Assembly: GCA_041649475.1 (NCBI GenBank) | Contig: JBAZNA010000001.1 | Span: 814,594-878,593 of the forward strand | From: Patescibacteria group bacterium | GTDB lineage: Bacteria > Patescibacteriota > Patescibacteriia > Magasanikbacterales > GWA2-37-8 | Direction: 5' to 3' | Length of the DNA stretch: 64,000 bases | Position numbers and translations under genes: made by a program | Part shown: positions 1 to 64,000 of the stretch, one piece after another | Layout of the letters: every line of letters starts with the position of its first letter | Position numbering within the stretch: the stretch's first letter is position 1 | The notes under the pieces: model-generated | The model's input: the letters and a program-made list of their open reading frames with translations, nothing else | The model's database searches: none | What the model was told of the DNA's origin: nothing

Positions 1-353
1 TTGGAATCACCGACCACATCCGGTGTTATTTTGTCCAAATCGCTGACCATCAACCCCAGTTGGCCCCGGCTGACCACGCCTTGGATGAATTGTTTTTGAC
101 TTTCCCAATCACCTTCACGAAAACAACATTCCACGGCGGCATTGATGTTGCCATCTTTAAGCGCGGAAATAAATTTTGCGTGCGTTTGCTCCGGAGTTTG
201 CGCGGTTAACACATCCTGATTAATTATTTGCTGACCGGTTGTGTCAGTCGCGACCTTGGACTGTTTATTAATAAACCAGCCATAACCAAAAAATACCCCC
301 GCGGTTCCGATGACCAGCAAAAGAACCGCGGCCAAAAAAAACTTTATTCGCAT
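1..353 (-). CDS. hypothetical membrane-anchored protein (3' end of gene lies outside window)
   Basis: Minus-strand ATG at 353-351 reads MRIKFFLAAVLLLVIGTAGVFFGYGWF... with an N-terminal hydrophobic helix and stays open to position 1. Absent from the ORF track because no stop occurs inside the window. Confidence 0.4.
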   Translation of the reverse strand, partial: MRIKFFLAAVLLLVIGTAGVFFGYGWFINKQSKVATDTTGQQIINQDVLTAQTPEQTHAKFISALKDGNINAAVECCFREGDWESQKQFIQGVVSRGQLGLMVSDLDKITPDVVGDS

Positions 354-549
354 AGAATAAAATAAATTAATTATAAGGGCATGGGAGCCCTCCTTTTTGA
401 GAGAAGACCTTTAAAAAACAACCCCGACACAAAAATCGGGGTTACTTTCCCCTCCTTAATTATCAGTATAGCACAGAAAGCAAGAGCTGGCTTGTGTTTT
501 GCTGTGGATAACTCTTGTCTTACTTGAAAAAAAATGTTATGGTTTATTT

Positions 550-1188
550 ATGACTGAAGATTTAGTGAAAAAAACAGCAGATTATGTGCGGCAAAAACTC
601 CACCATGAACCGTCCGGCCATGACTGGTTTCATGTGCAGAGAGTTTGGAAAACTGCTAAATTTATCCAGAAAAAAGAAGGAGGCGATCTTTTGATTATTG
701 AACTGGCCGCCCTGCTTCATAATTTAAAAGAGCACCATTGTTCCCTTTGTCATGACCGAAAGGCCACGCTTGCCGTTAAGGGCATGATGGATGTAATCGG
801 TATAGATGAAGAACTGCAGGACAAAATCATTGAAGTTATTGATGACAGTAAATATAAGGCCGGACAAACCCGTTTGCCAAAAAGCATTGAGGGAAAAATT
901 ATGCAGGATGCCAACTGGCTTGATTCTCTGGGAGCTGTGGGTATTGCCCGCGTCTTTGCCTCCGGTGGATATCATAGCAGACCAATTTATGATCCGGCTA
1001 TAAAAATTCGCAAATATCTAAACTATAGGGAATATTTAGAAAAAAAACAAACCACCAGTTTTAATTATTTACACGAAAAGGTGTTAAAGGTGGCCAAACT
1101 GATGAACACCAAAACAGCCAAACGCCTTGCCCGCGAACGACTGGCCATTGTGCTTAGATTTATAGACGAAATGAAAAAAGAATTATAA
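550..1188 (+). CDS. HD-domain metal-dependent phosphohydrolase
   Basis: Translation MTEDLVKKTADYVRQKLHHEPSGHDWFHVQRVW...LHNL has the H..HD..D signature of HD superfamily hydrolases. Start moved to the internal Met (MTEDL). Confidence 0.65.
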   Translation: MTEDLVKKTADYVRQKLHHEPSGHDWFHVQRVWKTAKFIQKKEGGDLLIIELAALLHNLKEHHCSLCHDRKATLAVKGMMDVIGIDEELQDKIIEVIDDSKYKAGQTRLPKSIEGKIMQDANWLDSLGAVGIARVFASGGYHSRPIYDPAIKIRKYLNYREYLEKKQTTSFNYLHEKVLKVAKLMNTKTAKRLARERLAIVLRFIDEMKKEL

Positions 1189-1222
1189 AAAAACAGGGAC
1201 CGCGTCTTGGACGAGGCCCCTA

Positions 1223-1942
1223 CTACTCAAGCGAAGCCAGAGTCACTTCTGTTTCTATGTCGTAGAATTTGAAGATTTGTTCGGTCCGTAGTTCCTCCAG
1301 GTGGTACAATCTGTCCAAAATGTGACGCTCACTAGGTGGGCTTTTCTTGATCAACCTGCGAAGTGATGACAGGTGGACGTAGACAACCCTGCGGGCCAAC
1401 ATGTCTATACTCTCACAGTCGTGAAAATTCCGACTGTGTTTGTGTTTTCTGTACCAATCTTGTACACCGGGATCTCCCCTGTCCTTAAGCTGAAAACCAA
1501 AGCACTGTACCCACGGAGGCATGCTCTGCAGAACAGCCAAACTGTTATCAAAAACCGCGGCTCCGATGTTCAGGCCAGGATAATTAAGCCCATTAATATG
1601 CACTCCGATCGCCTCGCCCTTCTTTTCCGGTCCGGCACACCTAAAAAAATAACTCTCATCAGGCAGGCCGAGCTGATTAAAGATGTCATTGGAGATAAGC
1701 AAGTGCAAATTTTTCTCAAAGATGTCTCGCCTATGCTCCTTGATATTAGCAACGATGAAGTGGTAGTTATACTTGGGATTGTGCCACAGGATTAACACCT
1801 GGCGGATCAGCTGCACCATTTCGTAGTTCGGCTCGGTGTCTCTGTTGGGAAAATCAGGAAAAAGTACACCACCGACATCAATGTAGATAACATAGACGAC
1901 TTCTTTGAACTTCATTAGTTTTGAAGGAACCAAGCTTCGCAT
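1223..1942 (-). CDS. hypothetical protein, compositionally atypical (GC-elevated) gene
   Basis: 239-aa ORF with visibly higher GC than neighbours. Strong SD GGGAGGGGG lies 3 nt before the ATG. A GC-rich hairpin plus T-run follows the stop. No family recognised. An HAD-like DVGGVL motif is not convincing. Confidence 0.5.
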   Translation of the reverse strand: MRSLVPSKLMKFKEVVYVIYIDVGGVLFPDFPNRDTEPNYEMVQLIRQVLILWHNPKYNYHFIVANIKEHRRDIFEKNLHLLISNDIFNQLGLPDESYFFRCAGPEKKGEAIGVHINGLNYPGLNIGAAVFDNSLAVLQSMPPWVQCFGFQLKDRGDPGVQDWYRKHKHSRNFHDCESIDMLARRVVYVHLSSLRRLIKKSPPSERHILDRLYHLEELRTEQIFKFYDIETEVTLASLE

Positions 1943-1972
1943 GTGCCCCCTCCCGGCATGTTTAAGGTAACT

Positions 1973-3085
1973 TTATTTTACAAAGAGAATACTGTCAAGA
2001 AAATCATCTACCGCTTTAATGAATATTTTTGGTTTTGCCAGATGAACATCATGGATGGAGTTTACTTTTACCACTTTAATATTTTTTACAATTGAACGGA
2101 TTTTCTCTTCGTCACGATCATCCAAGGCGCCGAGCAGTCCCCAAGTTTTATGCCTGGACCAATAGGCATGTATCAATAAAACCGGACATTTAATTTTTTT
2201 CAATGTTTCTTCCGGATCAAAGCCCTCGGTCAATCTGCCGTCAATTGTTGCTTTTGAAAAATCAACATCATACTCACTGATAAATTTTAAACCGGCCCTT
2301 TGATCAAACCGAGCATTAAGCAAATCATATGGCCGGGACGGACGAATTTTTTTATTGAGTTCCAAGCTTATCGCCCTATAACTTGCTATAAAAGAAGGCA
2401 TCATTAAAAGTTTTTCCTTGCCTTCTATCGGAATTCCCTGTTTAGCAAAAAAACCTTTTATGTCTCTAGTTGGCTTTCCCAGCGTTTCTACGGCGGTGTC
2501 AAAAAGGCGATACATGAATTTTTCTTCTTTAATTCTTGGATACATTGAAGAAAAAAGAGGCGGGTCTTCGCTGATTGCCATGGAAACATTTTCAGGAGCA
2601 TTGGCTGCCAGCCATAGAGAAAGCACGGCCCCCGAAGAAAGCCCCGATACAATCGCGGATTTTTTAACAACGTTTTTCAAAAATTCTTTGAGATCCTCTC
2701 CGATTATATTATACGAATATTCTCCCGGGGTGCGCGTTGATTTTCCATGCCCCCGAACATCAACAATAAAAACGTGATAATTTTTTGAAAAATGAGGCAG
2801 CACCAGTTCATACCCCTGCCAGAATTCCATCTGACCCGGAATAAATAACAAGGAAGGACCGTTATCCGGGCCCTCAACATAATTTAAAGTCACTTTTCCG
2901 GTATTGAATTTTTTTTCAGTAAATCCTTTGGGAATGGTCTCAACGGAAAGTCGAAACGGATTAAAAGTTTTTACAAGTAAAAAAACCACTACTCCCAAAA
3001 ATATCCAAAATCCGGGCACATGATAAATTATCACGGCTAAAATCGCCAAGATCCCTAAAGCGCTATAAATAATTGCTTTGCTCAT
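1973..3085 (-). CDS. alpha/beta-fold hydrolase with N-terminal transmembrane anchor
   Basis: GxSxG nucleophile elbow (GLSSG) and HGKS oxyanion region. TM helix after the start. The longer track ORF to 3127 would overlap tRNA-Ser, so the start is set at MSKAII (3085). Confidence 0.7.
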   Translation of the reverse strand: MSKAIIYSALGILAILAVIIYHVPGFWIFLGVVVFLLVKTFNPFRLSVETIPKGFTEKKFNTGKVTLNYVEGPDNGPSLLFIPGQMEFWQGYELVLPHFSKNYHVFIVDVRGHGKSTRTPGEYSYNIIGEDLKEFLKNVVKKSAIVSGLSSGAVLSLWLAANAPENVSMAISEDPPLFSSMYPRIKEEKFMYRLFDTAVETLGKPTRDIKGFFAKQGIPIEGKEKLLMMPSFIASYRAISLELNKKIRPSRPYDLLNARFDQRAGLKFISEYDVDFSKATIDGRLTEGFDPEETLKKIKCPVLLIHAYWSRHKTWGLLGALDDRDEEKIRSIVKNIKVVKVNSIHDVHLAKPKIFIKAVDDFLDSILFVK

Positions 3086-3102
3086 TTTGTGTGTAATAAG
3101 TG

Positions 3103-3193
3103 CGGAGAGGGTGGGATTTGAACCCACGGTACGGGTTTAAAACCGTACAACACATTAGCAGTGTGCCGCTTTCGACCACTCAGCCACCTCTCC
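3103..3193 (-). tRNA. tRNA-Ser (anticodon GCU)
   Basis: Reverse complement folds as a class II tRNA: acceptor GGAGAGG/CCTCTCC, anticodon stem GCACA/TGTGT, loop CTGCTAA, long variable arm, T-loop GGGTTCAAATCCC. No encoded CCA. Confidence 0.85.
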
Positions 3194-3231
3194 ATGAGAT
3201 AGGAACATTATACTTCTAAAATATGCCGAAG

Positions 3232-3885
3232 TCAACCGCTTTTGGCTAACACAAAACCCCGGACCTTATTGGCTCCGTTTTGTTTTAAAACCTTCGCGCA
3301 CTGCGCCATGGTGGCGCCGGTGGTATAAACATCATCAACCAATAAAACATTTTGCGGAGGCGCATCTGCTGATTTCCAGGCAAAAGCGTCTTTTACATTA
3401 TTTTTTCTCTGTTCGCCGGAAAGTTTGGCCTGCTGGACGGTGTTGCGAACCCGAACCAAACCCTTATTTTCAATCGGCAAATCAAAAACTTCAGCCAGGA
3501 GTTCAGCCAAAATCTGCGACTGGTTAAAACCTCTTTCACGCTGGCGGCGCGGGTGAAGAGGCACCGGCACAATTGTAAAACCTGAAACCAAGTCGCATTT
3601 CAAAATAAAACTTTTCCAAATTTCAGCCATCTCACGCGCGTATCCGTATTTAAAACCGCGGATTAATTTGGCAATAAAATCCTGATCATTATAATAAAAC
3701 AAATAAAACAGCCCGTCTAAATCCGTGCCCGCTAAATCAACTGAATCAAAATTTACTTTCGCTGTCTCAATTTTTCCCAAACAGTTTTCACACAGCCACT
3801 CCCCCTCCCGGCCGCACTTGGCGCAAAAAATTGGAAAAAATAAATCTTTTACAAATTTTACAAAAACAAAAAAGCCCCCCTTCAT
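3232..3885 (-). CDS. comFC: ComF family protein (ComFC-like phosphoribosyltransferase-domain competence protein)
   Basis: N-terminal Cys4 zinc ribbon (CAKCGREGEWLCENC) and C-terminal PRTase motif LLVDDVYTTGAT. Confidence 0.7.
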   Translation of the reverse strand: MKGGFFVFVKFVKDLFFPIFCAKCGREGEWLCENCLGKIETAKVNFDSVDLAGTDLDGLFYLFYYNDQDFIAKLIRGFKYGYAREMAEIWKSFILKCDLVSGFTIVPVPLHPRRQRERGFNQSQILAELLAEVFDLPIENKGLVRVRNTVQQAKLSGEQRKNNVKDAFAWKSADAPPQNVLLVDDVYTTGATMAQCAKVLKQNGANKVRGFVLAKSG

Positions 3886-3908
3886 ATATATTATATTTTA
3901 AGCAAACT

Positions 3909-4505
3909 TTATTTCCAAACAAAATCACTAACCAGCCAACTGGTGCCATTTTTCACCATAGACACCGTCACATTCTGATGCAAAGTAGTTGAAACGCCGT
4001 TTTGTTCTTTAATAACCGTTGCCTGCATTTGCACTGTGGCGGACGCGCCATCCCAATCCGACAAATTTGAAGTAATCACCTTTGCGGTCGCGCCGACAAA
4101 ATTGGCGGCCGGGCCGGTGGTAATTTTGGCTTTTAATTTTGACCACAAAGCCGGCGTTACCAAGTCCTGCACGTCTTTAATGTTTTGAAAATTACTGTCA
4201 GTTGAATAAGTGCCATAGCGTTCCGCAAAAATCTTTGCTAGTTGCTCTACACCATTTTGTTCAACCTCCACCGAGGTTAATTTTTTTACTGGCATGCCCG
4301 GCGTCACCGTGGTTGCTCCCTGTCCCAGCTGGGCCGAATTAAAATTATCTTTTTCAACAACACTTCCCGTAGTGGTGGTCGGGTTCTGCGCAATTTGCTC
4401 TTGCGCCGCTTTTTGCTTGGCATTAATTATTAAAAAAACACTGATACCCAAAACTAGCAAAACGACCAAGCTGACAACTACGAAAATTCTGGCGCGTAAA
4501 GACAT
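3909..4505 (-). CDS. bitopic membrane protein, possible VirB8-like T4SS component
   Basis: Single N-terminal TM (IFVVVSLVVLLVLGISVFLII) followed by a ~130-aa extracytoplasmic domain ending in beta-rich WLVSDFVWK. Sits immediately downstream of the VirB4 gene with a 3-nt gap. Confidence 0.4.
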   Translation of the reverse strand: MSLRARIFVVVSLVVLLVLGISVFLIINAKQKAAQEQIAQNPTTTTGSVVEKDNFNSAQLGQGATTVTPGMPVKKLTSVEVEQNGVEQLAKIFAERYGTYSTDSNFQNIKDVQDLVTPALWSKLKAKITTGPAANFVGATAKVITSNLSDWDGASATVQMQATVIKEQNGVSTTLHQNVTVSMVKNGTSWLVSDFVWK

Positions 4506-4508
4506 ATG

Positions 4509-6380
4509 CTATTTTGTTTGTTGTTCAAATTCTTTTTTGGCTTTTTCAATATCCAACAGCTGTTGGGGATTGGTGGTAACAATCTGATCTTCGGTGTAAC
4601 TGGCGACAACCTTGATGGCCGCGTGTTTTGATCCGGCAAAGAAAATCCCCTCGCCTACGCCGCTTTCTAAAAGCAAATATTTTTCACCTTCGGTCAGCAT
4701 AAATGTTTTTTGCACCGTATCAATGGCCGCCGGTGACTGGCGCAGTAATAATTGCAAAGACGAATTAGTGACAATGGCCTGGCCGTATTGCGACCTTAAG
4801 AAATCATTAACATCCTGCGTAATCGTGGTCACGCCCAAGAAATATTTGCGGCAGCGTTTGACCAAAGAAAATATGAACTGGGCGCTGTCTTCGTGTTGCA
4901 TCAGCCACCAGGCCTCATCAATGGCCAAAATGCGCTTTTTGCGCTCGGAACGCACCACGTTCCAAATGTAATTAACAATCGCGTAAATTGCCAAAGGCCG
5001 CAACTCATCTTCCAAATCGCGCACGCTGTATACCACCAATTGATTTTTCATGTCCACGTTGGTGGGCGCGTTAAACAAACCGCTGAAAGTGCCTTCGGTA
5101 AATTTTTTCAGTTTCAAAACCAGTTCATTTGAGCCCTCCATACCTTCCAAAATCTCCTGCAAATCCTGCATAATCGGCGCCTGTACCACGCTCAAATCCG
5201 CTTCCGGCGTAATGTCTTTTTTGGCGTAGGTTTCAATCAAAGCCCGGTCAATGATTGAATCCTGTTCGGTGGTTAACCCGCCGAACATAATACGCAGTAA
5301 GCCCTTGGCGGTAATGACCGCGCTTCGGATAATATCTTCCGTGGAAAATTCCTCGCCGCCGGTTGGCCGCGGCAAATCAAACGGGTTTACCTTGCTTTCC
5401 GATGACAAGGAAATGTTTATATACGTTCCTCCGACCGCTTCGCACAGATGTTTGTATTCCATTTCCGGATCAATCACAATCACATCAACGCCGGTCATCA
5501 TAGTGCGCAAAATTTCTAATTTTATGGTATAACTTTTACCGGCGCCGGCGGTGGCAAACACCACCATATTAGCATTCATCAAAGAAAATCTGTTAAACAA
5601 AATCAAACTGTTGTTGTGGCGGTTAACGCCGTACAAAATTCCGTCATCGGAAGTAAGTTCGGCCGAGATAAACGGAAAAGAGGCCGCTATCGGCGACGAA
5701 TTCATGTTAAAAGCAATCATCAGTTCGTCGTTGGCCAAAGGCAAAGTGGAGTTATATCCCTGTTCCGACTGATACAGCACCTTGCGGCTGGAAATGAGTT
5801 TTGAACCGAAAATATTTTCAACGTCTTCCGAGGTCTGATCAAGTTCTTCTTTGGTTTTGGCGTAAAGCGTCACGTAAAAAGTAAATTGAAAAAAATGCTC
5901 AATGCCTTGGGTGAGATTGTCGCGCAATTGTTCAATGTCGCGCAGCGCTGTTTCGCGAATCGGATCACGTGGTGCGCCTTTTTCCGTGTCAGCGTTTAAT
6001 TGCGCTTCCAAAGCGCCGACTTTGTTGCGCAATTGCTTTAAAATAACGGCCGACTTCACCGGATAAAAGAACATGCCGATATCCATGGTGATTGATAAAT
6101 TCAAAACCGGCGAACTCCAGCCGATGGAAATATACCTCGGATAACTGACCACAAAAATCGTCCGGCAAAATATATCGCCGAGCTTGATATAATTTGACTC
6201 AACATTAAAAGCCGACGGGGCGATCAAGTCCTTAATTGACACCGCTCCCTCGCGATAAAGGCGCTCTTCTTCAAGAGTGACCAATTCTCCGGCCGCCTGA
6301 TTTTTCAGTTTTGTTTCTTCGGTCTCGGGTGCGGGCGCGCCGGATGCCGTTATTTTGCCTAATTGTGGTCTAAAAGCCAT
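4509..6380 (-). CDS. virB4: VirB4/TrbE/CagE-family type IV secretion ATPase (C-terminal ATPase portion)
   Basis: Walker A FATAGAGKSYT and Walker B ILAIDEAWW. Conserved VirB4 C-terminal region (TITQDVNDF). 623 aa is shorter than typical ~800-aa VirB4. Confidence 0.8.
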   Translation of the reverse strand: MAFRPQLGKITASGAPAPETEETKLKNQAAGELVTLEEERLYREGAVSIKDLIAPSAFNVESNYIKLGDIFCRTIFVVSYPRYISIGWSSPVLNLSITMDIGMFFYPVKSAVILKQLRNKVGALEAQLNADTEKGAPRDPIRETALRDIEQLRDNLTQGIEHFFQFTFYVTLYAKTKEELDQTSEDVENIFGSKLISSRKVLYQSEQGYNSTLPLANDELMIAFNMNSSPIAASFPFISAELTSDDGILYGVNRHNNSLILFNRFSLMNANMVVFATAGAGKSYTIKLEILRTMMTGVDVIVIDPEMEYKHLCEAVGGTYINISLSSESKVNPFDLPRPTGGEEFSTEDIIRSAVITAKGLLRIMFGGLTTEQDSIIDRALIETYAKKDITPEADLSVVQAPIMQDLQEILEGMEGSNELVLKLKKFTEGTFSGLFNAPTNVDMKNQLVVYSVRDLEDELRPLAIYAIVNYIWNVVRSERKKRILAIDEAWWLMQHEDSAQFIFSLVKRCRKYFLGVTTITQDVNDFLRSQYGQAIVTNSSLQLLLRQSPAAIDTVQKTFMLTEGEKYLLLESGVGEGIFFAGSKHAAIKVVASYTEDQIVTTNPQQLLDIEKAKKEFEQQTK

Positions 6381-6388
6381 ATAATATA

Positions 6389-7069
6389 CTATTCTACTTG
6401 CAATTGATTAACCGGCCCCAAGTGTTCGCTAAACGCAATATCCGGATTATAGGTTGAATAAAAAAGCTCAATTAGCGACTGGGTGTCTAACCGCACCACT
6501 TCCAAATTCATACTGGCCAAACCGGATTCAATTTGCCGGACTCTCATATCCAAATCATGTTTTCTCTGTTCAAACCGGCTTTCTTTTAGTTTCACGGTCT
6601 TGGCCGGGTTGATAACTTCCGAACTCCGTGACCAAAAACCGCGTTTTTTGTTTGACATGGGATCATAAGGCACAACCACGTAAAATTGCTTGCTCATAAT
6701 TTTCCCTAAACTGACCAACTCGGAAACAAACGACCGGTAATCCGCGATTTGTGCCCGTAGCAGTTCATTGGTCTGCGCGCGCTCCTGCTCCAACAATTTG
6801 GCCAGATACGGTTTGATGTATAACTGTCTGGATTGAATTACAATTTGCAAAGGAAAATCAATTGAATTTAAAAAAGATATATATGAAGAAACAATCGCAT
6901 TTTGCTCGTCTTCATTTTTTAAAGCGAAATTAATACTGGAGACCATCATGACCGCCCGTAAAGTGCCGTCTTTCATCACAATGCTGTCGGATTTAATTTC
7001 CGCGAACGGCAAATGATGCTGGGTTGAAGGGAGCGACTTTTTCTTATTAAGCGCTTGTTTATTTTGCAT
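6389..7069 (-). CDS. hypothetical protein, possibly the detached N-terminal domain of VirB4
   Basis: 226-aa ORF ending 8 nt upstream of the VirB4 ATPase ORF, in a different frame. The combined length of 849 aa matches full-length VirB4. No motif recognised. Confidence 0.45.
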   Translation of the reverse strand: MQNKQALNKKKSLPSTQHHLPFAEIKSDSIVMKDGTLRAVMMVSSINFALKNEDEQNAIVSSYISFLNSIDFPLQIVIQSRQLYIKPYLAKLLEQERAQTNELLRAQIADYRSFVSELVSLGKIMSKQFYVVVPYDPMSNKKRGFWSRSSEVINPAKTVKLKESRFEQRKHDLDMRVRQIESGLASMNLEVVRLDTQSLIELFYSTYNPDIAFSEHLGPVNQLQVE

Positions 7070-7070
7070 A

Positions 7071-7499
7071 CTATTCTTCGGGGTTATAATATCCGCCGGT
7101 GTTTACGATAAGCGATAAATCCCTGATGCGGTTATATGACATTCTGGGCAATTCTTTGACTGCTTCAATCACTTCAACTTTAGACGCGTCCCGAAGTTCA
7201 ACCAGTTCGGCCTGGCTAAAAATTTTCTGCCAAATGCGGCGGCTGGGACGCCTGACGGTTTGAATGATGTTTAAAAGAAAATAATGAAAGGCCTGTCCGT
7301 TTATTTTTACAAAAGCGATAACCAGCGCCGAACCGCCGATAATGGCCGCCAAAAATATAAACAGGGTCAGGTCAGTCAGCTTAAAACAAATAAATAAAAT
7401 CAATCCGGCCGAGAGCAAAATCAAAAATTGTCTGGTCGTCACCGGCCCGAATATTTTGTCCTCAACGTCTATAAATTGCGGCACCACGAATTGTTCCAT
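7071..7499 (-). CDS. small 2-TM membrane protein, VirB3/PrgI-like
   Basis: 142 aa with two adjacent hydrophobic helices (FLILLSAGLILFICF..., FIFLAAIIGGSALVIAFV). Position directly upstream of VirB4 matches Gram-positive-type T4SS gene order. Confidence 0.45.
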   Translation of the reverse strand: MEQFVVPQFIDVEDKIFGPVTTRQFLILLSAGLILFICFKLTDLTLFIFLAAIIGGSALVIAFVKINGQAFHYFLLNIIQTVRRPSRRIWQKIFSQAELVELRDASKVEVIEAVKELPRMSYNRIRDLSLIVNTGGYYNPEE

Positions 7500-7510
7500 A
7501 GGTCTTTACA

Positions 7511-8500
7511 TTATAGCTCTTTTTCCATTTCTATTAAAGCGTCAATTTCACCCAATTGAATCCTGTTTTTATCGGTTAAGGTGGCGGCCAGGGTGCGCCG
7601 GTTAGCCAACGATTCACAAACCGCATTCAGATAATCCAGATAAAGCGGCGACTTATGATAGGCCTCAACCCCGTCCATATACAATAAAAATGATTCATCC
7701 TGCAGATTTAACAATTTTTGTTTTAATCGTTTGGCTGATTCAGCCGGTTTGTCGGATAATTTTCTAAAATCAGAAATGGTCAGGTATTTTATCTCTTCCA
7801 CCGGTCCCATCTCAATCGGAGACGCGGTGATGTCGCGCACAAACGGCTTAATCGCCGGCTGGCTGTTGGATAACGAGAAAGACGGTTCAAACTTTTTTAT
7901 AATTTCTTCTTTTTTGGGCGCATTAAATTTGGGCGCGCTAACCGGATTAACTGCCGGTTTGCGTTCAAAAGGATTAAACGGCGCATCTTTAGTCGGCATT
8001 TCCCGTAGTTCAACTTCCTGGCACGCCTTTAACAATTTTTCGGCCTGTGCCGGCAAAAGTCCGAGACCGCCGTCTTTGGTCTGCCGCACTGCCGTCTCCC
8101 TGGTTTCTTCATCACTGCGCAAATCTTTTAACCGCAACTGAATCACGCTGCGCATTCTGTTTTTAAACTCCTGCGGGATCTTAAAATCAAGTTTGGCCAC
8201 CACCTTGTCCACTTCGCTTTCCCTGGTTTGACTGGTTGTCGGCGCGGAATTATCTTTTAAACCCAACTTTTCTTCCAACAGCGAGCTGGCATCATCGCGC
8301 GTCCAATTTTTTTTCGGTGGCTGGGGCTGGGGTTTTGGTTGTTGCCTAATTGGCGCCGGCGGTTGAACCGGCTTCGGTGTTGGTTTGGGGGCTGGCTGTG
8401 GCGGCGCGTTCTGTTTTCTCAAATCAGAAAGTTTCATCATAACAAAACTGCCGTCTGCTTTTTTTACCCGCACCATTGGTTGTTGATTTTGATCTGGCAT
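7511..8500 (-). CDS. proline-rich hypothetical protein
   Basis: Low-complexity PQPAPKPTPKPVQPPAPIRQQPKPQPQPP tract. Start set at internal Met to avoid an 89-nt overlap with the upstream ORF. Confidence 0.45.
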   Translation of the reverse strand: MPDQNQQPMVRVKKADGSFVMMKLSDLRKQNAPPQPAPKPTPKPVQPPAPIRQQPKPQPQPPKKNWTRDDASSLLEEKLGLKDNSAPTTSQTRESEVDKVVAKLDFKIPQEFKNRMRSVIQLRLKDLRSDEETRETAVRQTKDGGLGLLPAQAEKLLKACQEVELREMPTKDAPFNPFERKPAVNPVSAPKFNAPKKEEIIKKFEPSFSLSNSQPAIKPFVRDITASPIEMGPVEEIKYLTISDFRKLSDKPAESAKRLKQKLLNLQDESFLLYMDGVEAYHKSPLYLDYLNAVCESLANRRTLAATLTDKNRIQLGEIDALIEMEKEL

Positions 8501-8525
8501 ATTTTTTATCCGCTCTCGCGGCGCT

Positions 8526-9419
8526 TTATATAGCCCATTTAAATTTTCCGTCTTTTTCGTCAAAATAATACAGCTCGGCAATTTTTGGATCTTTATATTT
8601 TTCCGATAATTCATTTAACCGGTTTAACACGCCTTCAATATTTGTAAATTCGCCCTGGGGGTTCTTTTTAAATTCAGAGGAGATTTGGGATTTGATTTCA
8701 CTCAAACTTTTTTTATTTTCAACTTTAGGTTGCGGTGGCGCTTCAGTCGCTTCAACCATATCTTGATGCAAATAATTATCTACTGCATTCACAATATTAT
8801 CCTCGTCAACTGTAGAAAAAAATATGGCTAATTCCATAAATCTTTCCATCATAACATTTGGGTCGGCCAAAAAATATTTGGCAATCACCGGATCGTTTTG
8901 AGGATAAATTATTTGCTTTAATTTATTTTCAAAATCCGCTTGCATGAGTGTGTCGGCACTGCGATTGACATTATTCATTTCTTTAATCAGATCAGAGATG
9001 ATAACTTTTTTTCCTTGCCAATCTCCAACCTTTGCCTGTGATTCTAAAAAAACCGGCTTCATTTTCAAACACAGACTTTGCATGTCCGATTTTTCCAGCG
9101 TCTTCATTTCAAAATACTGCATCAACTGTTCAAGGACATCAAAGTCAAGTGCCAAAGCCATGGGAATTTGTCTGGCAACCGCCACATTAACCAAAAAATC
9201 ACGATCTTGCGACCCGAACATTTTCCATGTCAGTTCAGTATAAATTCTAAAGTATGTCCATCTAAATTTTTCATCATCCAAAGATGAACTATTTCTAAAA
9301 AAAGCATCCAAAGATTGCCACGTCTCCTGCATCACGGATATGTTAACATGAGAGTCACGGATTTGCCGTTCAATATTCTCAAATTCTTGTGGTGTAATCT
9401 CGGTTACAGTTAACCTCAT
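8526..9419 (-). CDS. hypothetical protein (T4SS-like cluster member)
   Basis: 297-aa ORF, no TM, no recognisable motif. Tightly packed in the same-strand cluster. Confidence 0.45.
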   Translation of the reverse strand: MRLTVTEITPQEFENIERQIRDSHVNISVMQETWQSLDAFFRNSSSLDDEKFRWTYFRIYTELTWKMFGSQDRDFLVNVAVARQIPMALALDFDVLEQLMQYFEMKTLEKSDMQSLCLKMKPVFLESQAKVGDWQGKKVIISDLIKEMNNVNRSADTLMQADFENKLKQIIYPQNDPVIAKYFLADPNVMMERFMELAIFFSTVDEDNIVNAVDNYLHQDMVEATEAPPQPKVENKKSLSEIKSQISSEFKKNPQGEFTNIEGVLNRLNELSEKYKDPKIAELYYFDEKDGKFKWAI

Positions 9420-9430
9420 ATATTGTTGTT

Positions 9431-12400
9431 TTACTTTGGCTTGCTATTATTTTTTTCCAAATCCTTTATCCATTCTTTAACCATTTCTTTTTGTTCCTTT
9501 TTGATGGTTTTTTCTACTCTTTCCAAGGCGCTCTTTATCAAGTTAGCCACAGCGCCCCTGTCTTTGCTTGATTGATCCACACTCGTTTGCAATTGCTTAA
9601 GTTTTTTCACATCAGAATACTGCAGGATGTCACCCAAATCTGTTTTGACATATTCATCAACCTGATCCAACCGTGTAGAAGTGAGTGGCGCTAACAAATC
9701 AGCCACTATCTTTATAGATTCATCGGATTCAACAATAGCTTTTCTGTCCTCATTTTTATCTACAGCTCCTTCCAAGCCAGCACTAATACTGGTAATTTTT
9801 GCGGATGACCTTGCGGCTGTTCTTCTTCTTTGAATATGTTCTTTTCCTCCAGCACTACCGGCATCTGTGAGCCCCGTGGTAATACTTCCATCTGCCTGTA
9901 ATGTATCCTGGAGCAAACCGGCGACAGAAAACACACCCTGCCCTGCGGCCTTATCAAGGGACAAACGCAGCTGTTCCAACAAGGCCTGCGATCGTTCTCC
10001 GTGTATAGCGCCAAACTGCTTCACAGCTGCTTCCAACCCGTCTGGGCTTGCCGCTACCTTTTCACCAATGAGAGATGAAAATATGGCCGCTTGTACCTTC
10101 CTTACAGAACCAGCATCACTCGGATCTACGGAAATATTCTTAAGTAATTCCGGATCTACTAATTTTGAAATATTATCCATGTTTCCCAAACCAATCGCAC
10201 CGTGCTGTTCCCAATTGCCAATCTGCATTTCTGCCAAGCTCTTTTGAATCTGCGAATGTTTAAGCTTAGCCGCCACGACTGCCCTCTGATCTCCGCGTGA
10301 CTCGGCTGCCGCCAACTCTTTAAGCGCTTCGTCTTGTTTGTTGTATAATCCTTCCGTCCTAATAATTGACCTAGGGAAGTCAGTACCCACTGATTGCATA
10401 TCAATTCTTTGTTTTGCTTGTTTGCTCAAAACATTTTCCAAATTATTTGCTTCAGAAAAACGATTATTGCTTCTCAAGACCGCATCCCTGGCGCGGGCCA
10501 CATTACGTTCCTTTATTTCATTCATATCCGTATTCAACTGTTCAATCTGTGCTCTTCTGTCCGTAATATCCGCTTGCACAACTTTCCCTTGATCACTTGT
10601 TAACACTTTTTTGATCTCCTCTAATTCCTTCAGTTCTCTTTCTGCGTTCAACTTATCTTCCATTTGCTTAGTCTCCGCTTTGGCTGCAGCCGCACGCAAC
10701 ATCCTCTCTCCACCTTCTCCGGCCATTAATTTTTGCTTTATCCGCGCCCTATCTTCCTCTTGTGTTGCCTTTAACATCTGCTCTATATTTTCAGCTTCAA
10801 TAGCAGATTTATCAGCATTATTTAATCGCTGATAATCAGAAGTTTGCCGAGCATCAAATTTCCCGGATGCCTCCAGTTCTTCCAAAACCTGCTTTTCTGA
10901 TTTTCCCGCACCTTTACCCGCGGCAACCGCGGCCGCTATAGCTCTATTATCTTCATCTTGTTCTTCATATTTTGTCTGTAATTTTCGCCTCTTAATATCC
11001 TGACCGGTTCTCTTCAGTTTTTCCAAGTCCGCTTCTTCTTGTAGCTTTCTTTGGCCGGTCGGGGTCTTGCTGGTGCTTATTCTATGCTCTTGTTGCTCTA
11101 TTGCATATTTTGCAGCTGTTTCTTCATCCTTTGCCAATTCATTCTTAAACCGCTGGGGTGCAAACATCAAACCAAGTCTGGCGCCATATCTTTTCCATCT
11201 ACTTTTTTCTGTAAACTCACCTTGTTCATTTTTTCCAAAGGCAGTATCTATCCTTCTCCCCGCCGCTACAATTCTCGGCTCAACATAACCCTTGTTCCAC
11301 GCTTGTGATACTCTGCTCTTTATACGAAGCCCTCTTGCTTGCCACGCCTCTCCACCCACAAGAGGAGCTTTCATCAAAGCAAACTTTCCGGCCTTTTTTC
11401 CGGCCTCCATACCCTTTCTACCCACATACCTCGCCGCGGTCAGACCACTGGCGATCTTAGCCGTCTTTTCAACCGCACTGCTAAGCATTGACCCGCCATA
11501 CACTCCCAATTCCTGGGCCATTTTGGCTCCGGCCATCAGCATACCAATGGCAATGGCGAAGTTGGCTAAAGCGACCCAGGTCATGCCTCCGCCCACTCCT
11601 GATTTTTGGCCAACGCCCGCGTCATCAACAGCCGCCCAGGTATCACCGGCCGGCAGAGGATTATTGGCAGAACTGGTAATATCAGATTGAATATCACCCG
11701 ACCCCAAAGTAACAAAAGCCAGCCAAATAAAAAAGGCAATGAGCGGACCAGAGACGACGTTGTTACCGAATTCTTTCCACCACCGATCGGCATAACCTTT
11801 TGTTTTTGGTAAAACATTTAAGACAAAAGCTAAAGGAGATAAAACAATCAACACCCAAAGCATAACCATCCTGGCTAACAGCATAATTGCAAAAACACCC
11901 ATGGTCACCATCATCATTGCCGAAAAAACTAATCCGCCCAAAGATGCCAAAAATACATTACCGGGCGTAATTTCATTCGGCTTGGCCTGACGAGCCAGAT
12001 TAAGAATATTATTAACATTAAACATGTTAATTAAATTCCCACCGGCAGTTGCGGCCACACCGTTGATAAAAGTGATCATTATCACCTGCGCGAAGTCAAT
12101 TATAATTCCGGCAATTTGCCGGCTGAAGTTCACCAGTACGGCCGCGAATATTAATTTGCTTAATAATTTTTTCCAGGAATAATCTTCAATCCCCAAAATT
12201 GTGGCAAAAGCAATAATAAGCAAAACTATGACAAAAAACATGTTGGTTATGTCGCGCACCATGATCCAGCCGATATTTACGGCCGGAGACCTGATATATC
12301 CGTTATAACCCCCAAGAGTGATGACAAACTTAAGTAAAAATATTGAAATTTGAATAAACCAACCGGCGATTGTTAACAGTATGGTACCAATCAGATTGGC

Positions 12401-12604
12401 AGCCGTTGTCCATATATCTGCAGCAGCGGTGGCAAGTCCGGTTGCGCCAAACCACATGATTAAAATCAAACTCGCACAGATAATAAAACCAACCAAACCG
12501 ATTCGCTTTCGCTTTGGTGTTAAAAACTGCCAAAATGTTTTTATTTTAACCGCAATAACGGCAAGCATGCTTAAATTATACCACATTTGGCTACTTCCGC
12601 GCAA
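9431..12604 (-). CDS. VirB6/TrbL-like polytopic membrane protein with long charged coiled-coil C-terminal extension
   Basis: N-terminal ~330 aa contain 6-7 predicted TM helices, as in VirB6/TrbL. The remaining ~700 aa are K/E/R/Q/A-rich heptad-like sequence. Confidence 0.6.
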   Translation of the reverse strand: MRGSSQMWYNLSMLAVIAVKIKTFWQFLTPKRKRIGLVGFIICASLILIMWFGATGLATAAADIWTTAANLIGTILLTIAGWFIQISIFLLKFVITLGGYNGYIRSPAVNIGWIMVRDITNMFFVIVLLIIAFATILGIEDYSWKKLLSKLIFAAVLVNFSRQIAGIIIDFAQVIMITFINGVAATAGGNLINMFNVNNILNLARQAKPNEITPGNVFLASLGGLVFSAMMMVTMGVFAIMLLARMVMLWVLIVLSPLAFVLNVLPKTKGYADRWWKEFGNNVVSGPLIAFFIWLAFVTLGSGDIQSDITSSANNPLPAGDTWAAVDDAGVGQKSGVGGGMTWVALANFAIAIGMLMAGAKMAQELGVYGGSMLSSAVEKTAKIASGLTAARYVGRKGMEAGKKAGKFALMKAPLVGGEAWQARGLRIKSRVSQAWNKGYVEPRIVAAGRRIDTAFGKNEQGEFTEKSRWKRYGARLGLMFAPQRFKNELAKDEETAAKYAIEQQEHRISTSKTPTGQRKLQEEADLEKLKRTGQDIKRRKLQTKYEEQDEDNRAIAAAVAAGKGAGKSEKQVLEELEASGKFDARQTSDYQRLNNADKSAIEAENIEQMLKATQEEDRARIKQKLMAGEGGERMLRAAAAKAETKQMEDKLNAERELKELEEIKKVLTSDQGKVVQADITDRRAQIEQLNTDMNEIKERNVARARDAVLRSNNRFSEANNLENVLSKQAKQRIDMQSVGTDFPRSIIRTEGLYNKQDEALKELAAAESRGDQRAVVAAKLKHSQIQKSLAEMQIGNWEQHGAIGLGNMDNISKLVDPELLKNISVDPSDAGSVRKVQAAIFSSLIGEKVAASPDGLEAAVKQFGAIHGERSQALLEQLRLSLDKAAGQGVFSVAGLLQDTLQADGSITTGLTDAGSAGGKEHIQRRRTAARSSAKITSISAGLEGAVDKNEDRKAIVESDESIKIVADLLAPLTSTRLDQVDEYVKTDLGDILQYSDVKKLKQLQTSVDQSSKDRGAVANLIKSALERVEKTIKKEQKEMVKEWIKDLEKNNSKPK

Positions 12605-13280
12605 TAATATATAGATAGTGTCCCCAGAAAGGAAAAATCCTGTTTAAAATGCCATCAAAAACACCAGCAATCGGCATATCCGCGTAAGGCGGTTTGGCAA
12701 AAAACTTGACTGAAGAGAAGCCATTTCGCCTTAACCAGTGTTTAAATTTAAATGGCGAATATTTTTTGTGCGTGCCATAAGGCCAGCGTTTTTTTATGCG
12801 CAGATACCATTCCTGCATAACACCGAATGAAAGCAGATTCGGCTGAACAATAATTAACAAACCGTCAGGTTTGAGCACCCGGCGCGCCTCGGATATTGCT
12901 TTTTCAATTTCATCAAAATATGTGAGCACGCCCCAGCTTAACACCACATCAAATGTCTGGTCGCTAAAAGGCAAAGCCCGCGCGTCCGCAACCTGGTAAG
13001 TATTCATATTAGTTGGTTCAATTGCCTTTGCCCGTTCAATTGCCCCGCTGGAAATGTCTATGCCACAACCGGTTGTCTGAAAATTTTGTTGTAAATATCT
13101 TAGCGCCGCTCCGTCGCCACAGCCCGCATCCAACACTTTTTTGCCCAAAAAATCAATGCCAAAATTCACCAGATCAGAAATTTTTTCTTCTGTTTTAAAC
13201 ACCCGCCGCGGGTAAAGAGAATACTGATTATTTTTTAACCAGATGGCATCCCACCGGTCAGAGATAGAATTTTTTGGCAT
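12591..13280 (-). CDS. class I SAM-dependent methyltransferase
   Basis: Motif I LDAGCGDGAA and motif post-I GIDIS, Rossmann MTase fold. Overlaps the downstream VirB6-like gene by 14 nt. Confidence 0.8.
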   Translation of the reverse strand: MPKNSISDRWDAIWLKNNQYSLYPRRVFKTEEKISDLVNFGIDFLGKKVLDAGCGDGAALRYLQQNFQTTGCGIDISSGAIERAKAIEPTNMNTYQVADARALPFSDQTFDVVLSWGVLTYFDEIEKAISEARRVLKPDGLLIIVQPNLLSFGVMQEWYLRIKKRWPYGTHKKYSPFKFKHWLRRNGFSSVKFFAKPPYADMPIAGVFDGILNRIFPFWGHYLYIIARK

Positions 13281-13285
13281 ATTTC

Positions 13286-13314
13286 TACTATATTTCTAAA
13301 CGGCGGGGTTGTCA
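13286..13314 (-). promoter_or_regulatory. sigma70-type promoter for methyltransferase / T4SS-like operon (TTGACA-17-TATAGT), near-leaderless
   Basis: Minus-strand reading is TTGACAaccccgccgtttagaaaTATAGTagaaatATG. The -10 ends 6 nt before the ATG. Confidence 0.5.
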
Positions 13315-13343
13315 ATGAGTTGGCTAAAGATTATAATTCATTC

Positions 13344-13372
13344 TTGACAGAACCTCGTCTTTTGGCTATATT
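13344..13372 (+). promoter_or_regulatory. sigma70-type promoter (TTGACA-17-TATATT) for GC-rich lipoprotein gene
   Basis: Consensus -35 at 13344-13349 and -10 at 13367-13372 with a 17-nt spacer. Leader hairpin CCCAAC-ctggtg-TTGGG at 13381-13397 and SD AAGGAGAGG follow. Confidence 0.6.
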
Positions 13373-13422
13373 ATCTGGTTCCCAACCTGGTGTTGGGTAC
13401 GAAAAAGGAAAAGGAGAGGCAC

Positions 13423-15375
13423 ATGACCAAGATCGGCTTCTGTTTCGTGGCGTTTCTCGCGTTCATCCTGTGCGCCTGTGGTGGTAACTCCGGAACCGGT
13501 GATGGCGGCACGGACAACCACGACAGCGCCGTCAGCGACGGCACCCTGCCCAACGACGCCAGGGATACGGCCCCTTCGGAGTGCACGAGCAACGCGCAGT
13601 GCGACGATGGCATTGACTGCACGGACGACACCTGTTCGTCCTCGGGCTGGTGCACCAACACGCTGGTGCCGGCGCGGTGTCCGACAGGTACGTGGTGTAA
13701 TCCCACCAAAGGTTGCGAGGCCGGAAAGGCCTGCGCCAAGGACGAGGATTGCGACAGCACCGATGCCTGCGTCGTGAACAACGGCTGTGATCCTGCCTCG
13801 CGCGTCTGCATGTGGTCAGTGCTTGACGGCGATGGCGATGGACAGCCCCCGCTTGTGTGCGGCGGAACCGACTGTGATGACAGCGACTCCGACGTCTACG
13901 CCGGAGCTCCCATGCGTTGCAACGGCAAAGATAACAACTGCGATGGGATCGTGGATACCGGAACCGCCACGGACGAATGGTGCAACGAGACCTACGGACC
14001 GGGTCACGCCTGCCAGTCAGGGCACTGCGTCTGTACGACCGGGACACAGTGCGGGTACACGTGTGCGGACTTGCTCACCGACAAGAACCACTGTGGCACA
14101 TGTTTCAACCCATGTCCGCTCAATGAAGTGTGTGTACAGGGTCAGTGTGAGTGCCCGAGCAGTGGCCAGACATTCTGTGCTGTTGATGGCTGTGTTGACC
14201 TCACGAGCGACAAATACAACTGTGGCGAGTGTGAACACGGCTGCTGGGCAGACCAGACATGCGTAGCAAGTCAGTGCGCGTGTTCAGGCAACCTGACGCA
14301 ATGCGGTTCGTGTGTGGACACACAAACCGACAACGACAACTGCGGTTCGTGCGGTCACGCCTGCAGCTCGCCTGCCAGCTGTGTGTCGGGTCAGTGCCAG
14401 TGTCCGACCAGTGGCCAGAGCTATTGCGATGGCGCCGGCTGTGTGGATCTTCAGACCGACCACGACAACTGCGGCACATGCGGGCACGCGTGCCGTGCAA
14501 GCGATACATGCTGGAGCGGCAGCTGCCCGGCTTACTGGAAAAACGTCGTGAGTAACACGGCGCTGAAGCTCAACGCAGTATGGGGAGCCGCACCCAATGA
14601 TGTCTGGACTGTTGGAAACTACACCACTGGCTCCCTGGGAGGCGCCATCCACTGGAACGGTAGCTCGTGGGCGCCTATGGGTGGCGCGACATCGAAACTC
14701 TACGGAATCTGGGGAACCACGCTTAATTTCTGGGTCGTTGGAGAAACCAGCGGGTACCTCGAGGTCTGGAATGACGTCTCCGGCACTTGGGAGGGTATAC
14801 CCAACGGGTGCACGACAGCTTCCCTCTATGGTATCTGGGGAACTGCGATTGATGATACCTGGTTCGTTGGAGCCGCCGGAACGACTGTCTATTTCAACGG
14901 CAGTACGTTCTCATGCGTCCCCAGCGGTTCAACGAATGTCCTCCATGGAGTAGGAGGCACCGCCAACAATGACGTCTGGACAGTAGGAGACGGCGGTACC
15001 ATCCTCCATTGGAATGGAAGCACGTGGTCCAGCGTGACCTCCAATACGACGAACGCCCTCTATGGAGTGTGGGGCAACACCACCAGTGATGTCTGGGTGG
15101 TGGGCGACTACGGTACCACTCTTCACTGGAATGGAAGTGTGTGGTCAGCCGTCGTCAGCTACACAGGATCAAAACTCAACGGCGTGTGGGGCAGTAGTGC
15201 CAACGATGTCTGGGCTGTGGGAGATGTCGGGGTCATCCTCCACTGGAACGGGAGTAATTGGTCCACTGTTGCCACAGGGACAACGGCACATTTCTCTGCC
15301 GTGTGGGGCAACAGCGCTACTGACATCTGGGTTGTGGGAGAAGCGGGAACCACTCTCCACTACTACACGTACTGA
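13423..15375 (+). CDS. secreted Cys-rich lipoprotein with putative metal-binding Cys/Asp motif, CGxCGHxC repeats and eight C-terminal ~40-aa propeller-like repeats; very GC-rich
   Basis: Start ATG at 13423 after SD AAGGAGAGG. Signal peptide plus Cys lipobox region (FLAFILCACGG). DGDGDGQPPLVCGGTDCDDSDSDVYAGAPMRCNGKDNNCDG matches the MopE-type putative metal-binding motif. The C-terminal repeats follow WGxxxxDVWxVGxxGTxLHWNGSxWS, eight copies. GC3 is far above the genome background. Confidence 0.75.
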   Translation: MTKIGFCFVAFLAFILCACGGNSGTGDGGTDNHDSAVSDGTLPNDARDTAPSECTSNAQCDDGIDCTDDTCSSSGWCTNTLVPARCPTGTWCNPTKGCEAGKACAKDEDCDSTDACVVNNGCDPASRVCMWSVLDGDGDGQPPLVCGGTDCDDSDSDVYAGAPMRCNGKDNNCDGIVDTGTATDEWCNETYGPGHACQSGHCVCTTGTQCGYTCADLLTDKNHCGTCFNPCPLNEVCVQGQCECPSSGQTFCAVDGCVDLTSDKYNCGECEHGCWADQTCVASQCACSGNLTQCGSCVDTQTDNDNCGSCGHACSSPASCVSGQCQCPTSGQSYCDGAGCVDLQTDHDNCGTCGHACRASDTCWSGSCPAYWKNVVSNTALKLNAVWGAAPNDVWTVGNYTTGSLGGAIHWNGSSWAPMGGATSKLYGIWGTTLNFWVVGETSGYLEVWNDVSGTWEGIPNGCTTASLYGIWGTAIDDTWFVGAAGTTVYFNGSTFSCVPSGSTNVLHGVGGTANNDVWTVGDGGTILHWNGSTWSSVTSNTTNALYGVWGNTTSDVWVVGDYGTTLHWNGSVWSAVVSYTGSKLNGVWGSSANDVWAVGDVGVILHWNGSNWSTVATGTTAHFSAVWGNSATDIWVVGEAGTTLHYYTY

Positions 15376-15427
15376 CACTAGCACTGCTTCGCTCCTTCCT
15401 ACCTTTTCGCTCCTTTTCACCCCTTCG

Positions 15428-15476
15428 GCCCGGCCCTATCTGACTTCAAGGTCAGTGGGGTACGGGCTTTTTTATT
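15428..15476 (+). terminator. rho-independent terminator
   Basis: Long near-perfect hairpin gcccggccctatctgac-ttcaag-gtcagtggggtacgggc followed by TTTTTT. Confidence 0.7.
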
Positions 15477-15508
15477 TGCTAAGCCGAGCTAAAAGTGTTA
15501 ATCTACCC

Positions 15509-15537
15509 TTGACAAGAGCTCATTTTTGTGCTATACT
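15509..15537 (+). promoter_or_regulatory. sigma70-type promoter (TTGACA-17-TATACT) for second GC-rich lipoprotein gene, with ~165-nt structured leader
   Basis: Consensus -35 at 15509-15514 and -10 at 15532-15537. The leader contains hairpin GCTAAGTT...AACTTAGC (15576-15605) and the CCCAACC...GGTTGGG hairpin (15672-15691) before SD GGAAAAGGAGA. Confidence 0.55.
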
Positions 15538-15710
15538 AATCTGTTAGTTTTTAAATAGGTTGTTCTTTACAAAGTGCTAAGTTGAGCCGAAAGGCAGAAC
15601 TTAGCCAAATGAGATGGTAAGCCCAAGTTGGGGTGATAGTTGGTTCTAAAATCTTTAGACACAGCTACAACCCCAACCTTGGGTGGTTGGGAACAGGAAA
15701 AGGAGAAACC

Positions 15711-16166
15711 ATGCGCTACAACATCAAGAAGATCCTCGCGATCATGGGCGGCTTCGCCCTTGTTCTCATCGCTGTTGCGGCCCTCACCGGCTGTGGTGGC
15801 GACGATCCCCAGTGCGGAACCGACGGTCAGCCCCCGTGCGACGTTCAGGCCGACGGCGGCACCGACGGCACGCCGACCCAGCAGGACGCTGGCGACGGCG
15901 GTGTCATCAAGACCGACGGCGGCGACGCGGGCGGAGATCCGTGCGCGGCGTTCAATCCTTACCTGAACGGATGGACCTGCAAAACCGCTCCGAATGACCC
16001 ACTGTCGTTCTCCTGCAATTTCCTGCCTACCGCCGATGGCAGTGCATGCCAGATTGGCTGCTATGGCCACTTCTCGTGCATTGCTCCTCCGGAGATGTTG
16101 ACGTCGCAGGAGTTTACCTGCGATATGATCGGCGCTCCCGGAAACATCCGCATCTGTGTCCACTAG
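15711..16166 (+). CDS. small secreted Cys/Gly/Asp-rich lipoprotein; very GC-rich
   Basis: ATG at 15711 after SD AAGGAGAAACC. Signal peptide with classic lipobox LTGC. Eleven Cys in a 151-aa mature part. GC3 very high. Confidence 0.7.
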   Translation: MRYNIKKILAIMGGFALVLIAVAALTGCGGDDPQCGTDGQPPCDVQADGGTDGTPTQQDAGDGGVIKTDGGDAGGDPCAAFNPYLNGWTCKTAPNDPLSFSCNFLPTADGSACQIGCYGHFSCIAPPEMLTSQEFTCDMIGAPGNIRICVH

Positions 16167-16246
16167 TTCCACCCCACCATCTCGCTCGCGACGATTCACA
16201 AATCGTCGCGCGCTTCCCTAAGTAGAAAATAGCTTTTCTGTTGAGG

Positions 16247-16285
16247 AAAAACAAAAATCCCGATTCAAATCGGGATTTTTGTTTT
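16247..16285. terminator. bidirectional rho-independent terminator
   Basis: AATCCCGAT-tcaa-ATCGGGATT perfect 9-bp stem flanked by A-run upstream and T-run downstream. Serves the converging lipoprotein gene (+) and giant gene (-). Confidence 0.75.
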
Positions 16286-16294
16286 AAATATTGT

Positions 16295-19200
16295 TTACTG
16301 TGGCGCGACAATGATACTACCGAAAAATGAAGTTGAAGCAGTAGTCAAATAATTGTCGCACTCATTGACATAAGGGGATGTCCACCCCTTATCATAACAC
16401 CCACCCAGCCCATTGTGATCACAACTCCCATTACACCACCCCCAATTATCCTTCACCTGCACGGACGGTTTGAAGACGCAACAGCCACCCGGGAAACGCG
16501 CGTCCGGACAAGTGTCTTGCCAGCCGGTGCCGTCTTTTAGACATTGGTAAACGTGGTCAAAACGGAAGTATGAGTTGTCACAAGATTTATCCAATATCTG
16601 ACCGAAATTGACAGACAAACTCTCCGACAGACACTGATCCAAATATTTACAATCAGCGGATTTAACACAAGTTTTGCCGGTGTCCACGTTAACTGTGGTG
16701 CGACTGTCTGTGGAAAGGGCAGAAATATATTCCGTAGCTTGGACTTTACAAGTGCCGTTTGTGCATGTACCGGCAACTACGCCGCGATGGTTGCGATAAT
16801 AGCCATTAAGGTTGGTCAAATCACCGTCACCCCAACTGACAATAACATTTCGCAAAGGCATTTGATTGGCGTCGGCAAAGGCGTAAAATTTAATGTTGGC
16901 CGGGAAGACGTATGACGGAGAAACTACATTACCGGTTGATTGATCGTTGACGGTGATACCCGGATTACCTTCACCGCATCTGCCGGCTAAACATGCTTGC
17001 GTGTTAAGAGAGCGGACTTCGGGCGGTCTCGGTGTTAATCCCGAACATGCTTGCACAGAACTTCCGCTTAAGGTAACGTTCGGACAAATGTTTTTATCTC
17101 CTTTTTCCGTATAATTATTGTTGACGTAATAGGTTGAATTGGGAACATAGGCCTTTGAGTTAAAACTATATTCCAAATCCGCATAAACGCTCGCAAAAAT
17201 CTTGGCCGCGGCCTTTTGGCCTTGATCTAAAACAAAGTTGCTGGCCGGACTCTTTTTAACTCCGCCTGAATCGGTGGTCATGGTACAACCACTGCCATTA
17301 TCATACTGACAACTGAAAGGAGCGCCGGAAACTTGTTTGGGGGCTGTTAAATTGTATTTACACGTACAATCATAAGTCGTGCCGTCGGATTTTACCGGAC
17401 AGGGATTGCACTCACTCTCCGCCTTTGGCATGGCGCCGACAGGACTAAGCACAACAGGACTAACCGGTTGGGTATTCTGACCAATACTGCCAAATGGACT
17501 ACGATTGGTTAAATAATCATAACCCACCCAATCAGCAATCTCCGGTCCGCCAAAATCTCTTATTGAATACTTTGATTTTTGCCATAAACGATCTGTCCAA
17601 GCCACAGCGCGTCCGCCACTGGGATTAATACCACTGTCAACGGACACATCCAAAATCTTTTCGCACCACTGCCTTACTCTAAATTTCACGTCATAGTTAA
17701 TATGTCCTGTATTAGCAGAATCATCACAATAAGCTAAATAATAACCCAAAAACTTACCGGTATTTTCATCAAACTTTAACCGAACAGCATGCCAATTTCC
17801 AAAATTTTTACTAGATAATGTACAGATATCATCCATACTGATGCTTCTATTCCAAATGCCTTCCACGCCCAAGCTTCTGTTGTTAGAGGTTTTTAAAGTG
17901 TCGGCTTGCAGAATATTACCGGATAATGTGGCACAAGTTAAAGTATCCCCGCTATAACCATAACAAACCGAACCATCATCCTTAAGATAAGTGCTATTTA
18001 CCGGGTCGGCCTCATTCTTGGAAGCGCTACTATACATTAATATAAATTCATTTGCTTTACCTAAATATTTGCCAACTACAGCATGCCCAAAAGGACTAAC
18101 ATTACCGCCTCTGGTATTAAGAGCAAACACTGCTTGAGGGGTTCCAACAGGCGCGGTATTATCATTAGGCCAAACTTCAAAAACAGTACCTACTCTAGGA
18201 TCCTCCGTATCATCACCGGTCACCGTGAATTGAATTTTTTCTATGTCAGCCAAACGTAAATTCTTCTCTCCATTATTTGAGTCAGCAGGCACAAAAGCTC
18301 TTATATATGCATTGTCGGATTGTTCCATCCACCATCCGGTCTCGAGAATATTCGTATCACCCAGACCATTTGCGGTGTGCATTTGTAAATTTTCAGTACT
18401 CCCCTCTATGGCGGGATTTGGCTTGGCCGTCCACTCAAAATAATAAGGAGTAGCACCTACATATCCCATCACTTTATTTCCACTCAAACAATAATACCTG
18501 CCTCCATTTGAAGGATTAACATATCCGGCTTCCCTGTCCTGGCCATTGACATCCGGAGCGCCGATTAGAGTGTCAACCGGATACCAAGTCAAACAAGTGT
18601 TGGTCTTGCCGTCCGCGTTTAATTGTCTGGAAATATCCGGCTCCAAACAATAACCGTGCCAGCCCACAAAACTGGTTTGCTTGGTGGCTTTGTTGCAAGT
18701 GCCGCCGTCCGGACAATCAGCATCGGTTTCACAAACCTTGCCGTCACGGGTGCCATTGGAACAAATTCCGCCCACCACTCCCTTAATCATCGTATTGTTC
18801 ACGCCGGCAATGCCAACCAAATTATTCGGATTGCTTAAATTCCAATACTTGGAAATTGAATCCCCATAACTGACTTTTGTATAATCACATTCGCAGGCAC
18901 CCGCCGCACTCGCATCAGTGGTCACACCTGTCCCACTTTCATTGCACAAATTCGCGCCGGCATAATTTTGCGCTGATTTCAAACTTTGCGTGTTCGGATA
19001 CGGCGCGCTTTCTTCCGGATAATTGCGGCAAGTTTGTTTGGGCGCGTTAGCGTCAAAGTCGGCGGCCGTGCCGTTTGGGTTTAAAACGCAGACCGAATTA
19101 TTGCTGGCGGTTTTTTCACACAAACCAATGCCGCCGCGGCCGCACTTATCCGTACCTGCTTTGCAAAGATAAGATTCAGTTTTGGTTGAATCCTGGCAAT

Positions 19201-22200
19201 ATTGCGCCTCGCCGCAAGAAATTTGTTTGACTAAACGCCAATCTGCATTAGTGTTGCTTCCGCCGATATTGACCTCGCTTAATTCTTCAATCGGGAAAGT
19301 GTCCAGCAAACTGTAACCGGCAAAATCCATACCTTTCCAACTGATGTCGCGGTTGCGATACAGTGTGTCGCTTAAAACCTGGCCGGAATAGGCGCTGATA
19401 CCGTCAATCCAATGCGCGCAATTAGTTATATCACTGTCAGTAAATGATTGCGGCACCTGGTCACAGCGGCCGATCCTGTCGCAGACCTCTTTATAGGCGC
19501 CTTTGCTTTGATCCCAAACCCGATGCGATGAACGGCACTGCAGCCATTCACCGCAAGTCCGGTCGCGGGTAACTTTTATAATGGTATTAGCATCATTATT
19601 GGCAGTACTGGTTGGCGGCACGGACTGTTCATTTAATGATTTACTGATCGCGTAAGTAACTTCCGTATCAAAAAGTTTGTTCGGCAGATCTGTCTCGTCA
19701 AACAAGATACAACCGTCTTTCTGGCTTACCTGTCCATTACATTCGCCGATTTTTTTAGACAAATTGTCATTGTTGATAACATAATACGATTTATCACTGT
19801 CATGATGATCCACAAATTCGGTACAGCCGTTTTGCTCAACCGGACACTCGCCGACAAAATTTTTATATTTATCCTGTACGCCGTATGACCAAATATCATA
19901 GACATTGCCGGATTTTATATAATCCGGATAACATGGCTGGGTGCCGTCGCCCACGCCTTTCCAGAACCAGCCGGCGGATTTAACGCCATTAACGGTGATA
20001 TTAGTTCTATAGGCACAAATCTTTTGGCCGATAATTTTTGGATCTTTGAAATACATCGTGCCGTTTCCATAAGAATAGGCGCTGCAACCGACCGCTTCAT
20101 TTTGACACAAGATGCTGTTATAGCTGGCCGGATCATTTTTAATAAGCACGTCATTATATGCCTGACTGCTAGTAGTTTGAGCTATTTGTCCGGCGCTTAC
20201 ACAGCCCAAATCAATGGAATTGCAAGTCGCGTCTTGATTGGCCACTAAATAAATCGGTGACTCTGGTGTGGTATCCGGAGGTATATATACAGTGGAGGTT
20301 GTGATAAAGGCCTTACTGCCGGCTTGTGTTTGGATTTCGGCAATGGTCGCTCCATTTATATTAACATAACAACCATCACGATCTTGCTGGATCTGACATT
20401 TGTATTCTTGGCTGTTAATAGTGACACTGACATTTTGTCCGGCCGCGCCAACCAACCAAACATTATACGCCTGTGCGTTCGAATTATCAGGAGTATTGAA
20501 GGTATCAAAAAGTGCTGTGCAACCAATCGCCCCTTCTCGGCACAAATAACTGAAGCCGGTTAAATAAACCGAAGCGGCGGCCGGAGTTTGATATTTTGAA
20601 CAACCCAGGGCCTCGCCGGGTAAATTATCGCTCGGCTCGCTATCGCAAACCGAATCAACGCGCAATGAATTTTTAACCAAATAAACATAATCAGAAACTT
20701 CAGTAAAATGAACATTATCAATAAAGACAGTGCCATTACCGCCCAAAGAGAACACTAAATTGGTTGACGAGACACTGCCGGAAAGTTCAACCGGTCCGAG
20801 GTGATAATACTGCCAGGTATCGCTTATTCCGACCGTACCCAAATCACTTGGTGGCGACGGTGGACTGGTTTGATTTTGTAATGAAACCTTAACGCTGTTC
20901 GCGTTGCCCTTTACCCAGAAAGTTAAATCATAACTCTTTTGCGGAGTTAAATTTAAATTTTGTTTGTAAAATGTCTGGCCGGTAGTGCCATTATAGGCCA
21001 AGGAATGTTCACCGACATGGGTTGACTCCAAAGATACGCCAAGCACTCCGCCCGCACTCGCCCAATTGATGGCGCCTGTGCTGGTTACTCCTTCAAAACT
21101 ATCAGTAAAAATTGTTTGGATATTATTTCCGGCATTGCCTTTATAGGCGTGGCAAGTATTTGCAAACGCGGAACATGATTGGCTTGAACCGGCATTGGTG
21201 TAGGTGCCGGCGGCCAAGCCCATATAAAAACACTGGCCATTTCGCAGTTCACCGTTTAAAAGACAGTTGCCGATGCTGTCAAGCTCCGGATTATCCAAGC
21301 GATATGGCGTGCACTGATCGGAAACCACGATTGTTTTTGAAAGCAATTTATAATAAACATTTCCCTGGTCATCGTTAAATTGACGGCAATCCAAACTGGC
21401 GGTACCGGCTTTATATTCTGCTTCGCTACAGGCCGTATTACTAAACGTTTTCGGACTGCCATCCGTGTCTTGTTCTAAAAGAAAGGCCTTTAATTGATAC
21501 CCGCCGGCGGTTGAGCCCTCGTAAGTGTAAAATTTCTTTTGTAAATTCGGATCCGGATTTATACACGGACGCAAATAAGAAAAATATTCAACTCTTTCCA
21601 AACCGGCCGTGGTAGTGCTTAAATTGGTAAAACCGGTACAACCCTCATCTTGAGCGCTGCACTTATTTCCGGAGGAAGGAATGATGTATGAAATTGATTG
21701 GCCGTTTGAATAATTGTTCGGCATCTCGCGGTAAGCCGCGTAGCCCTCGCAGCGCGCATCGCATTGATCGTTCCAAATAATATTACCATTATCAATCGCG
21801 GCTGGAGTGAAGCGCCCGGGAATATTATCACCGCCATAAGTTATGGGCGTATACCAATTACAATTCACTTCATCGGGCGTGCAGGCCTGGGAATAATTTT
21901 GGCAGTCAACTGTTGGCTGTAATCTAGATAAATCCGCTTGAGTTCGCGGCCAATCAATTTTTGGCGTGGCTAAATTAATATCATAACACTGGGCGTAGTA
22001 AGGAGCTTTTTTCAAGTACGCGGTAATTGACGAGCTGGCCACATTAAAGGCCGAACAGCCGGCCGAATCAGCCGAACAACTGGAAGATAAATTATGATTA
22101 AAATAAATAACAGAATTTTGATCACCGCTCACTAAATCATTTCGCGAGTAACCGGTCCAGACCCCGGAGGTGACGGTGGTATAATCTTTTTTCAAACTAT

Positions 22201-23998
22201 AAGCCGTACAGCCCGCATTATTGGCGTCGCAGTAACCGGTATCCAAAGTCCGATATAAATAACTCACGGTATTGCCGGTGCTGTCTTGAAATGTTTTACA
22301 GGTGCGATATTGGGCATCGCAGGTTTGGGCATCAATTTTCCAAATATTTTTTTCTCTGGTGCAATAACCGCTGATAGCACAGCTGCCATTGCTGTCATTC
22401 GCCACACAAGTGCTTAAATCGACGCACTCCTGCTGACGGTTTGGGCCGCTTGAGTCCGCCAAACTGGGCCCGTAGCCCACAACATTACACCTGGCGGCCG
22501 GGGCTTCCAAAACCCAATTCGGATCTATTAAGTGGCAAAATGGTTTATTGATCGGATCATTCTGCACCCCAACTACATTACCGCGGCTGTCTTTGATAAA
22601 AATACAATCATTAAACCCATCCACAACCTGTTTGAGCGTCCATGGCTTATCCGGATTACTGTAAAGGGTCGCAATTTCAAAACCAAGGGGCAAGACCCTG
22701 GCTTTTCGCAGTTTGGCAATGTTGGCGTAGCAATACGCTGAATTGTAACAAGATCTATTGGTATTGTCGGACACGCGCTCCGGCGGGATAAGTTTCCAAT
22801 CGCCATGAAGCCAATTTTTTGCCAAGGCCTCGGCGATTGAAACCGGTGTACCAAAACCCTCTTCCTGTGCCGCCTGCACCAATCCGCCATCGGCTACACA
22901 GTTGTCAGGACCGGGATTATCAGGACAATTTGAAAAATTGGAGAGCACATCATACTGGCTTACCTCAATAGTCGGCGGCACCAACAGTTCGCTGAACATA
23001 TTTTGCGCGGCGGCAATTCCACCTGTGTATTCGGCATCATAGTTGGCAACCACATTACCGGTGGCCGGACAATTACTGCCCACACAGCCCAGACCAAAAG
23101 GCAACATGCCTTTGGTCATGTAATTTTTTAACATCGTGCCGGCCAAGGTCGTCAAAAATAATTTTGCCGCTCCCATCATTGAGCCCTCCAGACCGGAGCC
23201 AATGGTGGCCATGGTGCTTTGCTGGCTGGCCGCGATTTTTTTATCCGGAGTATTGCTCAAACCGACTGCCTGATTAGCGGCCGCCGGACTGGTGATACCG
23301 CCTGAAATCGGCTGGGTTGACGGTTTAAATCCCTGACCCTCTTGTCTTTGTAAAGCAGCGGCGGCACTTTCTTTAGCCACCATATTATCAATTTTTTGTG
23401 AAGCGCTCATGGCTAAGCCAATATCGCTCTGGCCAACCTGAAAAGAAGCATTAAACCTGTTTTCCAAGGCCTGACCGCTGTATTGACTCTTCCAGCTGTT
23501 GGCTGACCAATTTTTTTGAAAATCACTGAAAGTACAACTTGGATTGGTTGGTGGGGCATACTGCATTTGCAAACCAAGACGAAGGGCCAGATCCATTCTT
23601 ACGTCCGGAATTTTACAAAGATTCAAACCAAACGGTTTGCCAAGCTGTTCAATGGCCACGCCGGCCGCGTTGTTGGCTACATCTCCTAAATAGCTGCCAA
23701 AACTTTTGGTGTGGGCCAACGTGCCCTGACCCTTGCCGCCGGAAGCGACATAAACGGCCGTGTCATAAGCGATTTTTCTGACAAAATAATCAACGGCTCT
23801 AACCACGGCATTAACAATGGCGGTTTTGAATCCGGTTTGAACTTTATTTTTAATTTGTACAGCATTAAATGCGGCCAAAAGAGCCGCGTCGGCAACAGGC
23901 ATCCCCTGCGCGTGAGCCGGTATTGCTTGAAACAAAAATGGAAACAAAAATATGAACGTGATCAGTCCGATAAAAATTTTTCTAAACCTGAAAAACAT
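16295..23998 (-). CDS. giant (2567 aa) secreted Cys-rich surface protein
   Basis: Uninterrupted 7.7-kb ORF. N-terminal signal peptide MFFRFRKIFIGLITFIFLFPFLFQAIPAHAQG, then a Cys-poor ~270-aa region, then >100 Cys in N/T/G/S-rich sequence. Includes a jelly-roll/CBM-like segment (SFEGVTSTGAINWASAGG...TFWVKGNANSVKV). Confidence 0.85.
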   Translation of the reverse strand: MFFRFRKIFIGLITFIFLFPFLFQAIPAHAQGMPVADAALLAAFNAVQIKNKVQTGFKTAIVNAVVRAVDYFVRKIAYDTAVYVASGGKGQGTLAHTKSFGSYLGDVANNAAGVAIEQLGKPFGLNLCKIPDVRMDLALRLGLQMQYAPPTNPSCTFSDFQKNWSANSWKSQYSGQALENRFNASFQVGQSDIGLAMSASQKIDNMVAKESAAAALQRQEGQGFKPSTQPISGGITSPAAANQAVGLSNTPDKKIAASQQSTMATIGSGLEGSMMGAAKLFLTTLAGTMLKNYMTKGMLPFGLGCVGSNCPATGNVVANYDAEYTGGIAAAQNMFSELLVPPTIEVSQYDVLSNFSNCPDNPGPDNCVADGGLVQAAQEEGFGTPVSIAEALAKNWLHGDWKLIPPERVSDNTNRSCYNSAYCYANIAKLRKARVLPLGFEIATLYSNPDKPWTLKQVVDGFNDCIFIKDSRGNVVGVQNDPINKPFCHLIDPNWVLEAPAARCNVVGYGPSLADSSGPNRQQECVDLSTCVANDSNGSCAISGYCTREKNIWKIDAQTCDAQYRTCKTFQDSTGNTVSYLYRTLDTGYCDANNAGCTAYSLKKDYTTVTSGVWTGYSRNDLVSGDQNSVIYFNHNLSSSCSADSAGCSAFNVASSSITAYLKKAPYYAQCYDINLATPKIDWPRTQADLSRLQPTVDCQNYSQACTPDEVNCNWYTPITYGGDNIPGRFTPAAIDNGNIIWNDQCDARCEGYAAYREMPNNYSNGQSISYIIPSSGNKCSAQDEGCTGFTNLSTTTAGLERVEYFSYLRPCINPDPNLQKKFYTYEGSTAGGYQLKAFLLEQDTDGSPKTFSNTACSEAEYKAGTASLDCRQFNDDQGNVYYKLLSKTIVVSDQCTPYRLDNPELDSIGNCLLNGELRNGQCFYMGLAAGTYTNAGSSQSCSAFANTCHAYKGNAGNNIQTIFTDSFEGVTSTGAINWASAGGVLGVSLESTHVGEHSLAYNGTTGQTFYKQNLNLTPQKSYDLTFWVKGNANSVKVSLQNQTSPPSPPSDLGTVGISDTWQYYHLGPVELSGSVSSTNLVFSLGGNGTVFIDNVHFTEVSDYVYLVKNSLRVDSVCDSEPSDNLPGEALGCSKYQTPAAASVYLTGFSYLCREGAIGCTALFDTFNTPDNSNAQAYNVWLVGAAGQNVSVTINSQEYKCQIQQDRDGCYVNINGATIAEIQTQAGSKAFITTSTVYIPPDTTPESPIYLVANQDATCNSIDLGCVSAGQIAQTTSSQAYNDVLIKNDPASYNSILCQNEAVGCSAYSYGNGTMYFKDPKIIGQKICAYRTNITVNGVKSAGWFWKGVGDGTQPCYPDYIKSGNVYDIWSYGVQDKYKNFVGECPVEQNGCTEFVDHHDSDKSYYVINNDNLSKKIGECNGQVSQKDGCILFDETDLPNKLFDTEVTYAISKSLNEQSVPPTSTANNDANTIIKVTRDRTCGEWLQCRSSHRVWDQSKGAYKEVCDRIGRCDQVPQSFTDSDITNCAHWIDGISAYSGQVLSDTLYRNRDISWKGMDFAGYSLLDTFPIEELSEVNIGGSNTNADWRLVKQISCGEAQYCQDSTKTESYLCKAGTDKCGRGGIGLCEKTASNNSVCVLNPNGTAADFDANAPKQTCRNYPEESAPYPNTQSLKSAQNYAGANLCNESGTGVTTDASAAGACECDYTKVSYGDSISKYWNLSNPNNLVGIAGVNNTMIKGVVGGICSNGTRDGKVCETDADCPDGGTCNKATKQTSFVGWHGYCLEPDISRQLNADGKTNTCLTWYPVDTLIGAPDVNGQDREAGYVNPSNGGRYYCLSGNKVMGYVGATPYYFEWTAKPNPAIEGSTENLQMHTANGLGDTNILETGWWMEQSDNAYIRAFVPADSNNGEKNLRLADIEKIQFTVTGDDTEDPRVGTVFEVWPNDNTAPVGTPQAVFALNTRGGNVSPFGHAVVGKYLGKANEFILMYSSASKNEADPVNSTYLKDDGSVCYGYSGDTLTCATLSGNILQADTLKTSNNRSLGVEGIWNRSISMDDICTLSSKNFGNWHAVRLKFDENTGKFLGYYLAYCDDSANTGHINYDVKFRVRQWCEKILDVSVDSGINPSGGRAVAWTDRLWQKSKYSIRDFGGPEIADWVGYDYLTNRSPFGSIGQNTQPVSPVVLSPVGAMPKAESECNPCPVKSDGTTYDCTCKYNLTAPKQVSGAPFSCQYDNGSGCTMTTDSGGVKKSPASNFVLDQGQKAAAKIFASVYADLEYSFNSKAYVPNSTYYVNNNYTEKGDKNICPNVTLSGSSVQACSGLTPRPPEVRSLNTQACLAGRCGEGNPGITVNDQSTGNVVSPSYVFPANIKFYAFADANQMPLRNVIVSWGDGDLTNLNGYYRNHRGVVAGTCTNGTCKVQATEYISALSTDSRTTVNVDTGKTCVKSADCKYLDQCLSESLSVNFGQILDKSCDNSYFRFDHVYQCLKDGTGWQDTCPDARFPGGCCVFKPSVQVKDNWGWCNGSCDHNGLGGCYDKGWTSPYVNECDNYLTTASTSFFGSIIVAPQ

Positions 23999-24006
23999 AT
24001 TTTTGA

Positions 24007-24642
24007 TTATTGCCCGGTAATTTGACTGCTAATAGTGGACGAAGCCAAAATTTCCTGAACCATTACCATTAAATCAGCATCTGAAGTGCTGTCTAAAACC
24101 TTTTTTTCAACCCCGGCCGATAGGAGCATTTGTCTGACTTGAGCCGGGTCGGTTAAGGCCTGACTCAAAGCGTCAATGCTGGCGCTTGAGTCGGGCTCCT
24201 GCATTTGACTGATCACTTCCGCAGTAGTACTTGGCGACCCTCCGGAAAGCGGCACGGCTTCACTGCCGCCATTTACACAAATTTTGGTTTTTTCATTGCA
24301 CAAGGGGCTTGAACCTTTGGCTATCTCTACCCCGTCGGGAATGCCGTCTGAATCCGTATCAGCCAAATACGGGCTGGTTCCGTATATAAAAATTTCATCA
24401 AAATCGCTAAGCCCGTCATGGTCGGTATCGCGGTATTTAAGGGTATCAATATTGTTGACAACACCGCTGTCAATCGGCGGCACTTCTTTGTTAAGCGCGA
24501 GCGGACCATACATGGAATTTCTAATCTGCAAAGCGCCCAAACCGACCGCAAAAATAGCAAAAATCAACAGCAAGACAAATCCCATCTTCTGCGTCTTTGT
24601 TAGACCGGGGCGAGAATTTAGTTCATCTGGCATATCTACCAC
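24007..24642 (-). CDS. membrane-anchored protein with thrombospondin type-3-like Ca-binding repeats
   Basis: Single TM (FVLLLIFAIFAVGLGAL) then DTDHDGLSDFDE / DTDSDGIPDGVE Asp-rich Ca-binding loops. 8 nt upstream of the giant gene. Confidence 0.55.
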   Translation of the reverse strand: MVDMPDELNSRPGLTKTQKMGFVLLLIFAIFAVGLGALQIRNSMYGPLALNKEVPPIDSGVVNNIDTLKYRDTDHDGLSDFDEIFIYGTSPYLADTDSDGIPDGVEIAKGSSPLCNEKTKICVNGGSEAVPLSGGSPSTTAEVISQMQEPDSSASIDALSQALTDPAQVRQMLLSAGVEKKVLDSTSDADLMVMVQEILASSTISSQITGQ

Positions 24643-24688
24643 CGAACATCTTTTAATGTTGGTGATATTATATCACAGATTTAGCTAA

Positions 24689-25522
24689 TTAATAAGTGGA
24701 TAACTTGCGAGCGAGATCAATCCAATTTTGAACTGATAATTCCTGGGCTCTTACCTTGTTATTTAGCCCTAACTTAGTGAAAATTTCCTGAAGTTTTGAT
24801 CTGTTTTTCTTATTGATTAGGTGCTCGAGGTTTTTTATCAAAATTTTGCGCTTGTTGGCGAACCCGGTTTTGACGATTTTAAAGAAAAATTCGGTTTCGG
24901 TTTGGTTTTTGAGTTGGGTTGGGTTTGGCTCTATTTTTATTACAGCCGAGTCAACAGCCGGTTCGGGCCAAAAATATGCCCTGGGAACATTTGTGATAAT
25001 TTCGGGTTGGGCAAAAAACTGGACTGAAACAGATAACACCGACATGTCCCCTGGTTTGGCGCAAATGCGCTCGGCCACTTCTTTTTGGACCATTAACGTA
25101 GTGGATTGCGGTTGATTTTGTGAGGTGAGCAAGGTGCGGATAAGGTTTGAAGTGATTTGATAAGGGATGTTGGCCACGACTTTGTATGGTTCTGTTGGAA
25201 ACACCGGGGTTTTTAAAACATTACCCCAGATTATTTCTATATTGGGGTGGGTTTTTTGGATTTCTTCCCAATACGGGGTCAATTTTTTTTCAATTTCAAA
25301 AGCGATGACTTTTTTGGCTTTTTCGGAGAGCGCCAAGGTGAGCACGCCAAAACCCGGGCCGATCTCCACAATTGTGTCATCAGCTTTGATTTGGGCGGTC
25401 TCAAGCATTTTTTCAATCAGCTCCGGATTAATTAAAAAATTCTGGCCGTATTTTTTGCTGGGTGTGAGACCGTATTTTTTACAAAGCGATTTTAGATAAT
25501 TTTGATCAAACAATTTGGACAT
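24689..25522 (-). CDS. rsmA: 16S rRNA (adenine1518/1519-N6)-dimethyltransferase
   Basis: YGQNFLINPELIEKM...IVEIGPGFGVLT SAM-binding motif typical of KsgA/RsmA. Confidence 0.85.
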   Translation of the reverse strand: MSKLFDQNYLKSLCKKYGLTPSKKYGQNFLINPELIEKMLETAQIKADDTIVEIGPGFGVLTLALSEKAKKVIAFEIEKKLTPYWEEIQKTHPNIEIIWGNVLKTPVFPTEPYKVVANIPYQITSNLIRTLLTSQNQPQSTTLMVQKEVAERICAKPGDMSVLSVSVQFFAQPEIITNVPRAYFWPEPAVDSAVIKIEPNPTQLKNQTETEFFFKIVKTGFANKRKILIKNLEHLINKKNRSKLQEIFTKLGLNNKVRAQELSVQNWIDLARKLSTY

Positions 25523-26129
25523 TGCCTTGTCTTAAAATTTTTAATTCATTGCCGACAACACTGACAATGGTCGAGGGTTTATTTTTTGGCAGTTCGCCGT
25601 AATCCAAAATTATATCAGGTTGAAACGCTTGATTTGAGAAATTTTTTATAATTTCTTGAGCGCTGTAGGTACTTTCGGTTTCAGAAATGTTGGCCGATGT
25701 GGCTACCAACGGTTTACTAATCTTCTCGGATAAAAATTTTGGAACCGGATGACTGGTTACGCGCAAGGCCAAAGTTTTTTCTGTTGAAACAACACCATTG
25801 GCCAGTTGATACCCAGTCGGCTGGTCGTTTTTATATTCCCCCACTATTGTCAGTGGTCCGGGCCAATACTTGCTGGCCAGTTGTTCCAACAGATCATTCC
25901 ACTCTAAATATTTTTTTGCCATCTCAATTGTCGGCACAACCACCAGTAATGATTTTGTCTGCGGACGTTTTTTAATGGCAAAGATTTTATCAACCGCCTT
26001 TTGATTGGTCGCGTCACAACCCAAACCGTAAGATGTTTCGGTGGGAAAAACAATCGTCTGGCCGTTGGTAAGTTCAGCCGCGACCTCTGCCAAATTTTCT
26101 TTACTTAAAATTTTCATGATTTTATCCAT
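25506..26129 (-). CDS. tsaC: L-threonylcarbamoyladenylate synthase (YrdC/TsaC family)
   Basis: YrdC signature VFPTETSYGLGCDA and KIFAIKKRP. Confidence 0.8.
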   Translation of the reverse strand: MDKIMKILSKENLAEVAAELTNGQTIVFPTETSYGLGCDATNQKAVDKIFAIKKRPQTKSLLVVVPTIEMAKKYLEWNDLLEQLASKYWPGPLTIVGEYKNDQPTGYQLANGVVSTEKTLALRVTSHPVPKFLSEKISKPLVATSANISETESTYSAQEIIKNFSNQAFQPDIILDYGELPKNKPSTIVSVVGNELKILRQGNVQIV

Positions 26130-27190
26130 TTCAAATACGCCTCTGAAAGGGGTAATAAATTTCCTTCCAATACACCCTCCGGATCAGCGGATTCATAATC
26201 GGTGCGGTGATCTTTTACCATGTGATAAGGATGTAAAACATAAGATCGGATTTGATTGCCCCATTCAGCGGATTTGTATTCTCCGCGAAGTTCCTGTTTT
26301 TCTTTAGCCAATCTTTCCTGCTCTAATCTGTATAATTTAGCTTTCAAGACCTTCATGGCCATCTCTTTATTTTGCTGTTGTGATCTTTCATTCTGGCAAG
26401 ATACGCTGATATTGGTCGGCAGGTGGACAATACGCACGGCCGAATAAGTTGTATTGACGCTTTGCCCGCCGTGGCCGCCGGACATAAAGGTGTCAATGCG
26501 GATATCTTTGGGGTCAATATTGATATTTATATTTTCATCAACTTCAGGCAAAACTTCAATCAAGGCAAAAGAGGTGTGGCGCATTTTTTCCGCGTCAAAC
26601 GGAGAAATGCGCACCAGGCGATGCACCCCGTGTTCAGATTTCAAATATCCATACGCATACCTGCCCTTAACTTCAAAAGTTATGGATTTATATCCGGCTT
26701 CAGCGCCTTTTGACTCATCCAAAATTTTTGTCTGCCAGCCCTGTTTTTCGCAAAAGCGCATCACCATGCGAAGTAGCATCTCCGCCCAATCCTGTGCTTC
26801 GGTTCCTCCGCTTCCGGCGTGAATCGCGATAATGGCATTGCTTTTATCATACGGACCGCTTAACAAAACATACAATTCATATTGCTGATATTCTTTTTCT
26901 AGCGCGCTGGTTTGGGCTTCAATTTCTTTAGTCATTTCTTCGTCAGCCCCATCGATTAATTCCAAAAGGTCTTTGGCCTTTTTTTCCAAGTCCTCAAATT
27001 TTTCCACTTCCTTTTTTATATCCTGATAATCCTGGGATATGGTTTGAGCGTTTTCCGCGTTATTCCAAAAATCCGGAGCCGACATCTCTTGCGACAATTG
27101 CTCCATTTTTTGTTTGAGTTCTTTGATGTTCAAAATTTTTTCTGTTTGAACAATTTTTGTATACAACTCATTTAACCGCTCCTTTAACAT
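26114..27190 (-). CDS. prfB: peptide chain release factor 2
   Basis: GGQ motif (SGGHGGQSVNTT) and RF2-specific SPF motif (RISPFD). ORF is continuous; no +1 frameshift site. Confidence 0.85.
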   Translation of the reverse strand: MLKERLNELYTKIVQTEKILNIKELKQKMEQLSQEMSAPDFWNNAENAQTISQDYQDIKKEVEKFEDLEKKAKDLLELIDGADEEMTKEIEAQTSALEKEYQQYELYVLLSGPYDKSNAIIAIHAGSGGTEAQDWAEMLLRMVMRFCEKQGWQTKILDESKGAEAGYKSITFEVKGRYAYGYLKSEHGVHRLVRISPFDAEKMRHTSFALIEVLPEVDENININIDPKDIRIDTFMSGGHGGQSVNTTYSAVRIVHLPTNISVSCQNERSQQQNKEMAMKVLKAKLYRLEQERLAKEKQELRGEYKSAEWGNQIRSYVLHPYHMVKDHRTDYESADPEGVLEGNLLPLSEAYLKWIKS

Positions 27191-27199
27191 ACGAAGTTT

Positions 27200-28840
<1,641 letters not shown>

Positions 28841-28863
28841 TTAAGATCAAAAAAATTAAAAAT

Positions 28864-29169
28864 TTATTCAATGATTGCGACCACATCGCTTTTATCTTCG
28901 TCTTTGCCAACGTATAAAATTTTGTATTCAATTTCGTCTTTGCCTTTGCCAACCTTCACATCTTCCCCACCCCATTTTTTATATAATATTCTATCGCCGA
29001 CTTTAAAACCCAACTTGGCGACGGCGTCGCCGTTACCCAAAGCAATAATTTCGCCTTCGGCTTTTTTTTCTTTATCAACGGTTTCGGGCAAAACAATACC
29101 AGAGGCCGTAACCTCTTCCTCTTTTATTGGCTTTACCAAAACCCTGTCTCCCAATGGTTTTATGGACAT
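28864..29169 (-). CDS. groS: co-chaperonin GroES
   Basis: MSIKPLGDRVLVKPIKEEEVTASGIVLPE... Start set at the internal Met matching the GroES N-terminus. Confidence 0.9.
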   Translation of the reverse strand: MSIKPLGDRVLVKPIKEEEVTASGIVLPETVDKEKKAEGEIIALGNGDAVAKLGFKVGDRILYKKWGGEDVKVGKGKDEIEYKILYVGKDEDKSDVVAIIE

Positions 29170-29212
29170 ATTTTTATATAAAAATAGATGAATTAGGGGT
29201 GAATTAAGGGTA

Positions 29213-29239
29213 TTATCACTCAAATTATGGGAGTGATAA
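29213..29239. promoter_or_regulatory. CIRCE-like HrcA operator (TTATCACTC-N9-GAGTGATAA)
   Basis: Perfect inverted repeat with a 9-nt spacer, 44 nt upstream of the groES ATG. Each half matches 8 of 9 positions of the CIRCE consensus TTAGCACTC-N9-GAGTGCTAA. Confidence 0.7.
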
Positions 29240-29249
29240 TTGTGAATAC

Positions 29250-29278
29250 ATTATACAATATTTTTAAAAAATGTCAAG
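29250..29278 (-). promoter_or_regulatory. sigma70-type promoter of groES-groEL operon (TTGACA ... TGTATAAT)
   Basis: Minus-strand reading is TTGACAttttttaaaaatattgTATAATg. The -35 is consensus and the -10 is extended, lying immediately upstream of CIRCE. Confidence 0.6.
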
Positions 29279-29288
29279 AACCCATGGG

Positions 29289-29363
29289 TGGTGGACCGGC
29301 GGGGACTCGAACCCCGAACACCGCTTACCAAGGGCGGTATTTTACCAGTTAAACTACCGGCCC
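29289..29363 (-). tRNA. tRNA with encoded CCA; anticodon loop CUUGGUA (UGG/Pro most likely, GGU/Thr not excluded)
   Basis: Reverse complement GGGCCGGTAGTTTAACTGGTAAAATACCGCCCTTGGTAAGCGGTGTTCGGGGTTCGAGTCCCCGCCGGTCCACCA folds with a 7-bp acceptor (one G-U pair), D-loop with GG, T-arm CGGGG-TTCGAGT-CCCCG. The anticodon stem has a C-A mismatch or a 9-nt loop. Confidence 0.55.
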
Positions 29364-29510
29364 GCAGTCCACCGGTACGAGTGTAACACAAAGGCGATAA
29401 AAAGATTTTAAAATAAAAATAAAAGATCCCTCTATTTAAGAAGAACCTTTTACTGGTAAGCGATGTGTAGCCAATAGTTTAACTGGCTATCGCCCTTTGA
29501 TTTAAAATTA

Positions 29511-30821
29511 TCACGACCCAACCGTGCTGTCAAGTTTTCCTGCCCCCATTCCCCACACCACAAACCAGAAAACCACGCCTGTCCACATACTCCAGAGCCA
29601 ATGATCAAACAATCCGGCGCATAACAAAGCAATAATAACCGGCAAAAAAAATAAATTATTTTTTGAGATTTTCTCCAGCCATTTTAGATGAAAAATTAAG
29701 AAAATTATTATCCCGACCAATCCCCACTCCACCAAAATCAACAAATAAATATTATGCACCGGCTGATATTGATAGGACGGCCAATTTATATTTTTTTGAT
29801 ACAGCGCGTAGGTGAACGCGCCCGGACCGACGCCAAATAGTAACTTGGCCGGCTTCAATAAAGATACAGCTTCGCCATATTGAACCTGCCTTTCATAAAT
29901 TGATTTCTGTTCCAGCCGGTTACTCAAATTAAACCGCGCCGCAAAAACCGGATACAAAATTGCTAAAAAACAAATGGATAATAAAATATAAAAAATGGCT
30001 TGCTTACTGAAATCAAACAGCTTGCTTCTTTCTTTTATATAAATAATTATTTTTAAAGTTATCAAACCAACCACTGCCGCCAGCCATGCCCCGCGTGAAA
30101 AACTCAAAATCAAGCCGGATAAAACAAACAATTGGCCGACACTTAAAAAAATCTTCAACTTGGCATCGGTTTCTCTTAAATATAAAATCAAACCAACCAA
30201 TAATAAAATAGCCAGATAAATTCCCAAAGAATTAGGCGAACCAAAACTGCCATAAGCGCGCAACCACCTCTCTTCACCAAACTCAATTACACTGGCACCG
30301 GCCTGCCGGCCGAACTGTTCGGCCATGCCTAGCCATTTGGAAGCAAACACATGCTGGATAAAAAATTGATGTAAGGCCAATAAACCCTGCGGAATGCCGC
30401 CGAGCCATAAAGCATACATGGATTTTTTATAAAAACCCTCACCCTGTCCGGCCAAGATCATAAACAGGCACAGGCCTTCAATCACATACAAAACAAAATT
30501 ATAAGAAACCTGCCAATTAACGCTTTGCCAAACCGAAATTATCAAAAATAAAATAAAACCCAAACCAATCCATAAATTTTTCTTATGGGTGCGATAATGT
30601 TCCTTGCTGAAAATTCGGTGCCAAAACTCATATTTGCCAAAATTGGCAATTATAAAAAATACTACCAAGAGCGCCCATAAAATCTCCGTGCCGTATAAGC
30701 TGTACGTCCCGTACTCCCAAGCGCCGCCGTTTAATTTCCCGTAATGCCAAATCCAGCGCGTTTGCCACGGAAGCAAAAACAAAAAAATCCACAATAAATA
30801 ATTACTGATTTTGCGAAGCAT
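29511..30821 (-). CDS. O-antigen ligase (Wzy_C/WaaL) family polytopic membrane protein
   Basis: 10-12 predicted TM helices. Conserved LSFSRGAWLAAVVG motif typical of the Wzy_C domain, with a large external loop. Confidence 0.5.
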   Translation of the reverse strand: MLRKISNYLLWIFLFLLPWQTRWIWHYGKLNGGAWEYGTYSLYGTEILWALLVVFFIIANFGKYEFWHRIFSKEHYRTHKKNLWIGLGFILFLIISVWQSVNWQVSYNFVLYVIEGLCLFMILAGQGEGFYKKSMYALWLGGIPQGLLALHQFFIQHVFASKWLGMAEQFGRQAGASVIEFGEERWLRAYGSFGSPNSLGIYLAILLLVGLILYLRETDAKLKIFLSVGQLFVLSGLILSFSRGAWLAAVVGLITLKIIIYIKERSKLFDFSKQAIFYILLSICFLAILYPVFAARFNLSNRLEQKSIYERQVQYGEAVSLLKPAKLLFGVGPGAFTYALYQKNINWPSYQYQPVHNIYLLILVEWGLVGIIIFLIFHLKWLEKISKNNLFFLPVIIALLCAGLFDHWLWSMWTGVVFWFVVWGMGAGKLDSTVGS

Positions 30822-31764
30822 ATATTTTTTTTAACCATTCCCCGCGAAAACGCTCGCGCGCGTCTTGTTCGTGAAATTTGAGCATGCTATCGGAAATCAC
30901 CACGCCCTTATCCCCTTTCCGTTCAATATCCTTGCCGGAAAATTTCATTTTGGCCAGCTGAATTTTTTTGGCTTGCGTTTCAATCAGTTTGCCATAATCC
31001 CCCTGCCACATCGCCTGCCACATTTTTTTCCAAATTCGGCCAAAAGCCGAATCGCGCACTGCAAATAGATAAGAGGCCGGCTTGACCCGAAAAGTATTCG
31101 GCAAAAACTTTTCCGTCCAGCGATTGGCGTCTAAAAATTTTTGATAATAATTTTCCGGATCATAAATCGGAATCAATTTATGAATCCAATAAACCAAATA
31201 AATATCTTCGTCAACGATTTTCAAAGGCGAGAGGTCCAAATTGTCGTCGGCGGCAAAAAAACTTAGACAAACTTTATTTTTTGCCTTGTCGCCAACCCGC
31301 CTAAGCCGGAATAAACTTAATAAAAACGCGGCAAACAACCGAACCAGCCAAATCCGATTTTTTTCGGTTATAATAAAAAAATCAATATCACTGCCCTCGC
31401 CGGCCTGGCCGAAGGCCACTGAATTACAGACAAAAACTGCTTTTAAAAACGGCACTGACCGAATCTTTTTGGCGGCGCGGCGGGCGATTTTTAATTTTTC
31501 CGAAGATACTAACAGCCCTTCATTTCTTTTATATACATTGGCTTCTTTGCCGGCCAAAAAATAATACCCGCCCTGATATTTTATCTTTTCTTTATCTATA
31601 TTTTCTAAATTTTTTAGGAATTCTTCATAGCTAATATGTATGCCCTCCCCCGTCCCCGGCCCTTGCCATAAAAATTCAAACAACTCCTCTTTGGTAAGGG
31701 GATAACCAAAAATATCAAAATAAGAGAGGGTTTTGATAATTGATTGATCCAGAAGAGAAGACAT
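30802..31764 (-). CDS. nucleotidyltransferase-domain protein (Pol-beta superfamily)
   Basis: [GS]-x9-DxD motif NSVAFGQAGEGSDIDFFII. No adjacent HEPN partner seen. Confidence 0.45.
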   Translation of the reverse strand: MSSLLDQSIIKTLSYFDIFGYPLTKEELFEFLWQGPGTGEGIHISYEEFLKNLENIDKEKIKYQGGYYFLAGKEANVYKRNEGLLVSSEKLKIARRAAKKIRSVPFLKAVFVCNSVAFGQAGEGSDIDFFIITEKNRIWLVRLFAAFLLSLFRLRRVGDKAKNKVCLSFFAADDNLDLSPLKIVDEDIYLVYWIHKLIPIYDPENYYQKFLDANRWTEKFLPNTFRVKPASYLFAVRDSAFGRIWKKMWQAMWQGDYGKLIETQAKKIQLAKMKFSGKDIERKGDKGVVISDSMLKFHEQDARERFRGEWLKKIYASQNQ

Positions 31765-31778
31765 ACACCTTTTTGATT

Positions 31779-32048
31779 TTATTCTTCCGGCGTTGCCATG
31801 GCCCCAAAATCTTTGGCGGCGTTAACTTTTAAGACATTGTCAAAAACAATAATTTTTTCGGCGGTGATATCTTTAACCTGCGTGTGATTTATCAGATAAT
31901 ATTTGGCGCTTAACACATTGGGCCTGACCAAATATTGCGTCACAGTATGCGCACCGACGTCAATTTCCAAATCACAAACACGGCCAAGCTTAATGCCTGA
32001 TTCTGTATAAACCGGCAGATGCGTTAATTGACGCAAATTAATTATCAT
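31779..32048 (-). CDS. PRC-barrel domain protein (YlmC/YmxH family)
   Basis: 89 aa with LGRVCDLEID...YLV pattern of YlmC/YmxH PRC barrel proteins. Confidence 0.55.
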   Translation of the reverse strand: MIINLRQLTHLPVYTESGIKLGRVCDLEIDVGAHTVTQYLVRPNVLSAKYYLINHTQVKDITAEKIIVFDNVLKVNAAKDFGAMATPEE

Positions 32049-32839
32049 ACCGTGGGATTTGACGTAGTGGGGGGAGTGATAGGAGGGGTCGGAGGAACAG
32101 CCGGAGCAGCCGGTGAACCGGGTTCACTGGTCTTCTTATTTAATAATATCTGCTGAAGTGCCATTAGTACGGTTCCAAAAAACCAATAAAGGGTAAGCCC
32201 GGCCGGAAGACCAATACCGATTACCACGGTCAAAATCGGCATAAAATACAGCATCTGTTTGTTCATCATGCTCATCATGGCTTCGTCTTTTCCTCCCGCG
32301 CCCGCCTCTTTTGGCGGTTGTTTTCTGACCAAGGTCTTTGCCTGCCAAAATTGAGCCGCACCGGCTAACACCGCTAAAACAATGTTCGGTTTGGCCATAT
32401 CAAAAATCCCGAACGACATAGAACTTATCGTGCCCGGATTGGCTACAAAGGAATAAAGGTTGGTTGCCAAATTGCTTGAAGCCAAGGCATCGCGCAGTAC
32501 CGTATACAAAGCAATTAAAATCAAAAGTTGAATGATGAGCGGCAAACAGGAAGAAAATGGATTGACTTTGTTGTTTTTATACAATTCCATTATCGCCTGG
32601 GTCTGTTTTTGCTGATCGCCGGCATATTGTTTTTTAATCTCGTTCATTTTCGGCTGAATCTCCTGCATTGATCTCTGCGCTTTTATTGAGGAACTTGTTA
32701 GGGGATACAAGATCAGGCGCACAAAGATGGTAATAATGATAATAACAACTCCAACATCATGACCGGGGATGATATTATATAACCAAACGAACAAGTTAAA
32801 TATCGGCTGATATAAAATTGTGTTAAAAAGGGCAACCAT
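32045..32839 (-). CDS. yidC: membrane protein insertase YidC (short form)
   Basis: PIFNLFVWLYN...IIIITIFVRLILYPLT and MNEIKKQY...AIMELYKNNKVNP YidC/Oxa1 core motifs. Confidence 0.8.
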   Translation of the reverse strand: MVALFNTILYQPIFNLFVWLYNIIPGHDVGVVIIIITIFVRLILYPLTSSSIKAQRSMQEIQPKMNEIKKQYAGDQQKQTQAIMELYKNNKVNPFSSCLPLIIQLLILIALYTVLRDALASSNLATNLYSFVANPGTISSMSFGIFDMAKPNIVLAVLAGAAQFWQAKTLVRKQPPKEAGAGGKDEAMMSMMNKQMLYFMPILTVVIGIGLPAGLTLYWFFGTVLMALQQILLNKKTSEPGSPAAPAVPPTPPITPPTTSNPTV

Positions 32840-32868
32840 AATTTCAGGCGTTTAAATTTTTTAAATTA

Positions 32869-34107
32869 TTATTTTATTTCTTCAGTTGTTTCCGCTGGTT
32901 TTTCTTCGGCCGGCGTTTCTTCGGCCGCGGCTTCTTCTTCGGGCACTTCCTCCGAAGATAAGGCCTGCGAACCGCCATCCTCATTGACGTTTATTTTCCA
33001 ACCGGTCAACTCGGCGGCCAAACGCACATTCTGACCACTGCGGCCAATGGCCAGAGAAAACTGATCCGGAGCCACACTGACATCGGCGATTCTCTCGGCG
33101 TCATTTAATTTAACATCCAAGACCCTGGCCGGTGACAGGGCATTGGCAATATATTCAGCGCTGTTTTCATTGTATAAAATCACGTCAATTTTTTCACCGC
33201 CCAATTCTTCAATAATGGTATTGATGCGGCCGCCGCGCTGGCCGATACATGAACCAATCGGATCAATGGACTCGTCACTGGTAAACACCGCTACTTTGGA
33301 TCTGTAACCGGGATCGCGGGCCACGCCTTTTATCTCAATTAAATTTTCATTTATCTCCGGAATTTCTTGTTTGAAAATTTCTTTCACCATGCCAATATGA
33401 GTTCTTGACAGCACAATTTCCGGACCGCGCGGAGTCATTTGCACGGCCGCGACATAAAATTTCATACGCGCACCCGGACGATAACGATCGCGCGGGCTTT
33501 GCTGATCACCGGGCAAAACCCCGGTCACTTTGCCAAAATCAACCAACACCTTTCTGGCTTCGGCTCTTTGAACGGTGCCCATAACCACGGTACCTTCTTG
33601 TCCTTTGAAATCATTAAACACCATATTGCGTTCGGCCTCACGAATTTTCTGAATAATAACCTGCTTGGCGGTTTGGGCGGCCATGCGGCCGAAATCATGG
33701 GGAATTTCCAAAGCAATCTCAAGCACATCGCCCAGTTTGGCGCCCTTTTTAATTTTCTTCGCTTCAGCAATCATCAGTTCGGTTTTGGGGTTGAAGCGGG
33801 GCAAATCGGCAATTTCTTCGTCAGTCAGTTCTCGGCCTTCTTCGCGGGCTTTTTCCCTTCTGGCTGTAAGTTCATCCTGGGCCTTGGTTAAAACCTCCTC
33901 ATCAATATCCGCGACCACGGTTTTAATATCCCAAACCTGCATATCGCCAGATTCCGGATCAAATTTTACTTTAATATTTTGCTGTTTATTGCCAAAATCC
34001 TTGCGGTAGGCGGCCGCCAAAGCATACTCAATGGCTTCCATCACCGAGTCATAGGATAGATTTTTTTCATCGCACAAAAATTGGATTGCCTTAGTTATTT
34101 CCGACAT
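32869..34107 (-). CDS. nusA: transcription termination/antitermination factor NusA
   Basis: N-terminal domain, S1 domain and two KH domains (IGSCIGQRGGRINTIIEELGGEKIDV). Acidic C-terminal tail. Confidence 0.85.
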   Translation of the reverse strand: MSEITKAIQFLCDEKNLSYDSVMEAIEYALAAAYRKDFGNKQQNIKVKFDPESGDMQVWDIKTVVADIDEEVLTKAQDELTARREKAREEGRELTDEEIADLPRFNPKTELMIAEAKKIKKGAKLGDVLEIALEIPHDFGRMAAQTAKQVIIQKIREAERNMVFNDFKGQEGTVVMGTVQRAEARKVLVDFGKVTGVLPGDQQSPRDRYRPGARMKFYVAAVQMTPRGPEIVLSRTHIGMVKEIFKQEIPEINENLIEIKGVARDPGYRSKVAVFTSDESIDPIGSCIGQRGGRINTIIEELGGEKIDVILYNENSAEYIANALSPARVLDVKLNDAERIADVSVAPDQFSLAIGRSGQNVRLAAELTGWKINVNEDGGSQALSSEEVPEEEAAAEETPAEEKPAETTEEIK

Positions 34108-34215
34108 ATTTTATTAAAAATAAATTACTTAAGAAAAAAGCAGCTTCTTATTAAAGCTACTTTGATAATAAGATAATATCACAGATATTTAAACTTGTCA
34201 AATCTTGAGATAAAG

Positions 34216-34857
34216 TTAGTCGTGCGGATTATAAATCCATTCGCAATTTTTACTGCGGGCGATATCAGCCGGAGTCACCTCTTCAAGCGCCAGGGGCAAA
34301 TCCCGCTTGTCCATTCCGTCTTTAAAAACTACGGCCTGTTTCTGTTCTTTGGCCACAGCGTTATAAAAAGCTTTTTGTATGAATGAACTGCAGACAAAAG
34401 TATCCTTATTTATTAGAAAATCCTTGACATGCTTATTGCCGCCTTTTAATTTAAGCTCCACAAATTTAAGCAAAAATCCCAGCAACCTCAAATAGTCATA
34501 GGGAATATCCACATTATTCATCAAAAACGACAGGACTCTGGCCCTGACTTCTTCGGACAGCCCGGGTACGCGTTTAACCCCCAGTTCCAAAAAATCAAAA
34601 TGTTTTGTGTATTTCTGGATGCGGTGAATTTCAATACCGTGATCTTCCGCGCTAATAATTAAAATATTCTTAAACAAACGACTCTTATTGGGCACAAAAA
34701 AAACAATGACGGCATGATTCCAATAACTACCCAAAATTTTCCGGATGGATCCGGAAAGCGCCGAACGGGTGTCTCTGGTTAAGATGATATCCGCTACCTG
34801 CAATTTTGATTCAATTTTTTTCCAAGCTGCGGCGCGCCTTTTACCCCGGGGCATCAT
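34216..34857 (-). CDS. YiiX/YaeF-family permuted papain-like (peptidase C92) protein, paralog 1
   Basis: ADIILTRDTRSALSGSIRKILGSYWNHAVIVF resembles the GDLIFxR...SxWSHVGIV motif. Downstream Cys motif TFVCSSFIQKAFY resembles KFYCSELV. No signal peptide. Confidence 0.55.
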   Translation of the reverse strand: MMPRGKRRAAAWKKIESKLQVADIILTRDTRSALSGSIRKILGSYWNHAVIVFFVPNKSRLFKNILIISAEDHGIEIHRIQKYTKHFDFLELGVKRVPGLSEEVRARVLSFLMNNVDIPYDYLRLLGFLLKFVELKLKGGNKHVKDFLINKDTFVCSSFIQKAFYNAVAKEQKQAVVFKDGMDKRDLPLALEEVTPADIARSKNCEWIYNPHD

Positions 34858-35489
34858 ATTAATTTTTTATTATATATCCAAACCGCCTTGCCGCTTTGGG
34901 CAATATCGGCCGGGGTGGTAATATCCTGCAATTCCATCGGCGACAAGAAATCCTCTCTAAAAATCATGTCCTCTCTTTTGTCCCATCCAGCCGCCTCGTA
35001 GAAGGCCTTCTGCACAAAACCGCTACAGCTGAATCTCTGTCTGCCCAGCAAATCTTCACTAAATTTTTTTGAAATCGCCGCGAGCAAAAACCGGGATAGT
35101 GTCAGTTTATAATAAGGGGCATCAACATTCATCAGCATAAAAGACAAAATTCTCTTTCTGGTTTCAGGGTCCAAATCCGGCACGCGCTTTATGCCGATTT
35201 CGTATTTTTCCGGATCTTTAAGATATTTATCCAATTTATGAACCTCTATGCCGCGCGGCGCAACCGCCTCAATAATCTGATTATAATATTGGCCCTTGGC
35301 AACATCTTTGGCAAACAACACTAGAGCCACATGATCCCAATAACTTTTCGTTACTTTCCTGATCAGATACCTTAAAAAATTTTTCTTTACGTGCACCAAA
35401 ACAATATCCGCTTCTTTTAAAGGGGGAATTATACCCTTCACGCGTTCCAGGGGAAAGGCGATGTAATTTCTCTCCTCCTTCGTGGACAT
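34854..35489 (-). CDS. YiiX/YaeF-family permuted papain-like (peptidase C92) protein, paralog 2
   Basis: Same architecture (ADIVLVHVKK...SYWDHVALVLF ... FSCSGFVQKAFY). 4-nt overlap with paralog 1. Confidence 0.55.
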   Translation of the reverse strand: MSTKEERNYIAFPLERVKGIIPPLKEADIVLVHVKKNFLRYLIRKVTKSYWDHVALVLFAKDVAKGQYYNQIIEAVAPRGIEVHKLDKYLKDPEKYEIGIKRVPDLDPETRKRILSFMLMNVDAPYYKLTLSRFLLAAISKKFSEDLLGRQRFSCSGFVQKAFYEAAGWDKREDMIFREDFLSPMELQDITTPADIAQSGKAVWIYNKKLI

Positions 35490-35504
35490 AAAATTAGTTT
35501 TTAT

Positions 35505-37178
35505 TTATTCCGTCACCCTGAACACCTCTTCAACCGAGGTGATTTTATCTAGCGCTTTAAGGAGCCCATCCTGCACCATTGTCACCATCCCATTTTTCAC
35601 GGCCAATTCCTGGATGGTGTATTCCGAAACCTGGGCGCTTAAAATAATCTGCTCCAGCTCTTTGCTCATGGTAAAAATTTCATAAATTCCAACTCTGCCT
35701 TTATAACCCAAGCCGCTGCACTCTTCACAGCCCTTGCCGTGGTAAAAATGCAATTTTTTTAAATTAACCTTTTTTTGCTCCGCCTCGGGCAGGGTTTCTA
35801 AACTTTTCACGACCTTGGCCATTACTTCAGGCGCCAGCTCAATTTCTTCCTGACAATGCGTGCAAATTTTACGCACCAATCTTTGGCCAATTACTGAATT
35901 TAAAGCCGGAGCCAATAAAAACGGCTTCACGCCCATTGACAGGAAACGGGGAACGGCTCCGGAAGCGCTGTTGGTATGAATTGTGGAAAGCATTAAGTGA
36001 CCAGTTAGGGCCGCCTGAATGGCAATCTCGGCGGTTTCCAAATCACGGATTTCGCCGACCATGCAGATATCCGGGTCCTGACGCAAAATGCTACGCAAAC
36101 CCTTGGCGAAAGTATAGTCGCGGCTGGCATCAACCTGGCTTTGATTGATTCCCTCCATTTTTATTTCCACCGGATCTTCCAAAGTGATGATTTTTACGCC
36201 CGGTTTATTTAAACCTTTCAAAATCGCATACATGGTGGTGGTCTTTCCGGAACCGGTAGGCCCGGTGGTGATAATCATGCCGTTCGGCCGCTCCACTTCT
36301 TTCTTTAGTCGTTCATAGGCCTCACCGCGGAGTCCCAATTCGTCAAAAGAAACGGTTTTACTGCCGCTGTATAAAATACGCATCACCACGCTCTCACCAT
36401 AAACGGTCGGCATGGTGGAAACGCGAACATCCAGATTGCCGGATGATAATTTCAAAGTTACACGCCCGTCTTGCGGGCGGTCATTGATGTTTATTTTCAA
36501 AGCCGCCAGAAGTTTTATGCGCGACACGAATTTTTTCCATTCTTCTTTGGGCAAGGTGGCCACGTCATGTAAAATTCCGTCAATGCGATAGCGCACCATG
36601 ATGCCGTTTTCTTCGGCCTCAACGTGAATATCGGAAGAATCAACCTTCAAGGCCGAAGCAATTATCAAAGTCAAAATGTCGGTAATGGAAACATTTTTAA
36701 ACTGCTCGGCCAAACTCCGAAAATCAACCACCCCGGCTTTAAATTTATTGAGTTCCTCATCAGTGATGTTGATATCTTTGGTCACCGGCTTAACAATCGG
36801 CAGGTTCGCGTATAATTTCAAAATCGCTTCCAAACTATTTTCCGAAATTAGATAAATTTTAACATTGCCATGGTGCCGTTCGCCGATCTGATATGCCATT
36901 TCTTTGATTTCATCACTATACTCAACGCATCCCAGCCGTATCTCATCCGCCAAATTAAAAAAACAGACCGCTTTGCTGGCTCTGGCCTCGGCTTCGGAAA
37001 TTAAGCGCAAGGCCTCCGATGACACCGGAAATCCAAACAAATCTATATACGGTAAATTTAAAGCCGCCGCCTTTTGGGCAACCAGTCCCTCTTTGGCTTT
37101 CACGTCCAGCTCCTCCATTTTTTTGGAAAACTTCGCGCCTGATGAACTCAAATTTCCGATTGAAGGAAAATCACTCAT
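35505..37178 (-). CDS. pilB: type II secretion / type IV pilus assembly ATPase (GspE/PilB family)
   Basis: Walker A GPTGSGKTTT, Asp box, His box, and C-terminal tetracysteine (CTHCQEE...CEECSGLGYKGR). Confidence 0.85.
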   Translation of the reverse strand: MSDFPSIGNLSSSGAKFSKKMEELDVKAKEGLVAQKAAALNLPYIDLFGFPVSSEALRLISEAEARASKAVCFFNLADEIRLGCVEYSDEIKEMAYQIGERHHGNVKIYLISENSLEAILKLYANLPIVKPVTKDINITDEELNKFKAGVVDFRSLAEQFKNVSITDILTLIIASALKVDSSDIHVEAEENGIMVRYRIDGILHDVATLPKEEWKKFVSRIKLLAALKININDRPQDGRVTLKLSSGNLDVRVSTMPTVYGESVVMRILYSGSKTVSFDELGLRGEAYERLKKEVERPNGMIITTGPTGSGKTTTMYAILKGLNKPGVKIITLEDPVEIKMEGINQSQVDASRDYTFAKGLRSILRQDPDICMVGEIRDLETAEIAIQAALTGHLMLSTIHTNSASGAVPRFLSMGVKPFLLAPALNSVIGQRLVRKICTHCQEEIELAPEVMAKVVKSLETLPEAEQKKVNLKKLHFYHGKGCEECSGLGYKGRVGIYEIFTMSKELEQIILSAQVSEYTIQELAVKNGMVTMVQDGLLKALDKITSVEEVFRVTE

Positions 37179-37188
37179 ATTGAAGATA

Positions 37189-38142
37189 TTATCTCCTAAC
37201 CCAGCCGATTAACCGGCTGACTATTCCCTCTTTATGCATTTTTTGGAACAAATATACCCACGCGCTCACTGTATAAGCGTTAAAAAACGCTCCCAAGGCC
37301 GCCAGGAGTACAAACCATAAGCCAATGCCCACAAAAAATCCGGCGGCGATAAGAGCCGTATAATTGGTAATGCCGGCCACCAGCCAAATCAAGATTGAAG
37401 GCAAGAAGGCCAAAAACGAGGTGATAAAAACCAGAGCCACTAATATAAAATTCATCAGCATCAAAAGCACGCCCGCCTCAAGAGAAACAAGCATGTGGCG
37501 GTGAAAAAGATTCCAGCTCTTTTTAATCGCACTGAAGAAACCCTTGCCGTCAACTACCGCGTAGCAGGCCGCGTAAATCGCAATCATAGAAATAAACAGA
37601 GCGATAAACAACACCGCAAAAATTACCAGAGCGATCAGGAGGCCGGAGACAAATGTGTTTGATGAAAAGAAATAATTAAAGATAACCCCGAGCAAAATTA
37701 TAAAAAATAATAACAGGACTTGCCGCACAATGCTGATAGCCAGTATCTCCCAAAAATTTTGCAAACCCTTTTTCCAGGCTTTGGCTATGGTGATGACTTT
37801 ATTGCCCTTAAACCACTCCGAAGCAAAATAAATAAGAGCGCCTTGCGATGTAACTGCCAGAAACGCCACAAACACAAAAAGGGCGGCCATTATTAAAAAT
37901 ACCAGGACAATGCCCAGTACGCCCCACAAACCGGTGGGCAGAGTTATCAGATATTGCGGAAATAAAGTTTGTATTCCCTGGTTTAAGCCGCTGGTAGCCA
38001 AGGTTCCAAATTGGCCGATAAAACTGCTGAAACCGAATTGCCCCAAAAAAATGGAAAGCAAACCGAAAATCCACAAAATTTTATTATGCCAAACGGCGTG
38101 CCAAGCTTGAACAAATGCCTGACGGTATGTTGGTTCCCTCAT
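37189..38142 (-). CDS. polytopic integral membrane protein, function unknown
   Basis: About 8 hydrophobic helices. Immediately downstream of pilB. Does not resemble PilC/GspF. Confidence 0.45.
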   Translation of the reverse strand: MREPTYRQAFVQAWHAVWHNKILWIFGLLSIFLGQFGFSSFIGQFGTLATSGLNQGIQTLFPQYLITLPTGLWGVLGIVLVFLIMAALFVFVAFLAVTSQGALIYFASEWFKGNKVITIAKAWKKGLQNFWEILAISIVRQVLLLFFIILLGVIFNYFFSSNTFVSGLLIALVIFAVLFIALFISMIAIYAACYAVVDGKGFFSAIKKSWNLFHRHMLVSLEAGVLLMLMNFILVALVFITSFLAFLPSILIWLVAGITNYTALIAAGFFVGIGLWFVLLAALGAFFNAYTVSAWVYLFQKMHKEGIVSRLIGWVRR

Positions 38143-38190
38143 ATTTAAAAAGTTAGAAGATTAACCAACAATATTATACCACAAATGAAG

Positions 38191-40020
38191 TTATCCGAGA
38201 ATTGTTTCCAGCTCTTCTTGTTCAAGCGTTTCTTTTTCAAGCAACACTTTAACCAAGCTTTCTAATTTATCCCGGTGTTTTTCTATTACCTCTTTGGCCC
38301 GGTTGGTGGCTTCAGAAAGCAAGGCATCAACTTCCCTGTCTATCATCTCGGCAGTTTTCTCGCTGTAATCTTTTTGTTCGGTAATCTCGCGGCCTAAGAA
38401 AATCATTTCATTGTGTTCGCCGAAAGTCCGCGGCCCCAGTTTGTCACTCATACCATAGCGCGTGACCATATCGCGCGCCACTTGCGTGGCGTTTTTAAGA
38501 TCAGCATACGGACCGGTTGAAATCATATCATCTCCATAAATCATTTTTTCAACCACATAGCCACCCAGTATCATGGCCAATTCATCTTTAAACTGCGCCA
38601 GGGTATGGTAATGCTTGTCTTCGGTCGGCATCTTTAAGGTATAGCCACCGGCCTGGCCGCGGGAAATAATAGAAACTTTTCGCACCTTATCGCCGTTCGG
38701 CAAATAATGACCGACAATGGCATGGCCTGATTCGTGGTAAGCGGTCATCTTCTTTTCCGCATCGGTAATTACCCTGTTTTTTCTTTCCGGACCAAGCAAG
38801 ACCTTTTCAATGCTTTCCAAAATTTCTGTCTGCCCAACTTGTTTTAAACCTCGGCGCACAGTGAGAATGGCCGCTTCATTTAACAAATTCGCCAAATCAG
38901 CGCCGGAAAATCCGGGTGTGCGTTCGGCAACCCTACGTAGCGAGACCTCTGTTGCCAAAGGTTTGCCGGTAGCGTGAATCGCCAGAATTTCTTCACGGTC
39001 TTTTATGTCAGGCATATCTAAAATAACTCGCCTATCAAATCTGCCCGGACGAAGCAAGGCCGGATCCAAAACATCAGGACGATTGGTGGCCGCCATTACG
39101 ATTACTCCCAAATTCGGATCAAACCCGTCCATTTCAACCAATATCTGATTAAGGGTTTGTTCGCGTTCATCATGGCCCCCGCCCAAACCGGCGCCCCGGC
39201 GCCTGCCAACCGCGTCTATTTCATCTATAAAAACAATGGCCGGAGCCGATTTCTTGGCTTTGCCAAAAAGATCGCGCACCCGGGAAGCGCCCACGCCGAC
39301 AAACATCTCCACAAATTCCGAACCGGACATGTTTAAAAACGGCACATTGGCTTCGCCGGCTACGGCTTTGGCTAAAAGTGTTTTGCCGGTTCCCGGACCG
39401 CCGACCAGAAGCACGCCTTTGGGAATTTTCGCTCCCATATCCGTAAATTTTTTCGGATCTTTCAAAAAATCAACTATTTCAATTAATTCTTGCTTGGCTT
39501 CTTTGACACCGGCCACATCTTTGAAAGTTTTTTTGCCTTTATTGTCATCCGGATTGGCCTGACGCGGATTGCTCTGGCCAAAGCCCATGGCCTTATTATT
39601 CATTCCCTGTACGCCTCTGGTCATGAAATAAAAGAAGAGCACAAAAATTATCAATGGAATAAGGGTTGGTAGTAAATTGATCGCCCAGTATGTCCAGGAA
39701 TTTTCCGCTTTAACATTAACTGTGATTTGACTTAGGGCATCAGAAGTTATGCCGTAGTTTTTAACAATGTCGCCAAAACTTTCGGTTGTCTCTTTTTGAA
39801 CGGTCTGCTGTTTGGCGTTTGTATCTTTCAAATTAACGGTAATGGTATCGCCGGAAATGGTGACGTCTTTTACTTTGCCGCCGTTAATTTCCGTTACCAG
39901 CTGGCTGGTGCTTATCGCCTCCGGAGTATTGTTTTGTCCACTTTTAAAAGCCCCTAAAACGGCCGCCAGCAAAAACAAAAGCAGAAATATGATGATGAAA
40001 TTTTTCAGGAAGTTTTTCAT
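38191..40020 (-). CDS. ftsH: ATP-dependent zinc metalloprotease FtsH
   Basis: AAA+ Walker [19 protein letters not shown] and zinc motif HESGHAIVG. Two N-terminal TM helices. Confidence 0.9.
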
Positions 40021-40029
40021 ACACAACTA

Positions 40030-41184
40030 TTATACGGCCTTTTCTTCTTCTTTAACAGCTTCTTCTTTAGTAGCTTCCTTAATGGTCTCGGCTTTCTTGG
40101 CGGTTTTGCCTTTAACTCCGGCCAAGCGCAAACCCAAACGGTGTTCCGGCGGTTCCAGCGACATGATTTCAAATTCAGCTGATTGGCCTAATTTGAATTT
40201 ATCATTTATATTGGCAATTGCTTCATCGGAAAGCTCGGAGATGTGCGCCAACCCGTGGATGTCTTTATCCAAAGCCACCATCAGGCCGAATGGTTCAATC
40301 TTGATTATCTTGCCCATCACCTTGTCGCCAACCTTATATTTGTCCTTGGCCAATTTCCACGGATCTTCAACCAATCGTTTGATTGATAAATATATTTTTG
40401 ATTTATCAAGCTGAATGATTTGGGCCTTAACCGCATCACCGACTTTCAAAATATCTTTCGGATGATCAATTCTCTGCCAGGCAATTTCGGAAATATGCAC
40501 CAAACCTTCCAAATCCTGACCAAATTTTACGAAGGCGCCAAAAGATGTCAGAGCGCTGACTTCGCCGTCAATTACATCACCCACTTTGTATGATTCCAAA
40601 ACGGCTTTTTGCGCGTCTTCCCAAACCGCTTTTTCAGAGACAATCAATTTTTCTTCTTTTTCATTAACATCAATCACTTTCACTTCCAATTCCTTGCCTA
40701 CCAGTTCGCGCAGTTTTTCCAAAATACGATTTTTATCACCGCCGGCCACTCTTGGATAATGTTCCGGGCTAAGTTGCGACACCGGCATAAAACCGGCCAG
40801 GGCCTCAACCTGCATCATAATACCGCCCTTGTTGGCCGACAAAACTTTTGATTTAATCGTCAGACCGTCTTTCAGCCATTTCTTCATACTGTCCCAAACA
40901 CGCTGATAGCCGGCAATGCGGAAGGAAAGTTCCATCTCGCCATTTTCATTTTCCAATTCCAAAACCGTAGCTTCCACTTCATTACCAACTTTTAAATTGG
41001 CATATTCGGCTGATTCGGAAAATAACTCGCGACCACGAACAACACCGACGGTCAGTCCGTCAATATCAACATGGATTTCGCCTTTATCAATGGAAATTAT
41101 TTTACACTTAACCACATCCCCTTCTTTGGGAATAGTCAGCGGATTGGCCTGTAGCAATGTTTTAAAATCTGTCATATTAAACAA
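40030..41184 (-). CDS. rpsA: 30S ribosomal protein S1 (four S1 domains)
   Basis: Repeated S1 OB-fold motifs (GDVVKCKIISIDKGEIHVD, GDVIDGEVSALTSFGAFVKF, GDKVMGKIIKIEPFGLMVAL). Confidence 0.8.
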   Translation of the reverse strand: MFNMTDFKTLLQANPLTIPKEGDVVKCKIISIDKGEIHVDIDGLTVGVVRGRELFSESAEYANLKVGNEVEATVLELENENGEMELSFRIAGYQRVWDSMKKWLKDGLTIKSKVLSANKGGIMMQVEALAGFMPVSQLSPEHYPRVAGGDKNRILEKLRELVGKELEVKVIDVNEKEEKLIVSEKAVWEDAQKAVLESYKVGDVIDGEVSALTSFGAFVKFGQDLEGLVHISEIAWQRIDHPKDILKVGDAVKAQIIQLDKSKIYLSIKRLVEDPWKLAKDKYKVGDKVMGKIIKIEPFGLMVALDKDIHGLAHISELSDEAIANINDKFKLGQSAEFEIMSLEPPEHRLGLRLAGVKGKTAKKAETIKEATKEEAVKEEEKAV

Positions 41185-41266
41185 AAAAAATTTTCTTAGC
41201 CCCTCTCAAATCTTAGTTGAAATGGAGTTTTCTCCGCTAAAATTGGGAGAAATTTAGTGTAATTGG

Positions 41267-41295
41267 ATTATACCGCAACCCTGCAAATTTGTCAA
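41267..41295 (-). promoter_or_regulatory. sigma70-type promoter for rpsA (TTGACA-17-TATAAT)
   Basis: Minus-strand reading is TTGACAaatttgcagggttgcggTATAATcc. Perfect consensus. Confidence 0.6.
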
Positions 41296-41333
41296 TAAAA
41301 AAGGGCTAAGCCGCACGAAGACGGATTAGCCGG
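41296..41333 (-). terminator. putative terminator after the small GC-rich ORF
   Basis: Minus strand is cccGGCTAAtccgtcttcgtgcggcTTAGCCc followed by TTTTTT. A 6-bp stem with a large loop, moderate quality. Confidence 0.4.
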
Positions 41334-41367
41334 GACGGGACTGCCGGGACTAAGGAGCAGAGGCGCA

Positions 41368-41535
41368 CTAGGTCAGCCGGGGATCCTTCTCCGGAGGCGG
41401 AGGATCAAGCTGTACCTGCACCCCTTGAGGAGGAGGCACGATCCGCTGAAACGGGCTCGTGTCATCGGTATCAATGGAACCAGAAACCGGTTCCGGGTTA
41501 TTGCCGACCGTGTTGTCGTCCTCTTCGTATTTCAT
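41368..41535 (-). CDS. small (55 aa) acidic, Pro-rich protein encoded in a GC-rich island
   Basis: Minus-strand ORF MKYEEDDNTVGNNPEPVSGSIDTDDTSPFQRIVPPPQGVQVQLDPPPPEKDPRLT with SD GGGAGGA 5 nt before the ATG. Local GC about 60% against about 40% flanks. Shorter than the ORF-track cutoff. Confidence 0.45.
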   Translation of the reverse strand: MKYEEDDNTVGNNPEPVSGSIDTDDTSPFQRIVPPPQGVQVQLDPPPPEKDPRLT

Positions 41536-41590
41536 CTACATCCTCCCTTGAAAGGGTTGCGGATAAAGTGGCAGGGCTAAATTATATAAT

Positions 41591-41616
41591 AAAAAAATAA
41601 GCCCGTCAATGGGCTT
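41591..41616 (-). terminator. rho-independent terminator of uvrC
   Basis: Minus-strand hairpin AAGCCCattgacGGGCTT followed by ATTTTTTT. Confidence 0.6.
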
Positions 41617-41638
41617 ATCTCATGCACAAAATATTAAT

Positions 41639-42787
41639 TTAAATTTTTCCACGGCGGCGGCGATGCGCTTTAATTGCAAATCTGTGCGCCTCGTCCCGGG
41701 TACGAAGCAGTGCACGCCGGTTTATTTCGGACAATTCTTTAAAATTTGGTTTCGTGCCGACCGGAAAAATTAATTTATCATTTTGAAATTTTGAAATTCC
41801 CAGCATCGGGATAGCAATACGATTTTTGTCCAAAACTTTGGCGACAAAATCAACCTGCGGTTTGCCGCCGTCAATTAAAATCAAATCCGGCCGCGGCCAC
41901 TCCGGATGTTTAAAACGCCTTTCCACCATTTCTTTTAAAGATTCTAAGTCATTGTTGGTGACCGTGCGGATTTTAAATAATCTATATTGCGAATTGTCCG
42001 GCTGGCCATTTGTCAGTACCACCATTGACCCGTAACTTTCTTTGCCGGCAAAATGAGAAATATCATACCCTTCTATTCTGTGGAAGGTGACCGGCCCGAC
42101 ATCCTCGCGTGAAATTAAAGTGACATCCTGAATGTGTTTTAAAGCCGCGGCTGCGGATGGATTTTCCTTAGCTAATTTTTTTAATAATCTTTTTTTCTCG
42201 CCTTTTAAAAATAAAATAATATTATCAATATTTTTTTGATAATCTTCTTTTGAAATTGCGCCGACGCACGCGCCCGGACACAGGCCGATATGATAATCAA
42301 AACATGCCCTGCCTGAAAGCGGCTTGCATGTGCCATACGGGAAAACGCGGCGAATAATTTTCAAAGCATTTTTTATGATTGTCTGGCTTTGATACGGCCC
42401 GAAAATTTTGGCCGAAGACGGCGGAAATTTTTCCAGTTCCCGGCCGCGCACAATGAGCGGCCTGGGGTAATCAATTTTGGGAATGACTAAAAAAATAAAC
42501 GAACGGTTGTCTTTATCTTTCACATTATATTTTGGCCAATATTTTTTTATCAGATTCGCCTCCAGCACAATCGCGTCCAGTACTGTCTCAACCTTGTGAT
42601 GCCTGATTTTTTTGGCCTTGCTCACCATTTCACCGATGCGCGGATCTGTGTCGGGTCGGAAATACTGCGAAACACGCCGGCGCAAAGATGTGGCTTTGCC
42701 GACATATAAAGGTTTATTATTCTTATCAATGAAAATATAAACCCCCGGCGTCAGTGGCAATTTTTTAACTTGATCTGATAATGACAT
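41639..42787 (-). CDS. uvrC: excinuclease ABC subunit C, short form lacking the C-terminal (HhH)2 domain
   Basis: N-terminal GIY-YIG (PGVYIFIDKNNKPLYVGKATSLRRRV), Cys cluster (CFDYHIGLCPGAC) and RNase-H-like endonuclease domain (IDGGKPQ). 382 aa. Confidence 0.75.
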   Translation of the reverse strand: MSLSDQVKKLPLTPGVYIFIDKNNKPLYVGKATSLRRRVSQYFRPDTDPRIGEMVSKAKKIRHHKVETVLDAIVLEANLIKKYWPKYNVKDKDNRSFIFLVIPKIDYPRPLIVRGRELEKFPPSSAKIFGPYQSQTIIKNALKIIRRVFPYGTCKPLSGRACFDYHIGLCPGACVGAISKEDYQKNIDNIILFLKGEKKRLLKKLAKENPSAAAALKHIQDVTLISREDVGPVTFHRIEGYDISHFAGKESYGSMVVLTNGQPDNSQYRLFKIRTVTNNDLESLKEMVERRFKHPEWPRPDLILIDGGKPQVDFVAKVLDKNRIAIPMLGISKFQNDKLIFPVGTKPNFKELSEINRRALLRTRDEAHRFAIKAHRRRRGKI

Positions 42788-42790
42788 GGC

Positions 42791-44005
42791 TTAAGGTTGA
42801 AGAATATCCTCGGTGCGGCCGTCAATGGAAATGACGACGTTTTGCACGGTTGGAAATTGTTTTAAAGTGTTGGTGATTTCTGACCTGATCGCAGTCACCC
42901 GGCAGGAACCGCCCACGCCCTGCTCAAGCGCCTCGTTAAAATCAACTTGAGCGGTCCCGTTGGCAATAGTCAAACTTTGGATTTGCACCTCGGAATTAAT
43001 AATATTTGTAATATACCCCCGCGTTTTCTCTGTTGCTGTCGGTCCTTTTAATAATTCTTCCAAAGCCGCGCGGGCCACAGCTTGAGTTTTTGGAATTATT
43101 CTGTTTACCGCATAAACCTTACTGCAATCAAGCAAATTCGGATCAAATTTATCATTATTAAAGAATACCTTTACGGTCATATTCTGGGTTGCGGACTTTT
43201 TTATAACCACCGGCAAACGAAACTGCGCATTGCGAAGCGGGTCGCCGCTGGGATTTTCGTTGGTGAAAACCAGAGTGCCGTTTTGATCTTTGCTTGAATT
43301 AAAATTCAGGGTTGTTTCAAATTGAGTCGGCAATTGTGTCCAATCAGTTTTGGCGGTTAAAGGGGAAATTCCTAAACTATTACCCATCTCGTCCAATAAA
43401 ATTACTGATCCAACCTGACCTTCAAAACCGCTCCAGCCGTTTCCGGTAACAGTGCCGGAAATCGTTACGGGTGAACTTACACTGACGTCCGGCAATGGCG
43501 CGGTGACAGTTATGCCAACAGCTTCGGCTTTATATACCAAGGGCACTTTTACTAAATCCTGCTCACTGCCGTCTTTGGCAGACAAATCATAAACCTCCAA
43601 AATTAAATTCGTGCCATCAGCTAAATTCGGCAAAGCAACTACTTTTTGGAAATCCCCAAATTGGCCGGCATCTTTAGCATTGGCCGTAACTGTGCTTTCG
43701 TATACTTTAAGGTTGTTAAAAGTCAGCACGCGGATATTAAACTGATTCTCAAAAACTCTGGCATAACCCGTAACCGTAAACTTGCTGCCGACTACATCAT
43801 TCATATACGGCAAATTCACGATGATATTTTTGGAATTTTGATTGGGTTCACAGCCGGTTGTCGGCTGGGCGGCAGATGGCATTCCGTGTTTTATCCATTG
43901 GCCGTTTTGACAAATCCAGGTATCTTCACCGGTTAAAAATCTGGCGCCAAAAACAAATAACAACAGAACAATGAGTATGCCCAACACGATGATGACTGCT
44001 TTTTT
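42791..44005 (-). CDS. secreted GerMN/Gmad2-domain protein
   Basis: Signal/TM MKKAVIIVLGILIVLLLFVF. Gmad2-like Ig domain (VGSKFTVTGYARVFENQFNIRVL) and C-terminal GerMN-like domain (NGTAQVDFNEALEQGVGGSCRVTAIRSEI). Start trimmed to avoid a uvrA overlap. Confidence 0.5.
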   Translation of the reverse strand, partial: KKAVIIVLGILIVLLLFVFGARFLTGEDTWICQNGQWIKHGMPSAAQPTTGCEPNQNSKNIIVNLPYMNDVVGSKFTVTGYARVFENQFNIRVLTFNNLKVYESTVTANAKDAGQFGDFQKVVALPNLADGTNLILEVYDLSAKDGSEQDLVKVPLVYKAEAVGITVTAPLPDVSVSSPVTISGTVTGNGWSGFEGQVGSVILLDEMGNSLGISPLTAKTDWTQLPTQFETTLNFNSSKDQNGTLVFTNENPSGDPLRNAQFRLPVVIKKSATQNMTVKVFFNNDKFDPNLLDCSKVYAVNRIIPKTQAVARAALEELLKGPTATEKTRGYITNIINSEVQIQSLTIANGTAQVDFNEALEQGVGGSCRVTAIRSEITNTLKQFPTVQNVVISIDGRTEDILQP

Positions 44006-44048
44006 CATATAAATTGATGAGTTATTTATTATAAATTTAGTATACTCC

Positions 44049-46553
44049 TTACAAATATTCCCGCAAATACATGCCCGTGTATGAATTCGGGTTGTCGGAC
44101 AGTTCTTCGGGCGTGCCTTTGGCCACGATCTTTCCCCCGCCATCCCCACCTTCCGGGCCCAAATCAATCACATAATCGGCCGATTTTATAATATGCAAAT
44201 TGTGTTCAATCAAAACCACTGAATTTCCTTTATCCACCAATTTGTTTATCACCTGCAATAATAATTCAATGTCATAGTAGTGCAAACCAACAGTCGGCTC
44301 ATCTAATAGATATAAAGTTTTTTTGCCCAGAGGCGCAGTGAGTTCGCGCGCGAGTTTAATTCTCTGCGCTTCTCCGCCGGAGAGCGTGGTGGCGCTTTGG
44401 CCCAGTCGCAAATACCCCAAACCGACTTCCTGCAGAACTTTCAACTTGTCGGTGATAAAATAAATATTTTCAAAAAATTTCAAGGCCTCGGTAACGGTCA
44501 TTTCCAAAACCTGGCTGATATTTTTATTCTTATATTTTACCTGCAGGGTTTCACGATTAAATCTTTTGCCGCGACAAACCTCACAGGGCACAAAGACCGT
44601 GGGCATGAAGTGCATTTCTATAGTGTTGAATCCGGCGCCATCGCAGGCCTCACAACGGCCGCCGGGCACATTAAATGAAAATCTTGAATGGGTATAACCG
44701 CGCATTCTTGAGTCCTCCAGATTGGCAAAAAAATCTCTGATCGGTGTGAAAATGCCGGTATAAGTGGCCGGATTTGAGCGCGGAGTGCGGCCAATTGGCG
44801 ATTGATCAACAATGATCGCCTTATCAACATATTCGGTGCCGGTGATTTTGCTGATATTATCCAGATGCGGCAGACGGTTTTTTATTTTTACCAGATTTTC
44901 GTAAAGAGTGTCGTAAAGTAAGGTGGATTTGCCGCTGCCGGACACGCCGGTGATACAGACAAATTTTCGCAAAGGAATTTCCGCGGTCAGATTTTTTAAA
45001 TTATTCTGGCGCGCGCCCGTGATTTTTATTTCCTCGGTTTCTTTCCAGCGACGTTTGCGCGGAACCTCAATCTTTTTTTTGCCATTAAGATATTCCAAAG
45101 TTAATGATCTTGTTTCTTCGGGCGGATCAGACAACGCTTTTTTAATATCGCCAATAAACACAACCTCGCCGCCATGTTCACCCGCTTTTGGTCCGAGGTC
45201 TACTAAATAATCGGATTCTTTTATGGTTCTCTCATCGTGTTCAACAATTAAAACCGTATTCTTTGCTTCGCGCAAAGATTTTAAAGTTTTTATCAATTTT
45301 TCCGTGTCACGTTCGTGCAAGCCAATAGTCGGCTCATCAAGCACATACAGGGTATTGGAAAGTTTTGAACCGATCTGCGAAGCCAGCCGGATTCTTTGCG
45401 CCTCACCGCCGGACAAGGTGTATGACTCGCGCGCCAGAGTGATATAATCCAAACCGACCTCAAGCAAAAATTTCAACCGGTCGCAAATTTCCTTCACCGT
45501 GTTTTCAGCGATTATTTTCTGGCGCTCGGTTAATTTTTTTCCGTAGTCAACAAAAAACTTGTGCGCTTCGTCTATGGTTAAGGAAGTTACTTCGTGTATA
45601 TTTTTATTTTTTATCCTGACAGATAGCGCCTCCGGTTTAAGACGTTTGCCCTGGCATTCATCGCAAATTTCTTCGGAAAATATTTCTTTTTTACCCAAGC
45701 CGTGGCAAACTTCACAAGCTCCGGCCGGACTGTTAAAAGAAAATAAACGCGGTTCAATTTCCGGAAAAGAAAACCCGTCTTCCGGGCAGGACCAGTTGCT
45801 GGATAACAATCTTTCGTGTTCGCCATCGCGATTTTCTTTAAATAAAACCAAAACCAAACCCTTGCTGTGAGTGAGCGCGTTTTCAACTGCTTCAAACAAG
45901 CGGGTCTCATCGCTAATCATTACCCTGTCCATCACAATATCTATGTCATGCACTTTATATCGCGATAATTTTATTGGATCGTGGAGAGAAACGATTTTTC
46001 CATCAACCCGCGCCTGATCAAAACCCTCGTTTAAAAAATCATAAAGCAACTGATAATATTCGCCTTTGCGGCCGCGCACCACCGGCGACAAAATTGTCAC
46101 AGTTTTTTCCTTAAATTCTTCGCCCAAGTTAATAATAATATCAATCATTTCTTCCACGGAAAGTTTTTCTATTTTCGTGCCGTCGTTTGGGCAATATACT
46201 TCGCCCATGCGGGCGTATAAAACCCTCAAATAATCATAAATTTCAGTTAAAGTGCCCACAGTTGAACGCGGATTATGCGACAGCGCTTTCTGGTCTATAG
46301 CAATGGCTGGCGACAATCCGACAATATCATCAACGTCGGCGCGCTCCATCTGACCCAAAAACTGACGTGCGTATGGCGACAATGATTCAATATACCGGCG
46401 CTGGCCTTCGGCAAAAATCGTATCAAAAGCCAGCGACGATTTGCCGCTGCCCGATACGCCGGTGATAACTGTAATTTTTTCCTTGGGAATTTCCAAAGAA
46501 ATATTTTTCAGATTATGCACCCGCGCGCCTTTGATTGTGATTTTGTTTTCCAT
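44049..46553 (-). CDS. uvrA: excinuclease ABC subunit A (compact 834-aa form)
   Basis: Two ABC ATPase modules ([14 protein letters not shown] and [14 protein letters not shown]) and zinc-finger Cys clusters. Confidence 0.9.
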
Positions 46554-46576
46554 AGTTCAAGCCCAAAGGGCTTCTA

Positions 46577-48436
46577 TTAATCCCCCTCCACATCCAAAAA
46601 CTGTTCAATGTTTTTCTTAATCGTCTGCGGAGTAATTTTGTGTTTTTTGTTATAGGCCAACTGCTTTTCACGCCGGCGATCAACTTCCTCAATCGCCCGT
46701 TTCATTGAACCGGTAATATTATCCGCATACAAAATCACCTTGCCGCTCACATTGCGCGCGGCTCGGCCCATGGTCTGCATCAAAGACGACTCGCTACGCA
46801 AAAATCCTTCCCTGTCCGCGTCCATAATCGCGACCAAAGTCACTTCCGGCAAATCCAAACCCTCGCGCAATAAATTCACGCCGACCAAAACATTAAATTC
46901 ACCTTTTCTGAAATTCATCAGAATTTCCGTGCGCTCAAAGGTCTTTATATCCGAATGCAGATAATTCGCCTTATAACCTTTTTTATTTAAAAATTCATGC
47001 AGATCCTCGGCCATTTTTTTGGTCAGCACATTTACAATCGCTCGCTCGCCGTTTTTGACGATCCCGTCAATTTCTTTCATCAGATCATCAATCTGGCTGT
47101 TATTGGTTTTCTTATCAAATACCGGTCGCACTTCAACCGGCGGATCAATCAAACCGGTCGGCCGAATCACCTGCTCGGCAATCTGCACGCTGTGGCGCAG
47201 TTCAAAATCCCCGGGCGTGGCCGTGGTAAAAATCACCTGTCCCACCCGATCTTCAAATTCGGAAAATTTTAAGGGACGGTTGTCCAAAGCCGACGGCAAG
47301 CGCCAACCATATTGGGTGAGCACTTCCTTGCGACTTTTATCACCTTCATACATTCCCCTCACCTGCGGCACGCCGATATGCGACTCGTCTATGATTGTTA
47401 AAAACTCCGGCTGACGCTTTCCATCTCGGCCGTTTTTCCACGGAAAATACGCAAGCAAAGTGTCGGGCGGCTCGCCGGCCAATTTTCCGGCCAAATGCCG
47501 GGAATAATTTTCCACGCCGTGACAATATCCCAAGGTCTTGAGCATTTCCATATCATATTTGGTCCGGCGTTCCAACCTTTCGGCCTCAAGATATAATCCA
47601 TTTTTGTTAAAATATTCCAGACGCTCTTTTAATTCTTTTTTGATGTTGCCTATCGCCTCGCGAAGTTGCGGTTCGGTGCTGATAAAATGTTTGGGTGGAA
47701 AAATAACAATCTCATTTAAATTTTGATTTATTTTTCTGGTCAGCGCATCCACAATACTGATTTCAGAAACTTTTTGTTCATTTAATTCAATCCGATAAAC
47801 AACATTTTCCGATGCCGGCATTATTTCAAAAACATCCCCGTGCACTCTGAATTTACTTCGCGTCAAAGCGCCCGGCGTGCGGGCAAACTGGATTTTCACC
47901 AACTGGCGGATCAAATCCCCGCGTGTAATCGGCTGGCCGACTTCCAAATGCAAAGACGAACCCAAATAATTTTCCGGCACACCCAAGTTGTAGATGCAGG
48001 AAACAGAAGCCACAATAATCACGTCACGGCGGGTGGAAAGCGCGCTGGTGGCCTGATGGCGCAAACGGTCTATCTCCTCGTTGATCATTGCTTCCTTTTC
48101 TATATATGTATCACTCGTCGGCATATATGCCTCGGGCTGATAATAGTCGTAATAGGAAACAAAATAATTGACCGAGTTTTCCGGAAAAAAATTTTTATAC
48201 TCACGGTAGAGCTGGGCGGCCAGGGCCTTGTTGGGCGCCATCACCAAAACCGGCATATCAAAACTGGCGATGACATTAGCCACCGTAAAGGTCTTGCCCG
48301 AGCCGGTTACGCCCAAAAGGGTTTGATACCTGTCTCCCTTCTTAACCCCGTCAATTAATTTTTTAATTGCCTGGGGCTGGTCGCCGGCTGGCTTGTATTG
48401 TGAGTGGAGTTTAAATAATGACATAAATTTGCCCAA
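46577..48436 (-). CDS. uvrB: excinuclease ABC subunit B
   Basis: Helicase motif [20 protein letters not shown]-like ESH motif, and C-terminal UvrB/UvrC interaction region. Confidence 0.9.
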
Positions 48437-48548
48437 TACGCCAAAACGCCCGATTGCTCGGTGTAACTGGGGGTATGTTAGTATGAATTGGTTGGTTTGT
48501 CAAACAAAAAACAGAGCCCAAACAGGGCCCTGTTTCGCTATAAAAATC

Positions 48549-48908
48549 TTAAAACTTGAAGCTCTCTCCCATCTTTCCAATAACCGGCAATGGTTCCATC
48601 TTGCCATTTATGGCATTGATAATTCCCACCACCAACAGCACAAACAGAGCTAAATCCAGTAGCGAAAGAATCGGCCAAAGCAGATAAGAAATAAACCAAC
48701 CCAGCACCCAAACGATAATCCAGCCGATAAACAGCACCAAACCCTGCTTGACATGAAATTTAACAAACGGATCATTCTTCGCATCCGTCAGTAACGGAAT
48801 GAAGAATAAAATATATGCCACCACGGCCATGCCTGTATTTTTTTGTCCGCTGTGTTTTGGCGCCTCCGGCTGGCTTGGTTGCGCTGACGGCATTTGTTGC
48901 TCGTCCAT
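48549..48908 (-). CDS. small membrane protein (DUF4870-like)
   Basis: Two to three TM helices with a conserved KFHVKQGLVLFI segment. A hairpin plus T-run follows on the minus strand. Confidence 0.45.
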   Translation of the reverse strand: MDEQQMPSAQPSQPEAPKHSGQKNTGMAVVAYILFFIPLLTDAKNDPFVKFHVKQGLVLFIGWIIVWVLGWFISYLLWPILSLLDLALFVLLVVGIINAINGKMEPLPVIGKMGESFKF

Positions 48909-48970
48909 AATTTAAAATTAAATGAATAAAGACGGCCGCTTAGGCCGCCTTTAATATAGCACAGCTAAAT

Positions 48971-50575
48971 TTATTTGACCAGCGCCGGTTGCGTTTCTAC
49001 TCCGCCTTTCATCATTGGTACAATGCCGCCGCCACTACTGTTTCCCCAATCAAGAACATCTTTGATCACCGGTACAATTACGCTGTTTTGATAATAATAC
49101 GTGCCGGTTGGTTTACTGGTAATCGGGAATATATATGAAGGGATAAGAAGCTGTTGATTTTGATTGTCCCTATAAAACCACATCTGCACCAGTCCCAGAG
49201 TTGGCGTGCCCAGATCTATTTCCTGGGATTCGCCAGTTCCGCCATACCAATAATAGTTCTGCCTGAATCCGCCGTTTTCCGCCAATTTTATTATACGCGC
49301 GCTGTCTTGTTCAGTACCGTAAGATGAGGCCTGATAATTTTGACTCATTAAATTATAAACGCCGGTAGCTTTCATTTGCCTGATATCAACATTCACCGTC
49401 AAGCCGGATTTATTTCCGGATTCGTCATAGATTTCTTTGCCATTTATAACCAAAGGGTAAATCACAGATAATTGTTCGGGAATATAATAATTCGCTTTGT
49501 CCGGCGCGGCATCATAATAAATTCTCCAATCATTCTGGACAAAGGGTTGGCCATAATTGGTTAAAGAAATGCCATAATTACGCAGGAAACTATCCGCTAC
49601 ATCAATTATTTTTGAATCGGACGGCACGTCGCCGATCTTTATCGGCTGATACGGCATTGGCGGCTGGACGCAACCGATAGCCATACAGCTAACAGTATCA
49701 CTGCCGGTTGAACCGCTGGCTCCAATCCATTTCTGATAATTCTGGTTGATACTCACACTGCCGTCATCAAAATTCACATAAACCTGGTAGCCGTTATCGC
49801 GATTTTCCGTAAAACTGATATTTTGTAATTTAGTATTGCTGAATTTTGTCCAATCAATAAAATTTAAACCGGTGTTAGTCATGACCGAACTCAAAGCCAA
49901 AGCGCCGCCGTCAGTAACGCGTTTCAAAACATCCAAATTATTTGAGAGATGCGGCAGATCTCCGCCTTTATATACAAATTTATAATTTGTCGGCCGAATT
50001 GGCATCGCTGACACCGAACCACCGCCACCCATTCCTATTGCTCCTGACCTGCCAACATCCGAGGTCGCGCTTGGCGCAGCTGGAGTTGTTAAAGACAGTG
50101 ATTTACTTGCGCCCAGGTCGTTTGCGCTGCCAATTGTTGCACTGCCAACTGCCTGCTCGCTAGCCGCAGTATTGCTCTGCCCGGTGCTTTGCCCGGCGAC
50201 CAATGATCCAAAAGCATTATCAGTTAATTTTTTGATATTCACATTCGCATTATGCTTGGACAAAAATGGCAGTCCCATACTAGCGCCTTTATAATATAAT
50301 GTCGGCAAAATAATCAAAGCCAAAACAGCTAACCCGCCCAAAGCATAAGCAAATCTGGGCACTGTAAACCAGCTAGTGCTTTTTTTAGCAGGCATGGCCG
50401 CAATCTTTTGCATGATCCTGGCCCGCAACTGTTGTTTAAAATTTTCATCAAACTTTGTATCCGGCTTGGCCGCGAGCAGTTCATTTATGATTTTTACAAT
50501 CTCACCTTCTTGACTCTTCAAACTTGAATCAAGCTGATACAAGTCCGCGAGTATTTTTTGTATTTCCGGGTTCAT
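48971..50575 (-). CDS. putative anti-sigma factor with large extracytoplasmic domain
   Basis: N-terminal cytoplasmic helix, one TM (ALGGLAVLALIILPTLYY) and a ~430-aa external domain. 4-nt overlap with the upstream ECF sigma factor gene. Confidence 0.45.
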   Translation of the reverse strand: MNPEIQKILADLYQLDSSLKSQEGEIVKIINELLAAKPDTKFDENFKQQLRARIMQKIAAMPAKKSTSWFTVPRFAYALGGLAVLALIILPTLYYKGASMGLPFLSKHNANVNIKKLTDNAFGSLVAGQSTGQSNTAASEQAVGSATIGSANDLGASKSLSLTTPAAPSATSDVGRSGAIGMGGGGSVSAMPIRPTNYKFVYKGGDLPHLSNNLDVLKRVTDGGALALSSVMTNTGLNFIDWTKFSNTKLQNISFTENRDNGYQVYVNFDDGSVSINQNYQKWIGASGSTGSDTVSCMAIGCVQPPMPYQPIKIGDVPSDSKIIDVADSFLRNYGISLTNYGQPFVQNDWRIYYDAAPDKANYYIPEQLSVIYPLVINGKEIYDESGNKSGLTVNVDIRQMKATGVYNLMSQNYQASSYGTEQDSARIIKLAENGGFRQNYYWYGGTGESQEIDLGTPTLGLVQMWFYRDNQNQQLLIPSYIFPITSKPTGTYYYQNSVIVPVIKDVLDWGNSSGGGIVPMMKGGVETQPALVK

Positions 50576-51102
50576 ATGCTTTTAATTAAAAATAGTATAA
50601 ATAAAGTCAAAGGCATTTCCTGTTTTAATTTTGACAGTGTCCGCGAAAACATCATCCGGCAACTTTCCTGTGATTTTCCCAAAACTTCCGCAATCTCCTC
50701 ATATGACATTTCCTGCCACACCCGCATAACAATTATTTCCCTCTGCTCCGATGACAATTTTGACAGATAGTTTTTTACTTTTTGCAAATTTTCTTTGCGA
50801 TCAAAATCACCCAAAACATCATTCTCTTGCGACAGATCAAAAACATCTTCTATATTTGCTTCAACCTTATGCGTCCGATAATAATCAATCACTGTGTTGC
50901 GCGCTATTTTATAAAGCCAAGCTGAAAATGTTCCTTTATCCGGATTAAAATTCACAAAATTTTCAGCCGCTTTTAAAAAGGTCTGGCTGGCCAAATCTTC
51001 GGCGGTCTCTTTATGATAGGTTTTAAAATAAATAAAATCATAAATCTTGCGGATATGCTTATCATATAGAGCGCCAAACTGTTTTTGTTCTGCTGGGGTC
51101 AT
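50572..51102 (-). CDS. ECF-type RNA polymerase sigma-70 factor
   Basis: Region 2 (FNPDKGTFSAWLYKIARNTVIDYYR) and region 4 HTH (SYEEIAEVLGKSQESCRMMFSRTLSKLK). Confidence 0.8.
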   Translation of the reverse strand: MTPAEQKQFGALYDKHIRKIYDFIYFKTYHKETAEDLASQTFLKAAENFVNFNPDKGTFSAWLYKIARNTVIDYYRTHKVEANIEDVFDLSQENDVLGDFDRKENLQKVKNYLSKLSSEQREIIVMRVWQEMSYEEIAEVLGKSQESCRMMFSRTLSKLKQEMPLTLFILFLIKSI

Positions 51103-51257
51103 ACTAAGTAAAACGAAAAATTATATAATATGTAACCGGCTAGCCGTAATCTACCACAAATTAGGGAAAAATTAAACTCTTTTTTAACCCTTTTTGCTCT
51201 TGCCTACACTTAAATTATGTGCTAAAATATTGGTATTAAAATTAGTAATTCCTCCAT

Positions 51258-51872
51258 ATGCACATCAGTTGGTTTGGCCAAACATGCGTAAAACTGCAGA
51301 CAAAAAACTCCGACACCGACGTAACCATTTTAATTGACGCCTACAGACCCAAACACGGCGAATTCCCGCGAAGTTTTTCTCCGGATGTGGCCCTATATTC
51401 CAATGGCGACAAAGACGCGGCCACCCTTTCTCAAAACCCGTTTGTGGTTGATTCACTGGGTGAATTTGAGGTAAAAGGCGCAATGATCTACGCAATGCCG
51501 GGCACTTCCGGCAACATCATCTATAAAGTAAACGCCGAAAATTTAACATTGGTGCATTTAGGGCGTATAAATAAACCCTTAGAAAACGGCGACTTGGAAA
51601 AAATTCTTAGTCCGGATATTTTGGTAATTCCGGTGGGCGGGGCGCCCGGATACCTTGATCCGAAAGCCGCCGCCGCACTGGCCACCGAGCTTGAGCCGCG
51701 CATTATTATTCCCATCGGCTATAAATGCGACACCGATCCGGACGCCAAACCGATTTCGTCGTTTATCACCGAGATGGGACTAAAGCCGGAAGCAACCGAG
51801 AAAAAGGTAATCATAAAAAAGAAAGACCTGCCGCAGGACGAAACAAAATTAATCGTACTGGAAAAAGAATAA
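51258..51872 (+). CDS. metal-dependent hydrolase, beta-lactamase-fold-like (COG2220-type), tentative
   Basis: Overall pattern (ISWFGQTCVKL...ILIDAY...VIPVGG...IIIPIGY) resembles UlaG-like hydrolases, but the canonical HxHxDH motif is not evident. Confidence 0.4.
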   Translation: MHISWFGQTCVKLQTKNSDTDVTILIDAYRPKHGEFPRSFSPDVALYSNGDKDAATLSQNPFVVDSLGEFEVKGAMIYAMPGTSGNIIYKVNAENLTLVHLGRINKPLENGDLEKILSPDILVIPVGGAPGYLDPKAAAALATELEPRIIIPIGYKCDTDPDAKPISSFITEMGLKPEATEKKVIIKKKDLPQDETKLIVLEKE

Positions 51873-51887
51873 TCATTCACGACCAAT

Positions 51888-52193
51888 ATGCCAGATAAAA
51901 AAGTACAACCTGAAATTTGGCTATGGACCGGAGTGATAATATTCGCGATTATAATTGTGGGCTTATGGGGCTGGGCAATCAAAATAAAATTCAGTTCCAT
52001 AAACTGGGCGCAAACTCCGGAAGCGCAAATGGTGGGCACCCAGCAAAAAGATTGGAATCAAATTTTTGCCGACGAAAAAGATAAAATAATCCTTGAAGAC
52101 GCAAAAAATAAATTAAAAACAATAATTAACGACGTGATTTCATCCGCGTCAAGCACGCCAACCACTACCGTTAACACAAGCACAAAACAATAA
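51888..52193 (+). CDS. small membrane protein, unknown function
   Basis: One TM (IWLWTGVIIFAIIIVGLWGWAI). 5 nt upstream of gyrA. Confidence 0.4.
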   Translation: MPDKKVQPEIWLWTGVIIFAIIIVGLWGWAIKIKFSSINWAQTPEAQMVGTQQKDWNQIFADEKDKIILEDAKNKLKTIINDVISSASSTPTTTVNTSTKQ

Positions 52194-52198
52194 CCAAT

Positions 52199-54673
52199 AT
52201 GCCAGAAAAACAAGACAAAATAAATTTTCCCAAAGACAGCGTGGGGATAATCACGCCGGCGCCGATTGTTGAAGAAATGCAAAAATCATATTTGGAATAC
52301 GCGATGAGCGTTATTGTTCAACGCGCCCTCCCCGATGTTCGCGACGGCTTAAAGCCGGTGCACAGACGCATCCTCTACGCAATGTGGAACATGGGTTTAC
52401 GGCACAATGCCAAATTCCGCAAATCAGCGCATGTGGTCGGCGAGGTTATGGCCAAGTTTCATCCGCACGGCGACTCTTCCATATATGATTCCATGGTGCG
52501 CATGGCCCAGGATTTTGCCATGAGGCATCAATTAGTACACGGTCAGGGCAACTTCGGCTCAATGGACGGGGACTCGGCCGCGGCTTACCGGTATACAGAA
52601 GCCAAATTAACCGCCTTGGCCGAAGAAATGCTGTTTGATATTGAAAAAGACACAGTAAACTTCATGCCGAACTATGATGGTTCTCATCAAGAACCCATGG
52701 TTCTGCCCACTAAAGTACCCAATCTGCTTTTAAACGGCACGGTGGGTATTGCCGTCGGCATGGCCACAACCATCCCGCCGCATAATTTAGGCGAACTCTG
52801 CGATGGTATTGTTAAACTCATTGAAAAACCGGACACCAACATTGAAGAACTGACGGAAATTATCAAAGGTCCGGACTTCCCCACCGGCGGCATTATCTAT
52901 AATAAAAAAGACATTCTTAATGCCTATTCAACCGGCCGGGGCGGCATTGTTGTACGCGCCAAAGCCGACATCCACGAAACCAAATCAGGCCAATTTCAAA
53001 TCATTGTCACTGAAATTCCATACAACATAAACAAATCAACGCTATTGGAAAAAATTGCGGAACTGGTGACAGAAAAAAAACTGGAAGGCATTCGCGACTT
53101 GCGCGACGAATCCAACAAAGACGGGGTCAGAATGGTTATTGATCTTAAAAAGGATTCTTATCCGAAAAAGGTCTTAAACAAACTGTTCCAGATAACCGAA
53201 CTCCAGACCACTTTCAACTTCAACATGCTGGCCTTGGTAGACGGCATCCAGCCGCGGGTGTTAAACCTCAAAACCATTCTTGAAGAATTTATAAAACACC
53301 GGCAGGAGGTTGTAAAAAGACGCACTGCCTTTGATTTGGCAAAAACCAAAGACCGCGCCCATATTTTGGAGGGATTAAAAATCGCTTTAGACAAAATTGA
53401 TTTGGTTATAAAAACCATCCGGGCTTCAAAAGACAAAGAAGCGGCCAAGGTCAACCTGATGTCTAAATTTAAATTTACCGATCGTCAGGCCACGGCCATT
53501 TTAGAAATGAAACTTCAACAGCTGGCCAATTTGGAAAGACAGAAAATTGAAGACGAATTAAAAGAAAAGAAAACGCTTATAAAAGAACTGGAAACAATTC
53601 TGGCCTCCAAAGCCAAGATGTTGAAGATAATTGAAAAAGAAACCTTGGAAATAAAAGAAAAATACGATAATGCCAGACGCACCCAAATTGTTGCCCATGG
53701 CGTTAAAGAATTTACCACTGAAGATTTAGTGCCCAATGAACCGACTATAATAATGATCACCACCGACGGTTATATCAAGCGATTGCCTCCGGATACTTTC
53801 AAACAGCAATCCCGCGGCGGCAAGGGCGTGATTGGCGTAACCACCAAAGAAGAAGACAGTGTGGAACAACTCCAGGCCACCAACACTCATGACAATATCC
53901 TATTTTTCACCAGTCGCGGCCGCGTGTTCCAGCTAATGGCTTATGATATTCCGCAAGGCAGCCGCACGGCCAAAGGACAGGCCCTGGTCAACTTCCTGCA
54001 GTTGGCGCCAAATGAAAAAGTGACGGCGCTTCTCGCCACCAGCGACCTGACCAAGATCAAGCATTTGGTCATGGTTACCAGGCATGGTTTGATTAAAAAA
54101 ACCGCGCTTGAGGACTTTAGCAATGTCCGCAGAAGCGGTCTAATCGCCATCAAATTGAAAAATAACGATACCCTGGAATGGGTCAAACCATCGGATGGCA
54201 CTAATGAAATTTTAATTGCCACCCAAAAGGGCCAGGCCATCAGATTTAAGGAAAAAGACGTGCGGGAAATGGGCCGGGCCGCCTCCGGCGTACGCGGTAT
54301 GCGCTTGCATCAAAGCGACGAAGTGATTTGTATGGATGTGATTGAACCGAAAAACACCAGCTTAGAACTTCTAACCGTGGGCGAAAACGGAATTGGCAAA
54401 CGCACCCCAATCCTGGAGTATCGCATTCAGGGCCGCGGTGGTAGTGGCGTTAAGACCGCCAACATCACCGATAAAACCGGTCTCCTGATTCATGCCAAAG
54501 TCGTAGACAAAGTTGATGCCGCCGAACATGATCTGATTATTATGTCCGCTAAAGGCCAGGTTATCAGATTGCCGTTTAAATCGGTCTCCGTCTCGGGTCG
54601 CGCCACCCAGGGCGTCCGTCTGATGCGCTTCAAAGAACCGGGAGATAAGGTGGCAAGCGTGACCTTGCTTTAA
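52199..54673 (+). CDS. gyrA: DNA gyrase subunit A
   Basis: [28 protein letters not shown] with catalytic-Tyr region and GyrA-box [12 protein letters not shown] in the C-terminal beta-pinwheel. Confidence 0.9.
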
Positions 54674-54702
54674 AAAAATCAAAGGGTATACTATCTTATA
54701 GC

Positions 54703-56199
54703 ATGCCTTATAGATCTAAAATTCCCCAAAATCCCACTTTAGATGACTTAATGGAAACAATTAAGCAGTTTTATCGTAAAGAAGATTTGGAAATTGTCCG
54801 GCGCGCTTATGATTTTGCCGAAAGAGCGCATGCCGGCCAATTTAGAAAATCAGGCGAGCCCTACATCGTCCACCCGCTTTCAGCCGCCCTCCTTCTAACC
54901 GCAATGAGAATTGACGCGAATATTATCGCGGCCGCGCTTTTGCATGATGTTCCCGAAGATACCTCTGTCACGCTTGAAGAAATAGAAAAAAATTTCGGAC
55001 ACGACATTACCTCAATGGTAAAAGGCATTACCAAATTGGGAAAATTAAAATATCGCGGCGTGGAACGGTATATTGAAAACTTGCGCAAAATGTTCGTGGC
55101 CATGGCCGAAGATATCAGGGTTATGATTATCAAATTCGCCGACCGGGTAACCAATTTGGCCACCTTGGATGCCCTGCCGCCAAAAAAACGCTATCGCATC
55201 GCCTTGGAAAGTTTAGAAATTTACGCGCCCATCGCCAATCGCTTGGGAATCGGCGAATTTAAAAGCTTACTGGAAGACCTGTCGTTTCCGTATGTTTATC
55301 CCAAAGAATTTGAAAAAACAAAAGCCCTTAGAGACGGTTTGATTTCCGAACAGGAAACGTACTTGGAAAATGTAATGGATATAATGAGAAAAGAGTTAAA
55401 AAATTCCGGCATCAAACTGTCCGACGTGCACGGCCGAGAAAAAACTTTATATAGTTTATACCAAAAAATAATGGCCAAAGGCGGCTGGGAACAGATAGAT
55501 AAAGTACATGATGTGGTGGCAATAAGAATAATCGTTGCCGACGTCGGCGATTGTTACGCAACGCTTGGCATCATTCACAAACTCTGGCGGCCGCTAAAAG
55601 GCAGGATTAAAGATTACATCTCACAACCAAAGCCGAACGGCTATAAATCTCTGCACACAACCGTGTTTTGCGTTGATGGCAGAATCGTTGAGTTTCAAAT
55701 CCGCGATACCACCATGCATGAAGAAGCGGAGTATGGCATCGCGGCTCATTGGCATTACGACGAGAACCGCTCCCATTCCCAGGCCAAAGATATTTTCTGG
55801 GCCCAGGAATTGGCCGGCATCCAAAAAAATATTCTGGAAAAAATGTCGGATATTGATGAATTAAAACTGGATTTCTTTAAAAACCGGATTTTTGTCTTCA
55901 CTCCCCAAGGCGATGTTATTGACCTGCCCGAAGACGCCACGCCGATTGATTTTGCCTATCATATCCATACTGACATCGGCAATAAATGCAACGGCGCCAA
56001 GGTGAATGACCAGTTGGTAAGTTTGGACACGTCACTTAAAAGCGGCGACGTTGTGGAAATTGTTATGGATAAAAATCGCAAAGGGCCAAGCCAGGACTGG
56101 CTCAAAACCGTAAAGACGCACCTGGCCAAATCCAGAATAAAAGCCAGTTTAAAGGGTGAAAAAGCGGGCTGGCTGAAAATCATCCTGCCGGGAAAATAA
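54703..56199 (+). CDS. rel: RelA/SpoT-homolog (p)ppGpp synthetase/hydrolase, short form without ACT domain
   Basis: HD hydrolase motif (HDVPEDT), synthetase motif (RIKDYISQPKPNGYKSLHTTV), TGS domain at the C-terminus. Confidence 0.85.
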   Translation: MPYRSKIPQNPTLDDLMETIKQFYRKEDLEIVRRAYDFAERAHAGQFRKSGEPYIVHPLSAALLLTAMRIDANIIAAALLHDVPEDTSVTLEEIEKNFGHDITSMVKGITKLGKLKYRGVERYIENLRKMFVAMAEDIRVMIIKFADRVTNLATLDALPPKKRYRIALESLEIYAPIANRLGIGEFKSLLEDLSFPYVYPKEFEKTKALRDGLISEQETYLENVMDIMRKELKNSGIKLSDVHGREKTLYSLYQKIMAKGGWEQIDKVHDVVAIRIIVADVGDCYATLGIIHKLWRPLKGRIKDYISQPKPNGYKSLHTTVFCVDGRIVEFQIRDTTMHEEAEYGIAAHWHYDENRSHSQAKDIFWAQELAGIQKNILEKMSDIDELKLDFFKNRIFVFTPQGDVIDLPEDATPIDFAYHIHTDIGNKCNGAKVNDQLVSLDTSLKSGDVVEIVMDKNRKGPSQDWLKTVKTHLAKSRIKASLKGEKAGWLKIILPGK

Positions 56200-56202
56200 A
56201 AA

Positions 56203-56230
56203 ATCCCCCGATCAGTCAGGGGATTTTTTA
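56203..56230. terminator. bidirectional rho-independent terminator
   Basis: AAAAATCCCC-gatcagtca-GGGGATTTTTT between the converging rel (+) and SBBP protein (-) genes. Confidence 0.7.
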
Positions 56231-56231
56231 A

Positions 56232-59200
56232 CTACTGCACTCTACTTGCAATTATCGGTACTTCTACGTCAATCAAATCTCCGGTCGTAAACCCGGTCAA
56301 ATATGACTCTGAAACAACATGGATGAAAGATGTTTTGAACCGGTTAGTAGTCATGCCATTGGCGGTAACCTCACGCAGGACATTTCCGGCATCAACATAC
56401 CAGGTTTTGGTGTCCTTACTGATTAACATGCCCTGGTGGGCAGAACTTGTGGTATCAGTGCCACGATTAATGTAATGTGGCCAGAACGGATCAGAAATAA
56501 TTTTCACTGTATAGTTTTGGCCGTAAAGAGCGGTGGCATCAGTATCAGTGATTTTAGATAAGGTATTGTTAGGCAAAACGACATACAACTGGTCAGCGGA
56601 GGACTTTTTTACCACATATGAGCCGGGGCGGTAATTGACGGCGCCCGGATAGGTTGAAGGCACAGATAAAGCGTCAAAACAAGATTGGCTGATTGATTTG
56701 TAGCCGCCATAGCTGTTGTCAACATTCCAACTCTTGAATTCATCTCCGGAGGGAAAATAGAGAACCTGCAAGTTACTATTTAAGGAATAAATAGCTGCTT
56801 TACCGGTTACTTTTACCATGTCACCAGCAGAAAGAGCCGGACAGCCGGCGAGGGTGGTGACGGTTGTGGTGGTTGTAGTGGAAGTAGTGGGGGAAACAAC
56901 CGGTGTACTTGGCGCTGATACCACAATCGGAGCAGGTGTGGAAATATACCCGCCTCCACCGTTTTGGATGTAAAGGGTAAAAATTGAACTGGCGCTGGTG
57001 CCGCCGCCCGGAGTCGAGCTATACACCGTCACATCATAAGTACCATGGGTGCCAATATCCCCGGCTGTAACCGTAGATGTTAGTTTGGTTGTGGTGACAT
57101 AAGTGGTGGTAAAGCTCACTCCGTTTATCTTGATGGTTGAAGAGACGACAAAACCGGTTCCGTTTACAGTGAGGGTAAAAGGTGAGGTGTCGTCAAACCT
57201 ATATCTGCTCGGAGATAAAGAGGTGATGGCGGGGACGGGGTTGCCGAATTTGGCAATAAACATATCATAGCTTCCGGCATTAGAAGTGCTGTATGCACCC
57301 GCTGTTACCGGCAGATTAGTAGAGTATGTATCCCCCAGCAAATACACTACCCTTTCGGAATTAACATACAATCCCCCATTTCCTTCATTCAATGTCCCGC
57401 CAAAATAGGTTGACCCCTGCAGAGCAGTCAAACCTAAACTCATTTTAGTTAGAAACGAATCAAATCCGCCTGCCCTTGTAACCTGGTAGGCCCCGGTTGT
57501 AGTTGGAAAACCAGTTGATGCTGTAGTGCCGCTTAAATAAACAGTATAGGCATCAACATAAATTTCCGCTGGATCACTCAAACGATCTTCACCGCTCCCT
57601 CCAAGATAAGTAGATGCAAGCGCCTGGGTCAGTCCTATATTAAACTTAGTCACAAACACATCACTATCTCCATTTTGCGTAGTGTCATAAGCTCCGCTTG
57701 TTGTCGCAAAATCAGTTGAGTATGTCCTGCCGGCCACATACAAACTGTCATAAGTCGGGCTTAGTGTCATCGCCCAAATTCTATCATCGTCGCTTCCCCC
57801 TAAAAGCGTTGATGATAACAATGAAGAAAAATCATTATTTAATTTAACTACAAATCCATCGTTATTGCCCGGCCCGACATTGGGAGTTGTATCAAACGCG
57901 TCGGTGGTGGTTGGAAATGATGAATCCGTTGTGTTCCCTGCCAAATATACATTGCCAGAACCATCCAAGGCCAACGCGTTAATCCATTCGTCCCCCGTTG
58001 CTCCTATATAAGTTGATGTAGCGTGCGTTAAGGCATTGTTAAATTTAACCACAAATCCGTCTTCTGCCCCTCCTCCATAATCAACGCCATATGTTCCGGC
58101 CGTAATCGCGATATCATTGGAAGCCGTATACCCGGCTATATAGACATTGCCCGAACTATCAAGTTTTATGTCAGTTACATATTCATTATCTGACCCGCCA
58201 AAATATGTTGACGCTAACAGTGATGTAAGATCATTGTCTAGTTTGCTTACGAAACCTTCACCCAAGCCGTTGGTTGAAGTTTGGTATGCTCCGGTTGTGG
58301 TTGGAAAAGTTGTGTCCGTATCACCGGCTATAAATATATTTCCGGAACCGTCAATACCCAAATTCCACGCTTCATCCCAGCCGTCTGCTCCTAAAATGGT
58401 CATTGCCAACAGAGAGGACAGATCTGAATCCATTTTGATAATCACAATATCCGGCCCTGTGTCTAATTCCGTGTCATAAGCGCCGGTGGTGGTTGGAAAA
58501 TCAGTAGAATATGTATTGCCCAAGATAAACAGATTCCCATCCGCATCCGCTGTCATAGCAAGAGGAGATTCACCGTCAGTACTACCGCCAAAATATGTTG
58601 AAACCAACAGGGTATCCAATTCCGGATCAATCACCAAATTATAATTTTTGTTATATGCACCAACCGTGAATGAGTAACTATTTTTATTAAGTTTGTATTG
58701 GATAGAAACATTTACTCTCGTGCCGTTTATATCCTGATAAGCAATCGGTTTGGTAAAATATATCGGTTTGACACCATGGACATCAGCTTGCAATTGACCA
58801 TCTTTGGTCAGTGATAGTTTATCTGCTCCCTTTATCGTCATTTTAATGTCACTCGGATCTCCGTTGGGATATATGGTATATAGTTTTTCAACATTATTAC
58901 CATGGGCCTTTAACTTGAGTTCAATATTCGGATAAATTTCTCCAAATAAAACAACATTATAAGCGGCGACATTTGTTTGCCATTTTGATTTGTCCGCGCC
59001 GATAAAATAATTAATTTTTGTCTCTGTTTGTTCTTGGCCGGTAATTAAAGGGGTATTTTTAAATTGCGGAATTTCTTTTATGACAGCCCCTTTTTGGTCG
59101 GCTTTATTTTGTTTGAGGGAGTATGTAATTGTGCCATTATCAGTTACAAAAACAGTGCCCATAAAGATATTAGCACTGAATTTGACTGAATCATCCTTAA

Positions 59201-59360
59201 TTTGACCTTGATTTTCTACCCAAGGAATGATGACGTTGGTTATCTTTGTTTGTTGGGCAGCAGAAAAATCAGCTGCTTTAGCCGGCATGGTGCCAAAACA
59301 AAAAATTGCCGTGAGTATAATTAAACCCACCGTTGCTAATTTTATATTTTTTCCGCTCAT
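56232..59360 (-). CDS. secreted SBBP (beta-propeller repeat) surface protein, 1042 aa
   Basis: Signal peptide (LIILTAIFCFGTMPAKA). About 10 SBBP-type repeats (YSTDFPTTTGAYDT...GDSDVFVTKF). Poly-Thr linker TTSTTTTTTVTT and a C-terminal domain. Confidence 0.75.
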   Translation of the reverse strand: MSGKNIKLATVGLIILTAIFCFGTMPAKAADFSAAQQTKITNVIIPWVENQGQIKDDSVKFSANIFMGTVFVTDNGTITYSLKQNKADQKGAVIKEIPQFKNTPLITGQEQTETKINYFIGADKSKWQTNVAAYNVVLFGEIYPNIELKLKAHGNNVEKLYTIYPNGDPSDIKMTIKGADKLSLTKDGQLQADVHGVKPIYFTKPIAYQDINGTRVNVSIQYKLNKNSYSFTVGAYNKNYNLVIDPELDTLLVSTYFGGSTDGESPLAMTADADGNLFILGNTYSTDFPTTTGAYDTELDTGPDIVIIKMDSDLSSLLAMTILGADGWDEAWNLGIDGSGNIFIAGDTDTTFPTTTGAYQTSTNGLGEGFVSKLDNDLTSLLASTYFGGSDNEYVTDIKLDSSGNVYIAGYTASNDIAITAGTYGVDYGGGAEDGFVVKFNNALTHATSTYIGATGDEWINALALDGSGNVYLAGNTTDSSFPTTTDAFDTTPNVGPGNNDGFVVKLNNDFSSLLSSTLLGGSDDDRIWAMTLSPTYDSLYVAGRTYSTDFATTSGAYDTTQNGDSDVFVTKFNIGLTQALASTYLGGSGEDRLSDPAEIYVDAYTVYLSGTTASTGFPTTTGAYQVTRAGGFDSFLTKMSLGLTALQGSTYFGGTLNEGNGGLYVNSERVVYLLGDTYSTNLPVTAGAYSTSNAGSYDMFIAKFGNPVPAITSLSPSRYRFDDTSPFTLTVNGTGFVVSSTIKINGVSFTTTYVTTTKLTSTVTAGDIGTHGTYDVTVYSSTPGGGTSASSIFTLYIQNGGGGYISTPAPIVVSAPSTPVVSPTTSTTTTTTVTTLAGCPALSAGDMVKVTGKAAIYSLNSNLQVLYFPSGDEFKSWNVDNSYGGYKSISQSCFDALSVPSTYPGAVNYRPGSYVVKKSSADQLYVVLPNNTLSKITDTDATALYGQNYTVKIISDPFWPHYINRGTDTTSSAHQGMLISKDTKTWYVDAGNVLREVTANGMTTNRFKTSFIHVVSESYLTGFTTGDLIDVEVPIIASRVQ

Positions 59361-59379
59361 ATGATTGATGAATTAAAAT

Positions 59380-60228
59380 TTACTCGGAAATTCGTTTTAT
59401 CAATCGCGCCAATTCTTCTTTTGAGTAATAATCAATCACAATCGTTCCCCGTTCGCCTTTGGCGGTTATGGTCACTTTTGTGCCCAGAGCTAAACGGATT
59501 TGTTCTTCCAAATAAAGAAGGTTTGGATCTCTTCTGGTTTTATTCGGGGTTTGTCTGGCCACACTGTGTTCAAGCTCCCGAACCGTAATTTTCTGCCCAA
59601 GCATGGAAGCCAGCATGTCCAGCTGTTTTTTCTTGTCGCCCAAACTTAAAAGCGCTCTGGCTTGTCCGGCATTAATTTTTCTCTCAACCAGGGCGGACTT
59701 AATTTCCTCTGGTAATTCAAGCAACCGAATTGTGTTGGCGACTGCCGGTCGGCTTTTACCGACTTTATCAGCCACGTCCTGTTGGGTTAGACCGAATTCG
59801 TCAACCAATCTTTGGTAGGCAAAGGCCTCTTCAATCGGATCCAAATTCTCGCGATGTACATTTTCAATCAAGGCCACTTCCAATTTATCCCTGTCGGCCA
59901 AAACTTTTATCACCGCCGGGATACTGGCCAAGCCGGCAATCTGCGATGCGCGCCAGCGGCGTTCGCCGGCCACCAGTTCATAACCGCCATCAGATTTTTC
60001 AGTCACCAAAATCGGCTGAAGAATACCATGCTGTTTAATGGAGTTGGCCAATTCCTTGATTTGGTCATCATTAAAATTGCGTCTGGGTTGGTGTGAATTC
60101 GGTGTAATTGAAGTAAGCGGTATATACCAAATTTTTTCCTGGCCATCCGCGCTGATGTTGGTTGTTTGTTTTTGATGAGAGCTCCCGCTTGGGGAAATTA
60201 AAGCTCCCAATCCCCTGCCTAAAGCCAT
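59380..60228 (-). CDS. parB: chromosome partitioning protein ParB/Spo0J
   Basis: ParB box GILQPILV...YELVAGERRWRAS and HTH. Confidence 0.85.
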   Translation of the reverse strand: MALGRGLGALISPSGSSHQKQTTNISADGQEKIWYIPLTSITPNSHQPRRNFNDDQIKELANSIKQHGILQPILVTEKSDGGYELVAGERRWRASQIAGLASIPAVIKVLADRDKLEVALIENVHRENLDPIEEAFAYQRLVDEFGLTQQDVADKVGKSRPAVANTIRLLELPEEIKSALVERKINAGQARALLSLGDKKKQLDMLASMLGQKITVRELEHSVARQTPNKTRRDPNLLYLEEQIRLALGTKVTITAKGERGTIVIDYYSKEELARLIKRISE

Positions 60229-60233
60229 ATGTT

Positions 60234-61007
60234 TTATATTACTTGTTCAAATCTTTCAATTAATTCCCTGGCCAATCTCTCATACGCTTTTGAGCCCTTA
60301 CTGCTTGGGTCATAGTGAAAAATGCTCTGACCGAAACTCGGCGCTTCGGCCAAGCGCACCGTGCGCGGGATTACTGACCGGAAAATATTGTCCGGAAAAA
60401 ATTTATAAAGTTCGTGCATAATTTCTTCGGACAAACTATTGCGGGAATCATACATGGTTAAAACCGCGCCCAAAACATTTAAATTCGGCTTCAAATTTTC
60501 TCTAACCATTTCAATTGTTTTTAAAAGCTGCCCCAAACCTTCCAGAGCATAATATTCGGCCTGTACCGGTATTAAGATATGATCAGCCGCGATTAAGCCA
60601 TTTAAGGTTAAAATACCCAAAGACGGCGGACAATCTATAATGATATAGTCATAAGCATGCTCGGCTTCTACCAGCACATCGGCCAATTTTCTTTCCCTGC
60701 CTTCCATATTAACCAATTCAACATTGGCTCCGGCCAAATCAGGAGTAGCCGGCGCCACGCGCAAACCGGCGTGAGCGGTGTTGTGGACAATATCATGAAG
60801 GCGCGACTCCCCGGATAAGGTATGATAAAGCCCTTTTTCCAAATCCTGATATTTTATGCCCAAACCCGAAGTGGCATTGCCCTGCGGGTCCAAATCAACC
60901 AATAACACAAATTTGCCGGTTTCAGAGAGAGCTGCAGCCAAATTTACGGCCGTGGTTGTCTTTCCCACTCCACCCTTTTGATTGACTATGGATATTATTC
61001 TGGACAT
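60234..61007 (-). CDS. parA: chromosome partitioning ATPase ParA/Soj
   Basis: Deviant Walker A NQKGGVGKTTTAVNLAAAL. Confidence 0.9.
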   Translation of the reverse strand: MSRIISIVNQKGGVGKTTTAVNLAAALSETGKFVLLVDLDPQGNATSGLGIKYQDLEKGLYHTLSGESRLHDIVHNTAHAGLRVAPATPDLAGANVELVNMEGRERKLADVLVEAEHAYDYIIIDCPPSLGILTLNGLIAADHILIPVQAEYYALEGLGQLLKTIEMVRENLKPNLNVLGAVLTMYDSRNSLSEEIMHELYKFFPDNIFRSVIPRTVRLAEAPSFGQSIFHYDPSSKGSKAYERLARELIERFEQVI

Positions 61008-61104
61008 AAGTTTAACATATTATAACACACGTTTTAGCTTGACTCAAGGCATTAAAAGTTATAATATTTAGCAGTAAGGGTAGTTTTATCCATAAATTCA
61101 TACT

Positions 61105-61665
61105 ATGAGAACAAAAATCTGGTTAATGGCAGTGATAATCATTATTTTCGGGATACTAATCGGCGGACTGGTATATTTTTCGCAAAAACTCGCCATGCAA
61201 AACAAACAGATCGCCGACTTTCAAAACCAAGTAAATCAGTTAAATACGGAAAAAAACGATCTGCAAACATTGGTTTTGAATTTGCAAAATCAGTTAAATA
61301 ATCAAAAAACACCCCAACCGCAGAATTTAACTTATACCAATGATAAATATAACTTCACCCTGACATTTCCGTCCTCATGGGTAGGTTATAAAGCGGGGTT
61401 TCGGCAGGTAAACTGGGGCACAATCGGCTCGGCCGATTCATATGACTTTGGTTTTGACGCCCAAGATTCAATTTTTAACATTGGCGTAATTTCTCATGCG
61501 CAGTGGTCAGCGATCCAGACCCAGGGCGGACCGATTCCAACCTTTGTGGGCTCAAATGCCAACTATGTGTTTGTTTACAGCATGTCCCAATATGCCGCCA
61601 ATGACACCATGGCCGCGCGCCGCAATGAGGTTGCCGGCATAGTTTCAACTTTTAAATTGAAATAG
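61105..61665 (+). CDS. hypothetical membrane-anchored protein with coiled-coil
   Basis: N-terminal TM (IWLMAVIIIIFGILIGGLVYF). Q/N-rich coiled-coil (QNQVNQLNTEKNDLQTLVLNLQNQLNNQ). C-terminal globular part. Confidence 0.45.
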   Translation: MRTKIWLMAVIIIIFGILIGGLVYFSQKLAMQNKQIADFQNQVNQLNTEKNDLQTLVLNLQNQLNNQKTPQPQNLTYTNDKYNFTLTFPSSWVGYKAGFRQVNWGTIGSADSYDFGFDAQDSIFNIGVISHAQWSAIQTQGGPIPTFVGSNANYVFVYSMSQYAANDTMAARRNEVAGIVSTFKLK

Positions 61666-61666
61666 T

Positions 61667-61972
61667 ATGTTGGATCTTAAACAGCTTCAGGCGGAAGTTC
61701 TGGAAAATAAAAAAAACAAAGGATTTAATACTACTGACATACCGCTTGAATTTTGTTTTTTAAATAATGAAGTAACCGAGGCCTTTGAAGCGTGGCTGAA
61801 AAAGAAAGATAATTTGGGAGAGGAGTTGGCGGATATCACTATCTATTTGCTGGGTCTGGCTGAAATTTTTAATTTGGATCTGGAAAAAGAACTTCGCAAT
61901 AAAATGGAGAGGAATAAAAATCGGGAATACAAAATTGTGGATGGGGTACCGATTAGGACTAAAGAGGCATAA
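61667..61972 (+). CDS. MazG-like nucleotide pyrophosphohydrolase domain protein
   Basis: EVTEAFEAW...EELADITIYLLGLAE helix pair typical of the MazG/NTP-PPase fold. Confidence 0.55.
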   Translation: MLDLKQLQAEVLENKKNKGFNTTDIPLEFCFLNNEVTEAFEAWLKKKDNLGEELADITIYLLGLAEIFNLDLEKELRNKMERNKNREYKIVDGVPIRTKEA

Positions 61973-61975
61973 AAA

Positions 61976-63061
61976 ATGACTAAAAAAATCCTAAAATGGG
62001 GGCTGGCAATAATTAGTTCTCTGTTTTTGTTGCTCATTGCGGCCGTGTATTTTTTAAATTTCCATCCGGCGCCGGCACAAGCTGAAAAAGTAGAATGCCA
62101 AACTATCGCTCCAATTTTAAAACCCGGACAAAAACTAAAAATTTTAAGCTGGAACGTTCAATTCATGGCCGGAAAAAATTACGTGTTCTATTATGATCTG
62201 CTTGACGGCTCCGGACCGGACGACATGCCGTCTGAACTGGACACTCTGGCCACCATAAAAGAAGTTGCCCGGGTGATCAAAGACGAAAATCCGGATATTA
62301 TTTTACTGCAAGAAGTTGACCAGGGTGCCAAACGCACATATTACCAAGATCAACTGGCGATGCTTTTAAATCTTTTACCCAATGATTATAAATGCAATGT
62401 TTCTGCTTATTACTGGAAATCAGATTTTGTTCCCCACCCGCGCATACTTGGCGCGGTCGGCATGAAACTGGTTGTTATTTCTAAATATAAAATTGACAGC
62501 GCCATTCGTCATCAGCTCGCGCTTATGCCTTCAGACCCGGTTACTCGGGAATTCAATTTAAAACGGGCTATACTGGAAACGCATTTGCCAATGGAAAACG
62601 CAAAGGATTTTGTCGTCATGACCACTCATTTCGAGGCCTTTGCTCAAGGCACCGATACCCTGACCAAACAAACCGAACAGACCGGCGAACTTTTGGATAA
62701 CTTAACTGCCAACGGCTACTCCTGGGCTCTGGGCGGCGATTTTAATTTGCTCGCACCCGGAAAACAATACTACCAACTGAACAACTTGCAACGCCAATAT
62801 TTTAAAGAGAAAACAGAATTGGAACCGTTTTTTCTTAAATATAATTCCGTACCGAGCTTGGCAGAAATAAATGGACCGGATGGAGATAGGTGGATTACCC
62901 ACTTCCCCAATGATCCGGACGTTAAAAAACCGGACCGAACAATTGATTATATTTTCATGTCCAAAAATTTACAGCCGGATAATCATTATGTTAGGCAGAC
63001 AGACACTCTCAAAATTTCCGATCATTTTCCGATGATTACGGAGTTGTCACTGCCCAAGTAG
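61976..63061 (+). CDS. endonuclease/exonuclease/phosphatase (EEP) family protein with N-terminal TM
   Basis: LKILSWNVQF..., PDIILLQEVDQG and C-terminal SDHFP motifs of the EEP fold. Confidence 0.7.
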   Translation: MTKKILKWGLAIISSLFLLLIAAVYFLNFHPAPAQAEKVECQTIAPILKPGQKLKILSWNVQFMAGKNYVFYYDLLDGSGPDDMPSELDTLATIKEVARVIKDENPDIILLQEVDQGAKRTYYQDQLAMLLNLLPNDYKCNVSAYYWKSDFVPHPRILGAVGMKLVVISKYKIDSAIRHQLALMPSDPVTREFNLKRAILETHLPMENAKDFVVMTTHFEAFAQGTDTLTKQTEQTGELLDNLTANGYSWALGGDFNLLAPGKQYYQLNNLQRQYFKEKTELEPFFLKYNSVPSLAEINGPDGDRWITHFPNDPDVKKPDRTIDYIFMSKNLQPDNHYVRQTDTLKISDHFPMITELSLPK

Positions 63062-63062
63062 G

Positions 63063-63092
63063 TTGACAAAAAGCCCAATTTTAGAGTATACT
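63063..63092 (+). promoter_or_regulatory. sigma70-type promoter for tRNA-Leu (TTGACA-18-TATACT)
   Basis: Consensus hexamers about 17 nt upstream of the mature tRNA 5' end. Confidence 0.5.
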
Positions 63093-63108
63093 GATTTCAA
63101 GAATTAAA

Positions 63109-63190
63109 GCCGAAGTGGCGGAATTGGTAGACGCGCACGACTCAAAATCGTGTTCCTTCGGGAGTGTGGGTTCGATTCCCACCTTCGGCA
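63109..63190 (+). tRNA. tRNA-Leu (anticodon CAA)
   Basis: Acceptor GCCGAAG/CTTCGGC, anticodon stem CACGA/TCGTG with loop CTCAAAA, long variable arm, T-loop GGGTTCGATTCCC. No encoded CCA. Confidence 0.85.
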
Positions 63191-63193
63191 CTA

Positions 63194-64000
63194 TGAATTT
63201 TTTTACTCTTATTATTATTGGCTATATCGTTATTGCCAGTATTGTTATTTTAATTTTGGTTAGGGATTTATTTTTTAGTGAAACGGAGATGACGAAAAAT
63301 CCAGCCAGCCAATCCCGCCGCAAAAAATACTATTTTAAAAAATGGATTTCCTGGACATTTATTATTGTACTCGGCTTGGGTATAGTTATGGCGATTGACG
63401 CCAGATTTATTGAACCCTATTTATTGGTCATAAACACAAAATCAATTAAAATATCAAACTTAAAAAACCCGATAAAAATCATCTTGGTTACAGACATCCA
63501 GGTCAGCGAATTTAAAAAACAGGACTGGGTGGAAAAAATCGTTAAAAAAATAGAGGCCGTTAATCCGGATTTAGTCCTGTTGGGTGGGGATCAGATAGAT
63601 AATGAAGGAACAAATCTTGATGAAAGCCAATATTTGGAACCCTTAAGGGAGCTGGTTGGAAAATATCCCATCTATTATATTTTGGGCAATCATGAATACG
63701 GCATCGGCGGAGCCGCGCGCTACACAACCAGTTTACAAACCGGCGATAAATCCGATTGGTTAAAAACAGAAATGGCCGAAATCGGCATTCCCTTGTTGCA
63801 AAATCAACTGGTTTGCCCGGAAGTAAAAAAAGAAAAAATTTGTATTTTTGGGGCGGATGAAATTTGGAAAAAACCAATCAATTTTTCTGATTTAAAAAAA
63901 TGGAATCCAAATGATCCATTGTTATTTCTGGTGCATAATCCTGACGGAGCAATGTATTGGCCGGATAATTTTCTAAAACCAAATCTAGTTTTGGCCGGAC
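63194..64000 (+). CDS. membrane-anchored metallophosphoesterase (calcineurin-like), 3' end outside window
   Basis: ATG at 63194. Two N-terminal TM helices. Metallophosphoesterase motifs LVTDIQV, LLGGDQID, ILGNHEY. Open to the window end, hence absent from the ORF track. Confidence 0.65.

Follow-up and report, generated by a model that had tools for sequence, protein, structure and literature searches.

Shared hairpin and Shine-Dalgarno arrangement before two acquired lipoprotein genes of a Patescibacterium, probably a duplicated expression module

Two GC-rich genes, one encoding a lipoprotein and one a probable lipoprotein, lie next to each other in the 64-kb window, a piece of Patescibacteria chromosome that is the whole stretch of DNA analysed here, and both start codons are preceded by a short hairpin with CCCAAC/GTTGGG-type arms and an extended Shine-Dalgarno sequence. 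The question raised by this locus is what the shared arrangement represents: a common post-transcriptional control element (a protein- or metabolite-binding RNA or a thermosensor) or a hallmark of the donor lineage, as an earlier sequence-only reading of the DNA had proposed, palindromes acting at the DNA level, a chance resemblance, or one expression module that is present twice.

Two acquired genes behind the same leader arrangement

The two genes are set among housekeeping neighbours (KsgA, Sua5, RF1, GroEL, YidC, NusA, FtsH and a PilB-type ATPase), with a type IV secretion-like cluster nearby (TrbL/VirB6, PrgI, TraC-like and VirB4-like proteins) and a gene for a 2567-aa protein that is convergent with gene 2. 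Within a long run of minus-strand genes, only genes 1 and 2 are on the plus strand, and their GC3 values are 0.69 and 0.76, respectively, vs 0.42-0.46 in their neighbours. Both are clearly compositionally foreign and horizontally acquired. Gene 1 (positions 13423..15375, plus strand) encodes a probable lipoprotein of 650 aa that contains Cys-rich repeats of the Stig1/MopE type and, at its C-terminus, a propeller built from 39-aa repeats; its homologues are of Deltaproteobacteria, Myxococcales and Longimicrobiaceae types, with identity of at most 50% over partial length. Gene 2 (15711..16166, plus strand) encodes a lipoprotein of 151 aa with the lipobox LTGC that is unrelated to the gene 1 protein. 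In a 5.8-billion-protein database the gene 2 family comprised only the window strain and P0002 (48% identity), the sole homologue, which is carried on a 1619-bp contig (L019). The antisense ORF over gene 2, which is the gene callers' preference, had itself as its sole match when used as the query. A protein-guided metagenome scan with gene 2 gave one unrelated lipoprotein whose likeness was limited to the signal peptide, and the corresponding scan of viral contigs gave nothing.

A near-consensus sigma-70 promoter and a terminator are present for each gene separately. The gene 1 promoter (TTGACA-17-TATATT, 13344..13372, plus strand) has 11/12 matches, and an intrinsic terminator consisting of a GC-rich hairpin followed by a T-run lies downstream of the gene (15427..15475, plus strand; -28.4 kcal/mol, z = -3.5). 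Gene 2 has the promoter TTGACA-17-TATACT with an extended -10 TG (15509..15537, plus strand; predicted start ~15544) and shares a perfect 18-bp bidirectional terminator (16248..16285) with the convergent 2567-aa gene. The locus is 100% identical in three assemblies. No integrase or regulator gene was found among the neighbours of this GC-rich island, and a search for repeats flanking it gave chance-level matches only.

In the gene 1 leader, the hairpin core CCCAAC-CTGGT-GTTGGG (13381-13397, plus strand) has a 6-bp stem and a 5-nt loop, and fold prediction extends it by G-C and U-A pairs (13378..13400). The Shine-Dalgarno GGAAAAGGAGA follows at 13407-13417, or at 13407..13419 in its extended form GGAAAAGGAGAGG, 3-5 nt before the ATG at 13423. 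In the gene 2 leader, also on the plus strand, a copy of the gene 1 hairpin (CCCAACC-TTGGGT-GGTTGGG, 15672..15691) is followed by GGAAAAGGAGA (15696..15706), 4 nt before the ATG at 15711. The 11-nt Shine-Dalgarno is identical in the two genes, and so are the hairpin stems. The elements named in the sequence-only reading were all present, at most 1 nt from where it had placed them. These include a palindrome upstream of gene 2 (CCCAAGTTGGG, 15622-15632), an 8-bp hairpin in the gene 2 leader (GCTAAGTT..AACTTAGC, 15576-15605; fold z-score -4.9) and a gene 2 leader of about 165 nt, which runs from the TTGACA-17-TGcTATACT promoter at 15509-15537.

Statistics confirmed that the likeness of the two leaders goes beyond chance. 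The pattern CCCAAC-N4-12-GTTGGG had 2 matches per 64 kb vs 0.06 expected, a number reached in 0/100 shuffles, and the CCCAA-N(0-10)-TTGGG palindromes of the 64 kb (n = 3) were all located within the two leaders. Local alignment of the hairpin plus Shine-Dalgarno gave a score of 34 vs 12.1 +/- 2.3 for shuffles, with 0/2000 reaching 34. The similarity extended to the promoters, which aligned from CTTGACA through the spacer and GCTATA to ATCTG with a score of 28; this score was reached by 1/2000 shuffles, and six other strong host promoters scored 10-21 against the promoters of genes 1 and 2. The sharing of the module between the two leaders is non-random. A chance resemblance of two short GC-rich palindromes beside ordinary ribosome-binding sites would accord with short hairpins that are no more stable than shuffles (see below) and with the same loose pattern arising in unrelated genomes, but the number of sites, the alignment score and the similar promoters all speak against coincidence, which is effectively refuted.

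Folding of the two leaders and comparison with the gene 2 ortholog

The gene 1 mRNA is expected to start at about 13378 (predicted start ~13378-13379) because the -10 hexamer ends at 13372, and the hairpin at 13378-13400 would therefore be 5'-terminal, lying 9 nt past the -10 hexamer and 0-3 nt from the predicted start. A second promoter-like site further upstream (13309-13337, plus strand) would place the hairpin internally. The hairpin had a pair probability of 0.99 and an isolated energy of -6.9 kcal/mol; in its 50-nt context the energy was -9.8 kcal/mol (z = +0.19 vs shuffles of the same composition). The ribosome-binding site of gene 1 was unpaired in local folds, and its accessibility fell once 50 nt of coding sequence were added. 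Specifically, the folding of a 93-nt gene 1 mRNA placed most of the Shine-Dalgarno and AUG in predicted pairs with codons 10-12 (unpaired probability ~0.2), and this modelled pairing does not fit simple high expression.

The gene 2 leader, 167 nt from the predicted start, folded with -63.2 kcal/mol (z = -4.8 vs shuffles), and the modelling supports a long and strongly structured leader. After ~30 unpaired AU-rich nt comes hairpin P1 (GCUAAGUU-GA-GCC-GAAA-GGC-AG-AACUUAGC, 15576-15605, plus strand; -15.9 kcal/mol, z = -4.9), the tip of which (GCC-GAAA-GGC) carries a GAAA tetraloop. P1 is followed by a long hairpin, P2 (15621..15684, plus strand; -35.5 kcal/mol), 64-65 nt in length and composed of a 14-bp outer helix (GCCCAAGUUGGGGU/ACCCCAACCUUGGGU) and two helices of 6 bp each, with a pair probability of 0.95 in the full leader. 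The 3' arm of P2, ACCCCAACCUUGGGU, contains the CCCAACC tract of the gene 2 short hairpin, so that P2 and the short hairpin exclude each other. Because CCCAACC is taken up by P2, the short hairpin, which lies ~128 nt from the predicted start, had a probability of 0.000 in the full leader, and a probability of 0.97-1.0 was predicted for it in an RNA beginning inside the P2 loop. In a 50-nt context it had an energy of -13.5 kcal/mol (z = -0.71 vs shuffles of the same composition). The unpaired probability of the gene 2 Shine-Dalgarno was 0.65-0.76 in either conformer. RNA folding, proposed together with the sequence-only reading as a check on it, thus bore out the hairpin of gene 1, which is predicted to form, and not the short hairpin of gene 2, which is not favoured in the full leader; neither was more stable than shuffles.

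Further information on the gene 2 leader came from the comparison with L019. Homology between the window and this contig begins ~30 nt before the -35 hexamer and reaches as far as the terminator at 16248..16285, which forms the right end of the homologous segment, and the gene neighbourhood differs. In the promoter the -35 and -10 hexamers are conserved and the spacer differs at 6/17 positions. Over the initial 75 nt of the leader (15544..15618, plus strand), a conserved 5' part that includes P1, there were ~3 differences, with none over the 48-nt block 15556-15603 (P1 included), vs 13/33 differences at four-fold synonymous sites of gene 2. The 5' leader and P1 are under strong purifying selection, since 0/48 positions differ there as compared with 13/33 synonymous sites. 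At the position of P2, L019 has an unrelated near-perfect hairpin of ~30 bp (z = -7.6), its leader folds giving z-scores of -6.5 and -7.6 vs shuffles; its Shine-Dalgarno is different and strong (AGGAGG), and the CCCAACC hairpin is absent from the contig. Conservation of the gene 2 leader thus extends to the promoter, to P1, to the presence of a long hairpin and to a strong Shine-Dalgarno, and not to the CCCAACC hairpin.

Regulatory RNA, DNA-level and donor-lineage readings

Further instances of the CCCAACC hairpin were looked for in the window, in 10 kb beyond one side of it, in species genomes and in viral contigs, and none related to the two leaders was found. The rest of the 64-kb window and the additional 10 kb contained no further motif. 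The hairpin plus Shine-Dalgarno pattern gave 16 scattered unrelated matches, about the number expected by chance, in 185,579 species genomes (a set from which the window's genome is absent), and in viral contigs 14 copies of one Neisseria prophage sequence and 2 others, all unrelated. There was no match of P1 20-mers and 22-mers to viral contigs or of the gene 2 leader to phage and plasmid collections, and P2 occurred only once in 74 kb (window plus 10 kb). Two gene 1 homologues of like architecture had nothing upstream that resembled the gene 1 leader. The hairpin showed no covariation, the stems of its two copies being identical and the single ortholog being without it; this is weak evidence, because the comparison covers the window strain and one 1.6-kb contig. 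With no further instances, no covariation and a probability of 0.000 for the gene 2 hairpin, the proposal that CCCAACC/GGTTGGG forms a common post-transcriptional control element is not supported and, by the refuting conditions set out with the sequence-only reading, is largely refuted.

The more specific forms of this proposal fared no better. The suggested metabolite-binding RNA found no match among the known riboswitch and leader families of Rfam: at gathering score the whole window gave tRNAs only, and at E <= 10 over 13250-16350 there were chance hits on the 16248-16285 terminator and none in either leader. A riboswitch or other Rfam cis-regulatory family was rejected in the absence of a covariance-model match and of recurrence with compensatory base changes. 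ROSE and fourU RNA thermometers share with the present leaders a 5' UTR hairpin near the ribosome-binding site, but they pair the Shine-Dalgarno or AUG inside the hairpin, whereas the Shine-Dalgarno sequences of genes 1 and 2 lie unpaired outside it, 9 nt and 4 nt past the hairpin, respectively, and the predicted accessibility of these sites and of the AUG was flat from 10 to 55 C; the suggested thermosensor was discarded on these grounds. A transcription attenuator or intrinsic terminator was likewise rejected, the hairpins being followed by TACGAAAAAGG and AACAGGAAAAGG with no U-run and a terminator scan finding none there. No mini-ORF that could be a leader peptide was conserved between the window and L019, and a leader-peptide mechanism was rejected.

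The structure and conservation of the gene 2 leader also bear on a broader possibility, that it is a genuine, undescribed cis-regulatory RNA in which a ligand or protein at P1 or at the 5' arm of P2 selects between P2 and the short hairpin; processing, stability or translation would then be controlled, and gene 1 would carry the output half only. Such an RNA would be consistent with the conservation of the first 75 nt far above that of synonymous sites, with the fold z-scores of the full leader and of L019, with the mutual exclusion of P2 and the short hairpin, and with the presence, in both orthologs, of long hairpins that are unrelated in sequence but equally placed. However, the two sequences available offer no covariation, the Shine-Dalgarno is free in either conformer and no terminator is present, Rfam and the other collections searched gave neither a match nor another copy, and the difference between P2 (-35.5 kcal/mol) and the short hairpin (-11.8 kcal/mol) leaves no realistic equilibrium switch. 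On balance a cis-regulatory RNA of this kind is unlikely. A fuller version of it, in which the leader is a Patescibacteria-specific structured regulatory RNA with a conserved P1 block, a variable P2 and the P2/short-hairpin alternative, and in which the output (CCCAACC hairpin and Shine-Dalgarno) has been reused for gene 1, is more doubtful still.

The concentration of palindromes in the two leaders could alternatively reflect a function of the DNA, with CCCAA/TTGGG operators co-repressing both genes or recombinase sites switching or reshuffling surface-protein genes. All three CCCAA..TTGGG palindromes of the window sit in these leaders, the gene 1 palindrome falls at ~+3 to +19, a classic repressor position, and in small-genome bacteria surface lipoprotein families often share 5' regions for phase variation. 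Against this, the half-site spacings of 7, 1 and 2 nt are unlike those of one dimeric binder, the gene 2 sites lie ~80 and ~130 nt downstream of the transcription start, neither a regulator nor a recombinase gene was found next to the island, and the three identical assemblies include no inverted or deleted variant. A DNA-level role is improbable. Integron attC sites were considered as a related candidate, as CCCAAC is similar to the inverse core RYYYAAC and GTTGGG to the core GTTRRRY, and P2 is attC-like in length. However, attC sites are imperfect palindromes of 57-141 nt with R''/L''/L'/R' boxes and AAC/GTT ends, whereas the short hairpins here are 17-20 nt and P2 ends in ..AAG/CTT.., and both genes have their own promoters; with no integrase found among the neighbours, no L boxes and no cassette array, this candidate was rejected.

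The use of Shine-Dalgarno sequences by the host was surveyed in 41 ORFs of at least 150 aa, with starts taken from the longest ORFs, so that single values may be off, although the difference is large. Duplex energies with the canonical anti-Shine-Dalgarno, which the ribosomes of this host may not use, the 16S 3' end lying outside the window, were -8.7 kcal/mol for genes 1 and 2 vs a host median of -0.9 kcal/mol, and only 2/41 host ORFs were at or below -6 kcal/mol; the L019 gene gave -10.9 kcal/mol. Upstream regions of GroEL, NusA and RF1 are plain AU-rich and several host genes appear leaderless. From its sequence, translation in this Patescibacteria host seems to begin with hardly any use of Shine-Dalgarno sites. 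The promoters gave a different picture: the extended -10 motif TGTGCTATAYT was also found at two host promoters and several host promoters are directly followed by a hairpin, and on account of this motif and of the 5' hairpins at other host promoters, the promoter plus hairpin style is regarded as native to the host.

These results divide the evidence on the donor-lineage hallmark of the sequence-only reading, which is weakly supported: the strong Shine-Dalgarno is indeed foreign to the host, but the promoters are of host type and distant gene 1 homologues from Deltaproteobacteria-type genomes are without a similar upstream region. In its explicit form, this explanation holds that the hairpin and Shine-Dalgarno came along with each foreign gene as a relic of the donor lineage and have no function in the host. 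The foreign composition of the coding regions (GC3 0.69-0.76 vs 0.42-0.46), the alien Shine-Dalgarno sites and the Deltaproteobacteria, Myxococcales and Longimicrobiaceae types of the gene 1 relatives would all agree with such an origin. Yet the two proteins are unrelated while their leaders and promoters are alike, the promoters match those of the host, the two gene 1 homologues of the same architecture lack a similar upstream region, and in the gene 2 ortholog both the hairpin and the Shine-Dalgarno are different ones. A functionless donor leftover thus has a low probability.

A probable duplicated expression module and its likeness to known leaders

The reading that best accommodates these observations, to which we assign a probability of roughly 0.55, is that the shared arrangement is one duplicated host-style expression module with an aprE/ompA-like layout and not a new regulatory RNA. 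Its components would be a sigma-70 promoter of host type, a short 5'-UTR hairpin rich in GC and an extended Shine-Dalgarno of high strength. Given the likeness of the two promoters, the gene 1 control region reads as that of gene 2 minus ~125 nt, and the stretch missing from gene 1 would be roughly +6 to +127 of the gene 2 leader, that is, P1 together with P2's 5' half. P1 is present in L019, which is without gene 1, and the gene 1 copy bears the window-type CCCAACC tract. The simplest history would be that the gene 2 module was copied, internally deleted and set before a second imported gene in this lineage.

Under the duplicated-module reading, the 5'-terminal hairpin and strong ribosome-binding site of gene 1 would protect its mRNA from 5'-end-dependent decay, and the output of the module would be high, constitutive expression. 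In gene 2, CCCAACC would normally be locked in P2 and the short hairpin would form only after P2 had been opened or cut; more speculatively, a cut in P2, for example by RNase III, would recreate a 5' end of the gene 1 type. The transcription starts, the role in stabilisation and a possible processing of P2 are our inferences. The duplication model leaves the strong conservation of P1 unexplained, and the identity of the 11-nt Shine-Dalgarno together with the intact complementarity in both copies could point to selection for something more specific.

By analogy with characterized systems, the best-supported classification of the gene 1/gene 2 module would be an mRNA-stabilising leader of the aprE/ompA/STAB-SD type. 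The strong and accessible ribosome-binding site of such leaders is present here, GGAAAAGGAGA having a duplex energy of -8.7 kcal/mol and being unpaired in local folds. Gene 2 is closest in layout to ompA of E. coli, which encodes an abundant envelope protein and has a long 5' UTR with two hairpins and single-stranded segments, the last of which contains the Shine-Dalgarno; the first ompA hairpin is 5'-terminal, whereas P1 of gene 2 is preceded by ~30 unpaired nt, and P2 (~26 bp) is much longer than ompA hp2. The ompA 5' UTR is a stabiliser according to Arnold, Yu and Belasco 1998 and Bouvet and Belasco 1992, as cited in PMC3997798. Gene 1 is closest to aprE of B. subtilis, in which a stem-loop at the 5' end, together with ribosome binding, acts as an mRNA stabiliser (Hambraeus et al. 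2002, as cited in PMC3997798). The features in common are a stem-loop at the extreme 5' end (predicted in the case of gene 1), a strong and unoccluded Shine-Dalgarno ~10-25 nt further on, no terminator and an exported protein. The two differ in that there is no sequence similarity, that the 5' end of gene 1 is known from prediction and that most genes native to the host here, a Patescibacterium, are without Shine-Dalgarno sequences.

A purine-rich, Shine-Dalgarno-like 5' UTR tract is also found in the cryIIIA STAB-SD (Agaisse and Lereclus 1996, as cited in PMC3997798) and in the katG polypurine stabiliser (PMC2358910). Those tracts stabilise mRNA via 30S binding and are separate upstream elements, whereas the tract of genes 1 and 2 is the ribosome-binding site adjoining the start codon. 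For P2 and the L019 hairpin, a model is provided by the Correia repeat-enclosed elements of Neisseria, in which a 5' UTR hairpin is cut or protected by RNase III and alters adjacent expression (PMC2649163). As in these elements, a long inverted-repeat hairpin lies inside the 5' UTR; the Correia elements, however, are multicopy and mobile with defined ends and target duplications, whereas P2 is single in 74 kb.

Expressing an abundant envelope protein from a duplicated promoter and leader, with a hairpin at the 5' end and a strong ribosome-binding site, is nothing unusual, and the module finding in itself matters little. It is worth noting that foreign lipoprotein genes with strong Shine-Dalgarno sequences offer a natural test case for the expression of imported genes in such hosts. 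If the gene 2 leader were after all a structured regulatory RNA, it would control the processing or translation of acquired surface lipoproteins in an otherwise Shine-Dalgarno-free lineage. To our knowledge, almost no cis-acting RNA elements are known in this phylum, and a small and concrete candidate for one is offered by the initial 75 nt of the gene 2 leader.

Conserved and variable parts of the gene 2 leader

The initial ~75 nt of the leader of gene 2 (151-aa GC-rich lipoprotein, 15711..16166, +) were nearly identical to those of its only ortholog, found on the 1619-bp contig L019 (48% identity). This 5' block covers window positions 15544-15618, including the P1 hairpin (15576-15605), and corresponds to L019 886-959; a 48-nt block within the leader showed no differences at all between window and L019, with 39% of the four-fold synonymous sites differing between the two genes and the promoter spacer also diverged. 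Judged from this pairwise comparison, the first ~75 nt of the leader is a conserved leader element.

Further 3', L019 carries a near-perfect hairpin of ~30 bp (973-1038; fold z = -7.6 for 960-1076) exactly at the position of P2, the long hairpin of the window (15621-15684), the two being unrelated in sequence. Short GGT(G) repeats lie on both sides of each hairpin, and the pair could represent either palindromic elements that inserted independently or a processing site that evolves rapidly.

Matches to a loose pattern combining a CCCAAC/GTTGGG-type hairpin with a Shine-Dalgarno site, as in both lipoprotein gene leaders, included Neisseria prophage-like contigs (L012, L015, L023-L033 and L035-L037). 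These all corresponded to one conserved 44-nt sequence, CCCAACGTTG.GCGAAATGTTGGG...GGAAAAGGAG, which is unrelated to the window.

Host translation starts and promoter-proximal hairpins

Across the whole window, a Shine-Dalgarno site was present in only 2 of 41 host ORFs, as exemplified by the regions upstream of 28834 (GroEL), 34107 (NusA), 27190 (RF1) and 13280 (methyltransferase) that lack one; the clear exceptions to this rarity are the two GC-rich lipoprotein genes. Several host genes have a -10 box 6-8 nt 5' of the ATG and look leaderless.

Hairpins also follow other host promoters. In the region 353-483 (-), equivalent to 11460-11590 of sequence L039, a promoter that shares its extended -10 with gene 2, TGTGCTATACT (465-475), is followed by AAGGAGGGG and then by a terminator-like hairpin, AACCCCGA..TCGGGGTT, with a T-run; located upstream of a 151-aa gene running off the window start, this region could be either an attenuator or a small RNA. 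At 48925-48963 (-), the host promoter TGTGCTATATT has a GC hairpin (CGGCC-TAAGC-GGCCG) directly 3', then an AU-rich leader that lacks a Shine-Dalgarno site and precedes a 119-aa membrane protein. Three further promoters, with -10 boxes ending at 41267, 29250 and 34173, likewise have hairpins just past the predicted start.

The lipoprotein genes, their neighbourhood and annotation

Gene 1 (13423..15375, +) is internally repetitive: 14062-14493 holds four Cys-rich repeats of 120-129 nt each, and 14569-15361 contains at least five 117-nt repeats of propeller type (39 aa), reading WG..DVW.VG..G.ILHWNGS.W.

L019 1-435 (-) is homologous to window 16433-16843, the C-terminal part of a 2567-aa protein. 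This fragment lies on the opposite side of the lipoprotein cassette to that in the window, with an unrelated 100-aa ORF after it, so the position of the cassette among its neighbours has changed.

A 210-aa antisense ORF (15567-16199, -) spans gene 2 together with its leader, and gene calls from ENA, Logan and JGI give this ORF in place of the 151-aa lipoprotein gene. The antisense call appears to be an artefact of annotating the GC-rich insert, and it keeps the gene 2 family out of sight in protein databases.

Follow-up and report, generated by a model that had tools for sequence, protein, structure and literature searches.

How a member of the CPR/Patescibacteria comes to carry a lipoprotein with a cysteine-rich stalk and a strikingly regular repeat region, and what such a protein may do at the cell surface, is the question raised by this locus. 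CPR bacteria live attached to other microbes, and for most lineages both the host and the molecules used for attachment remain obscure. The gene lies on the forward strand of a 64,000-nucleotide stretch of Patescibacteria DNA (hereafter the window) from a genome of ~1 Mb, and its features are collected in Table 1. The assignment to Patescibacteria comes from the TrbL-like protein of the window, of which NCBI has an identical copy under that name. We consider that the gene was probably acquired and encodes an adhesin or recognition protein displayed at the cell surface, in which a lipid anchor, a stalk and a head follow one another. Such a function is plausible from the architecture and by analogy with known systems. 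The protein is built entirely from known parts and belongs to known families.

An earlier note on this DNA had described an open reading frame of 661 codons whose C-terminal 280 residues or so are repetitive. Both are present, the frame running from a GTG start at 13390..15375 (+) in the ORF list, and the three peptides quoted in the note are found in the translation. Judged from the sequence, the ATG at 13423, with AAGGAGA lying 5' of it at 13411-13417, is the more likely start and gives a 650-residue protein. The resulting N terminus agrees exactly with that of an identical database protein (P0121), which is encoded on two contigs of separate origin, 963 kb and 633 kb in length. The gene is equipped with a promoter, a ribosome-binding site and a terminator of its own. 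The promoter sits within AT-rich DNA that looks native, and the terminator hairpin folds at -28.4 kcal/mol (z -3.95), a stability equalled by none of 200 shuffles. A DNA repeat search also found that a 22-nt block at 13396-13417 has a second copy with 82% identity at 15685-15706, 5' of the small lipoprotein gene that adjoins.

Table 1. Features of the lipoprotein gene and its neighbourhood (positions in the window)
Feature	Position	Strand	Basis or remark
Sigma-70-like promoter TTGACA-17-TATATT	13344..13372	+	Consensus scan, 11/12 matches; 5' of lipoprotein gene
Shine-Dalgarno AAGGAGA	13411..13417	+	5 nt 5' of ATG 13423
Lipoprotein coding sequence	13423..15375	+	650 aa (661 aa from GTG 13390); ORF list, P0121 identity, composition
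Predicted signal peptide MTKIGFCFVAFLAFILCAC with lipobox L-C-A-C	13423..13479	+	Read from translation
Gly/Asp/Thr/Ser-rich linker, aa 20-53	13480..13581	+	Disordered by prediction, pLDDT 37-48 (full-length model)
N-terminal Cys-rich module (CDDGxDCTxDxC...)	13582..13980	+	pLDDT 80-91; includes MopE-type motif
MopE-type putative metal-binding motif	~13870-13956 (aa 150-178)	+	Pfam PF11617
Four tandem 8-Cys repeats, ~43 aa each, Stig1/MXAN_6577-like	13981..14526	+	Second half of stalk
N-terminal strand YWKN	14533..14544	+	First strand (E7-10) in model
Seven blade repeats	14569..15372	+	Starts at nt 14569, 14698, 14824, 14941, 15058, 15175, 15292
Intrinsic terminator, 20-bp GC-rich hairpin + UUUUUU	15427..15474	+	Directly past stop codon; RNA folding
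Small lipoprotein, 151 aa, Cys-containing, lipobox LTGC	15711..16166	+	Adjoins propeller gene; separate protein

The repeat region had been read as eight tandem units of about 40 residues. The units are indeed regular, with a period of 39-43 residues, but there are seven of them, starting at residues 394, 437, 479, 518, 557, 596 and 635 (numbered in the 661-aa frame), lying 43, 42, 39, 39, 39 and 39 residues apart and sharing a mean pairwise identity of 44%. The periodicity itself is strong: the BLOSUM62 self-score reaches 348 at lag 39 and 230 at lag 78, whereas in 500 shuffles the maximum over all lags averages -80 ± 19 and is 20 at best. A hidden Markov model made from the blade repeats finds exactly seven domains within the window, all in the lipoprotein ORF. 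At the DNA level, five copies 117 nt apart can be recognized. Because these share only 61-75% identity, the repeats must be old, and the same divergence explains why Tandem Repeats Finder missed the blades in the DNA.

Structure prediction with AF2 for residues 376-661 gives a closed seven-bladed propeller with high confidence (pLDDT 94.9, pTM 0.92), in which the 28 modelled strands correspond to seven blades of four strands. The proposal of a beta-propeller on a Cys-rich lipoprotein is thus borne out, but the expectation that eight blades would make up the ring is not; among designer proteins, the seven-bladed 7big fits better (TM 0.84) than the eight-bladed Tako8 (TM 0.71). In the model the last repeat stops after three strands, and the N-terminal YWKN strand would supply the fourth strand of that blade in a 'velcro' closure of the ring. 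The Trp that precedes blade 1 is kept in the family consensus. In the AF2 model of the full-length protein, the stalk is good but the propeller is poor, the mixed alignment having put the repeats out of register.

The top PDB match to the fold is Ycf48 (E 1.7e-13, TM 0.79). Ycf48/HCF136 (PF14870; PDB 2xbg and 5ojr) similarly has seven blades of four strands in about 280-300 residues, and the cyanobacterial protein is itself a lipoprotein. A profile of 97 members of the propeller family (A1) matches Ycf48 sequences over their full length with an E value of 5e-10; such a profile was needed for a match at the sequence level, since a single-sequence search of the PDB sequences gave marginal matches only (TLAP2, 0.011; bacteriochlorophyll a protein, 0.02). 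However, Ycf48 is only 16-18% identical to the lipoprotein, which differs from it by the long Cys-rich stalk and by very regular blades of the form WGxxxxDVWxVGxxGxILHWNGSxWS. The PF14870 (PSII_BNR) model does not match the lipoprotein even at E <= 1, and it matches 2 of the 97 family members. Ycf48 functions in oxygenic phototrophs, where it binds the D1 protein of photosystem II through a conserved Arg patch, whereas the CPR genome is without a photosystem and its gene lies in a type IV secretion system (T4SS) cluster. On the evidence of the profile and the model, the propeller is best placed as a distant member of the homologous superfamily of Ycf48 and not as its orthologue.

The propeller family is very large, with at least 4,612 homologues related to Ycf48, and yet Pfam offers no dedicated model for it that recognizes the lipoprotein. 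Neither Pfam nor NCBIfam gives any match on the blades, and WD40, Kelch and other named propeller repeats were rejected on this ground. Among the 97 family members, only scattered weak Pfam matches (DUF2510, Rax2, PSII_BNR and Tectonin) are seen. The homologues are commonly fused to modules of the adhesin type, namely Big_1/invasin, CarboxypepD_reg, SdrD_B, SpaA, fn3 and dockerin. The lipoprotein gene is a singleton: P0121 aside, the nearest relative among 5.8 billion proteins has at most about 48% identity. In another CPR lineage, the Uhrbacteria, a 1547-aa N_methyl minor-pilin-like protein (L003 9203-13846) is filled with blades of the same family, which match Pfam PSII_BNR at 6.3e-38 and share 44% identity with the propeller in the window. 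That gene lies at native GC inside a PilB/PilT/PilC/PilM type IV pilus cluster, and the propeller family is itself native to the CPR.

Bacterial lipoproteins have a signal peptide that ends in a lipobox. The N terminus of the present protein reads MTKIGFCFVAFLAFI-LCAC, which, judged by eye against this general rule with the pattern [LVI][ASTVIC][GAS]C at the signal peptide end, identifies Cys19 as the predicted lipid-anchor residue. The full-length model places a helix at residues 7-15, within the signal peptide. Once exported by Sec and processed at the lipobox, the protein would be held by a lipid on Cys19 at the outside of the cytoplasmic membrane, and the cell that carries it probably has a single membrane.

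Beyond the linker, the two features singled out by the earlier note, a module of Cys-rich repeats and a DGDGDG...NNCDG motif, could be assigned to families, all past curated cut-offs. The MopE model PF11617 matches residues 161-189 (661-aa numbering) at 32.7 bits against a gathering cut-off of 27, and the N-terminal Cys-rich module is colinear with Myxococcota 'MopE-related' proteins (A3 consensus). The 8-Cys repeats follow the pattern C..G.C.C ... CVD..TD..NCG.CG..C, are modelled at pLDDT 91-97 in the full-length model and are visible in the DNA as a repeat family (D2) with spacings of 129/120/129 nt. Stig1 (PF04885) matches them in four stretches at 39.6 bits (gathering cut-off 24.1), and the MXAN_6577-like family NF041328 matches at 111 bits (cut-off 100; E 4.3e-32) over model positions 23-144 of 145. 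Altogether, the stalk comprises about 315 residues with 52 cysteines and is modelled at pLDDT 80-97 in full-length AF2; past the lipid-anchor Cys there are 54 cysteines, an even number, and in the propeller Cys463 and Cys498 may form a disulfide. A PDB search with the full-length model returned nothing informative on the stalk.

The architecture had been called typical of high-GC predatory or social bacteria, and for the stalk the relatives agree: all 13 that carry an organism name are Myxococcota or 'Deltaproteobacteria'. The Cys-rich matches found in genomes are on contigs with a GC content of 59-73%. The Myxococcota 'MopE-related' or MXAN_6577-like proteins (NF041328; for example P0149 from Sandaracinaceae and P0182 from Sandaracinus) are colinear with stalk residues ~54-368 at 41-46% identity. 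However, they come from genomes of 59-73% GC and mostly lack a propeller, and none of the best 119 matches in a motif screen combined at least five blades with the strict Cys motifs. Over its full length, the closest relative is a 652-aa metagenomic lipoprotein on a contig of 66% GC (P0186), which has a lipobox, Stig1-like CG.CG repeats and seven blades in the same order and is colinear over ~450 residues at 33-34% identity. It differs in having another N-terminal domain and only 29 Cys, and its codon usage matches that of its own contig. Even this relative, at 33-34% identity, points to no particular donor; the most likely source of the gene, in part or in whole, is a high-GC bacterium of Myxococcota type.

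The lipoprotein gene lies between a TrbL/VirB6-like gene and the gene for a giant protein of 2567 aa, in the conjugation-like T4SS cluster. In six syntenic CPR relatives, the order of giant protein, small lipoprotein and TrbL is kept without the propeller gene, which is an accessory insertion into an otherwise conserved cluster and, being absent from these six, cannot belong to the core of the secretion machinery. A boundary hint comes from a short contig of a close relative (L039; 1.6 kb, oddly arranged, with the closest relative of the small lipoprotein), in which homology begins at 15476, directly past the terminator hairpin. Insertion by a mobile element was rejected, as flanking direct repeats, an integrase and a tRNA were not found at the gene borders. 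The GC content of the gene is 0.595 against ~0.44 for the genome, its GC3 is 0.69 against an expected 0.51, and CTC makes up 50% of its Leu codons against 6%. The relative synonymous codon usage correlates at r = -0.04 with the genome and at 0.72 with P0186, so the codon usage is foreign. An expression-linked codon bias was rejected, since GroEL has a GC3 of 0.46, equal to background. The intergenic DNA around the gene is AT-rich and native-looking, unlike a freshly transferred high-GC block. The view that the architecture is unexpected in a CPR genome therefore stands for this gene, given its absence from the six syntenic relatives and its foreign codon usage, but not for the propeller family, which has its CPR representative in the Uhrbacteria.

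The adjoining small lipoprotein gene, which has its own promoter at 15509-15537, is a resident kept in this slot of the T4SS cluster: it is syntenic, and its lipobox is found in all seven relatives, which lends indirect support to putative lipoprotein processing by Lgt and signal peptidase II. The protein is clade-specific, with 13 relatives among 1.84 billion representatives. Its gene has the same GC-rich codon usage in 7/7 genomes. Because a resident gene is GC-rich in all seven genomes, GC alone cannot date the transfer of the propeller gene, and high GC as the sole proof of a recent transfer was rejected.

Taken as a whole, the protein would be displayed at the surface on a disordered linker followed by a stalk, made of the MopE-related module and the four 8-Cys repeats, that is presumably locked by disulfides and acts as a spacer between membrane and head. 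The propeller would most likely bind a ligand, either a peptide or a glycan on another cell, through one of its faces. Attachment to a host or partner cell, or recognition of such a cell, is the role that we consider most likely, and it may support contact-dependent processes. The design resembles, by analogy only, that of TraA from Myxococcus xanthus, in which a recognition domain likewise sits at the far end of a membrane-anchored, rigid stalk of disulfide-rich repeats; its Cys-rich repeats have been proposed to form a rigid stalk that presents the recognition domain for cell-cell recognition (PMC3325183). TraA differs in its PA14 head, its TIGR04201 repeats and its C-terminal MYXO-CTERM sorting tag; neither a PA14 domain nor a MYXO-CTERM tag was found in the lipoprotein with Pfam and NCBIfam, and its C terminus is the propeller.

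Propellers are also borne by CPR pilus proteins, namely the Uhrbacteria protein and PilX2 of TM7x, but these are anchored by a pilin N terminus and not by lipid and lack a Cys-rich stalk, and the propeller of PilX2, although seven-bladed, is of the RCC1 type. In TM7x, deletion of this propeller-bearing minor pilin lowers host binding (PMC11623550). In addition, T4SSs of monoderm bacteria depend on surface adhesins, and a published survey detected none that accompany the T4SSs of Patescibacteria (PMC12102498). The lipoprotein may be functionally linked to the adjacent T4SS. It is a concrete and testable candidate for attachment, whose head family is shared with the pilus protein of another CPR lineage and whose stalk, otherwise found in Myxococcota, hints at a gene-exchange partner or a host.

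The head could instead capture polysaccharide or another environmental polymer, as a lectin or substrate-binding domain for scavenging nutrients or attaching to a biofilm, in which case host recognition would play no part and the gene would lie in the T4SS cluster by chance. This view draws on weak links to tectonins (PDB 5fsb at E 3.9e-4 and a single family member that matches Pfam Tectonin), on homologues with dockerin, CBM-like or carboxypeptidase-regulatory modules and on the presence of the family in many free-living phyla. However, the 5fsb match stems from the search with the low-confidence full-length model, no sugar-binding residues were identified in the head, and the insertion site, the CPR pilin relative and the TM7x precedent fit cell-cell contact better. 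We therefore judge polymer capture to be unlikely.

Some lipoprotein propellers dock on membrane proteins, as Ycf48 does on D1 and BamB on BamA. The present one might likewise scaffold an envelope machine, or assist in its assembly, the machine here being the adjacent T4SS, and so reach a membrane protein and not another cell. The relationship to Ycf48, which among solved structures comes closest in fold as well as in the profile comparison and is itself a lipoprotein (PMC8038367), is consistent with such a role, as are the BamB structures among the weaker fold matches of the full-length model and the position of the gene between the TrbL/VirB6-like and giant protein genes. Yet the same T4SS cluster exists in six relatives without the gene, so the machine works without the lipoprotein; the 315-residue Cys-rich stalk suits an outward reach and not docking on a membrane complex; and most homologues join the propeller to adhesin or Ig-like modules. 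A scaffold is in our view quite unlikely, and adhesion or recognition at another cell remains the preferred role.

A more speculative reading, which we hold to be very unlikely, is that the T4SS cluster has a slot, opposite the operon strand, dedicated to lipoprotein genes whose GC-rich codon usage persists across deep divergence, as that of the small lipoprotein gene would in 7/7 genomes, that such genes are matched to a host lineage of high GC and that the propeller is a determinant of host range, pointing to a host among the Myxococcota. If this were true, the conjugation-like machine would time and again pass lipoprotein genes between the bacterium and its host, or these genes would mimic host surface receptors for docking, and the slot would here have additionally taken up a receptor of myxobacterial type, with a Cys-rich stalk and a propeller.

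Most improbable of all is a passenger gene without adapted function, whether an unpurged recent transfer or an assembly chimera of a high-GC fragment and a CPR contig: the singleton status, foreign codon usage and absence from relatives would fit, but the ORF is intact over 650 codons with a consensus promoter, a ribosome-binding site and a strong terminator in native-looking DNA, the identical protein occurs on two large contigs from different sources, and the adjoining GC-rich gene is genuine and clade-conserved, which argues that GC-rich segments at this locus are not assembly artefacts. That adjoining gene also warns against taking GC islands in CPR genomes for recent transfers, and its persistent GC richness, an unexplained compositional anomaly, warrants attention in itself.

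The C-terminal ~280 residues of the propeller protein are repetitive and contain the peptides quoted by the earlier note, which had read them as an eight-bladed propeller on a Cys-rich lipoprotein. The propeller and its Cys-rich carrier stand, whereas the count is seven by repeat starts, by a repeat HMM and by the strands of an AlphaFold2 model. In the 661-aa reading the repeats start at aa 394, 437, 479, 518, 557, 596 and 635, at intervals of 43, 42, 39, 39, 39 and 39 aa; any two of them are 44% identical on average. The proposed periodicity is borne out by a BLOSUM62 self-score of 348 at lag 39, far above the -80 ± 19 obtained at the best lag of 500 shuffles. The repeat HMM finds exactly seven domains in the open reading frame of the propeller gene, and none in any other ORF of the window. 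The DNA copies, spaced 117 nt apart, are only 61-75% identical, so the duplications must be old; Tandem Repeats Finder did not detect the blade repeats in the DNA.

The head (residues 376-661) was modelled by AlphaFold2 with an alignment of 97 family members. The model (pLDDT 94.9, pTM 0.92) has 28 strands, making seven four-stranded blades. Its first strand, YWKN, directly follows the last stalk cysteine and lacks a partner repeat, and repeat seven ends after three strands; judging from the model, the N-terminal strand would close the ring. The family consensus retains a Trp at the place of this strand. Foldseek against the PDB placed Ycf48 structures at the top (E 1.7e-13, TM 0.79); a designer protein with seven blades came next (TM 0.84, rmsd 2.3), and one with eight blades scored lower (TM 0.71). 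The profile of the 97-sequence alignment matches Ycf48 sequences across their full length (E 5e-10); the single head sequence used as a query gave no significant match to Ycf48-type or other PDB sequences. The blades have no match in Pfam or NCBIfam, and the 97 members show only scattered weak Pfam matches (DUF2510, Rax2, PSII_BNR, Tectonin). Given the structural and profile matches and the lack of a blade model, the head belongs, distantly, to the Ycf48-like propeller superfamily, in a very large subfamily not modelled by either database; at least 4612 of the 8000 candidates scored are homologues of residues 376-661.

A lipobox-bearing signal peptide, judged against the general rule, forms the N-terminus (MTKIGFCFVAFLAFILCAC), and a Gly/Asp/Thr-rich linker of low model confidence comes next. 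Residues ~54-368, the stalk, hold 52 cysteines, with 2 more in the propeller. In the stalk, two Pfam models score above their cut-offs, Stig1 with 39.6 bits (cut-off 24.1) and the MopE putative metal-binding motif with 32.7 (cut-off 27), as does the NCBIfam MXAN_6577-like cysteine-rich protein with 111 bits (cut-off 100). Four 8-Cys repeats, each about 43 aa long, make up the second half of the stalk. In a full-length model the stalk is well predicted (pLDDT 80-97) and the propeller poorly, because the mixed alignment mis-registered the repeats; a PDB search with this model was uninformative for the stalk.

All 13 organism-named relatives of the stalk belong to Myxococcota or 'Deltaproteobacteria' (Sandaracinaceae, Polyangiaceae, Sorangium, Pendulispora, Myxococcales), and the Cys-rich hits among reference genomes come mostly from Myxococcota, plus two from Chloroflexia, with a contig GC of 59-73%. 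The propeller is taxonomically widespread, with Gemmatimonadota, Chloroflexota, Actinomycetota, Acidobacteriota, Gammaproteobacteria and Bacteroidota among the matches, and its homologues usually come joined to modules of adhesin type, among them Big_1/invasin, CarboxypepD_reg, SdrD_B, SpaA, fn3 and dockerin. The family also occurs in Patescibacteria (CPR): an Uhrbacteria protein (44% identity) carries enough of these blade repeats for several propellers. Its gene has native GC and lies within a type IV pilus cluster (PilB/PilT/PilC/GspH-like minor pilin/PilM), and the protein is a candidate giant pilus-tip adhesin. The combination of stalk and propeller is rare, and a strict screen found both together in none of the best 119 full-length matches. 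Still, the propeller protein is made of parts of known kinds, and its architecture recurs in the database protein P0186 (33-34% identical; contig GC 66%), which likewise runs from a lipobox through Stig1-like repeats to seven blades. The window encodes a second, unrelated propeller-repeat surface protein at 56232-59360 (-), of 1042 aa, with DUF7948 and SBBP repeats and native GC.

The propeller gene lies inside a conjugation-like type IV secretion system (T4SS) cluster (VirB4/TraG P-loop protein, TraC-like, PrgI, TrbL), on the strand opposite to the operon; the window also encodes GroEL, GyrA, UvrAB, FtsH and PilB. Its TrbL/VirB6-like protein is identical to an NCBI protein assigned to Patescibacteria, which places the window in that group. 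Six relatives (TrbL 39-47% identical) share the locus order, RrnaAD, TSP3-like, giant ~2500-aa protein, small opposite-strand ORF, TrbL, ..., PrgI, TraC, VirB4. At this site none of the six has the propeller gene or the methyltransferase gene divergent from it, so the locus has gained two extra genes. The absence from relatives and the Myxococcota affinity of the stalk support the reading, drawn from sequence comparison, that the propeller gene was probably acquired. No repeats, integrase or tRNA were found at its borders. The giant and TSP3_bac-like proteins directly adjoin the T4SS genes in all relatives (giant protein 2522-2564 aa, split in two in locus L035) and are probably surface components of the T4SS. 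Where the small lipoprotein and giant-protein genes converge, a probable bidirectional terminator is formed at 16248-16285 by the perfect 18-nt inverted repeat AAAACAAAAATCCCGATT / AATCGGGATTTTTGTTTT.

Coordinates of the propeller gene, its neighbours and related loci
Feature	Sequence	Position	Strand	Remarks
SAM-dependent methyltransferase (Methyltransf_11/23/25)	window	12591-13280	-	native GC; between TrbL and propeller gene
Promoter TTGACA-17-TATATT	window	13344-13372		upstream of propeller gene
Propeller gene ORF	window	13390-15375	+	
Small lipoprotein gene	window	15711-16166	+	GC3 0.76 versus 0.50 expected
Giant Cys-rich protein, 2567 aa	window	16295-23998	-	no Pfam domains
TSP3_bac-like protein, ~200 aa	window	24007-24642	-	
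Small-lipoprotein orthologue	L031	9113-9610		
Small-lipoprotein orthologue	L033	9434-9844		
Small-lipoprotein orthologue	L035	9056-9592		
Small-lipoprotein orthologue	L037	8920-9369		
1547-aa blade protein	L003 (Candidatus Uhrbacteria, PFWT01000009.1)	9203-13846		prepilin N_methyl motif; PSII_BNR 6.3e-38

With AAGGAGA just 5' of it and the promoter farther upstream, ATG 13423 is the likely start; translation from there gives 650 aa, identical to the database protein P0121. The stop codon is followed by a 20-bp GC-rich hairpin and a U-run (-28.4 kcal/mol, z -3.95), and the promoters and intergenic DNA around the gene are AT-rich and native-looking. In a closer relative, contig L039 (Logan SRR25490534, 1-1619), the small lipoprotein gene and its promoter are 85-87% identical to the window in nucleotides, and homology stops at 15476, directly after the propeller-gene terminator. 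Of all relatives of the small lipoprotein, the one on L039 is the closest (53% aa identity); upstream of its gene lie an unrelated ORF of 100 aa and a stretch similar to the giant-protein C-terminus, an order different from the window that reflects either a rearrangement or a chimeric contig.

The coding region of the propeller gene has 57-65% GC in a genome of ~44%. Its GC3 is 0.69 versus 0.51 expected from its amino-acid content and the genome's codon usage, Leu CTC reaches 50% versus a background of 6% and Asn AAC 71% versus 31%, and its relative synonymous codon usage (RSCU) correlates with that of P0186 (r = 0.72) and not with the genome (r = -0.04); GroEL has no comparable bias. Taken alone, this composition would point to recent transfer from a high-GC donor. 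That reading is complicated by the native-looking intergenic DNA and by the equally biased small lipoprotein gene (RSCU r = 0.77 with the propeller gene). The latter is found between the giant-protein and TrbL genes, on the opposite strand, in all seven CPR genomes examined, encoding Cys-containing proteins of 128-178 aa; GC3 is 0.74, 0.58, 0.86 and 0.83 in frame-assignable orthologues versus 0.38-0.46 expected, and its slot is the main GC-rich segment in each 23-kb locus. The family is tiny and clade-specific (13 matches among 1.84 billion representatives) and fast-evolving (23-35% identity), with Cys and lipobox conserved. It is thus a vertically inherited CPR gene that keeps 'foreign' codon usage, and GC3 is no guide to when the propeller gene was acquired.

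We propose that the propeller protein would be exported and tethered by a lipid to the membrane's outer face, with a disulfide-locked stalk projecting the head outward, where it may bind a ligand on another cell. Such a surface-binding role is supported by analogy. The Cys-rich repeats of TraA, to which the stalk and head can be likened, are a proposed rigid stalk presenting a recognition domain (PMC3325183); in the Saccharibacterium TM7x, normal host binding requires PilX2, a minor pilin that, like our protein, bears a seven-bladed propeller (PMC11623550); and monoderm T4SSs rely on surface adhesins, of which a survey of Patescibacteria found none (PMC12102498). A less likely rival reading takes the head as a lectin or substrate-capture module unrelated to the host. 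The long stalk, and the six relatives without the gene, weaken the case for a Ycf48/BamB-like scaffold for the T4SS. A functionless passenger or assembly chimera is likewise weakened, as the ORF and expression signals are intact, independent contigs carry the protein and the GC-rich neighbour gene is genuine. The interest of the propeller gene is its location, as an accessory, probably acquired surface protein in a CPR secretion cluster, and the persistently GC-rich small lipoprotein gene alongside adds to that of the locus.

Several database records of these loci deserve comment. The contig of L031 (GCA_035473115.1, DATION010000007.1), with a TrbL orthologue (P0241) recorded under 'Candidatus Udaeobacter sp.' (Verrucomicrobiota), is likely mis-binned or mislabelled, since its 109 kb, at 40% GC, show gene-for-gene synteny with the Patescibacteria T4SS locus. 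Public gene calls in the GC-rich slot also look wrong: in the window ENA calls a 210-aa opposite-strand ORF (15567-16199, -) in place of the small lipoprotein, in L036 the called frame (9058-9507, -) is wrong and Arg/Pro/Ser-rich with the lipobox ORF in another frame, and the L032 slot has no call although a lipobox ORF is present.

Follow-up and report, generated by a model that had tools for sequence, protein, structure and literature searches.

A conserved small211-giant gene pair, encoding a cysteine-rich exported protein of 2567 residues and a putative membrane partner, next to a T4SS cluster in a Patescibacteria genome

The window (the whole 64,000-nt stretch of DNA that was analysed) contains on its minus strand a block of five housekeeping genes, a gene for a small membrane protein, here called small211, a giant gene and, further downstream, a T4SS cluster, with a lipoprotein gene converging on the giant gene from the plus strand. 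The identities given in the preliminary description to groES, groEL, prfB, tsaC and rsmA were all confirmed, and an Rfam scan gave three tRNAs and nothing else. The features from the tRNA next to groES to the lipoprotein gene are:

29289..29363: tRNA-Pro, directly upstream of the groES promoter (Rfam)
29277..29250, minus strand: groES promoter, a perfect TTGACA-16-TATAAT (consensus scan)
29239..29213, minus strand: symmetric CIRCE variant TTATCACTC-N9-GAGTGATAA, downstream of the groES promoter (sequence)
24689..29169, minus strand: groES-groEL-prfB-tsaC-rsmA block, in conserved synteny and outside the small211-giant unit
24694..24703, minus strand: conserved upstream element TTATCCACTT, agreeing with the DnaA-box consensus TTATCCACA at 8 of 9 positions
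24675..24667, minus strand: extended -10 element TGATATAAT (TGaTATAAT) in the rsmA/small211 gap (sequence and conservation)
24007..24633, minus strand: small211, in an ORF open from GTG 24642, with its likely start at ATG 24633 after the SD sequence GGTGG (Pfam, TM prediction)
16295..23998, minus strand: giant gene, WC526_04160, 2567 aa, with a Sec signal peptide and 104 Cys (ORF calling, NCBI match)
16248..16285, both strands: bidirectional intrinsic terminator, a 17-bp stem between A and T runs, common to the giant and the convergent lipoprotein genes
15711..16166, plus strand: small Cys-rich lipoprotein gene, WC526_04155, 151 aa, convergent to the giant gene (GC3 0.76)
15509..15537, plus strand: lipoprotein promoter TTGACA-17-TATACT with TG (consensus scan)

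The giant gene is an uninterrupted ORF, and because its product has an identical entry in NCBI and many homologues that align across 100% of its length, it is not a frameshift or assembly artefact; the secreted, Cys-rich giant protein proposed earlier is thus real. Its only hydrophobic segment, residues 1-19, is followed by AHA/QG and therefore fits a cleavable Sec signal, in agreement with the signal peptide originally assigned. The protein can be divided as follows:

23906..23998, minus strand: signal peptide, aa 1-31 (MFFRFRKIF..., h-region, AHA/QG; hydrophobicity and the family consensus PAxAQxPV)
22979..23905, minus strand: conserved, Cys-poor N-terminal module, aa 32-340 (predicted helical, at low confidence)
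21134..22978, minus strand: conserved Cys-rich core I, aa 341-955 (recurring C-x6-GC-[ST]-x-[FY] hairpin motifs)
20684..21133, minus strand: CBM4/9/22-like beta-jelly-roll, aa 956-1105 (Pfam, profile search, Foldseek)
18449..20683, minus strand: conserved Cys-rich core II, aa 1106-1850 (family alignment, model)
16949..18448, minus strand: hypervariable region, aa 1851-2350 (identity 8-26%, compared with ~50% in the core)
16298..16948, minus strand: conserved C-terminal domain, aa 2351-2567 (motifs FYAxADxNQMPIR..VDWGDG and KVQVKDNWGWCNG)

The N-terminal module had been described as a Cys-free segment of about 270 aa; the first 300 aa are indeed poor in Cys, but C128 and C155 are present and invariant. 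Among the matches listed, this module is confined to N-termini, in proteins 2500-3250 aa long; these homologues came from an exhaustive representative search, a word-indexed search having given four fragments and missed the known family. The presumed CBM or jelly-roll segment was borne out at about aa 956-1105. The gathering score of Pfam CBM_4_9 (PF02018), 25.9 bits, is missed by the full-length protein (22.5 bits) and exceeded by the isolated segment aa 961-1110 (29.2 bits), and many homologues carry a precomputed PF02018 annotation. In addition, Foldseek matched the segment, which has a local pLDDT of 78-89, to CBM22, CBM4 and CBM16 structures in the PDB (E=1e-7, TM 0.7), the best being CBM22 4xup (E=1.4e-7, TM(target) 0.73, rmsd 2.5 A). 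The jelly-roll fold is common to the CBM4/9/16/22 modules of glycoside hydrolases, with which identity is 15-20%; unlike those modules, the segment has no catalytic domain attached, and its carbohydrate binding is predicted from the fold.

The structure model, folded from an input alignment of 42 sequences, shows confident sub-domains of core I at aa 345-510, an alpha/beta domain with no assigned family, and at aa 780-950, whereas aa 1-340 and aa 510-780 are poorly modelled. The C-terminal 1100 aa fold confidently into beta domains (pLDDT 80, pTM 0.78), which resemble best, though weakly, the Fn3 or pilin-like domains found in Gram-positive surface proteins. A PDB profile search with the whole family found the CBM alone, and in Foldseek against the PDB, too, the CBM was the sole match of aa 1-1100, while no match of aa 1468-2567 reached significance; NCBIfam returned no match to the giant protein, and PHROGs none to eight giant segments, the partner or the lipoprotein. 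An LP.[TSA]G scan found no LPXTG motif; the C-terminal domain, which ends in ...FFGSIIVAPQ, has no other known sorting signal either, and hhalign on sub-alignments detected no tandem domain array, only the short Cys-hairpin motif (probability 50-73%).

The giant protein belongs to a large, uncharacterised family of Patescibacteria, for the most part Magasanikbacteria (376 species genomes; 953 clusters at 50% identity), with apparently one locus per genome. Of its 104 Cys residues, 67 are invariant and 79 at least 90% conserved, compared with 5.7% invariance among other residues, and the Cys count is even in 18 of 19 family members. The hypervariable region sits between conserved regions, and in several relatives the alignment stops at about residue 1838. 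One variant, P0106, carries NHL beta-propeller repeats at about aa 1047-1205, overlapping the position of the CBM in the window protein, and at about aa 1778-1938; the window protein has none.

The protein encoded immediately ahead of the giant was correctly recognised as a membrane protein with TSP3 loops. It is 208-211 aa long, according to the start, and matches the bacterial TSP3 family PF18884 with 28 bits (gathering score 25). A short cytoplasmic N-terminus is followed by a single TM helix (aa 17-37), two Ca-binding TSP3 repeats (DTDxDGLxDxxE) and a Cys pair, and the C-terminal segment is helical. Its homologues are of uniform size (193-237 aa) and conserve the TM helix and the TSP3 repeats, the motif DTDxDGLxDxxE ... 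DTDSDG being kept across 73 family members. As in other bacterial TSP3 proteins, the repeats conform to DxDxDGxxDxxE, and there are weak matches to the Myxococcus adhesion proteins CglD and MtsD (26 bits and 24 bits, far below the equivalog cut-offs of 800 and 400); small211 differs from both in having only two repeats and in being a single-pass membrane protein of about 210 aa. We found small211 within 300 nt upstream of the giant gene in 71 of 73 loci, and the gap between the two has a median of 9.5 nt (74 loci), at times becoming a 4-nt overlap. That small211 is a partner or anchor of the giant, as previously suggested, is plausible.

Downstream of the giant gene, similarity searches located the following genes:

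4509..12583, minus strand: monoderm-type T4SS cluster, including its extended -10 (Pfam, homologues)
12583..12575, minus strand: extended -10 TGGTATAAT ahead of the VirB6-like gene
9431..12568, minus strand: VirB6/TrbL-like gene (TrbL 28.1 bits, gathering score 25.9)
8526..9419, minus strand: p297
7511..8614, minus strand: p367
7071..7499, minus strand: PrgI/VirB3 (PrgI 41 bits, gathering score 27)
6389..7069, minus strand: TrsD/TraC-like gene (weak TraC_F_IV match; 65-87% identity to genes of relatives annotated as TraC-like)
4509..6380, minus strand: VirB4 (P-loop_TraG, 97.6 bits)

This cluster (VirB6, PrgI, TrsD, VirB4) lies downstream of the giant gene and in the same orientation in the window and in 37 of the 44 loci with enough flank. 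A VirB6-like gene is present within 6 kb downstream in 40 of 50 loci, VirB3, TrsD or VirB4 within 10 kb downstream in 30 of 44, and the linkage persists through rearrangement in loci L073 and L077. Seven loci keep rsmA-small211-giant and show no T4SS match in the 9-10 kb downstream. The synteny of the giant with the T4SS is no stronger than that with rsmA, which is surely functionally unrelated, and most Patescibacteria have a T4SS without the giant family. A survey of Patescibacteria T4SS remarked on KsgA (rsmA) near virB4, found no adhesin and left large neighbouring genes unannotated; a relaxase is usually absent (PMC12102498). In the sole species tested, the T4SS is essential (PMC10633639, PMC11665869).

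The arrangement resembles that of the enterococcal plasmid pCF10 (MPF-FATA), in which the surface-protein genes PrgA/PrgB/PrgC lie directly upstream of prgH-prgL on the same strand; both loci encode VirB6-like, VirB3-like (PrgI) and VirB4-like channel components, and neither needs a pilin. The small211-giant pair is a candidate functional analogue of PrgA/B/C ahead of prgH-L. However, searches with Pfam, NCBIfam, PDB profiles and Foldseek gave no sequence or fold similarity between the giant and PrgB adhesins, and the giant differs from PrgA/B/C in lacking LPXTG, in being rich in Cys rather than Cys-free, in being 2-3 times larger and in having its own promoter and terminator. The T4SS of the window is also chromosomal, and such systems usually lack a relaxase, unlike that of pCF10 (PMC12102498). 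The giant surface proteins of CPR bacteria and episymbionts such as Vampirococcus lugosii (PMC8080830) are likewise very large, exported, equipped with binding modules and found in host-dependent bacteria with small genomes, and the giant genes of Omnitrophota lie, as here, beside a multi-subunit secretion apparatus (bioRxiv 10.1101/2023.11.21.568195). Those giants, however, combine known repeats (PKD, integrin, Fn3, WD40, hydrolases) in mosaic fashion and vary widely in length, whereas members of the present family keep to a fixed size of about 2500-3200 aa and have a conserved, non-repetitive core that for the most part resists annotation, invariant Cys and a dedicated small partner.

The protein may instead be an S-layer-like or sheath protein of the envelope, unrelated to the T4SS, with a CBM that would bind the cell's own wall polymer and a Ca-binding partner that would aid lattice assembly. 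We consider this doubtful, although several observations are in its favour. Ca is often needed for S-layer assembly; the core lacks repeats and is strongly conserved, its Cys being invariant across a class-level clade; a single locus with its own strong promoter and terminator is typical of abundant envelope proteins; and the seven loci lacking T4SS genes nearby would be accounted for. However, neither Pfam nor NCBIfam revealed an SLH or other known S-layer anchoring domain, the mass of 280 kDa is far above the usual S-layer size, the family is confined to one part of Patescibacteria, and the hypervariable region, together with the extra NHL-propeller modules of P0106, points to a changing external ligand.

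The preliminary description took the CIRCE-controlled groES promoter to be the only strong one, placed the giant gene on its transcript and considered such linkage to a heat-shock operon unusual. The groES promoter and its CIRCE-like operator are as described, and transcription of the giant and its partner mainly from this promoter, at the tail of a heat-shock/housekeeping transcript, would agree with several features. From groES to the giant, all genes lie on one strand; the intergenic gaps are 29, 9, -16, -17 and 46 nt down to small211 and 8 nt between small211 and the giant gene, so that the stated maximum of 46 nt holds with the GTG start but becomes 55 nt, in the rsmA-small211 gap, if ATG 24633 is the true start; the gene order is conserved; and no intrinsic terminator was found between groES and small211 on the minus strand of the window (24643-29169). 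Nevertheless, we regard this origin of the transcript as improbable, since small211 has conserved promoter signals of its own. The extended -10 falls within 24650-24700, where an internal promoter had been suggested as worth seeking, and its weak -35 explains why the consensus scan passed it over. We found an extended -10 upstream of small211 in 64 of 72 related loci (89%), compared with 1.6% of random windows; the rate was 0-5% upstream of groES, groEL, prfB, tsaC, rsmA and the giant gene, 70% at VirB6-like genes and 12% at PrgI, and 85 of the 112 matches upstream of 544 same-strand ORFs with a gap were at small211 or VirB6.

Overlapping the final codons of rsmA, the TTATCCACTT element begins 28 nt upstream of the TG in the extended -10. 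In 1.82 Mb of related loci, the composite of a TTATCCAC-like element and an extended -10 occurred 32 times, each time (32/32) upstream of small211, and such a locus-specific element at fixed spacing is a further argument against the groES promoter as the main source. By itself TTATCCAC shows no enrichment in the window, where it occurs 3 times against an expected 1.8, and its significance comes from its fixed position across loci only. A palindrome, GTGATATAATATCAC, around the -10 of the window was considered as an operator and dropped, being not conserved in relatives. The giant gene of the window is followed by a strong terminator, and at least 43 of 54 relatives have one there too. Right after rsmA, a hairpin with a T-run is clear in about 8-10 relatives, a convincing terminator at this place being present in a minority only, and additional genes separate the small211-giant pair from groEL, prfB, tsaC or rsmA in several relatives, indicating that the block is not a fixed transcription unit. 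Small211 and the giant gene probably form a self-contained bicistronic operon with its own promoter and terminator, and neither the groES promoter as sole strong promoter nor co-transcription of the giant from it is supported. As to whether rsmA is separated from the downstream genes by both an independent promoter and a terminator, only the promoter is present in the window, so that some read-through from upstream is possible and may contribute to small211-giant expression. The adjacency to the block is a gene order conserved across the clade rather than an oddity of one genome; that the giant follows groESL-prfB-tsaC-rsmA reflects an inherited arrangement of genes and not a common regulation.

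We favour the reading, with a probability of roughly 0.55, that the giant and small211 constitute an operon of their own for a disulfide-stabilised, ligand-binding surface protein with a membrane tether, possibly an adhesin of the T4SS; the surface or adhesin role in a CPR bacterium that was proposed at first fits the evidence. The giant would be exported via Sec, with cleavage of the signal peptide, and would adopt, once outside, a large fold, mostly beta and without repeats, held together by about 50 disulfides. Its lectin-like CBM and the hypervariable region near the C-terminus may then attach to another surface, where the ligand is most likely a host-cell polysaccharide or envelope component, and the co-translated small211 would tether the giant at the surface, or aid its assembly, via the Ca-binding TSP3 ectodomain. 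Heading the T4SS locus, the pair would be the best candidate for its contact or adhesin module. Against this reading, the core is strongly conserved and has no tandem repeats, a pattern more usual for structural or machine components than for adhesins. A bolder version, which we put forward only tentatively and think unlikely, is that both proteins are integral extracellular parts of the ABY1/Magasanikbacteria T4SS that bridge epibiont and host in place of the pilus or adhesin not found so far, with the DnaA-box-like element of the promoter tying expression to replication or growth state and the always adjacent, compositionally aberrant lipoprotein as a third co-evolving component.

This widespread two-gene module can be put to the test as a concrete candidate for the part of the T4SS that contacts the host in one major class, and a false lead is removed, as the data give no sign that a giant adhesin belongs to the heat-shock regulon. 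In addition, the promoter data are among the few comparative views of transcription signals in such uncultured bacteria, revealing extended -10 elements and an upstream box specific to the locus, as well as a virB6 that is possibly leaderless.

It is very unlikely that the giant is instead a secreted enzyme or polymorphic toxin acting on host envelopes through a hidden catalytic or toxic domain, with the lipoprotein for immunity or protection, since, although giant genes by secretion systems in predatory Omnitrophota have been implicated in cell-wall degradation (bioRxiv 10.1101/2023.11.21.568195), CBMs as a rule accompany glycoside hydrolases, the variable region comes with a variable small neighbour gene and the confident domain at aa 345-510 is unassigned, searches of Pfam, NCBIfam and PHROGs and with PDB profiles gave no catalytic or toxin family, the variable region does not lie at the C-terminus but inside the protein, and the lipoprotein gene lies on the opposite strand and its product is exported, unlike cytoplasmic immunity proteins.

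The lipoprotein gene beside the giant is conserved, convergent and of anomalously high GC. A homologue search with the window lipoprotein returned only the protein itself and one relative at 48%, and pointed to no donor lineage. A second gene in the same GC-rich stretch, at 13390..15375, has no counterpart in the other loci and is possibly of foreign origin. For the lipoprotein gene, a plain foreign island as the explanation of this 57% GC stretch is weakened by the synteny of a GC-rich lipoprotein gene in about 40 of 50 relatives and by the mutual homology of 17 such proteins.

The best supported reading is an autonomous two-gene operon, in which the giant (the 2567-aa secreted Cys-rich protein) would be a ~280-kDa surface protein, exported through Sec, stabilised by disulfides and binding a ligand, and the TSP3 protein, encoded directly upstream, its Ca-binding membrane tether. 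The genes concerned are as follows.

16248..16285, bidirectional 17-bp hairpin, terminator 3' of the giant gene
16295..23998, minus strand, giant gene (ORF listing)
24007..24642, minus strand, TSP3 ORF (ORF listing)
24689..25522, minus strand, rsmA/KsgA (Pfam, NCBIfam)
25506..26129, minus strand, tsaC (Pfam, NCBIfam)
26114..27190, minus strand, prfB, RF2 (Pfam, NCBIfam)
27200..28834, minus strand, groEL (Pfam, NCBIfam)
ends at 28864, minus strand, groES (Pfam, NCBIfam)

The five upstream genes thus bear the identities assigned in the preliminary description. The giant gene is a single uninterrupted ORF with an ATG start; since an identical protein is deposited (WC526_04160 of a Patescibacteria MAG, 963-kb contig) and dozens of homologues match over its entire length, the ORF is real and not an assembly or frameshift artefact. 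At least 277 homologues were found in the protein collection and relatives in 376 species genomes, and the N-terminal module alone matches 953 clusters at 50% identity. Among the 150 best matches listed this module is N-terminal without exception, the apparently full-length proteins among them having 2500-3250 aa. Named family members come mainly from Magasanikbacteria (GTDB class ABY1), with a few from Parcubacteria and Kaiserbacteria. Family members share 30-57% identity with the window giant.

Residues 1-19, the sole hydrophobic stretch of the giant, are followed by AHA|QG, which fits a cleavable Sec signal, in line with the signal peptide proposed earlier; no LPXTG or other sorting signal is present in the protein. 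We counted 104 Cys, in agreement with the initial estimate of more than 100, of which 67 are invariant and 79 at least 90% conserved, as against 5.7% invariance at other positions. Together with even Cys counts in 18 of 19 aligned family members, this pattern argues for a fully disulfide-bonded extracellular protein. The N-terminal module, described as Cys-free, is indeed Cys-poor over the first 300 residues but contains C128 and C155, both invariant across the family. Conservation is high from residue 50 to ~1840, drops to 8-26% identity between 1851 and 2350 and recovers over the last 217 residues; in several relatives the alignment ends at ~residue 1838.

PHROG and NCBIfam profile searches gave no match for the giant. 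The one domain that can be recognised in it, at ~aa 956-1105, is a jelly roll of CBM4/9 type, a segment suspected from the outset, on which Pfam with the isolated segment (29.2 bits), a PDB profile search (E ~4e-4) and Foldseek against CBM22 (E=1e-7, TM 0.73) concur. The variant family protein P0106 carries NHL beta-propeller repeats, absent from the window giant, at ~aa 1047-1205, overlapping the CBM position, and at 1778-1938, suggesting that a conserved scaffold has acquired or swapped binding modules. AlphaFold2 modelling of residues 1-1100, from a 42-sequence alignment, gave a pLDDT of 58, with residues 1-340 helical at low confidence and confident sub-domains at 345-510, 780-950 and the CBM. 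Residues 1468-2567 were predicted to be nearly all beta (pLDDT 80, pTM 0.78); this model had no significant match in PDB and BFVD, the weak best matches being Fn3 or pilin-type domains of Gram-positive surface proteins. Internal comparison of the giant revealed no tandem domain array, the sole recurrence being a short Cys hairpin, C-x6-GC-[ST]-x-[FY]. An extracellular binding role for such a protein appears probable, and an S-layer-like protein forming the cell's own envelope unlikely.

The TSP3 protein family is uniform (193-237 aa). A TM helix (residues 17-37) and a helical segment at the C-terminus are conserved in it, and its members have two Ca-binding repeats of the form DTDxDGLxDxxE and a pair of Cys. 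In 71 of 73 loci the TSP3 gene is found no more than 300 nt upstream of the giant gene; from TSP3 stop to giant start the median distance is 9.5 nt (74 loci), and some loci have 4-nt overlaps.

The preliminary description placed both genes behind a CIRCE-controlled groES promoter, the only strong promoter seen. The groES promoter bears this out, being a perfect TTGACA-16-TATAAT at 29277..29250, just downstream of tRNA-Pro, followed by a symmetric CIRCE variant, TTATCACTC-N9-GAGTGATAA, at 29239..29213 (minus strand). The variant differs from the canonical TTAGCACTC-N9-GAGTGCTAA by G4T and C6A, with the palindrome kept. The intergenic gaps are small as first given, except that TSP3 more likely starts at ATG 24633, after the SD GGTGG, which widens its gap to rsmA to 55 nt. 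The order p320-p436-groES-groEL-prfB-tsaC-rsmA-TSP3-giant (p320 and p436 being ORF proteins named by length) is collinear throughout the clade, with rsmA at most 1.3 kb away in 61 of 68 loci and groEL at most 9.5 kb away in 32 of 55, and with other genes inserted in the groES-to-giant block in some relatives. Because of this collinearity, the housekeeping adjacency is inherited gene order, and the heat-shock linkage once thought unusual is ordinary synteny. The window prfB is one intact 358-aa ORF (26114..27190, minus strand) covering the full TIGR00020 model, without the programmed +1 frameshift of many bacteria.

We could not confirm that groES has the only strong promoter: the segment 24650-24700, singled out earlier for an internal-promoter search, holds an extended -10, TGATATAAT, at 24675..24667 within the rsmA/TSP3 interval, overlooked by the consensus promoter scan because its -35 (TTATTA) is weak. 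For comparison, window proteins were placed by tblastn in 80 related loci from species-representative genomes, and the motif TGnTA[TC]A[ACG]T was sought up to 100 nt upstream of genes. In 64 of 72 loci it preceded the homologue of the TSP3 gene, and in 21 of 30 the VirB6-like gene; rates were 0-5% upstream of groES, groEL, prfB, tsaC, rsmA, the giant gene, TrsD and VirB4, and 1.6% in random windows. Of 544 same-strand ORFs preceded by a gap of 35 nt or more, 112 had the motif, 85 of them at TSP3 or VirB6-like positions. Aligning promoters on the -10 revealed a second conserved element, TTATCCAC(T/A)T, located at 24694..24703 (minus strand) in the window and at the corresponding site in at least 40 related loci; in 27 of 66 promoters it begins 28-29 nt 5' of the TG, in ~14 more it has other offsets, and it matches the DnaA-box consensus at 8 of 9 positions. 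In 1.82 Mb of related loci we counted 32 occurrences of the composite box-N17-24-extended -10, each of them upstream of the TSP3 gene. In one Magasanikbacteria subgroup rsmA is followed by a terminator-like hairpin whose 5' arm is this box.

In at least 43 of 54 loci the stop codon of the giant gene is followed by a hairpin with T-run, but no intrinsic terminator follows rsmA in the window, and a convincing one is present there in a minority of relatives only; between rsmA and the downstream genes there is thus an independent promoter without a terminator. Since promoter, short gap and terminator are conserved, TSP3 and giant constitute one bicistronic unit, conserved and provided with signals of its own, and we put the probability of its autonomy at about 0.85. 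Expression of the giant mainly by read-through from groES is quite improbable; additional read-through from upstream is possible. At one other place only in the window does TTATCCAC (504..511) precede an extended -10, TGCTATACT (465..473, minus strand); the spacing there is 38 nt versus 28, and the gene that follows extends past the window edge.

Downstream of the giant, after a spacer of 0.1-5 kb, lies a monoderm-type T4SS cluster (3232..12568 in the window) in the order VirB6/TrbL-like, p297, p367, PrgI/VirB3, TrsD/TraC-like, VirB4, p198 and ComF, the p-numbers again denoting ORF lengths. Among 44 loci with enough flank, a VirB6-like gene lies within 10 kb downstream of the giant in 37, and VirB3, TrsD or VirB4 in 30. 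The link outlasts rearrangement in two loci: in one (L073) the giant directly follows VirB6-p297, and in another (L077) TSP3-giant-VirB6 is intact with rsmA 9.5 kb off. As evidence to the contrary, seven loci with rsmA-TSP3-giant had no T4SS match in the next 9-10 kb. Coupling of the TSP3-giant unit to the T4SS is a tentative proposal. The PrgA/B/C adhesin genes of Gram-positive conjugative T4SSs are likewise placed ahead of the channel genes, but the giant lacks LPXTG and homology to them, so the likeness is functional analogy, not membership. That the giant is a hidden enzyme or toxin is highly improbable. A 2025 survey of Patescibacteria T4SSs found that in ABY1 loci KsgA is over-represented close to virB4 and comF, detected no adhesin such as PrgB and did not mention the giant (PMC12102498); in Southlakia epibionticum the T4SS is essential, its role being unknown (PMC10633639, PMC11665869). 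Giant surface proteins of CPR bacteria are already known in general (PMC8080830), as are giant genes beside secretion systems in Omnitrophota. What appears new, not being found in the searched literature, is this giant family, its dedicated partner, the conserved promoter architecture and the position heading a T4SS locus.

The VirB6-like gene, too, is preceded by an extended -10 of its own, TGGTATAAT, at 12583..12575 (minus strand), with ATG 12568 just 6 nt downstream, a layout suggesting a leaderless mRNA; the listed TTG start, 12604, lies upstream of this promoter. Elsewhere in the window, two tandem Peptidase_C92 (YaeF/YiiX-type permuted papain) genes adjoin a PilB-like T2SSE ATPase gene (34216..37178, minus strand), and the remaining genes are housekeeping (YidC, NusA, FtsH, S1, UvrABC, GyrA, RelA/SpoT, ECF sigma factor).

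The spacer between giant and T4SS cluster is variable. The gene immediately preceding the VirB6-like one (12591..13280, minus strand) encodes a 229-aa class I SAM-dependent methyltransferase; it had no tblastn homologue in any related locus and is therefore regarded as another insertion. The stretch 13390..16200 has 57% GC and carries two genes on the plus strand, whose GC3 is 0.69 and 0.76 against ~0.45 for native genes; high-GC windows make up 30-60% of the giant-VirB6 spacer versus 1-4% elsewhere in the loci. One of the two, at 15711..16166 with a promoter at 15509..15537, is convergent on the giant and encodes a 151-aa Cys-rich lipoprotein. Syntenic counterparts, all lipoprotein-like, lie on the opposite strand just downstream of the giant in ~40 of 50 related loci (L001, L003, L008-L015, L026-L044 and others). 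Their GC is 0.52-0.71 and their GC3 0.6-0.96 (median excess +0.37), the genomes having 37-53% GC, and 17 of the lipoproteins, including that of the window, are mutually homologous with a common Cys pattern. Synteny and homology thus indicate a resident gene of aberrant composition rather than one-off transfers; GC-biased recombination, synonymous-site selection or repeated replacement from high-GC donors are possible causes. The other gene, at 13390..15375 (GC 0.59, GC3 0.69), had no counterpart among the 80 related loci. It encodes a 661-aa Cys-rich, MXAN_6577-like protein (NCBIfam, 111 bits against a cut-off of 100) with Pfam Stig1 and MopE motifs, and appears to be specific to the window, acquired from a high-GC lineage (Myxococcota, for instance) and inserted between the giant and the T4SS cluster.

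Follow-up and report, generated by a model that had tools for sequence, protein, structure and literature searches.

A short GC-rich patch separates uvrC from rpsA in the window, a term used here for the whole 64,000-nt stretch of DNA that was analysed, and it raises the question of whether the patch encodes a protein, acts as an RNA element or was brought in from a foreign source. The GC content of positions 41300-41540 was 58.5%, compared to 44.3% for the whole window, across which the standard deviation of 100-nt windows is 7.6 points. The highest values were those of the 100-nt windows 41300-41399 (65%) and 41350-41449 (63%), with flanks of 31-36%, and positions 41301-41430 were within the top 0.5% of 100-nt windows by GC. 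A far stronger GC outlier of the same window is the island at 13.4-16.1 kb. The upstream neighbour was identified by Pfam as uvrC (382 aa, with GIY-YIG and UvrC RNase H domains) and the downstream neighbour as rpsA, which encodes a four-domain S1 protein; a small ORF lies between them, all three are on the minus strand, and no tRNA or tmRNA was found at this locus. The patch and the minus-strand ORF at 41535..41368, both put forward in an original prediction made from this DNA, were borne out, and the translation is exactly the peptide given there. The ORF had been described as unannotated, which proved wrong, as GenBank has an identical protein on a 963-kb contig, 'MAG: hypothetical protein WC526_04255 [Patescibacteria group bacterium]'.

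Syntenic loci were gathered via uvrC in a genome collection and via rpsA in a metagenome collection, and the uvrC-rpsA spacer measured from 118 to 1610 nt across the 15 loci with that arrangement. The close relative used for most comparisons is represented by three short Logan contigs (L082-84) with the same uvrC-[ORF]-rpsA arrangement, in which the rpsA protein is 99% identical and the C-terminal half of uvrC ~88% identical. The ortholog from this relative occurs in SRR25490521, SRR25490519 and SRR25490545, and a contig identical to that of the window in SRR8542065. In L085, L086 and L087, with an rpsA 86-90% identical, the spacer carries a same-strand ORF of 78-86 aa, referred to below as the long form. 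The features of the locus in the window were the following:

41594..41621, minus strand: uvrC intrinsic terminator, an 11-pair stem followed by a T-run, kept in L082
41581..41609, minus strand: sigma-70-type promoter of the small gene, TTGACG-17 nt-TATAAT, 11 of 12 consensus matches
41536..41574, minus strand: 5' UTR of the small gene, with a probable start site at ~41574
41368..41535, minus strand: CDS of the 55-aa protein MKYEEDDNTVGNNPEPVSGSIDTDDTSPFQRIVPPPQGVQVQLDPPPPEKDPRLT, with the stop TAG at 41370..41368, identical to the GenBank protein
41332..41367, minus strand: GC-rich 3' UTR, of which 15 nt, AGTCCCGGCAGTCCC, are missing from L082 in the alignment
41297..41331, minus strand: intrinsic terminator of the small gene, with the hairpin GGCUAAuCCGU/GCGGcUUAGCC at 41331..41304 and T6 at 41302..41297 (minimum-free-energy fold)
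41267..41295, minus strand: rpsA promoter, TTGACA-17 nt-TATAAT, 12 of 12 matches; the downstream boundary, outside the small gene

A strong SD, a possible -10 TATAAT just past the uvrC terminator and a hairpin plus T6 ahead of the rpsA promoter had all been predicted, and each was confirmed. The SD, GGGAGGA, lies at 41547..41541, 5 nt 5' of the ATG on the minus strand; the -10 at 41586..41581 is paired, across a spacer of 17 nt, with a -35 TTGACG at 41609..41604; and the hairpin and T6 are those of the terminator listed above. Equivalent promoters, with 10 of 12 matches each, were found 5' of the orthologs or homologs in L082, L086 and L087, the one in L082 being TTGACG-17-TATCAT. The rpsA promoter directly abuts the T6 of the small gene, and L082, L086 and L087 have the same perfect promoter. 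The terminator stem was retained in L082, where one U-A pair has changed to U-G and the internal mismatch persists. For the window and L082 the evidence for this terminator comes from the fold, and for L085-87 from a hairpin-like segment plus a T-run in the alignment, the promoter and terminator scan itself calling none after the ORF at any of the loci. The order of uvrC terminator, promoter with 10-11 of 12 matches, ORF, terminator and 12 of 12 rpsA promoter was common to the forms examined, and the window copy shares with the family its own promoter after the uvrC terminator and its own terminator before the rpsA promoter. With promoter, SD, ORF and terminator all found, the proposal of a self-contained transcription unit was supported. 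Since uvrC, rpsA and the small gene are each served by a separate promoter and terminator, the linkage with uvrC and rpsA is positional only and not transcriptional. As a detail of the layout, the loop and 3' arm of the uvrC terminator contain the -35 of the small-gene promoter.

This arrangement bears on whether the ORF could act in cis on rpsA as a leader peptide or uORF, tuning its expression through stalling at polyproline. Like regulatory leader peptides, it is a short ORF directly 5' of a ribosomal protein gene, and it has PPP and PPPP runs. Such a role is given a very small probability, since the terminator and the perfect rpsA promoter (41295..41267) intervene, in an arrangement kept in L082, L086 and L087, and a conserved structured leader belonging to rpsA itself follows that promoter. 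Also unlike leader peptides, the ORF shows conservation of its amino-acid sequence and not merely of length or stalling codons. The PPP and PPPP runs themselves are conserved neither in L082, which has PPH and PSPP, nor in the long forms, which have PP pairs only.

The coding capacity of the ORF was analysed against its ortholog in the close relative, a 54-aa protein (P0002) that is 87% identical to the window protein (P0001). Over 54 aligned codons, the window and L082 differed at 5, 4 and 21 first, second and third codon positions, corresponding to codon differences of which 16 are synonymous and 7 nonsynonymous, in addition to a shifted stop codon. The resulting dN/dS (Nei-Gojobori), measured on this single orthologous pair of 54 codons, was 0.082 overall and 0.038 for codons 1-35, and the same genome pair gave values of 0.099 for uvrC and 0.010 for rpsA. 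Under neutrality, the synonymous excess had a binomial P of ~1e-6 and the third-position excess a P of ~4e-5. In a six-frame test only the annotated frame was both open and constrained, whereas the five other frames had stops or omega values of 1.9-4.7, including one low-omega antisense frame that carries 3 stops. The antisense ORFs at 41425..41580 (+) and 41459..41551 (+) were rejected as candidates, the stop-free antisense frames having an omega > 2. The promoter, SD, ATG and terminator stem of the small gene were all retained in L082.

An ORF of 55 codons in GC-rich DNA is by itself compatible with chance; this ORF stands above chance because it is conserved in a relative with a coding substitution pattern. 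In the original prediction, an RNA or structural element was to be expected if the orthologous spacer of close relatives held the GC-rich segment without a conserved ORF. This outcome was not seen, as the close relative keeps the ORF at a dN/dS of 0.08. Judged by these substitutions, the GC-rich patch is a genuine, self-contained protein-coding gene under purifying selection and not an RNA element.

A non-coding or structural sRNA with a fortuitous ORF, or a dual-function RNA, would find some ground in the ~280-nt transcript, which folds modestly better than shuffles (z -2.47) and keeps most of its pairs in a two-sequence consensus fold. Compensatory change was present, however, in just 2 of 68 predicted pairs, and the three-base periodicity of 5/4/21 with a synonymous excess in one open frame is unlike RNA-level constraint. 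At the gathering threshold, Rfam models matched only tRNAs elsewhere in the window, and only chance-level matches appeared at E up to 10 for 41100-41700. In addition, the long-form homologs share protein motifs even though their DNA is poorly alignable. Either kind of RNA is considered a very improbable explanation, although the transcript may have an additional RNA role.

The distribution of the gene was analysed by searches with the short and long forms. In a direct search of 5.8 billion clusters, the window peptide matched only itself and P0002, and P0002 and one artefact, P0003, were all that an exhaustive HMMER search recovered from 1.84 billion representatives. P0003 is a 2048-aa adhesin-like protein with 11 identical repeats, in which AGNSSDPVKGSINTDTT resembles VGNNPEPVSGSIDTDDT and each of which weakly resembles residues 10-28 of the window peptide. 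Its E-value of 1e-8 is inflated because 11 identical weak matches were summed, and the likeness was put down to a chance resemblance to an end motif common in Ig-like domains. The peptide had no match among JGI metagenome contigs, and the family had none among viral contigs. Neither short nor long forms gave any match in Pfam, NCBIfam, PHROGs or PADLOC at E up to 10, and a profile search of the PDB gave a single match, at E = 1.1, which was disregarded.

When the window peptide was compared by tblastn with the ORFs in the equivalent slot, weak matches were obtained with L087 (E 3e-4) and L086 (E 1e-3). A search with the long-form protein and then with a joint profile yielded a family of 8 clusters among the 5.8 billion (P0001, P0002 and P0004-P0009), in which the joint profile retrieved P0001 at 9.6e-14. 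By hhalign, the short pair aligned with the long forms at a probability of 87.5% and an E of 3.6e-6, over 43 columns with 42% identity. The same slot and strand were found in the window, L082-84, L085, L086, L087, L165 and the P0005 contig, and every family member with readable flanks sits between uvrC and rpsA. No homolog was found outside the subclade in the 5.8 billion clusters, the 1.84 billion representatives, the JGI metagenome contigs or the viral contigs. On these searches, the small gene is a lineage-specific gene, apparently confined to a narrow subclade of Patescibacteria, and belongs to no named family. The reading that we favour, and regard as probable, is that the small gene is transcribed independently and is a diverged member of a tiny family, which is restricted to the subclade and always located between uvrC and rpsA.

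The original prediction had suggested a common foreign source with the lipoprotein island and the ORF at 1223-1942, on the grounds of a shared high GC3, strong SD and self-contained transcription unit. The origin of the GC excess was analysed by computing the expected GC with codon frequencies taken from 17 long genes of the window. From the amino-acid composition, a GC of 52.0% was expected for the CDS, compared to 57.6% observed, and about 58% of the rise above the background of 44.3% is thereby explained. Composition leaves unexplained a raised GC3 of 0.618 against an expected 0.487, which over 55 codons is only 2.1 standard deviations high (z 2.1); GC1 was 0.68. The high GC is mainly due to a composition rich in Pro, Gly, Asp, Glu, Val and Gln, together with the moderate rise in GC3 and the high GC of the 3' UTR and terminator (63% at 41300-41367).

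The idea of a foreign islet, recently acquired from a donor of higher GC that was also the source of the lipoprotein island (13.4-16.2 kb) and the ORF at 1223-1942, could draw on this GC3 value and on the GC of the 3' UTR and terminator, and the unrelated, GC-raised ORFs in the spacers of several relatives are compatible with an insertion-permissive site. In contrast, most of the GC excess is explained by amino-acid composition, and homologs are present at the same position and on the same strand in genomes with an rpsA 86-99% identical, so that any acquisition would predate the subclade. The donor side was equally unproductive, with no homolog outside the clade in any of the four collections named above. 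Within the window, neither DNA nor protein similarity to its other GC-rich islands was found, nor any paralogs, repeats or mobility genes, and no flanking target-site-like repeat was convincing, the sole direct repeat being the resemblance (78% over 18 nt) between the two junctions of terminator and promoter. Instead of the patchy presence, outside donor homologs, mobility genes and flanking repeats of an islet, synteny was found in the nearest relatives. The same slot, strand and layout in relatives with an rpsA 86-90% identical therefore point to vertical inheritance within the subclade. The shared foreign source was not upheld, and a recent islet is regarded as distinctly improbable: the conservation of the locus argues against the small gene being a sign of recent foreign DNA, and the local GC spike is mostly compositional and not a transfer scar. 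An ancient insertion at the base of the subclade may have taken place.

The window protein was acidic and Pro-rich, as had been predicted, with a pI of 4.05, a net charge of -7.5 and 11 Pro among its 55 residues. It has a GRAVY of -1.14 and lacks any hydrophobic segment, Cys or signal peptide-like start. The pI of the short forms was 4.05-4.29, compared to 9.2-9.8 for the long forms, and the N-terminus changes from a basic KKGKAVRR in the long forms to an acidic KYEEDDNT in the window. What the forms share is a core made of VGNNPxPVxG, followed by (V/S)(L/I)D, VPP(H/P)Q and a Pro-rich acidic linker. The residues G, N, N, P, P, V and G of VGNNPxPVxG are invariant in 7 of the 8 sequences (P0001, P0002 and P0004-8), this N-proximal motif having diverged in P0009; in P0004 numbering, the invariant positions are G12, N13, N14, P15, P17, V18, G20, P34, P44 and P46. 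The window protein has the N-proximal VGNNPxPVxG with (V/S)(L/I)D, as well as the central motif with the Pro-rich linker, in the form IVPPPQ (IVPPHQ in L082). The strongly conserved C-terminal module of the 78-86 aa long forms, FIDQLADGFRQIPPGxxAYYR(V/I)xL, is absent from the window and L082 proteins. Because the 3' UTR extends for only ~36 nt up to the terminator stem, leaving no room for a relic of this module of ~27 codons, the module was deleted rather than frameshifted. From these comparisons, the window copy is best described as a truncated, charge-reversed subtype and not as a full-architecture member.

The truncation brings in the main rival to the favoured reading, namely that the window copy is a decaying remnant of the longer family gene, maybe transcribed, functionless and heading to loss. 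This copy lacks precisely the C-terminal module that is the most conserved part of all long forms, its N-terminal charge is reversed, its C-terminal third is more variable (omega 0.117, with the differing ends KDPRLT in the window and KDHHL in L082), and the slot shows gene turnover in relatives. Nevertheless, promoter, SD, ATG, open frame and terminator were kept in both short-form lineages at a dS of ~0.4-0.9, and a dN/dS of 0.08, as low as that of uvrC, with a synonymous excess of P = 1e-6, both from one sequence pair, differs from the omega near 1 and the indels that a neutral remnant would give. A decaying remnant is thus held to be unlikely. The long forms are fast-evolving, with a dN/dS of 0.51 for P0004 against P0006.

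A retained small protein leaves the question of how it might act. AlphaFold2, run with the family alignment, gave the window protein a pTM of 0.16 and no secondary-structure elements, and the long form a pTM of 0.14 with a single 8-residue helix within the C-terminal module, the 7-8 sequences of the alignment making this weak evidence for disorder. A globular fold is predicted for neither the short nor the long form, so the disordered product of the original prediction was supported at the level of prediction. From the lack of a hydrophobic segment, the composition and the absence of a predicted fold, the product would be a cytosolic, intrinsically disordered small protein. Its conserved short motifs GNNPxPV and VPPHQ could dock onto a larger partner protein, as composition and the lack of a fold suggest, and a putative disordered linear-motif ligand is our best guess. 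The lineage of the window lost the C-terminal module and turned the N-terminus from basic to acidic while keeping the core motifs, and the short form may have retained a function after truncation, possibly narrowed or altered.

This mode of action can be compared with those of known systems. According to a review (PMC10730256), characterised bacterial cytosolic small proteins of <100 aa generally act by binding larger proteins. The window product resembles the proteins described there in its size, its independent small unit, the absence of an enzymatic domain and a plausible binding mode. Many characterised small proteins are membrane helices or small folded domains, from which the window product differs in being Pro-rich and, by prediction, disordered throughout, and its sequence is unrelated to that of any named small protein.

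Acidic DNA-mimic and anti-restriction proteins such as Ocr and ArdA are folded, larger and phage- or plasmid-borne. The strong net negative charge of the window protein, -7.5 over 55 residues, is reminiscent of them, whereas its family had no match in PHROGs, PADLOC, viral contigs or the PDB. As the homologous long forms are basic, the family as a whole is not characterised by acidity.

The small gene, which is confined to a low taxonomic rank and has no Pfam, NCBIfam or PDB relatives, resembles the taxonomically restricted, unannotatable genes described in 2022 (PMC9132574), which constitute a class of genes and not a functional family. The small gene goes beyond that class in its fixed synteny, demonstrated selection and truncated, charge-flipped derivative.

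The contents of the uvrC-rpsA slot varied among relatives. It was empty in L003, L005 and L094, where spacers of 118-220 nt hold only terminator, promoter and leader, and it contained unrelated orphan ORFs in L004, L007/L009, L090, L093 and L097. These other slot ORFs had no Pfam match, and occupied spacers were often 5-7 GC points over the locus or genome mean. The 67-aa acidic slot ORF of L097 was tried as a relative of the window protein and rejected (hhalign probability 0.3%). One possible but doubtful extension of the favoured reading is that the spacer is a cradle for new small genes, in which the family was born and its short form neofunctionalised, the other slot ORFs being parallel births or captures. 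The family would then have arisen de novo or from an untraceable insert, and the short form would have lost the C-terminal helix and moved from a net charge of ~+3 to -7.5, under strong purifying selection throughout.

Alone, the small gene matters little, being one more selected small protein-coding gene among the lineage-specific unknowns of Patescibacteria. It offers, however, a clean test case for how small disordered proteins arise, are remodelled and persist in the reduced genomes of episymbionts: the family comprises 8 clusters at a constant genomic position, its truncation and charge reversal are dated, and sister lineages have slots that are empty or differently filled. Should a binding partner come to light, the invariant GNNPxPV would constitute a new short linear motif.

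Two minor observations concern the 5' UTR of the small gene. A 10-nt perfect complementarity between 41562..41553 in the 5' UTR and 41282..41273 in the spacer of the rpsA promoter was set aside, as ~0.1 such matches are expected by chance and it is not conserved in L082. A weak hairpin in the 5' UTR may pair the SD and AUG. Its stability was no better than that of shuffles (z -0.3 and -1.7), and in the two-sequence consensus fold of the window and L082 its pairing was retained, with one compensatory and three one-sided substitutions.

Judged by comparison of the relatives' loci L003-L009 and L085-L097, the uvrC-rpsA spacer, in which the small gene (the 55-aa acidic, Pro-rich ORF at 41535 to 41368, minus strand) resides, is a hotspot of gene turnover. 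Its length ranged from 118 to 1610 nt across relatives, with no ORF in some genomes and orphan ORFs in others, of which only those of L007 and L009 resembled one another. A Pfam search of these orphan ORFs in relatives returned 0 matches. The GC content of the spacers was usually 5-7 points over the locus mean. Examples of spacer ORFs are:

L007, 4299-4733
L009, 4280-4825 and 4957-5526
L004, 4371-4685
L090, 1804-2172
L093, 1831-2166
L097, 1059-1262

In the more distant relatives L089, L098, L103 and L109, the upstream neighbour of rpsA was a gene other than uvrC, and a divergently oriented homolog of the following gene of the window was found directly upstream of rpsA:

51258-51872, plus strand, gene for the MHISWFGQTCVKLQTK... 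protein

Therefore, the uvrC-rpsA adjacency is itself confined to a subclade.

Downstream of the perfect rpsA promoter, a conserved segment was present in all the relatives examined (L003, L004, L005, L082, L085-L089, L094, L097, L112, L136 and L165):

41176-41262, minus strand, rpsA 5' leader

It contains a hairpin (UUUCUCC/GGAGAAA), followed by a second stem of covarying sequence, e.g. CUCC...GGGG versus CCUU...AAGG, and, ahead of the start codon, by GGGxUAAGAAAA-U8-GU; double changes were detected at 4 of the 13 consensus pairs. Comparison with Rfam identified no family at threshold for this leader. In the window's Patescibacteria clade, it is a candidate element for the autoregulation of S1.

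The upstream gene of the pair encodes a short UvrC:

41639-42787, minus strand, uvrC, 382 aa

At E values up to 1, the matches of this protein were limited to two domain models, GIY-YIG and UvrC RNase H, and no model of a C-terminal (HhH)2 domain was among them. The short form was common to the Patescibacteria relatives retrieved as syntenic uvrC loci. Several relatives' MAG records were labelled 'uncultured Gammaproteobacteria', 'Udaeobacter' or 'Bacillota', which looks like mislabelling.

The -35 hexamer of the small gene's promoter (TTGACG) is embedded in the uvrC terminator hairpin (41594-41621, minus strand), where it falls within the loop and the 3' arm. This compact overlap was kept in the close relative L082, and in L086 and L087, which carry longer homologs, terminator and promoter were about 20 nt apart without overlap. 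Two further features flank the coding sequence:

41536-41540 / 41533-41535, minus strand, minimal start-stop pair (AUG-UAG), preceded by the SD and followed by the real AUG (GGAGGAUGUAGAUG)
41337-41351, minus strand, 15 extra nt in the 3' UTR relative to the L082 ortholog (AGTCCCGGCAGTCCC)

The start-stop pair is probably incidental, because it is missing from L082, where the corresponding sequence is GGAGGGUAUAGAUG. The extra 3' segment resembles a tandemly duplicated AGTCCCG.

The original prediction had linked the small gene to the lipoprotein island by a common foreign source. GC excess was far stronger in that island than in the small gene's own:

13390-16199, GC-rich island containing a 661-aa ORF (plus strand) and a 210-aa ORF

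The 661-aa ORF has a lipoprotein-like start, a GC content of 59% and a GC3 of 0.69, and lies on the plus strand among genes almost all on the minus strand; the GC content of the 210-aa ORF is 58.5%. As foreign DNA, this island is a better candidate than the small gene between uvrC and rpsA.
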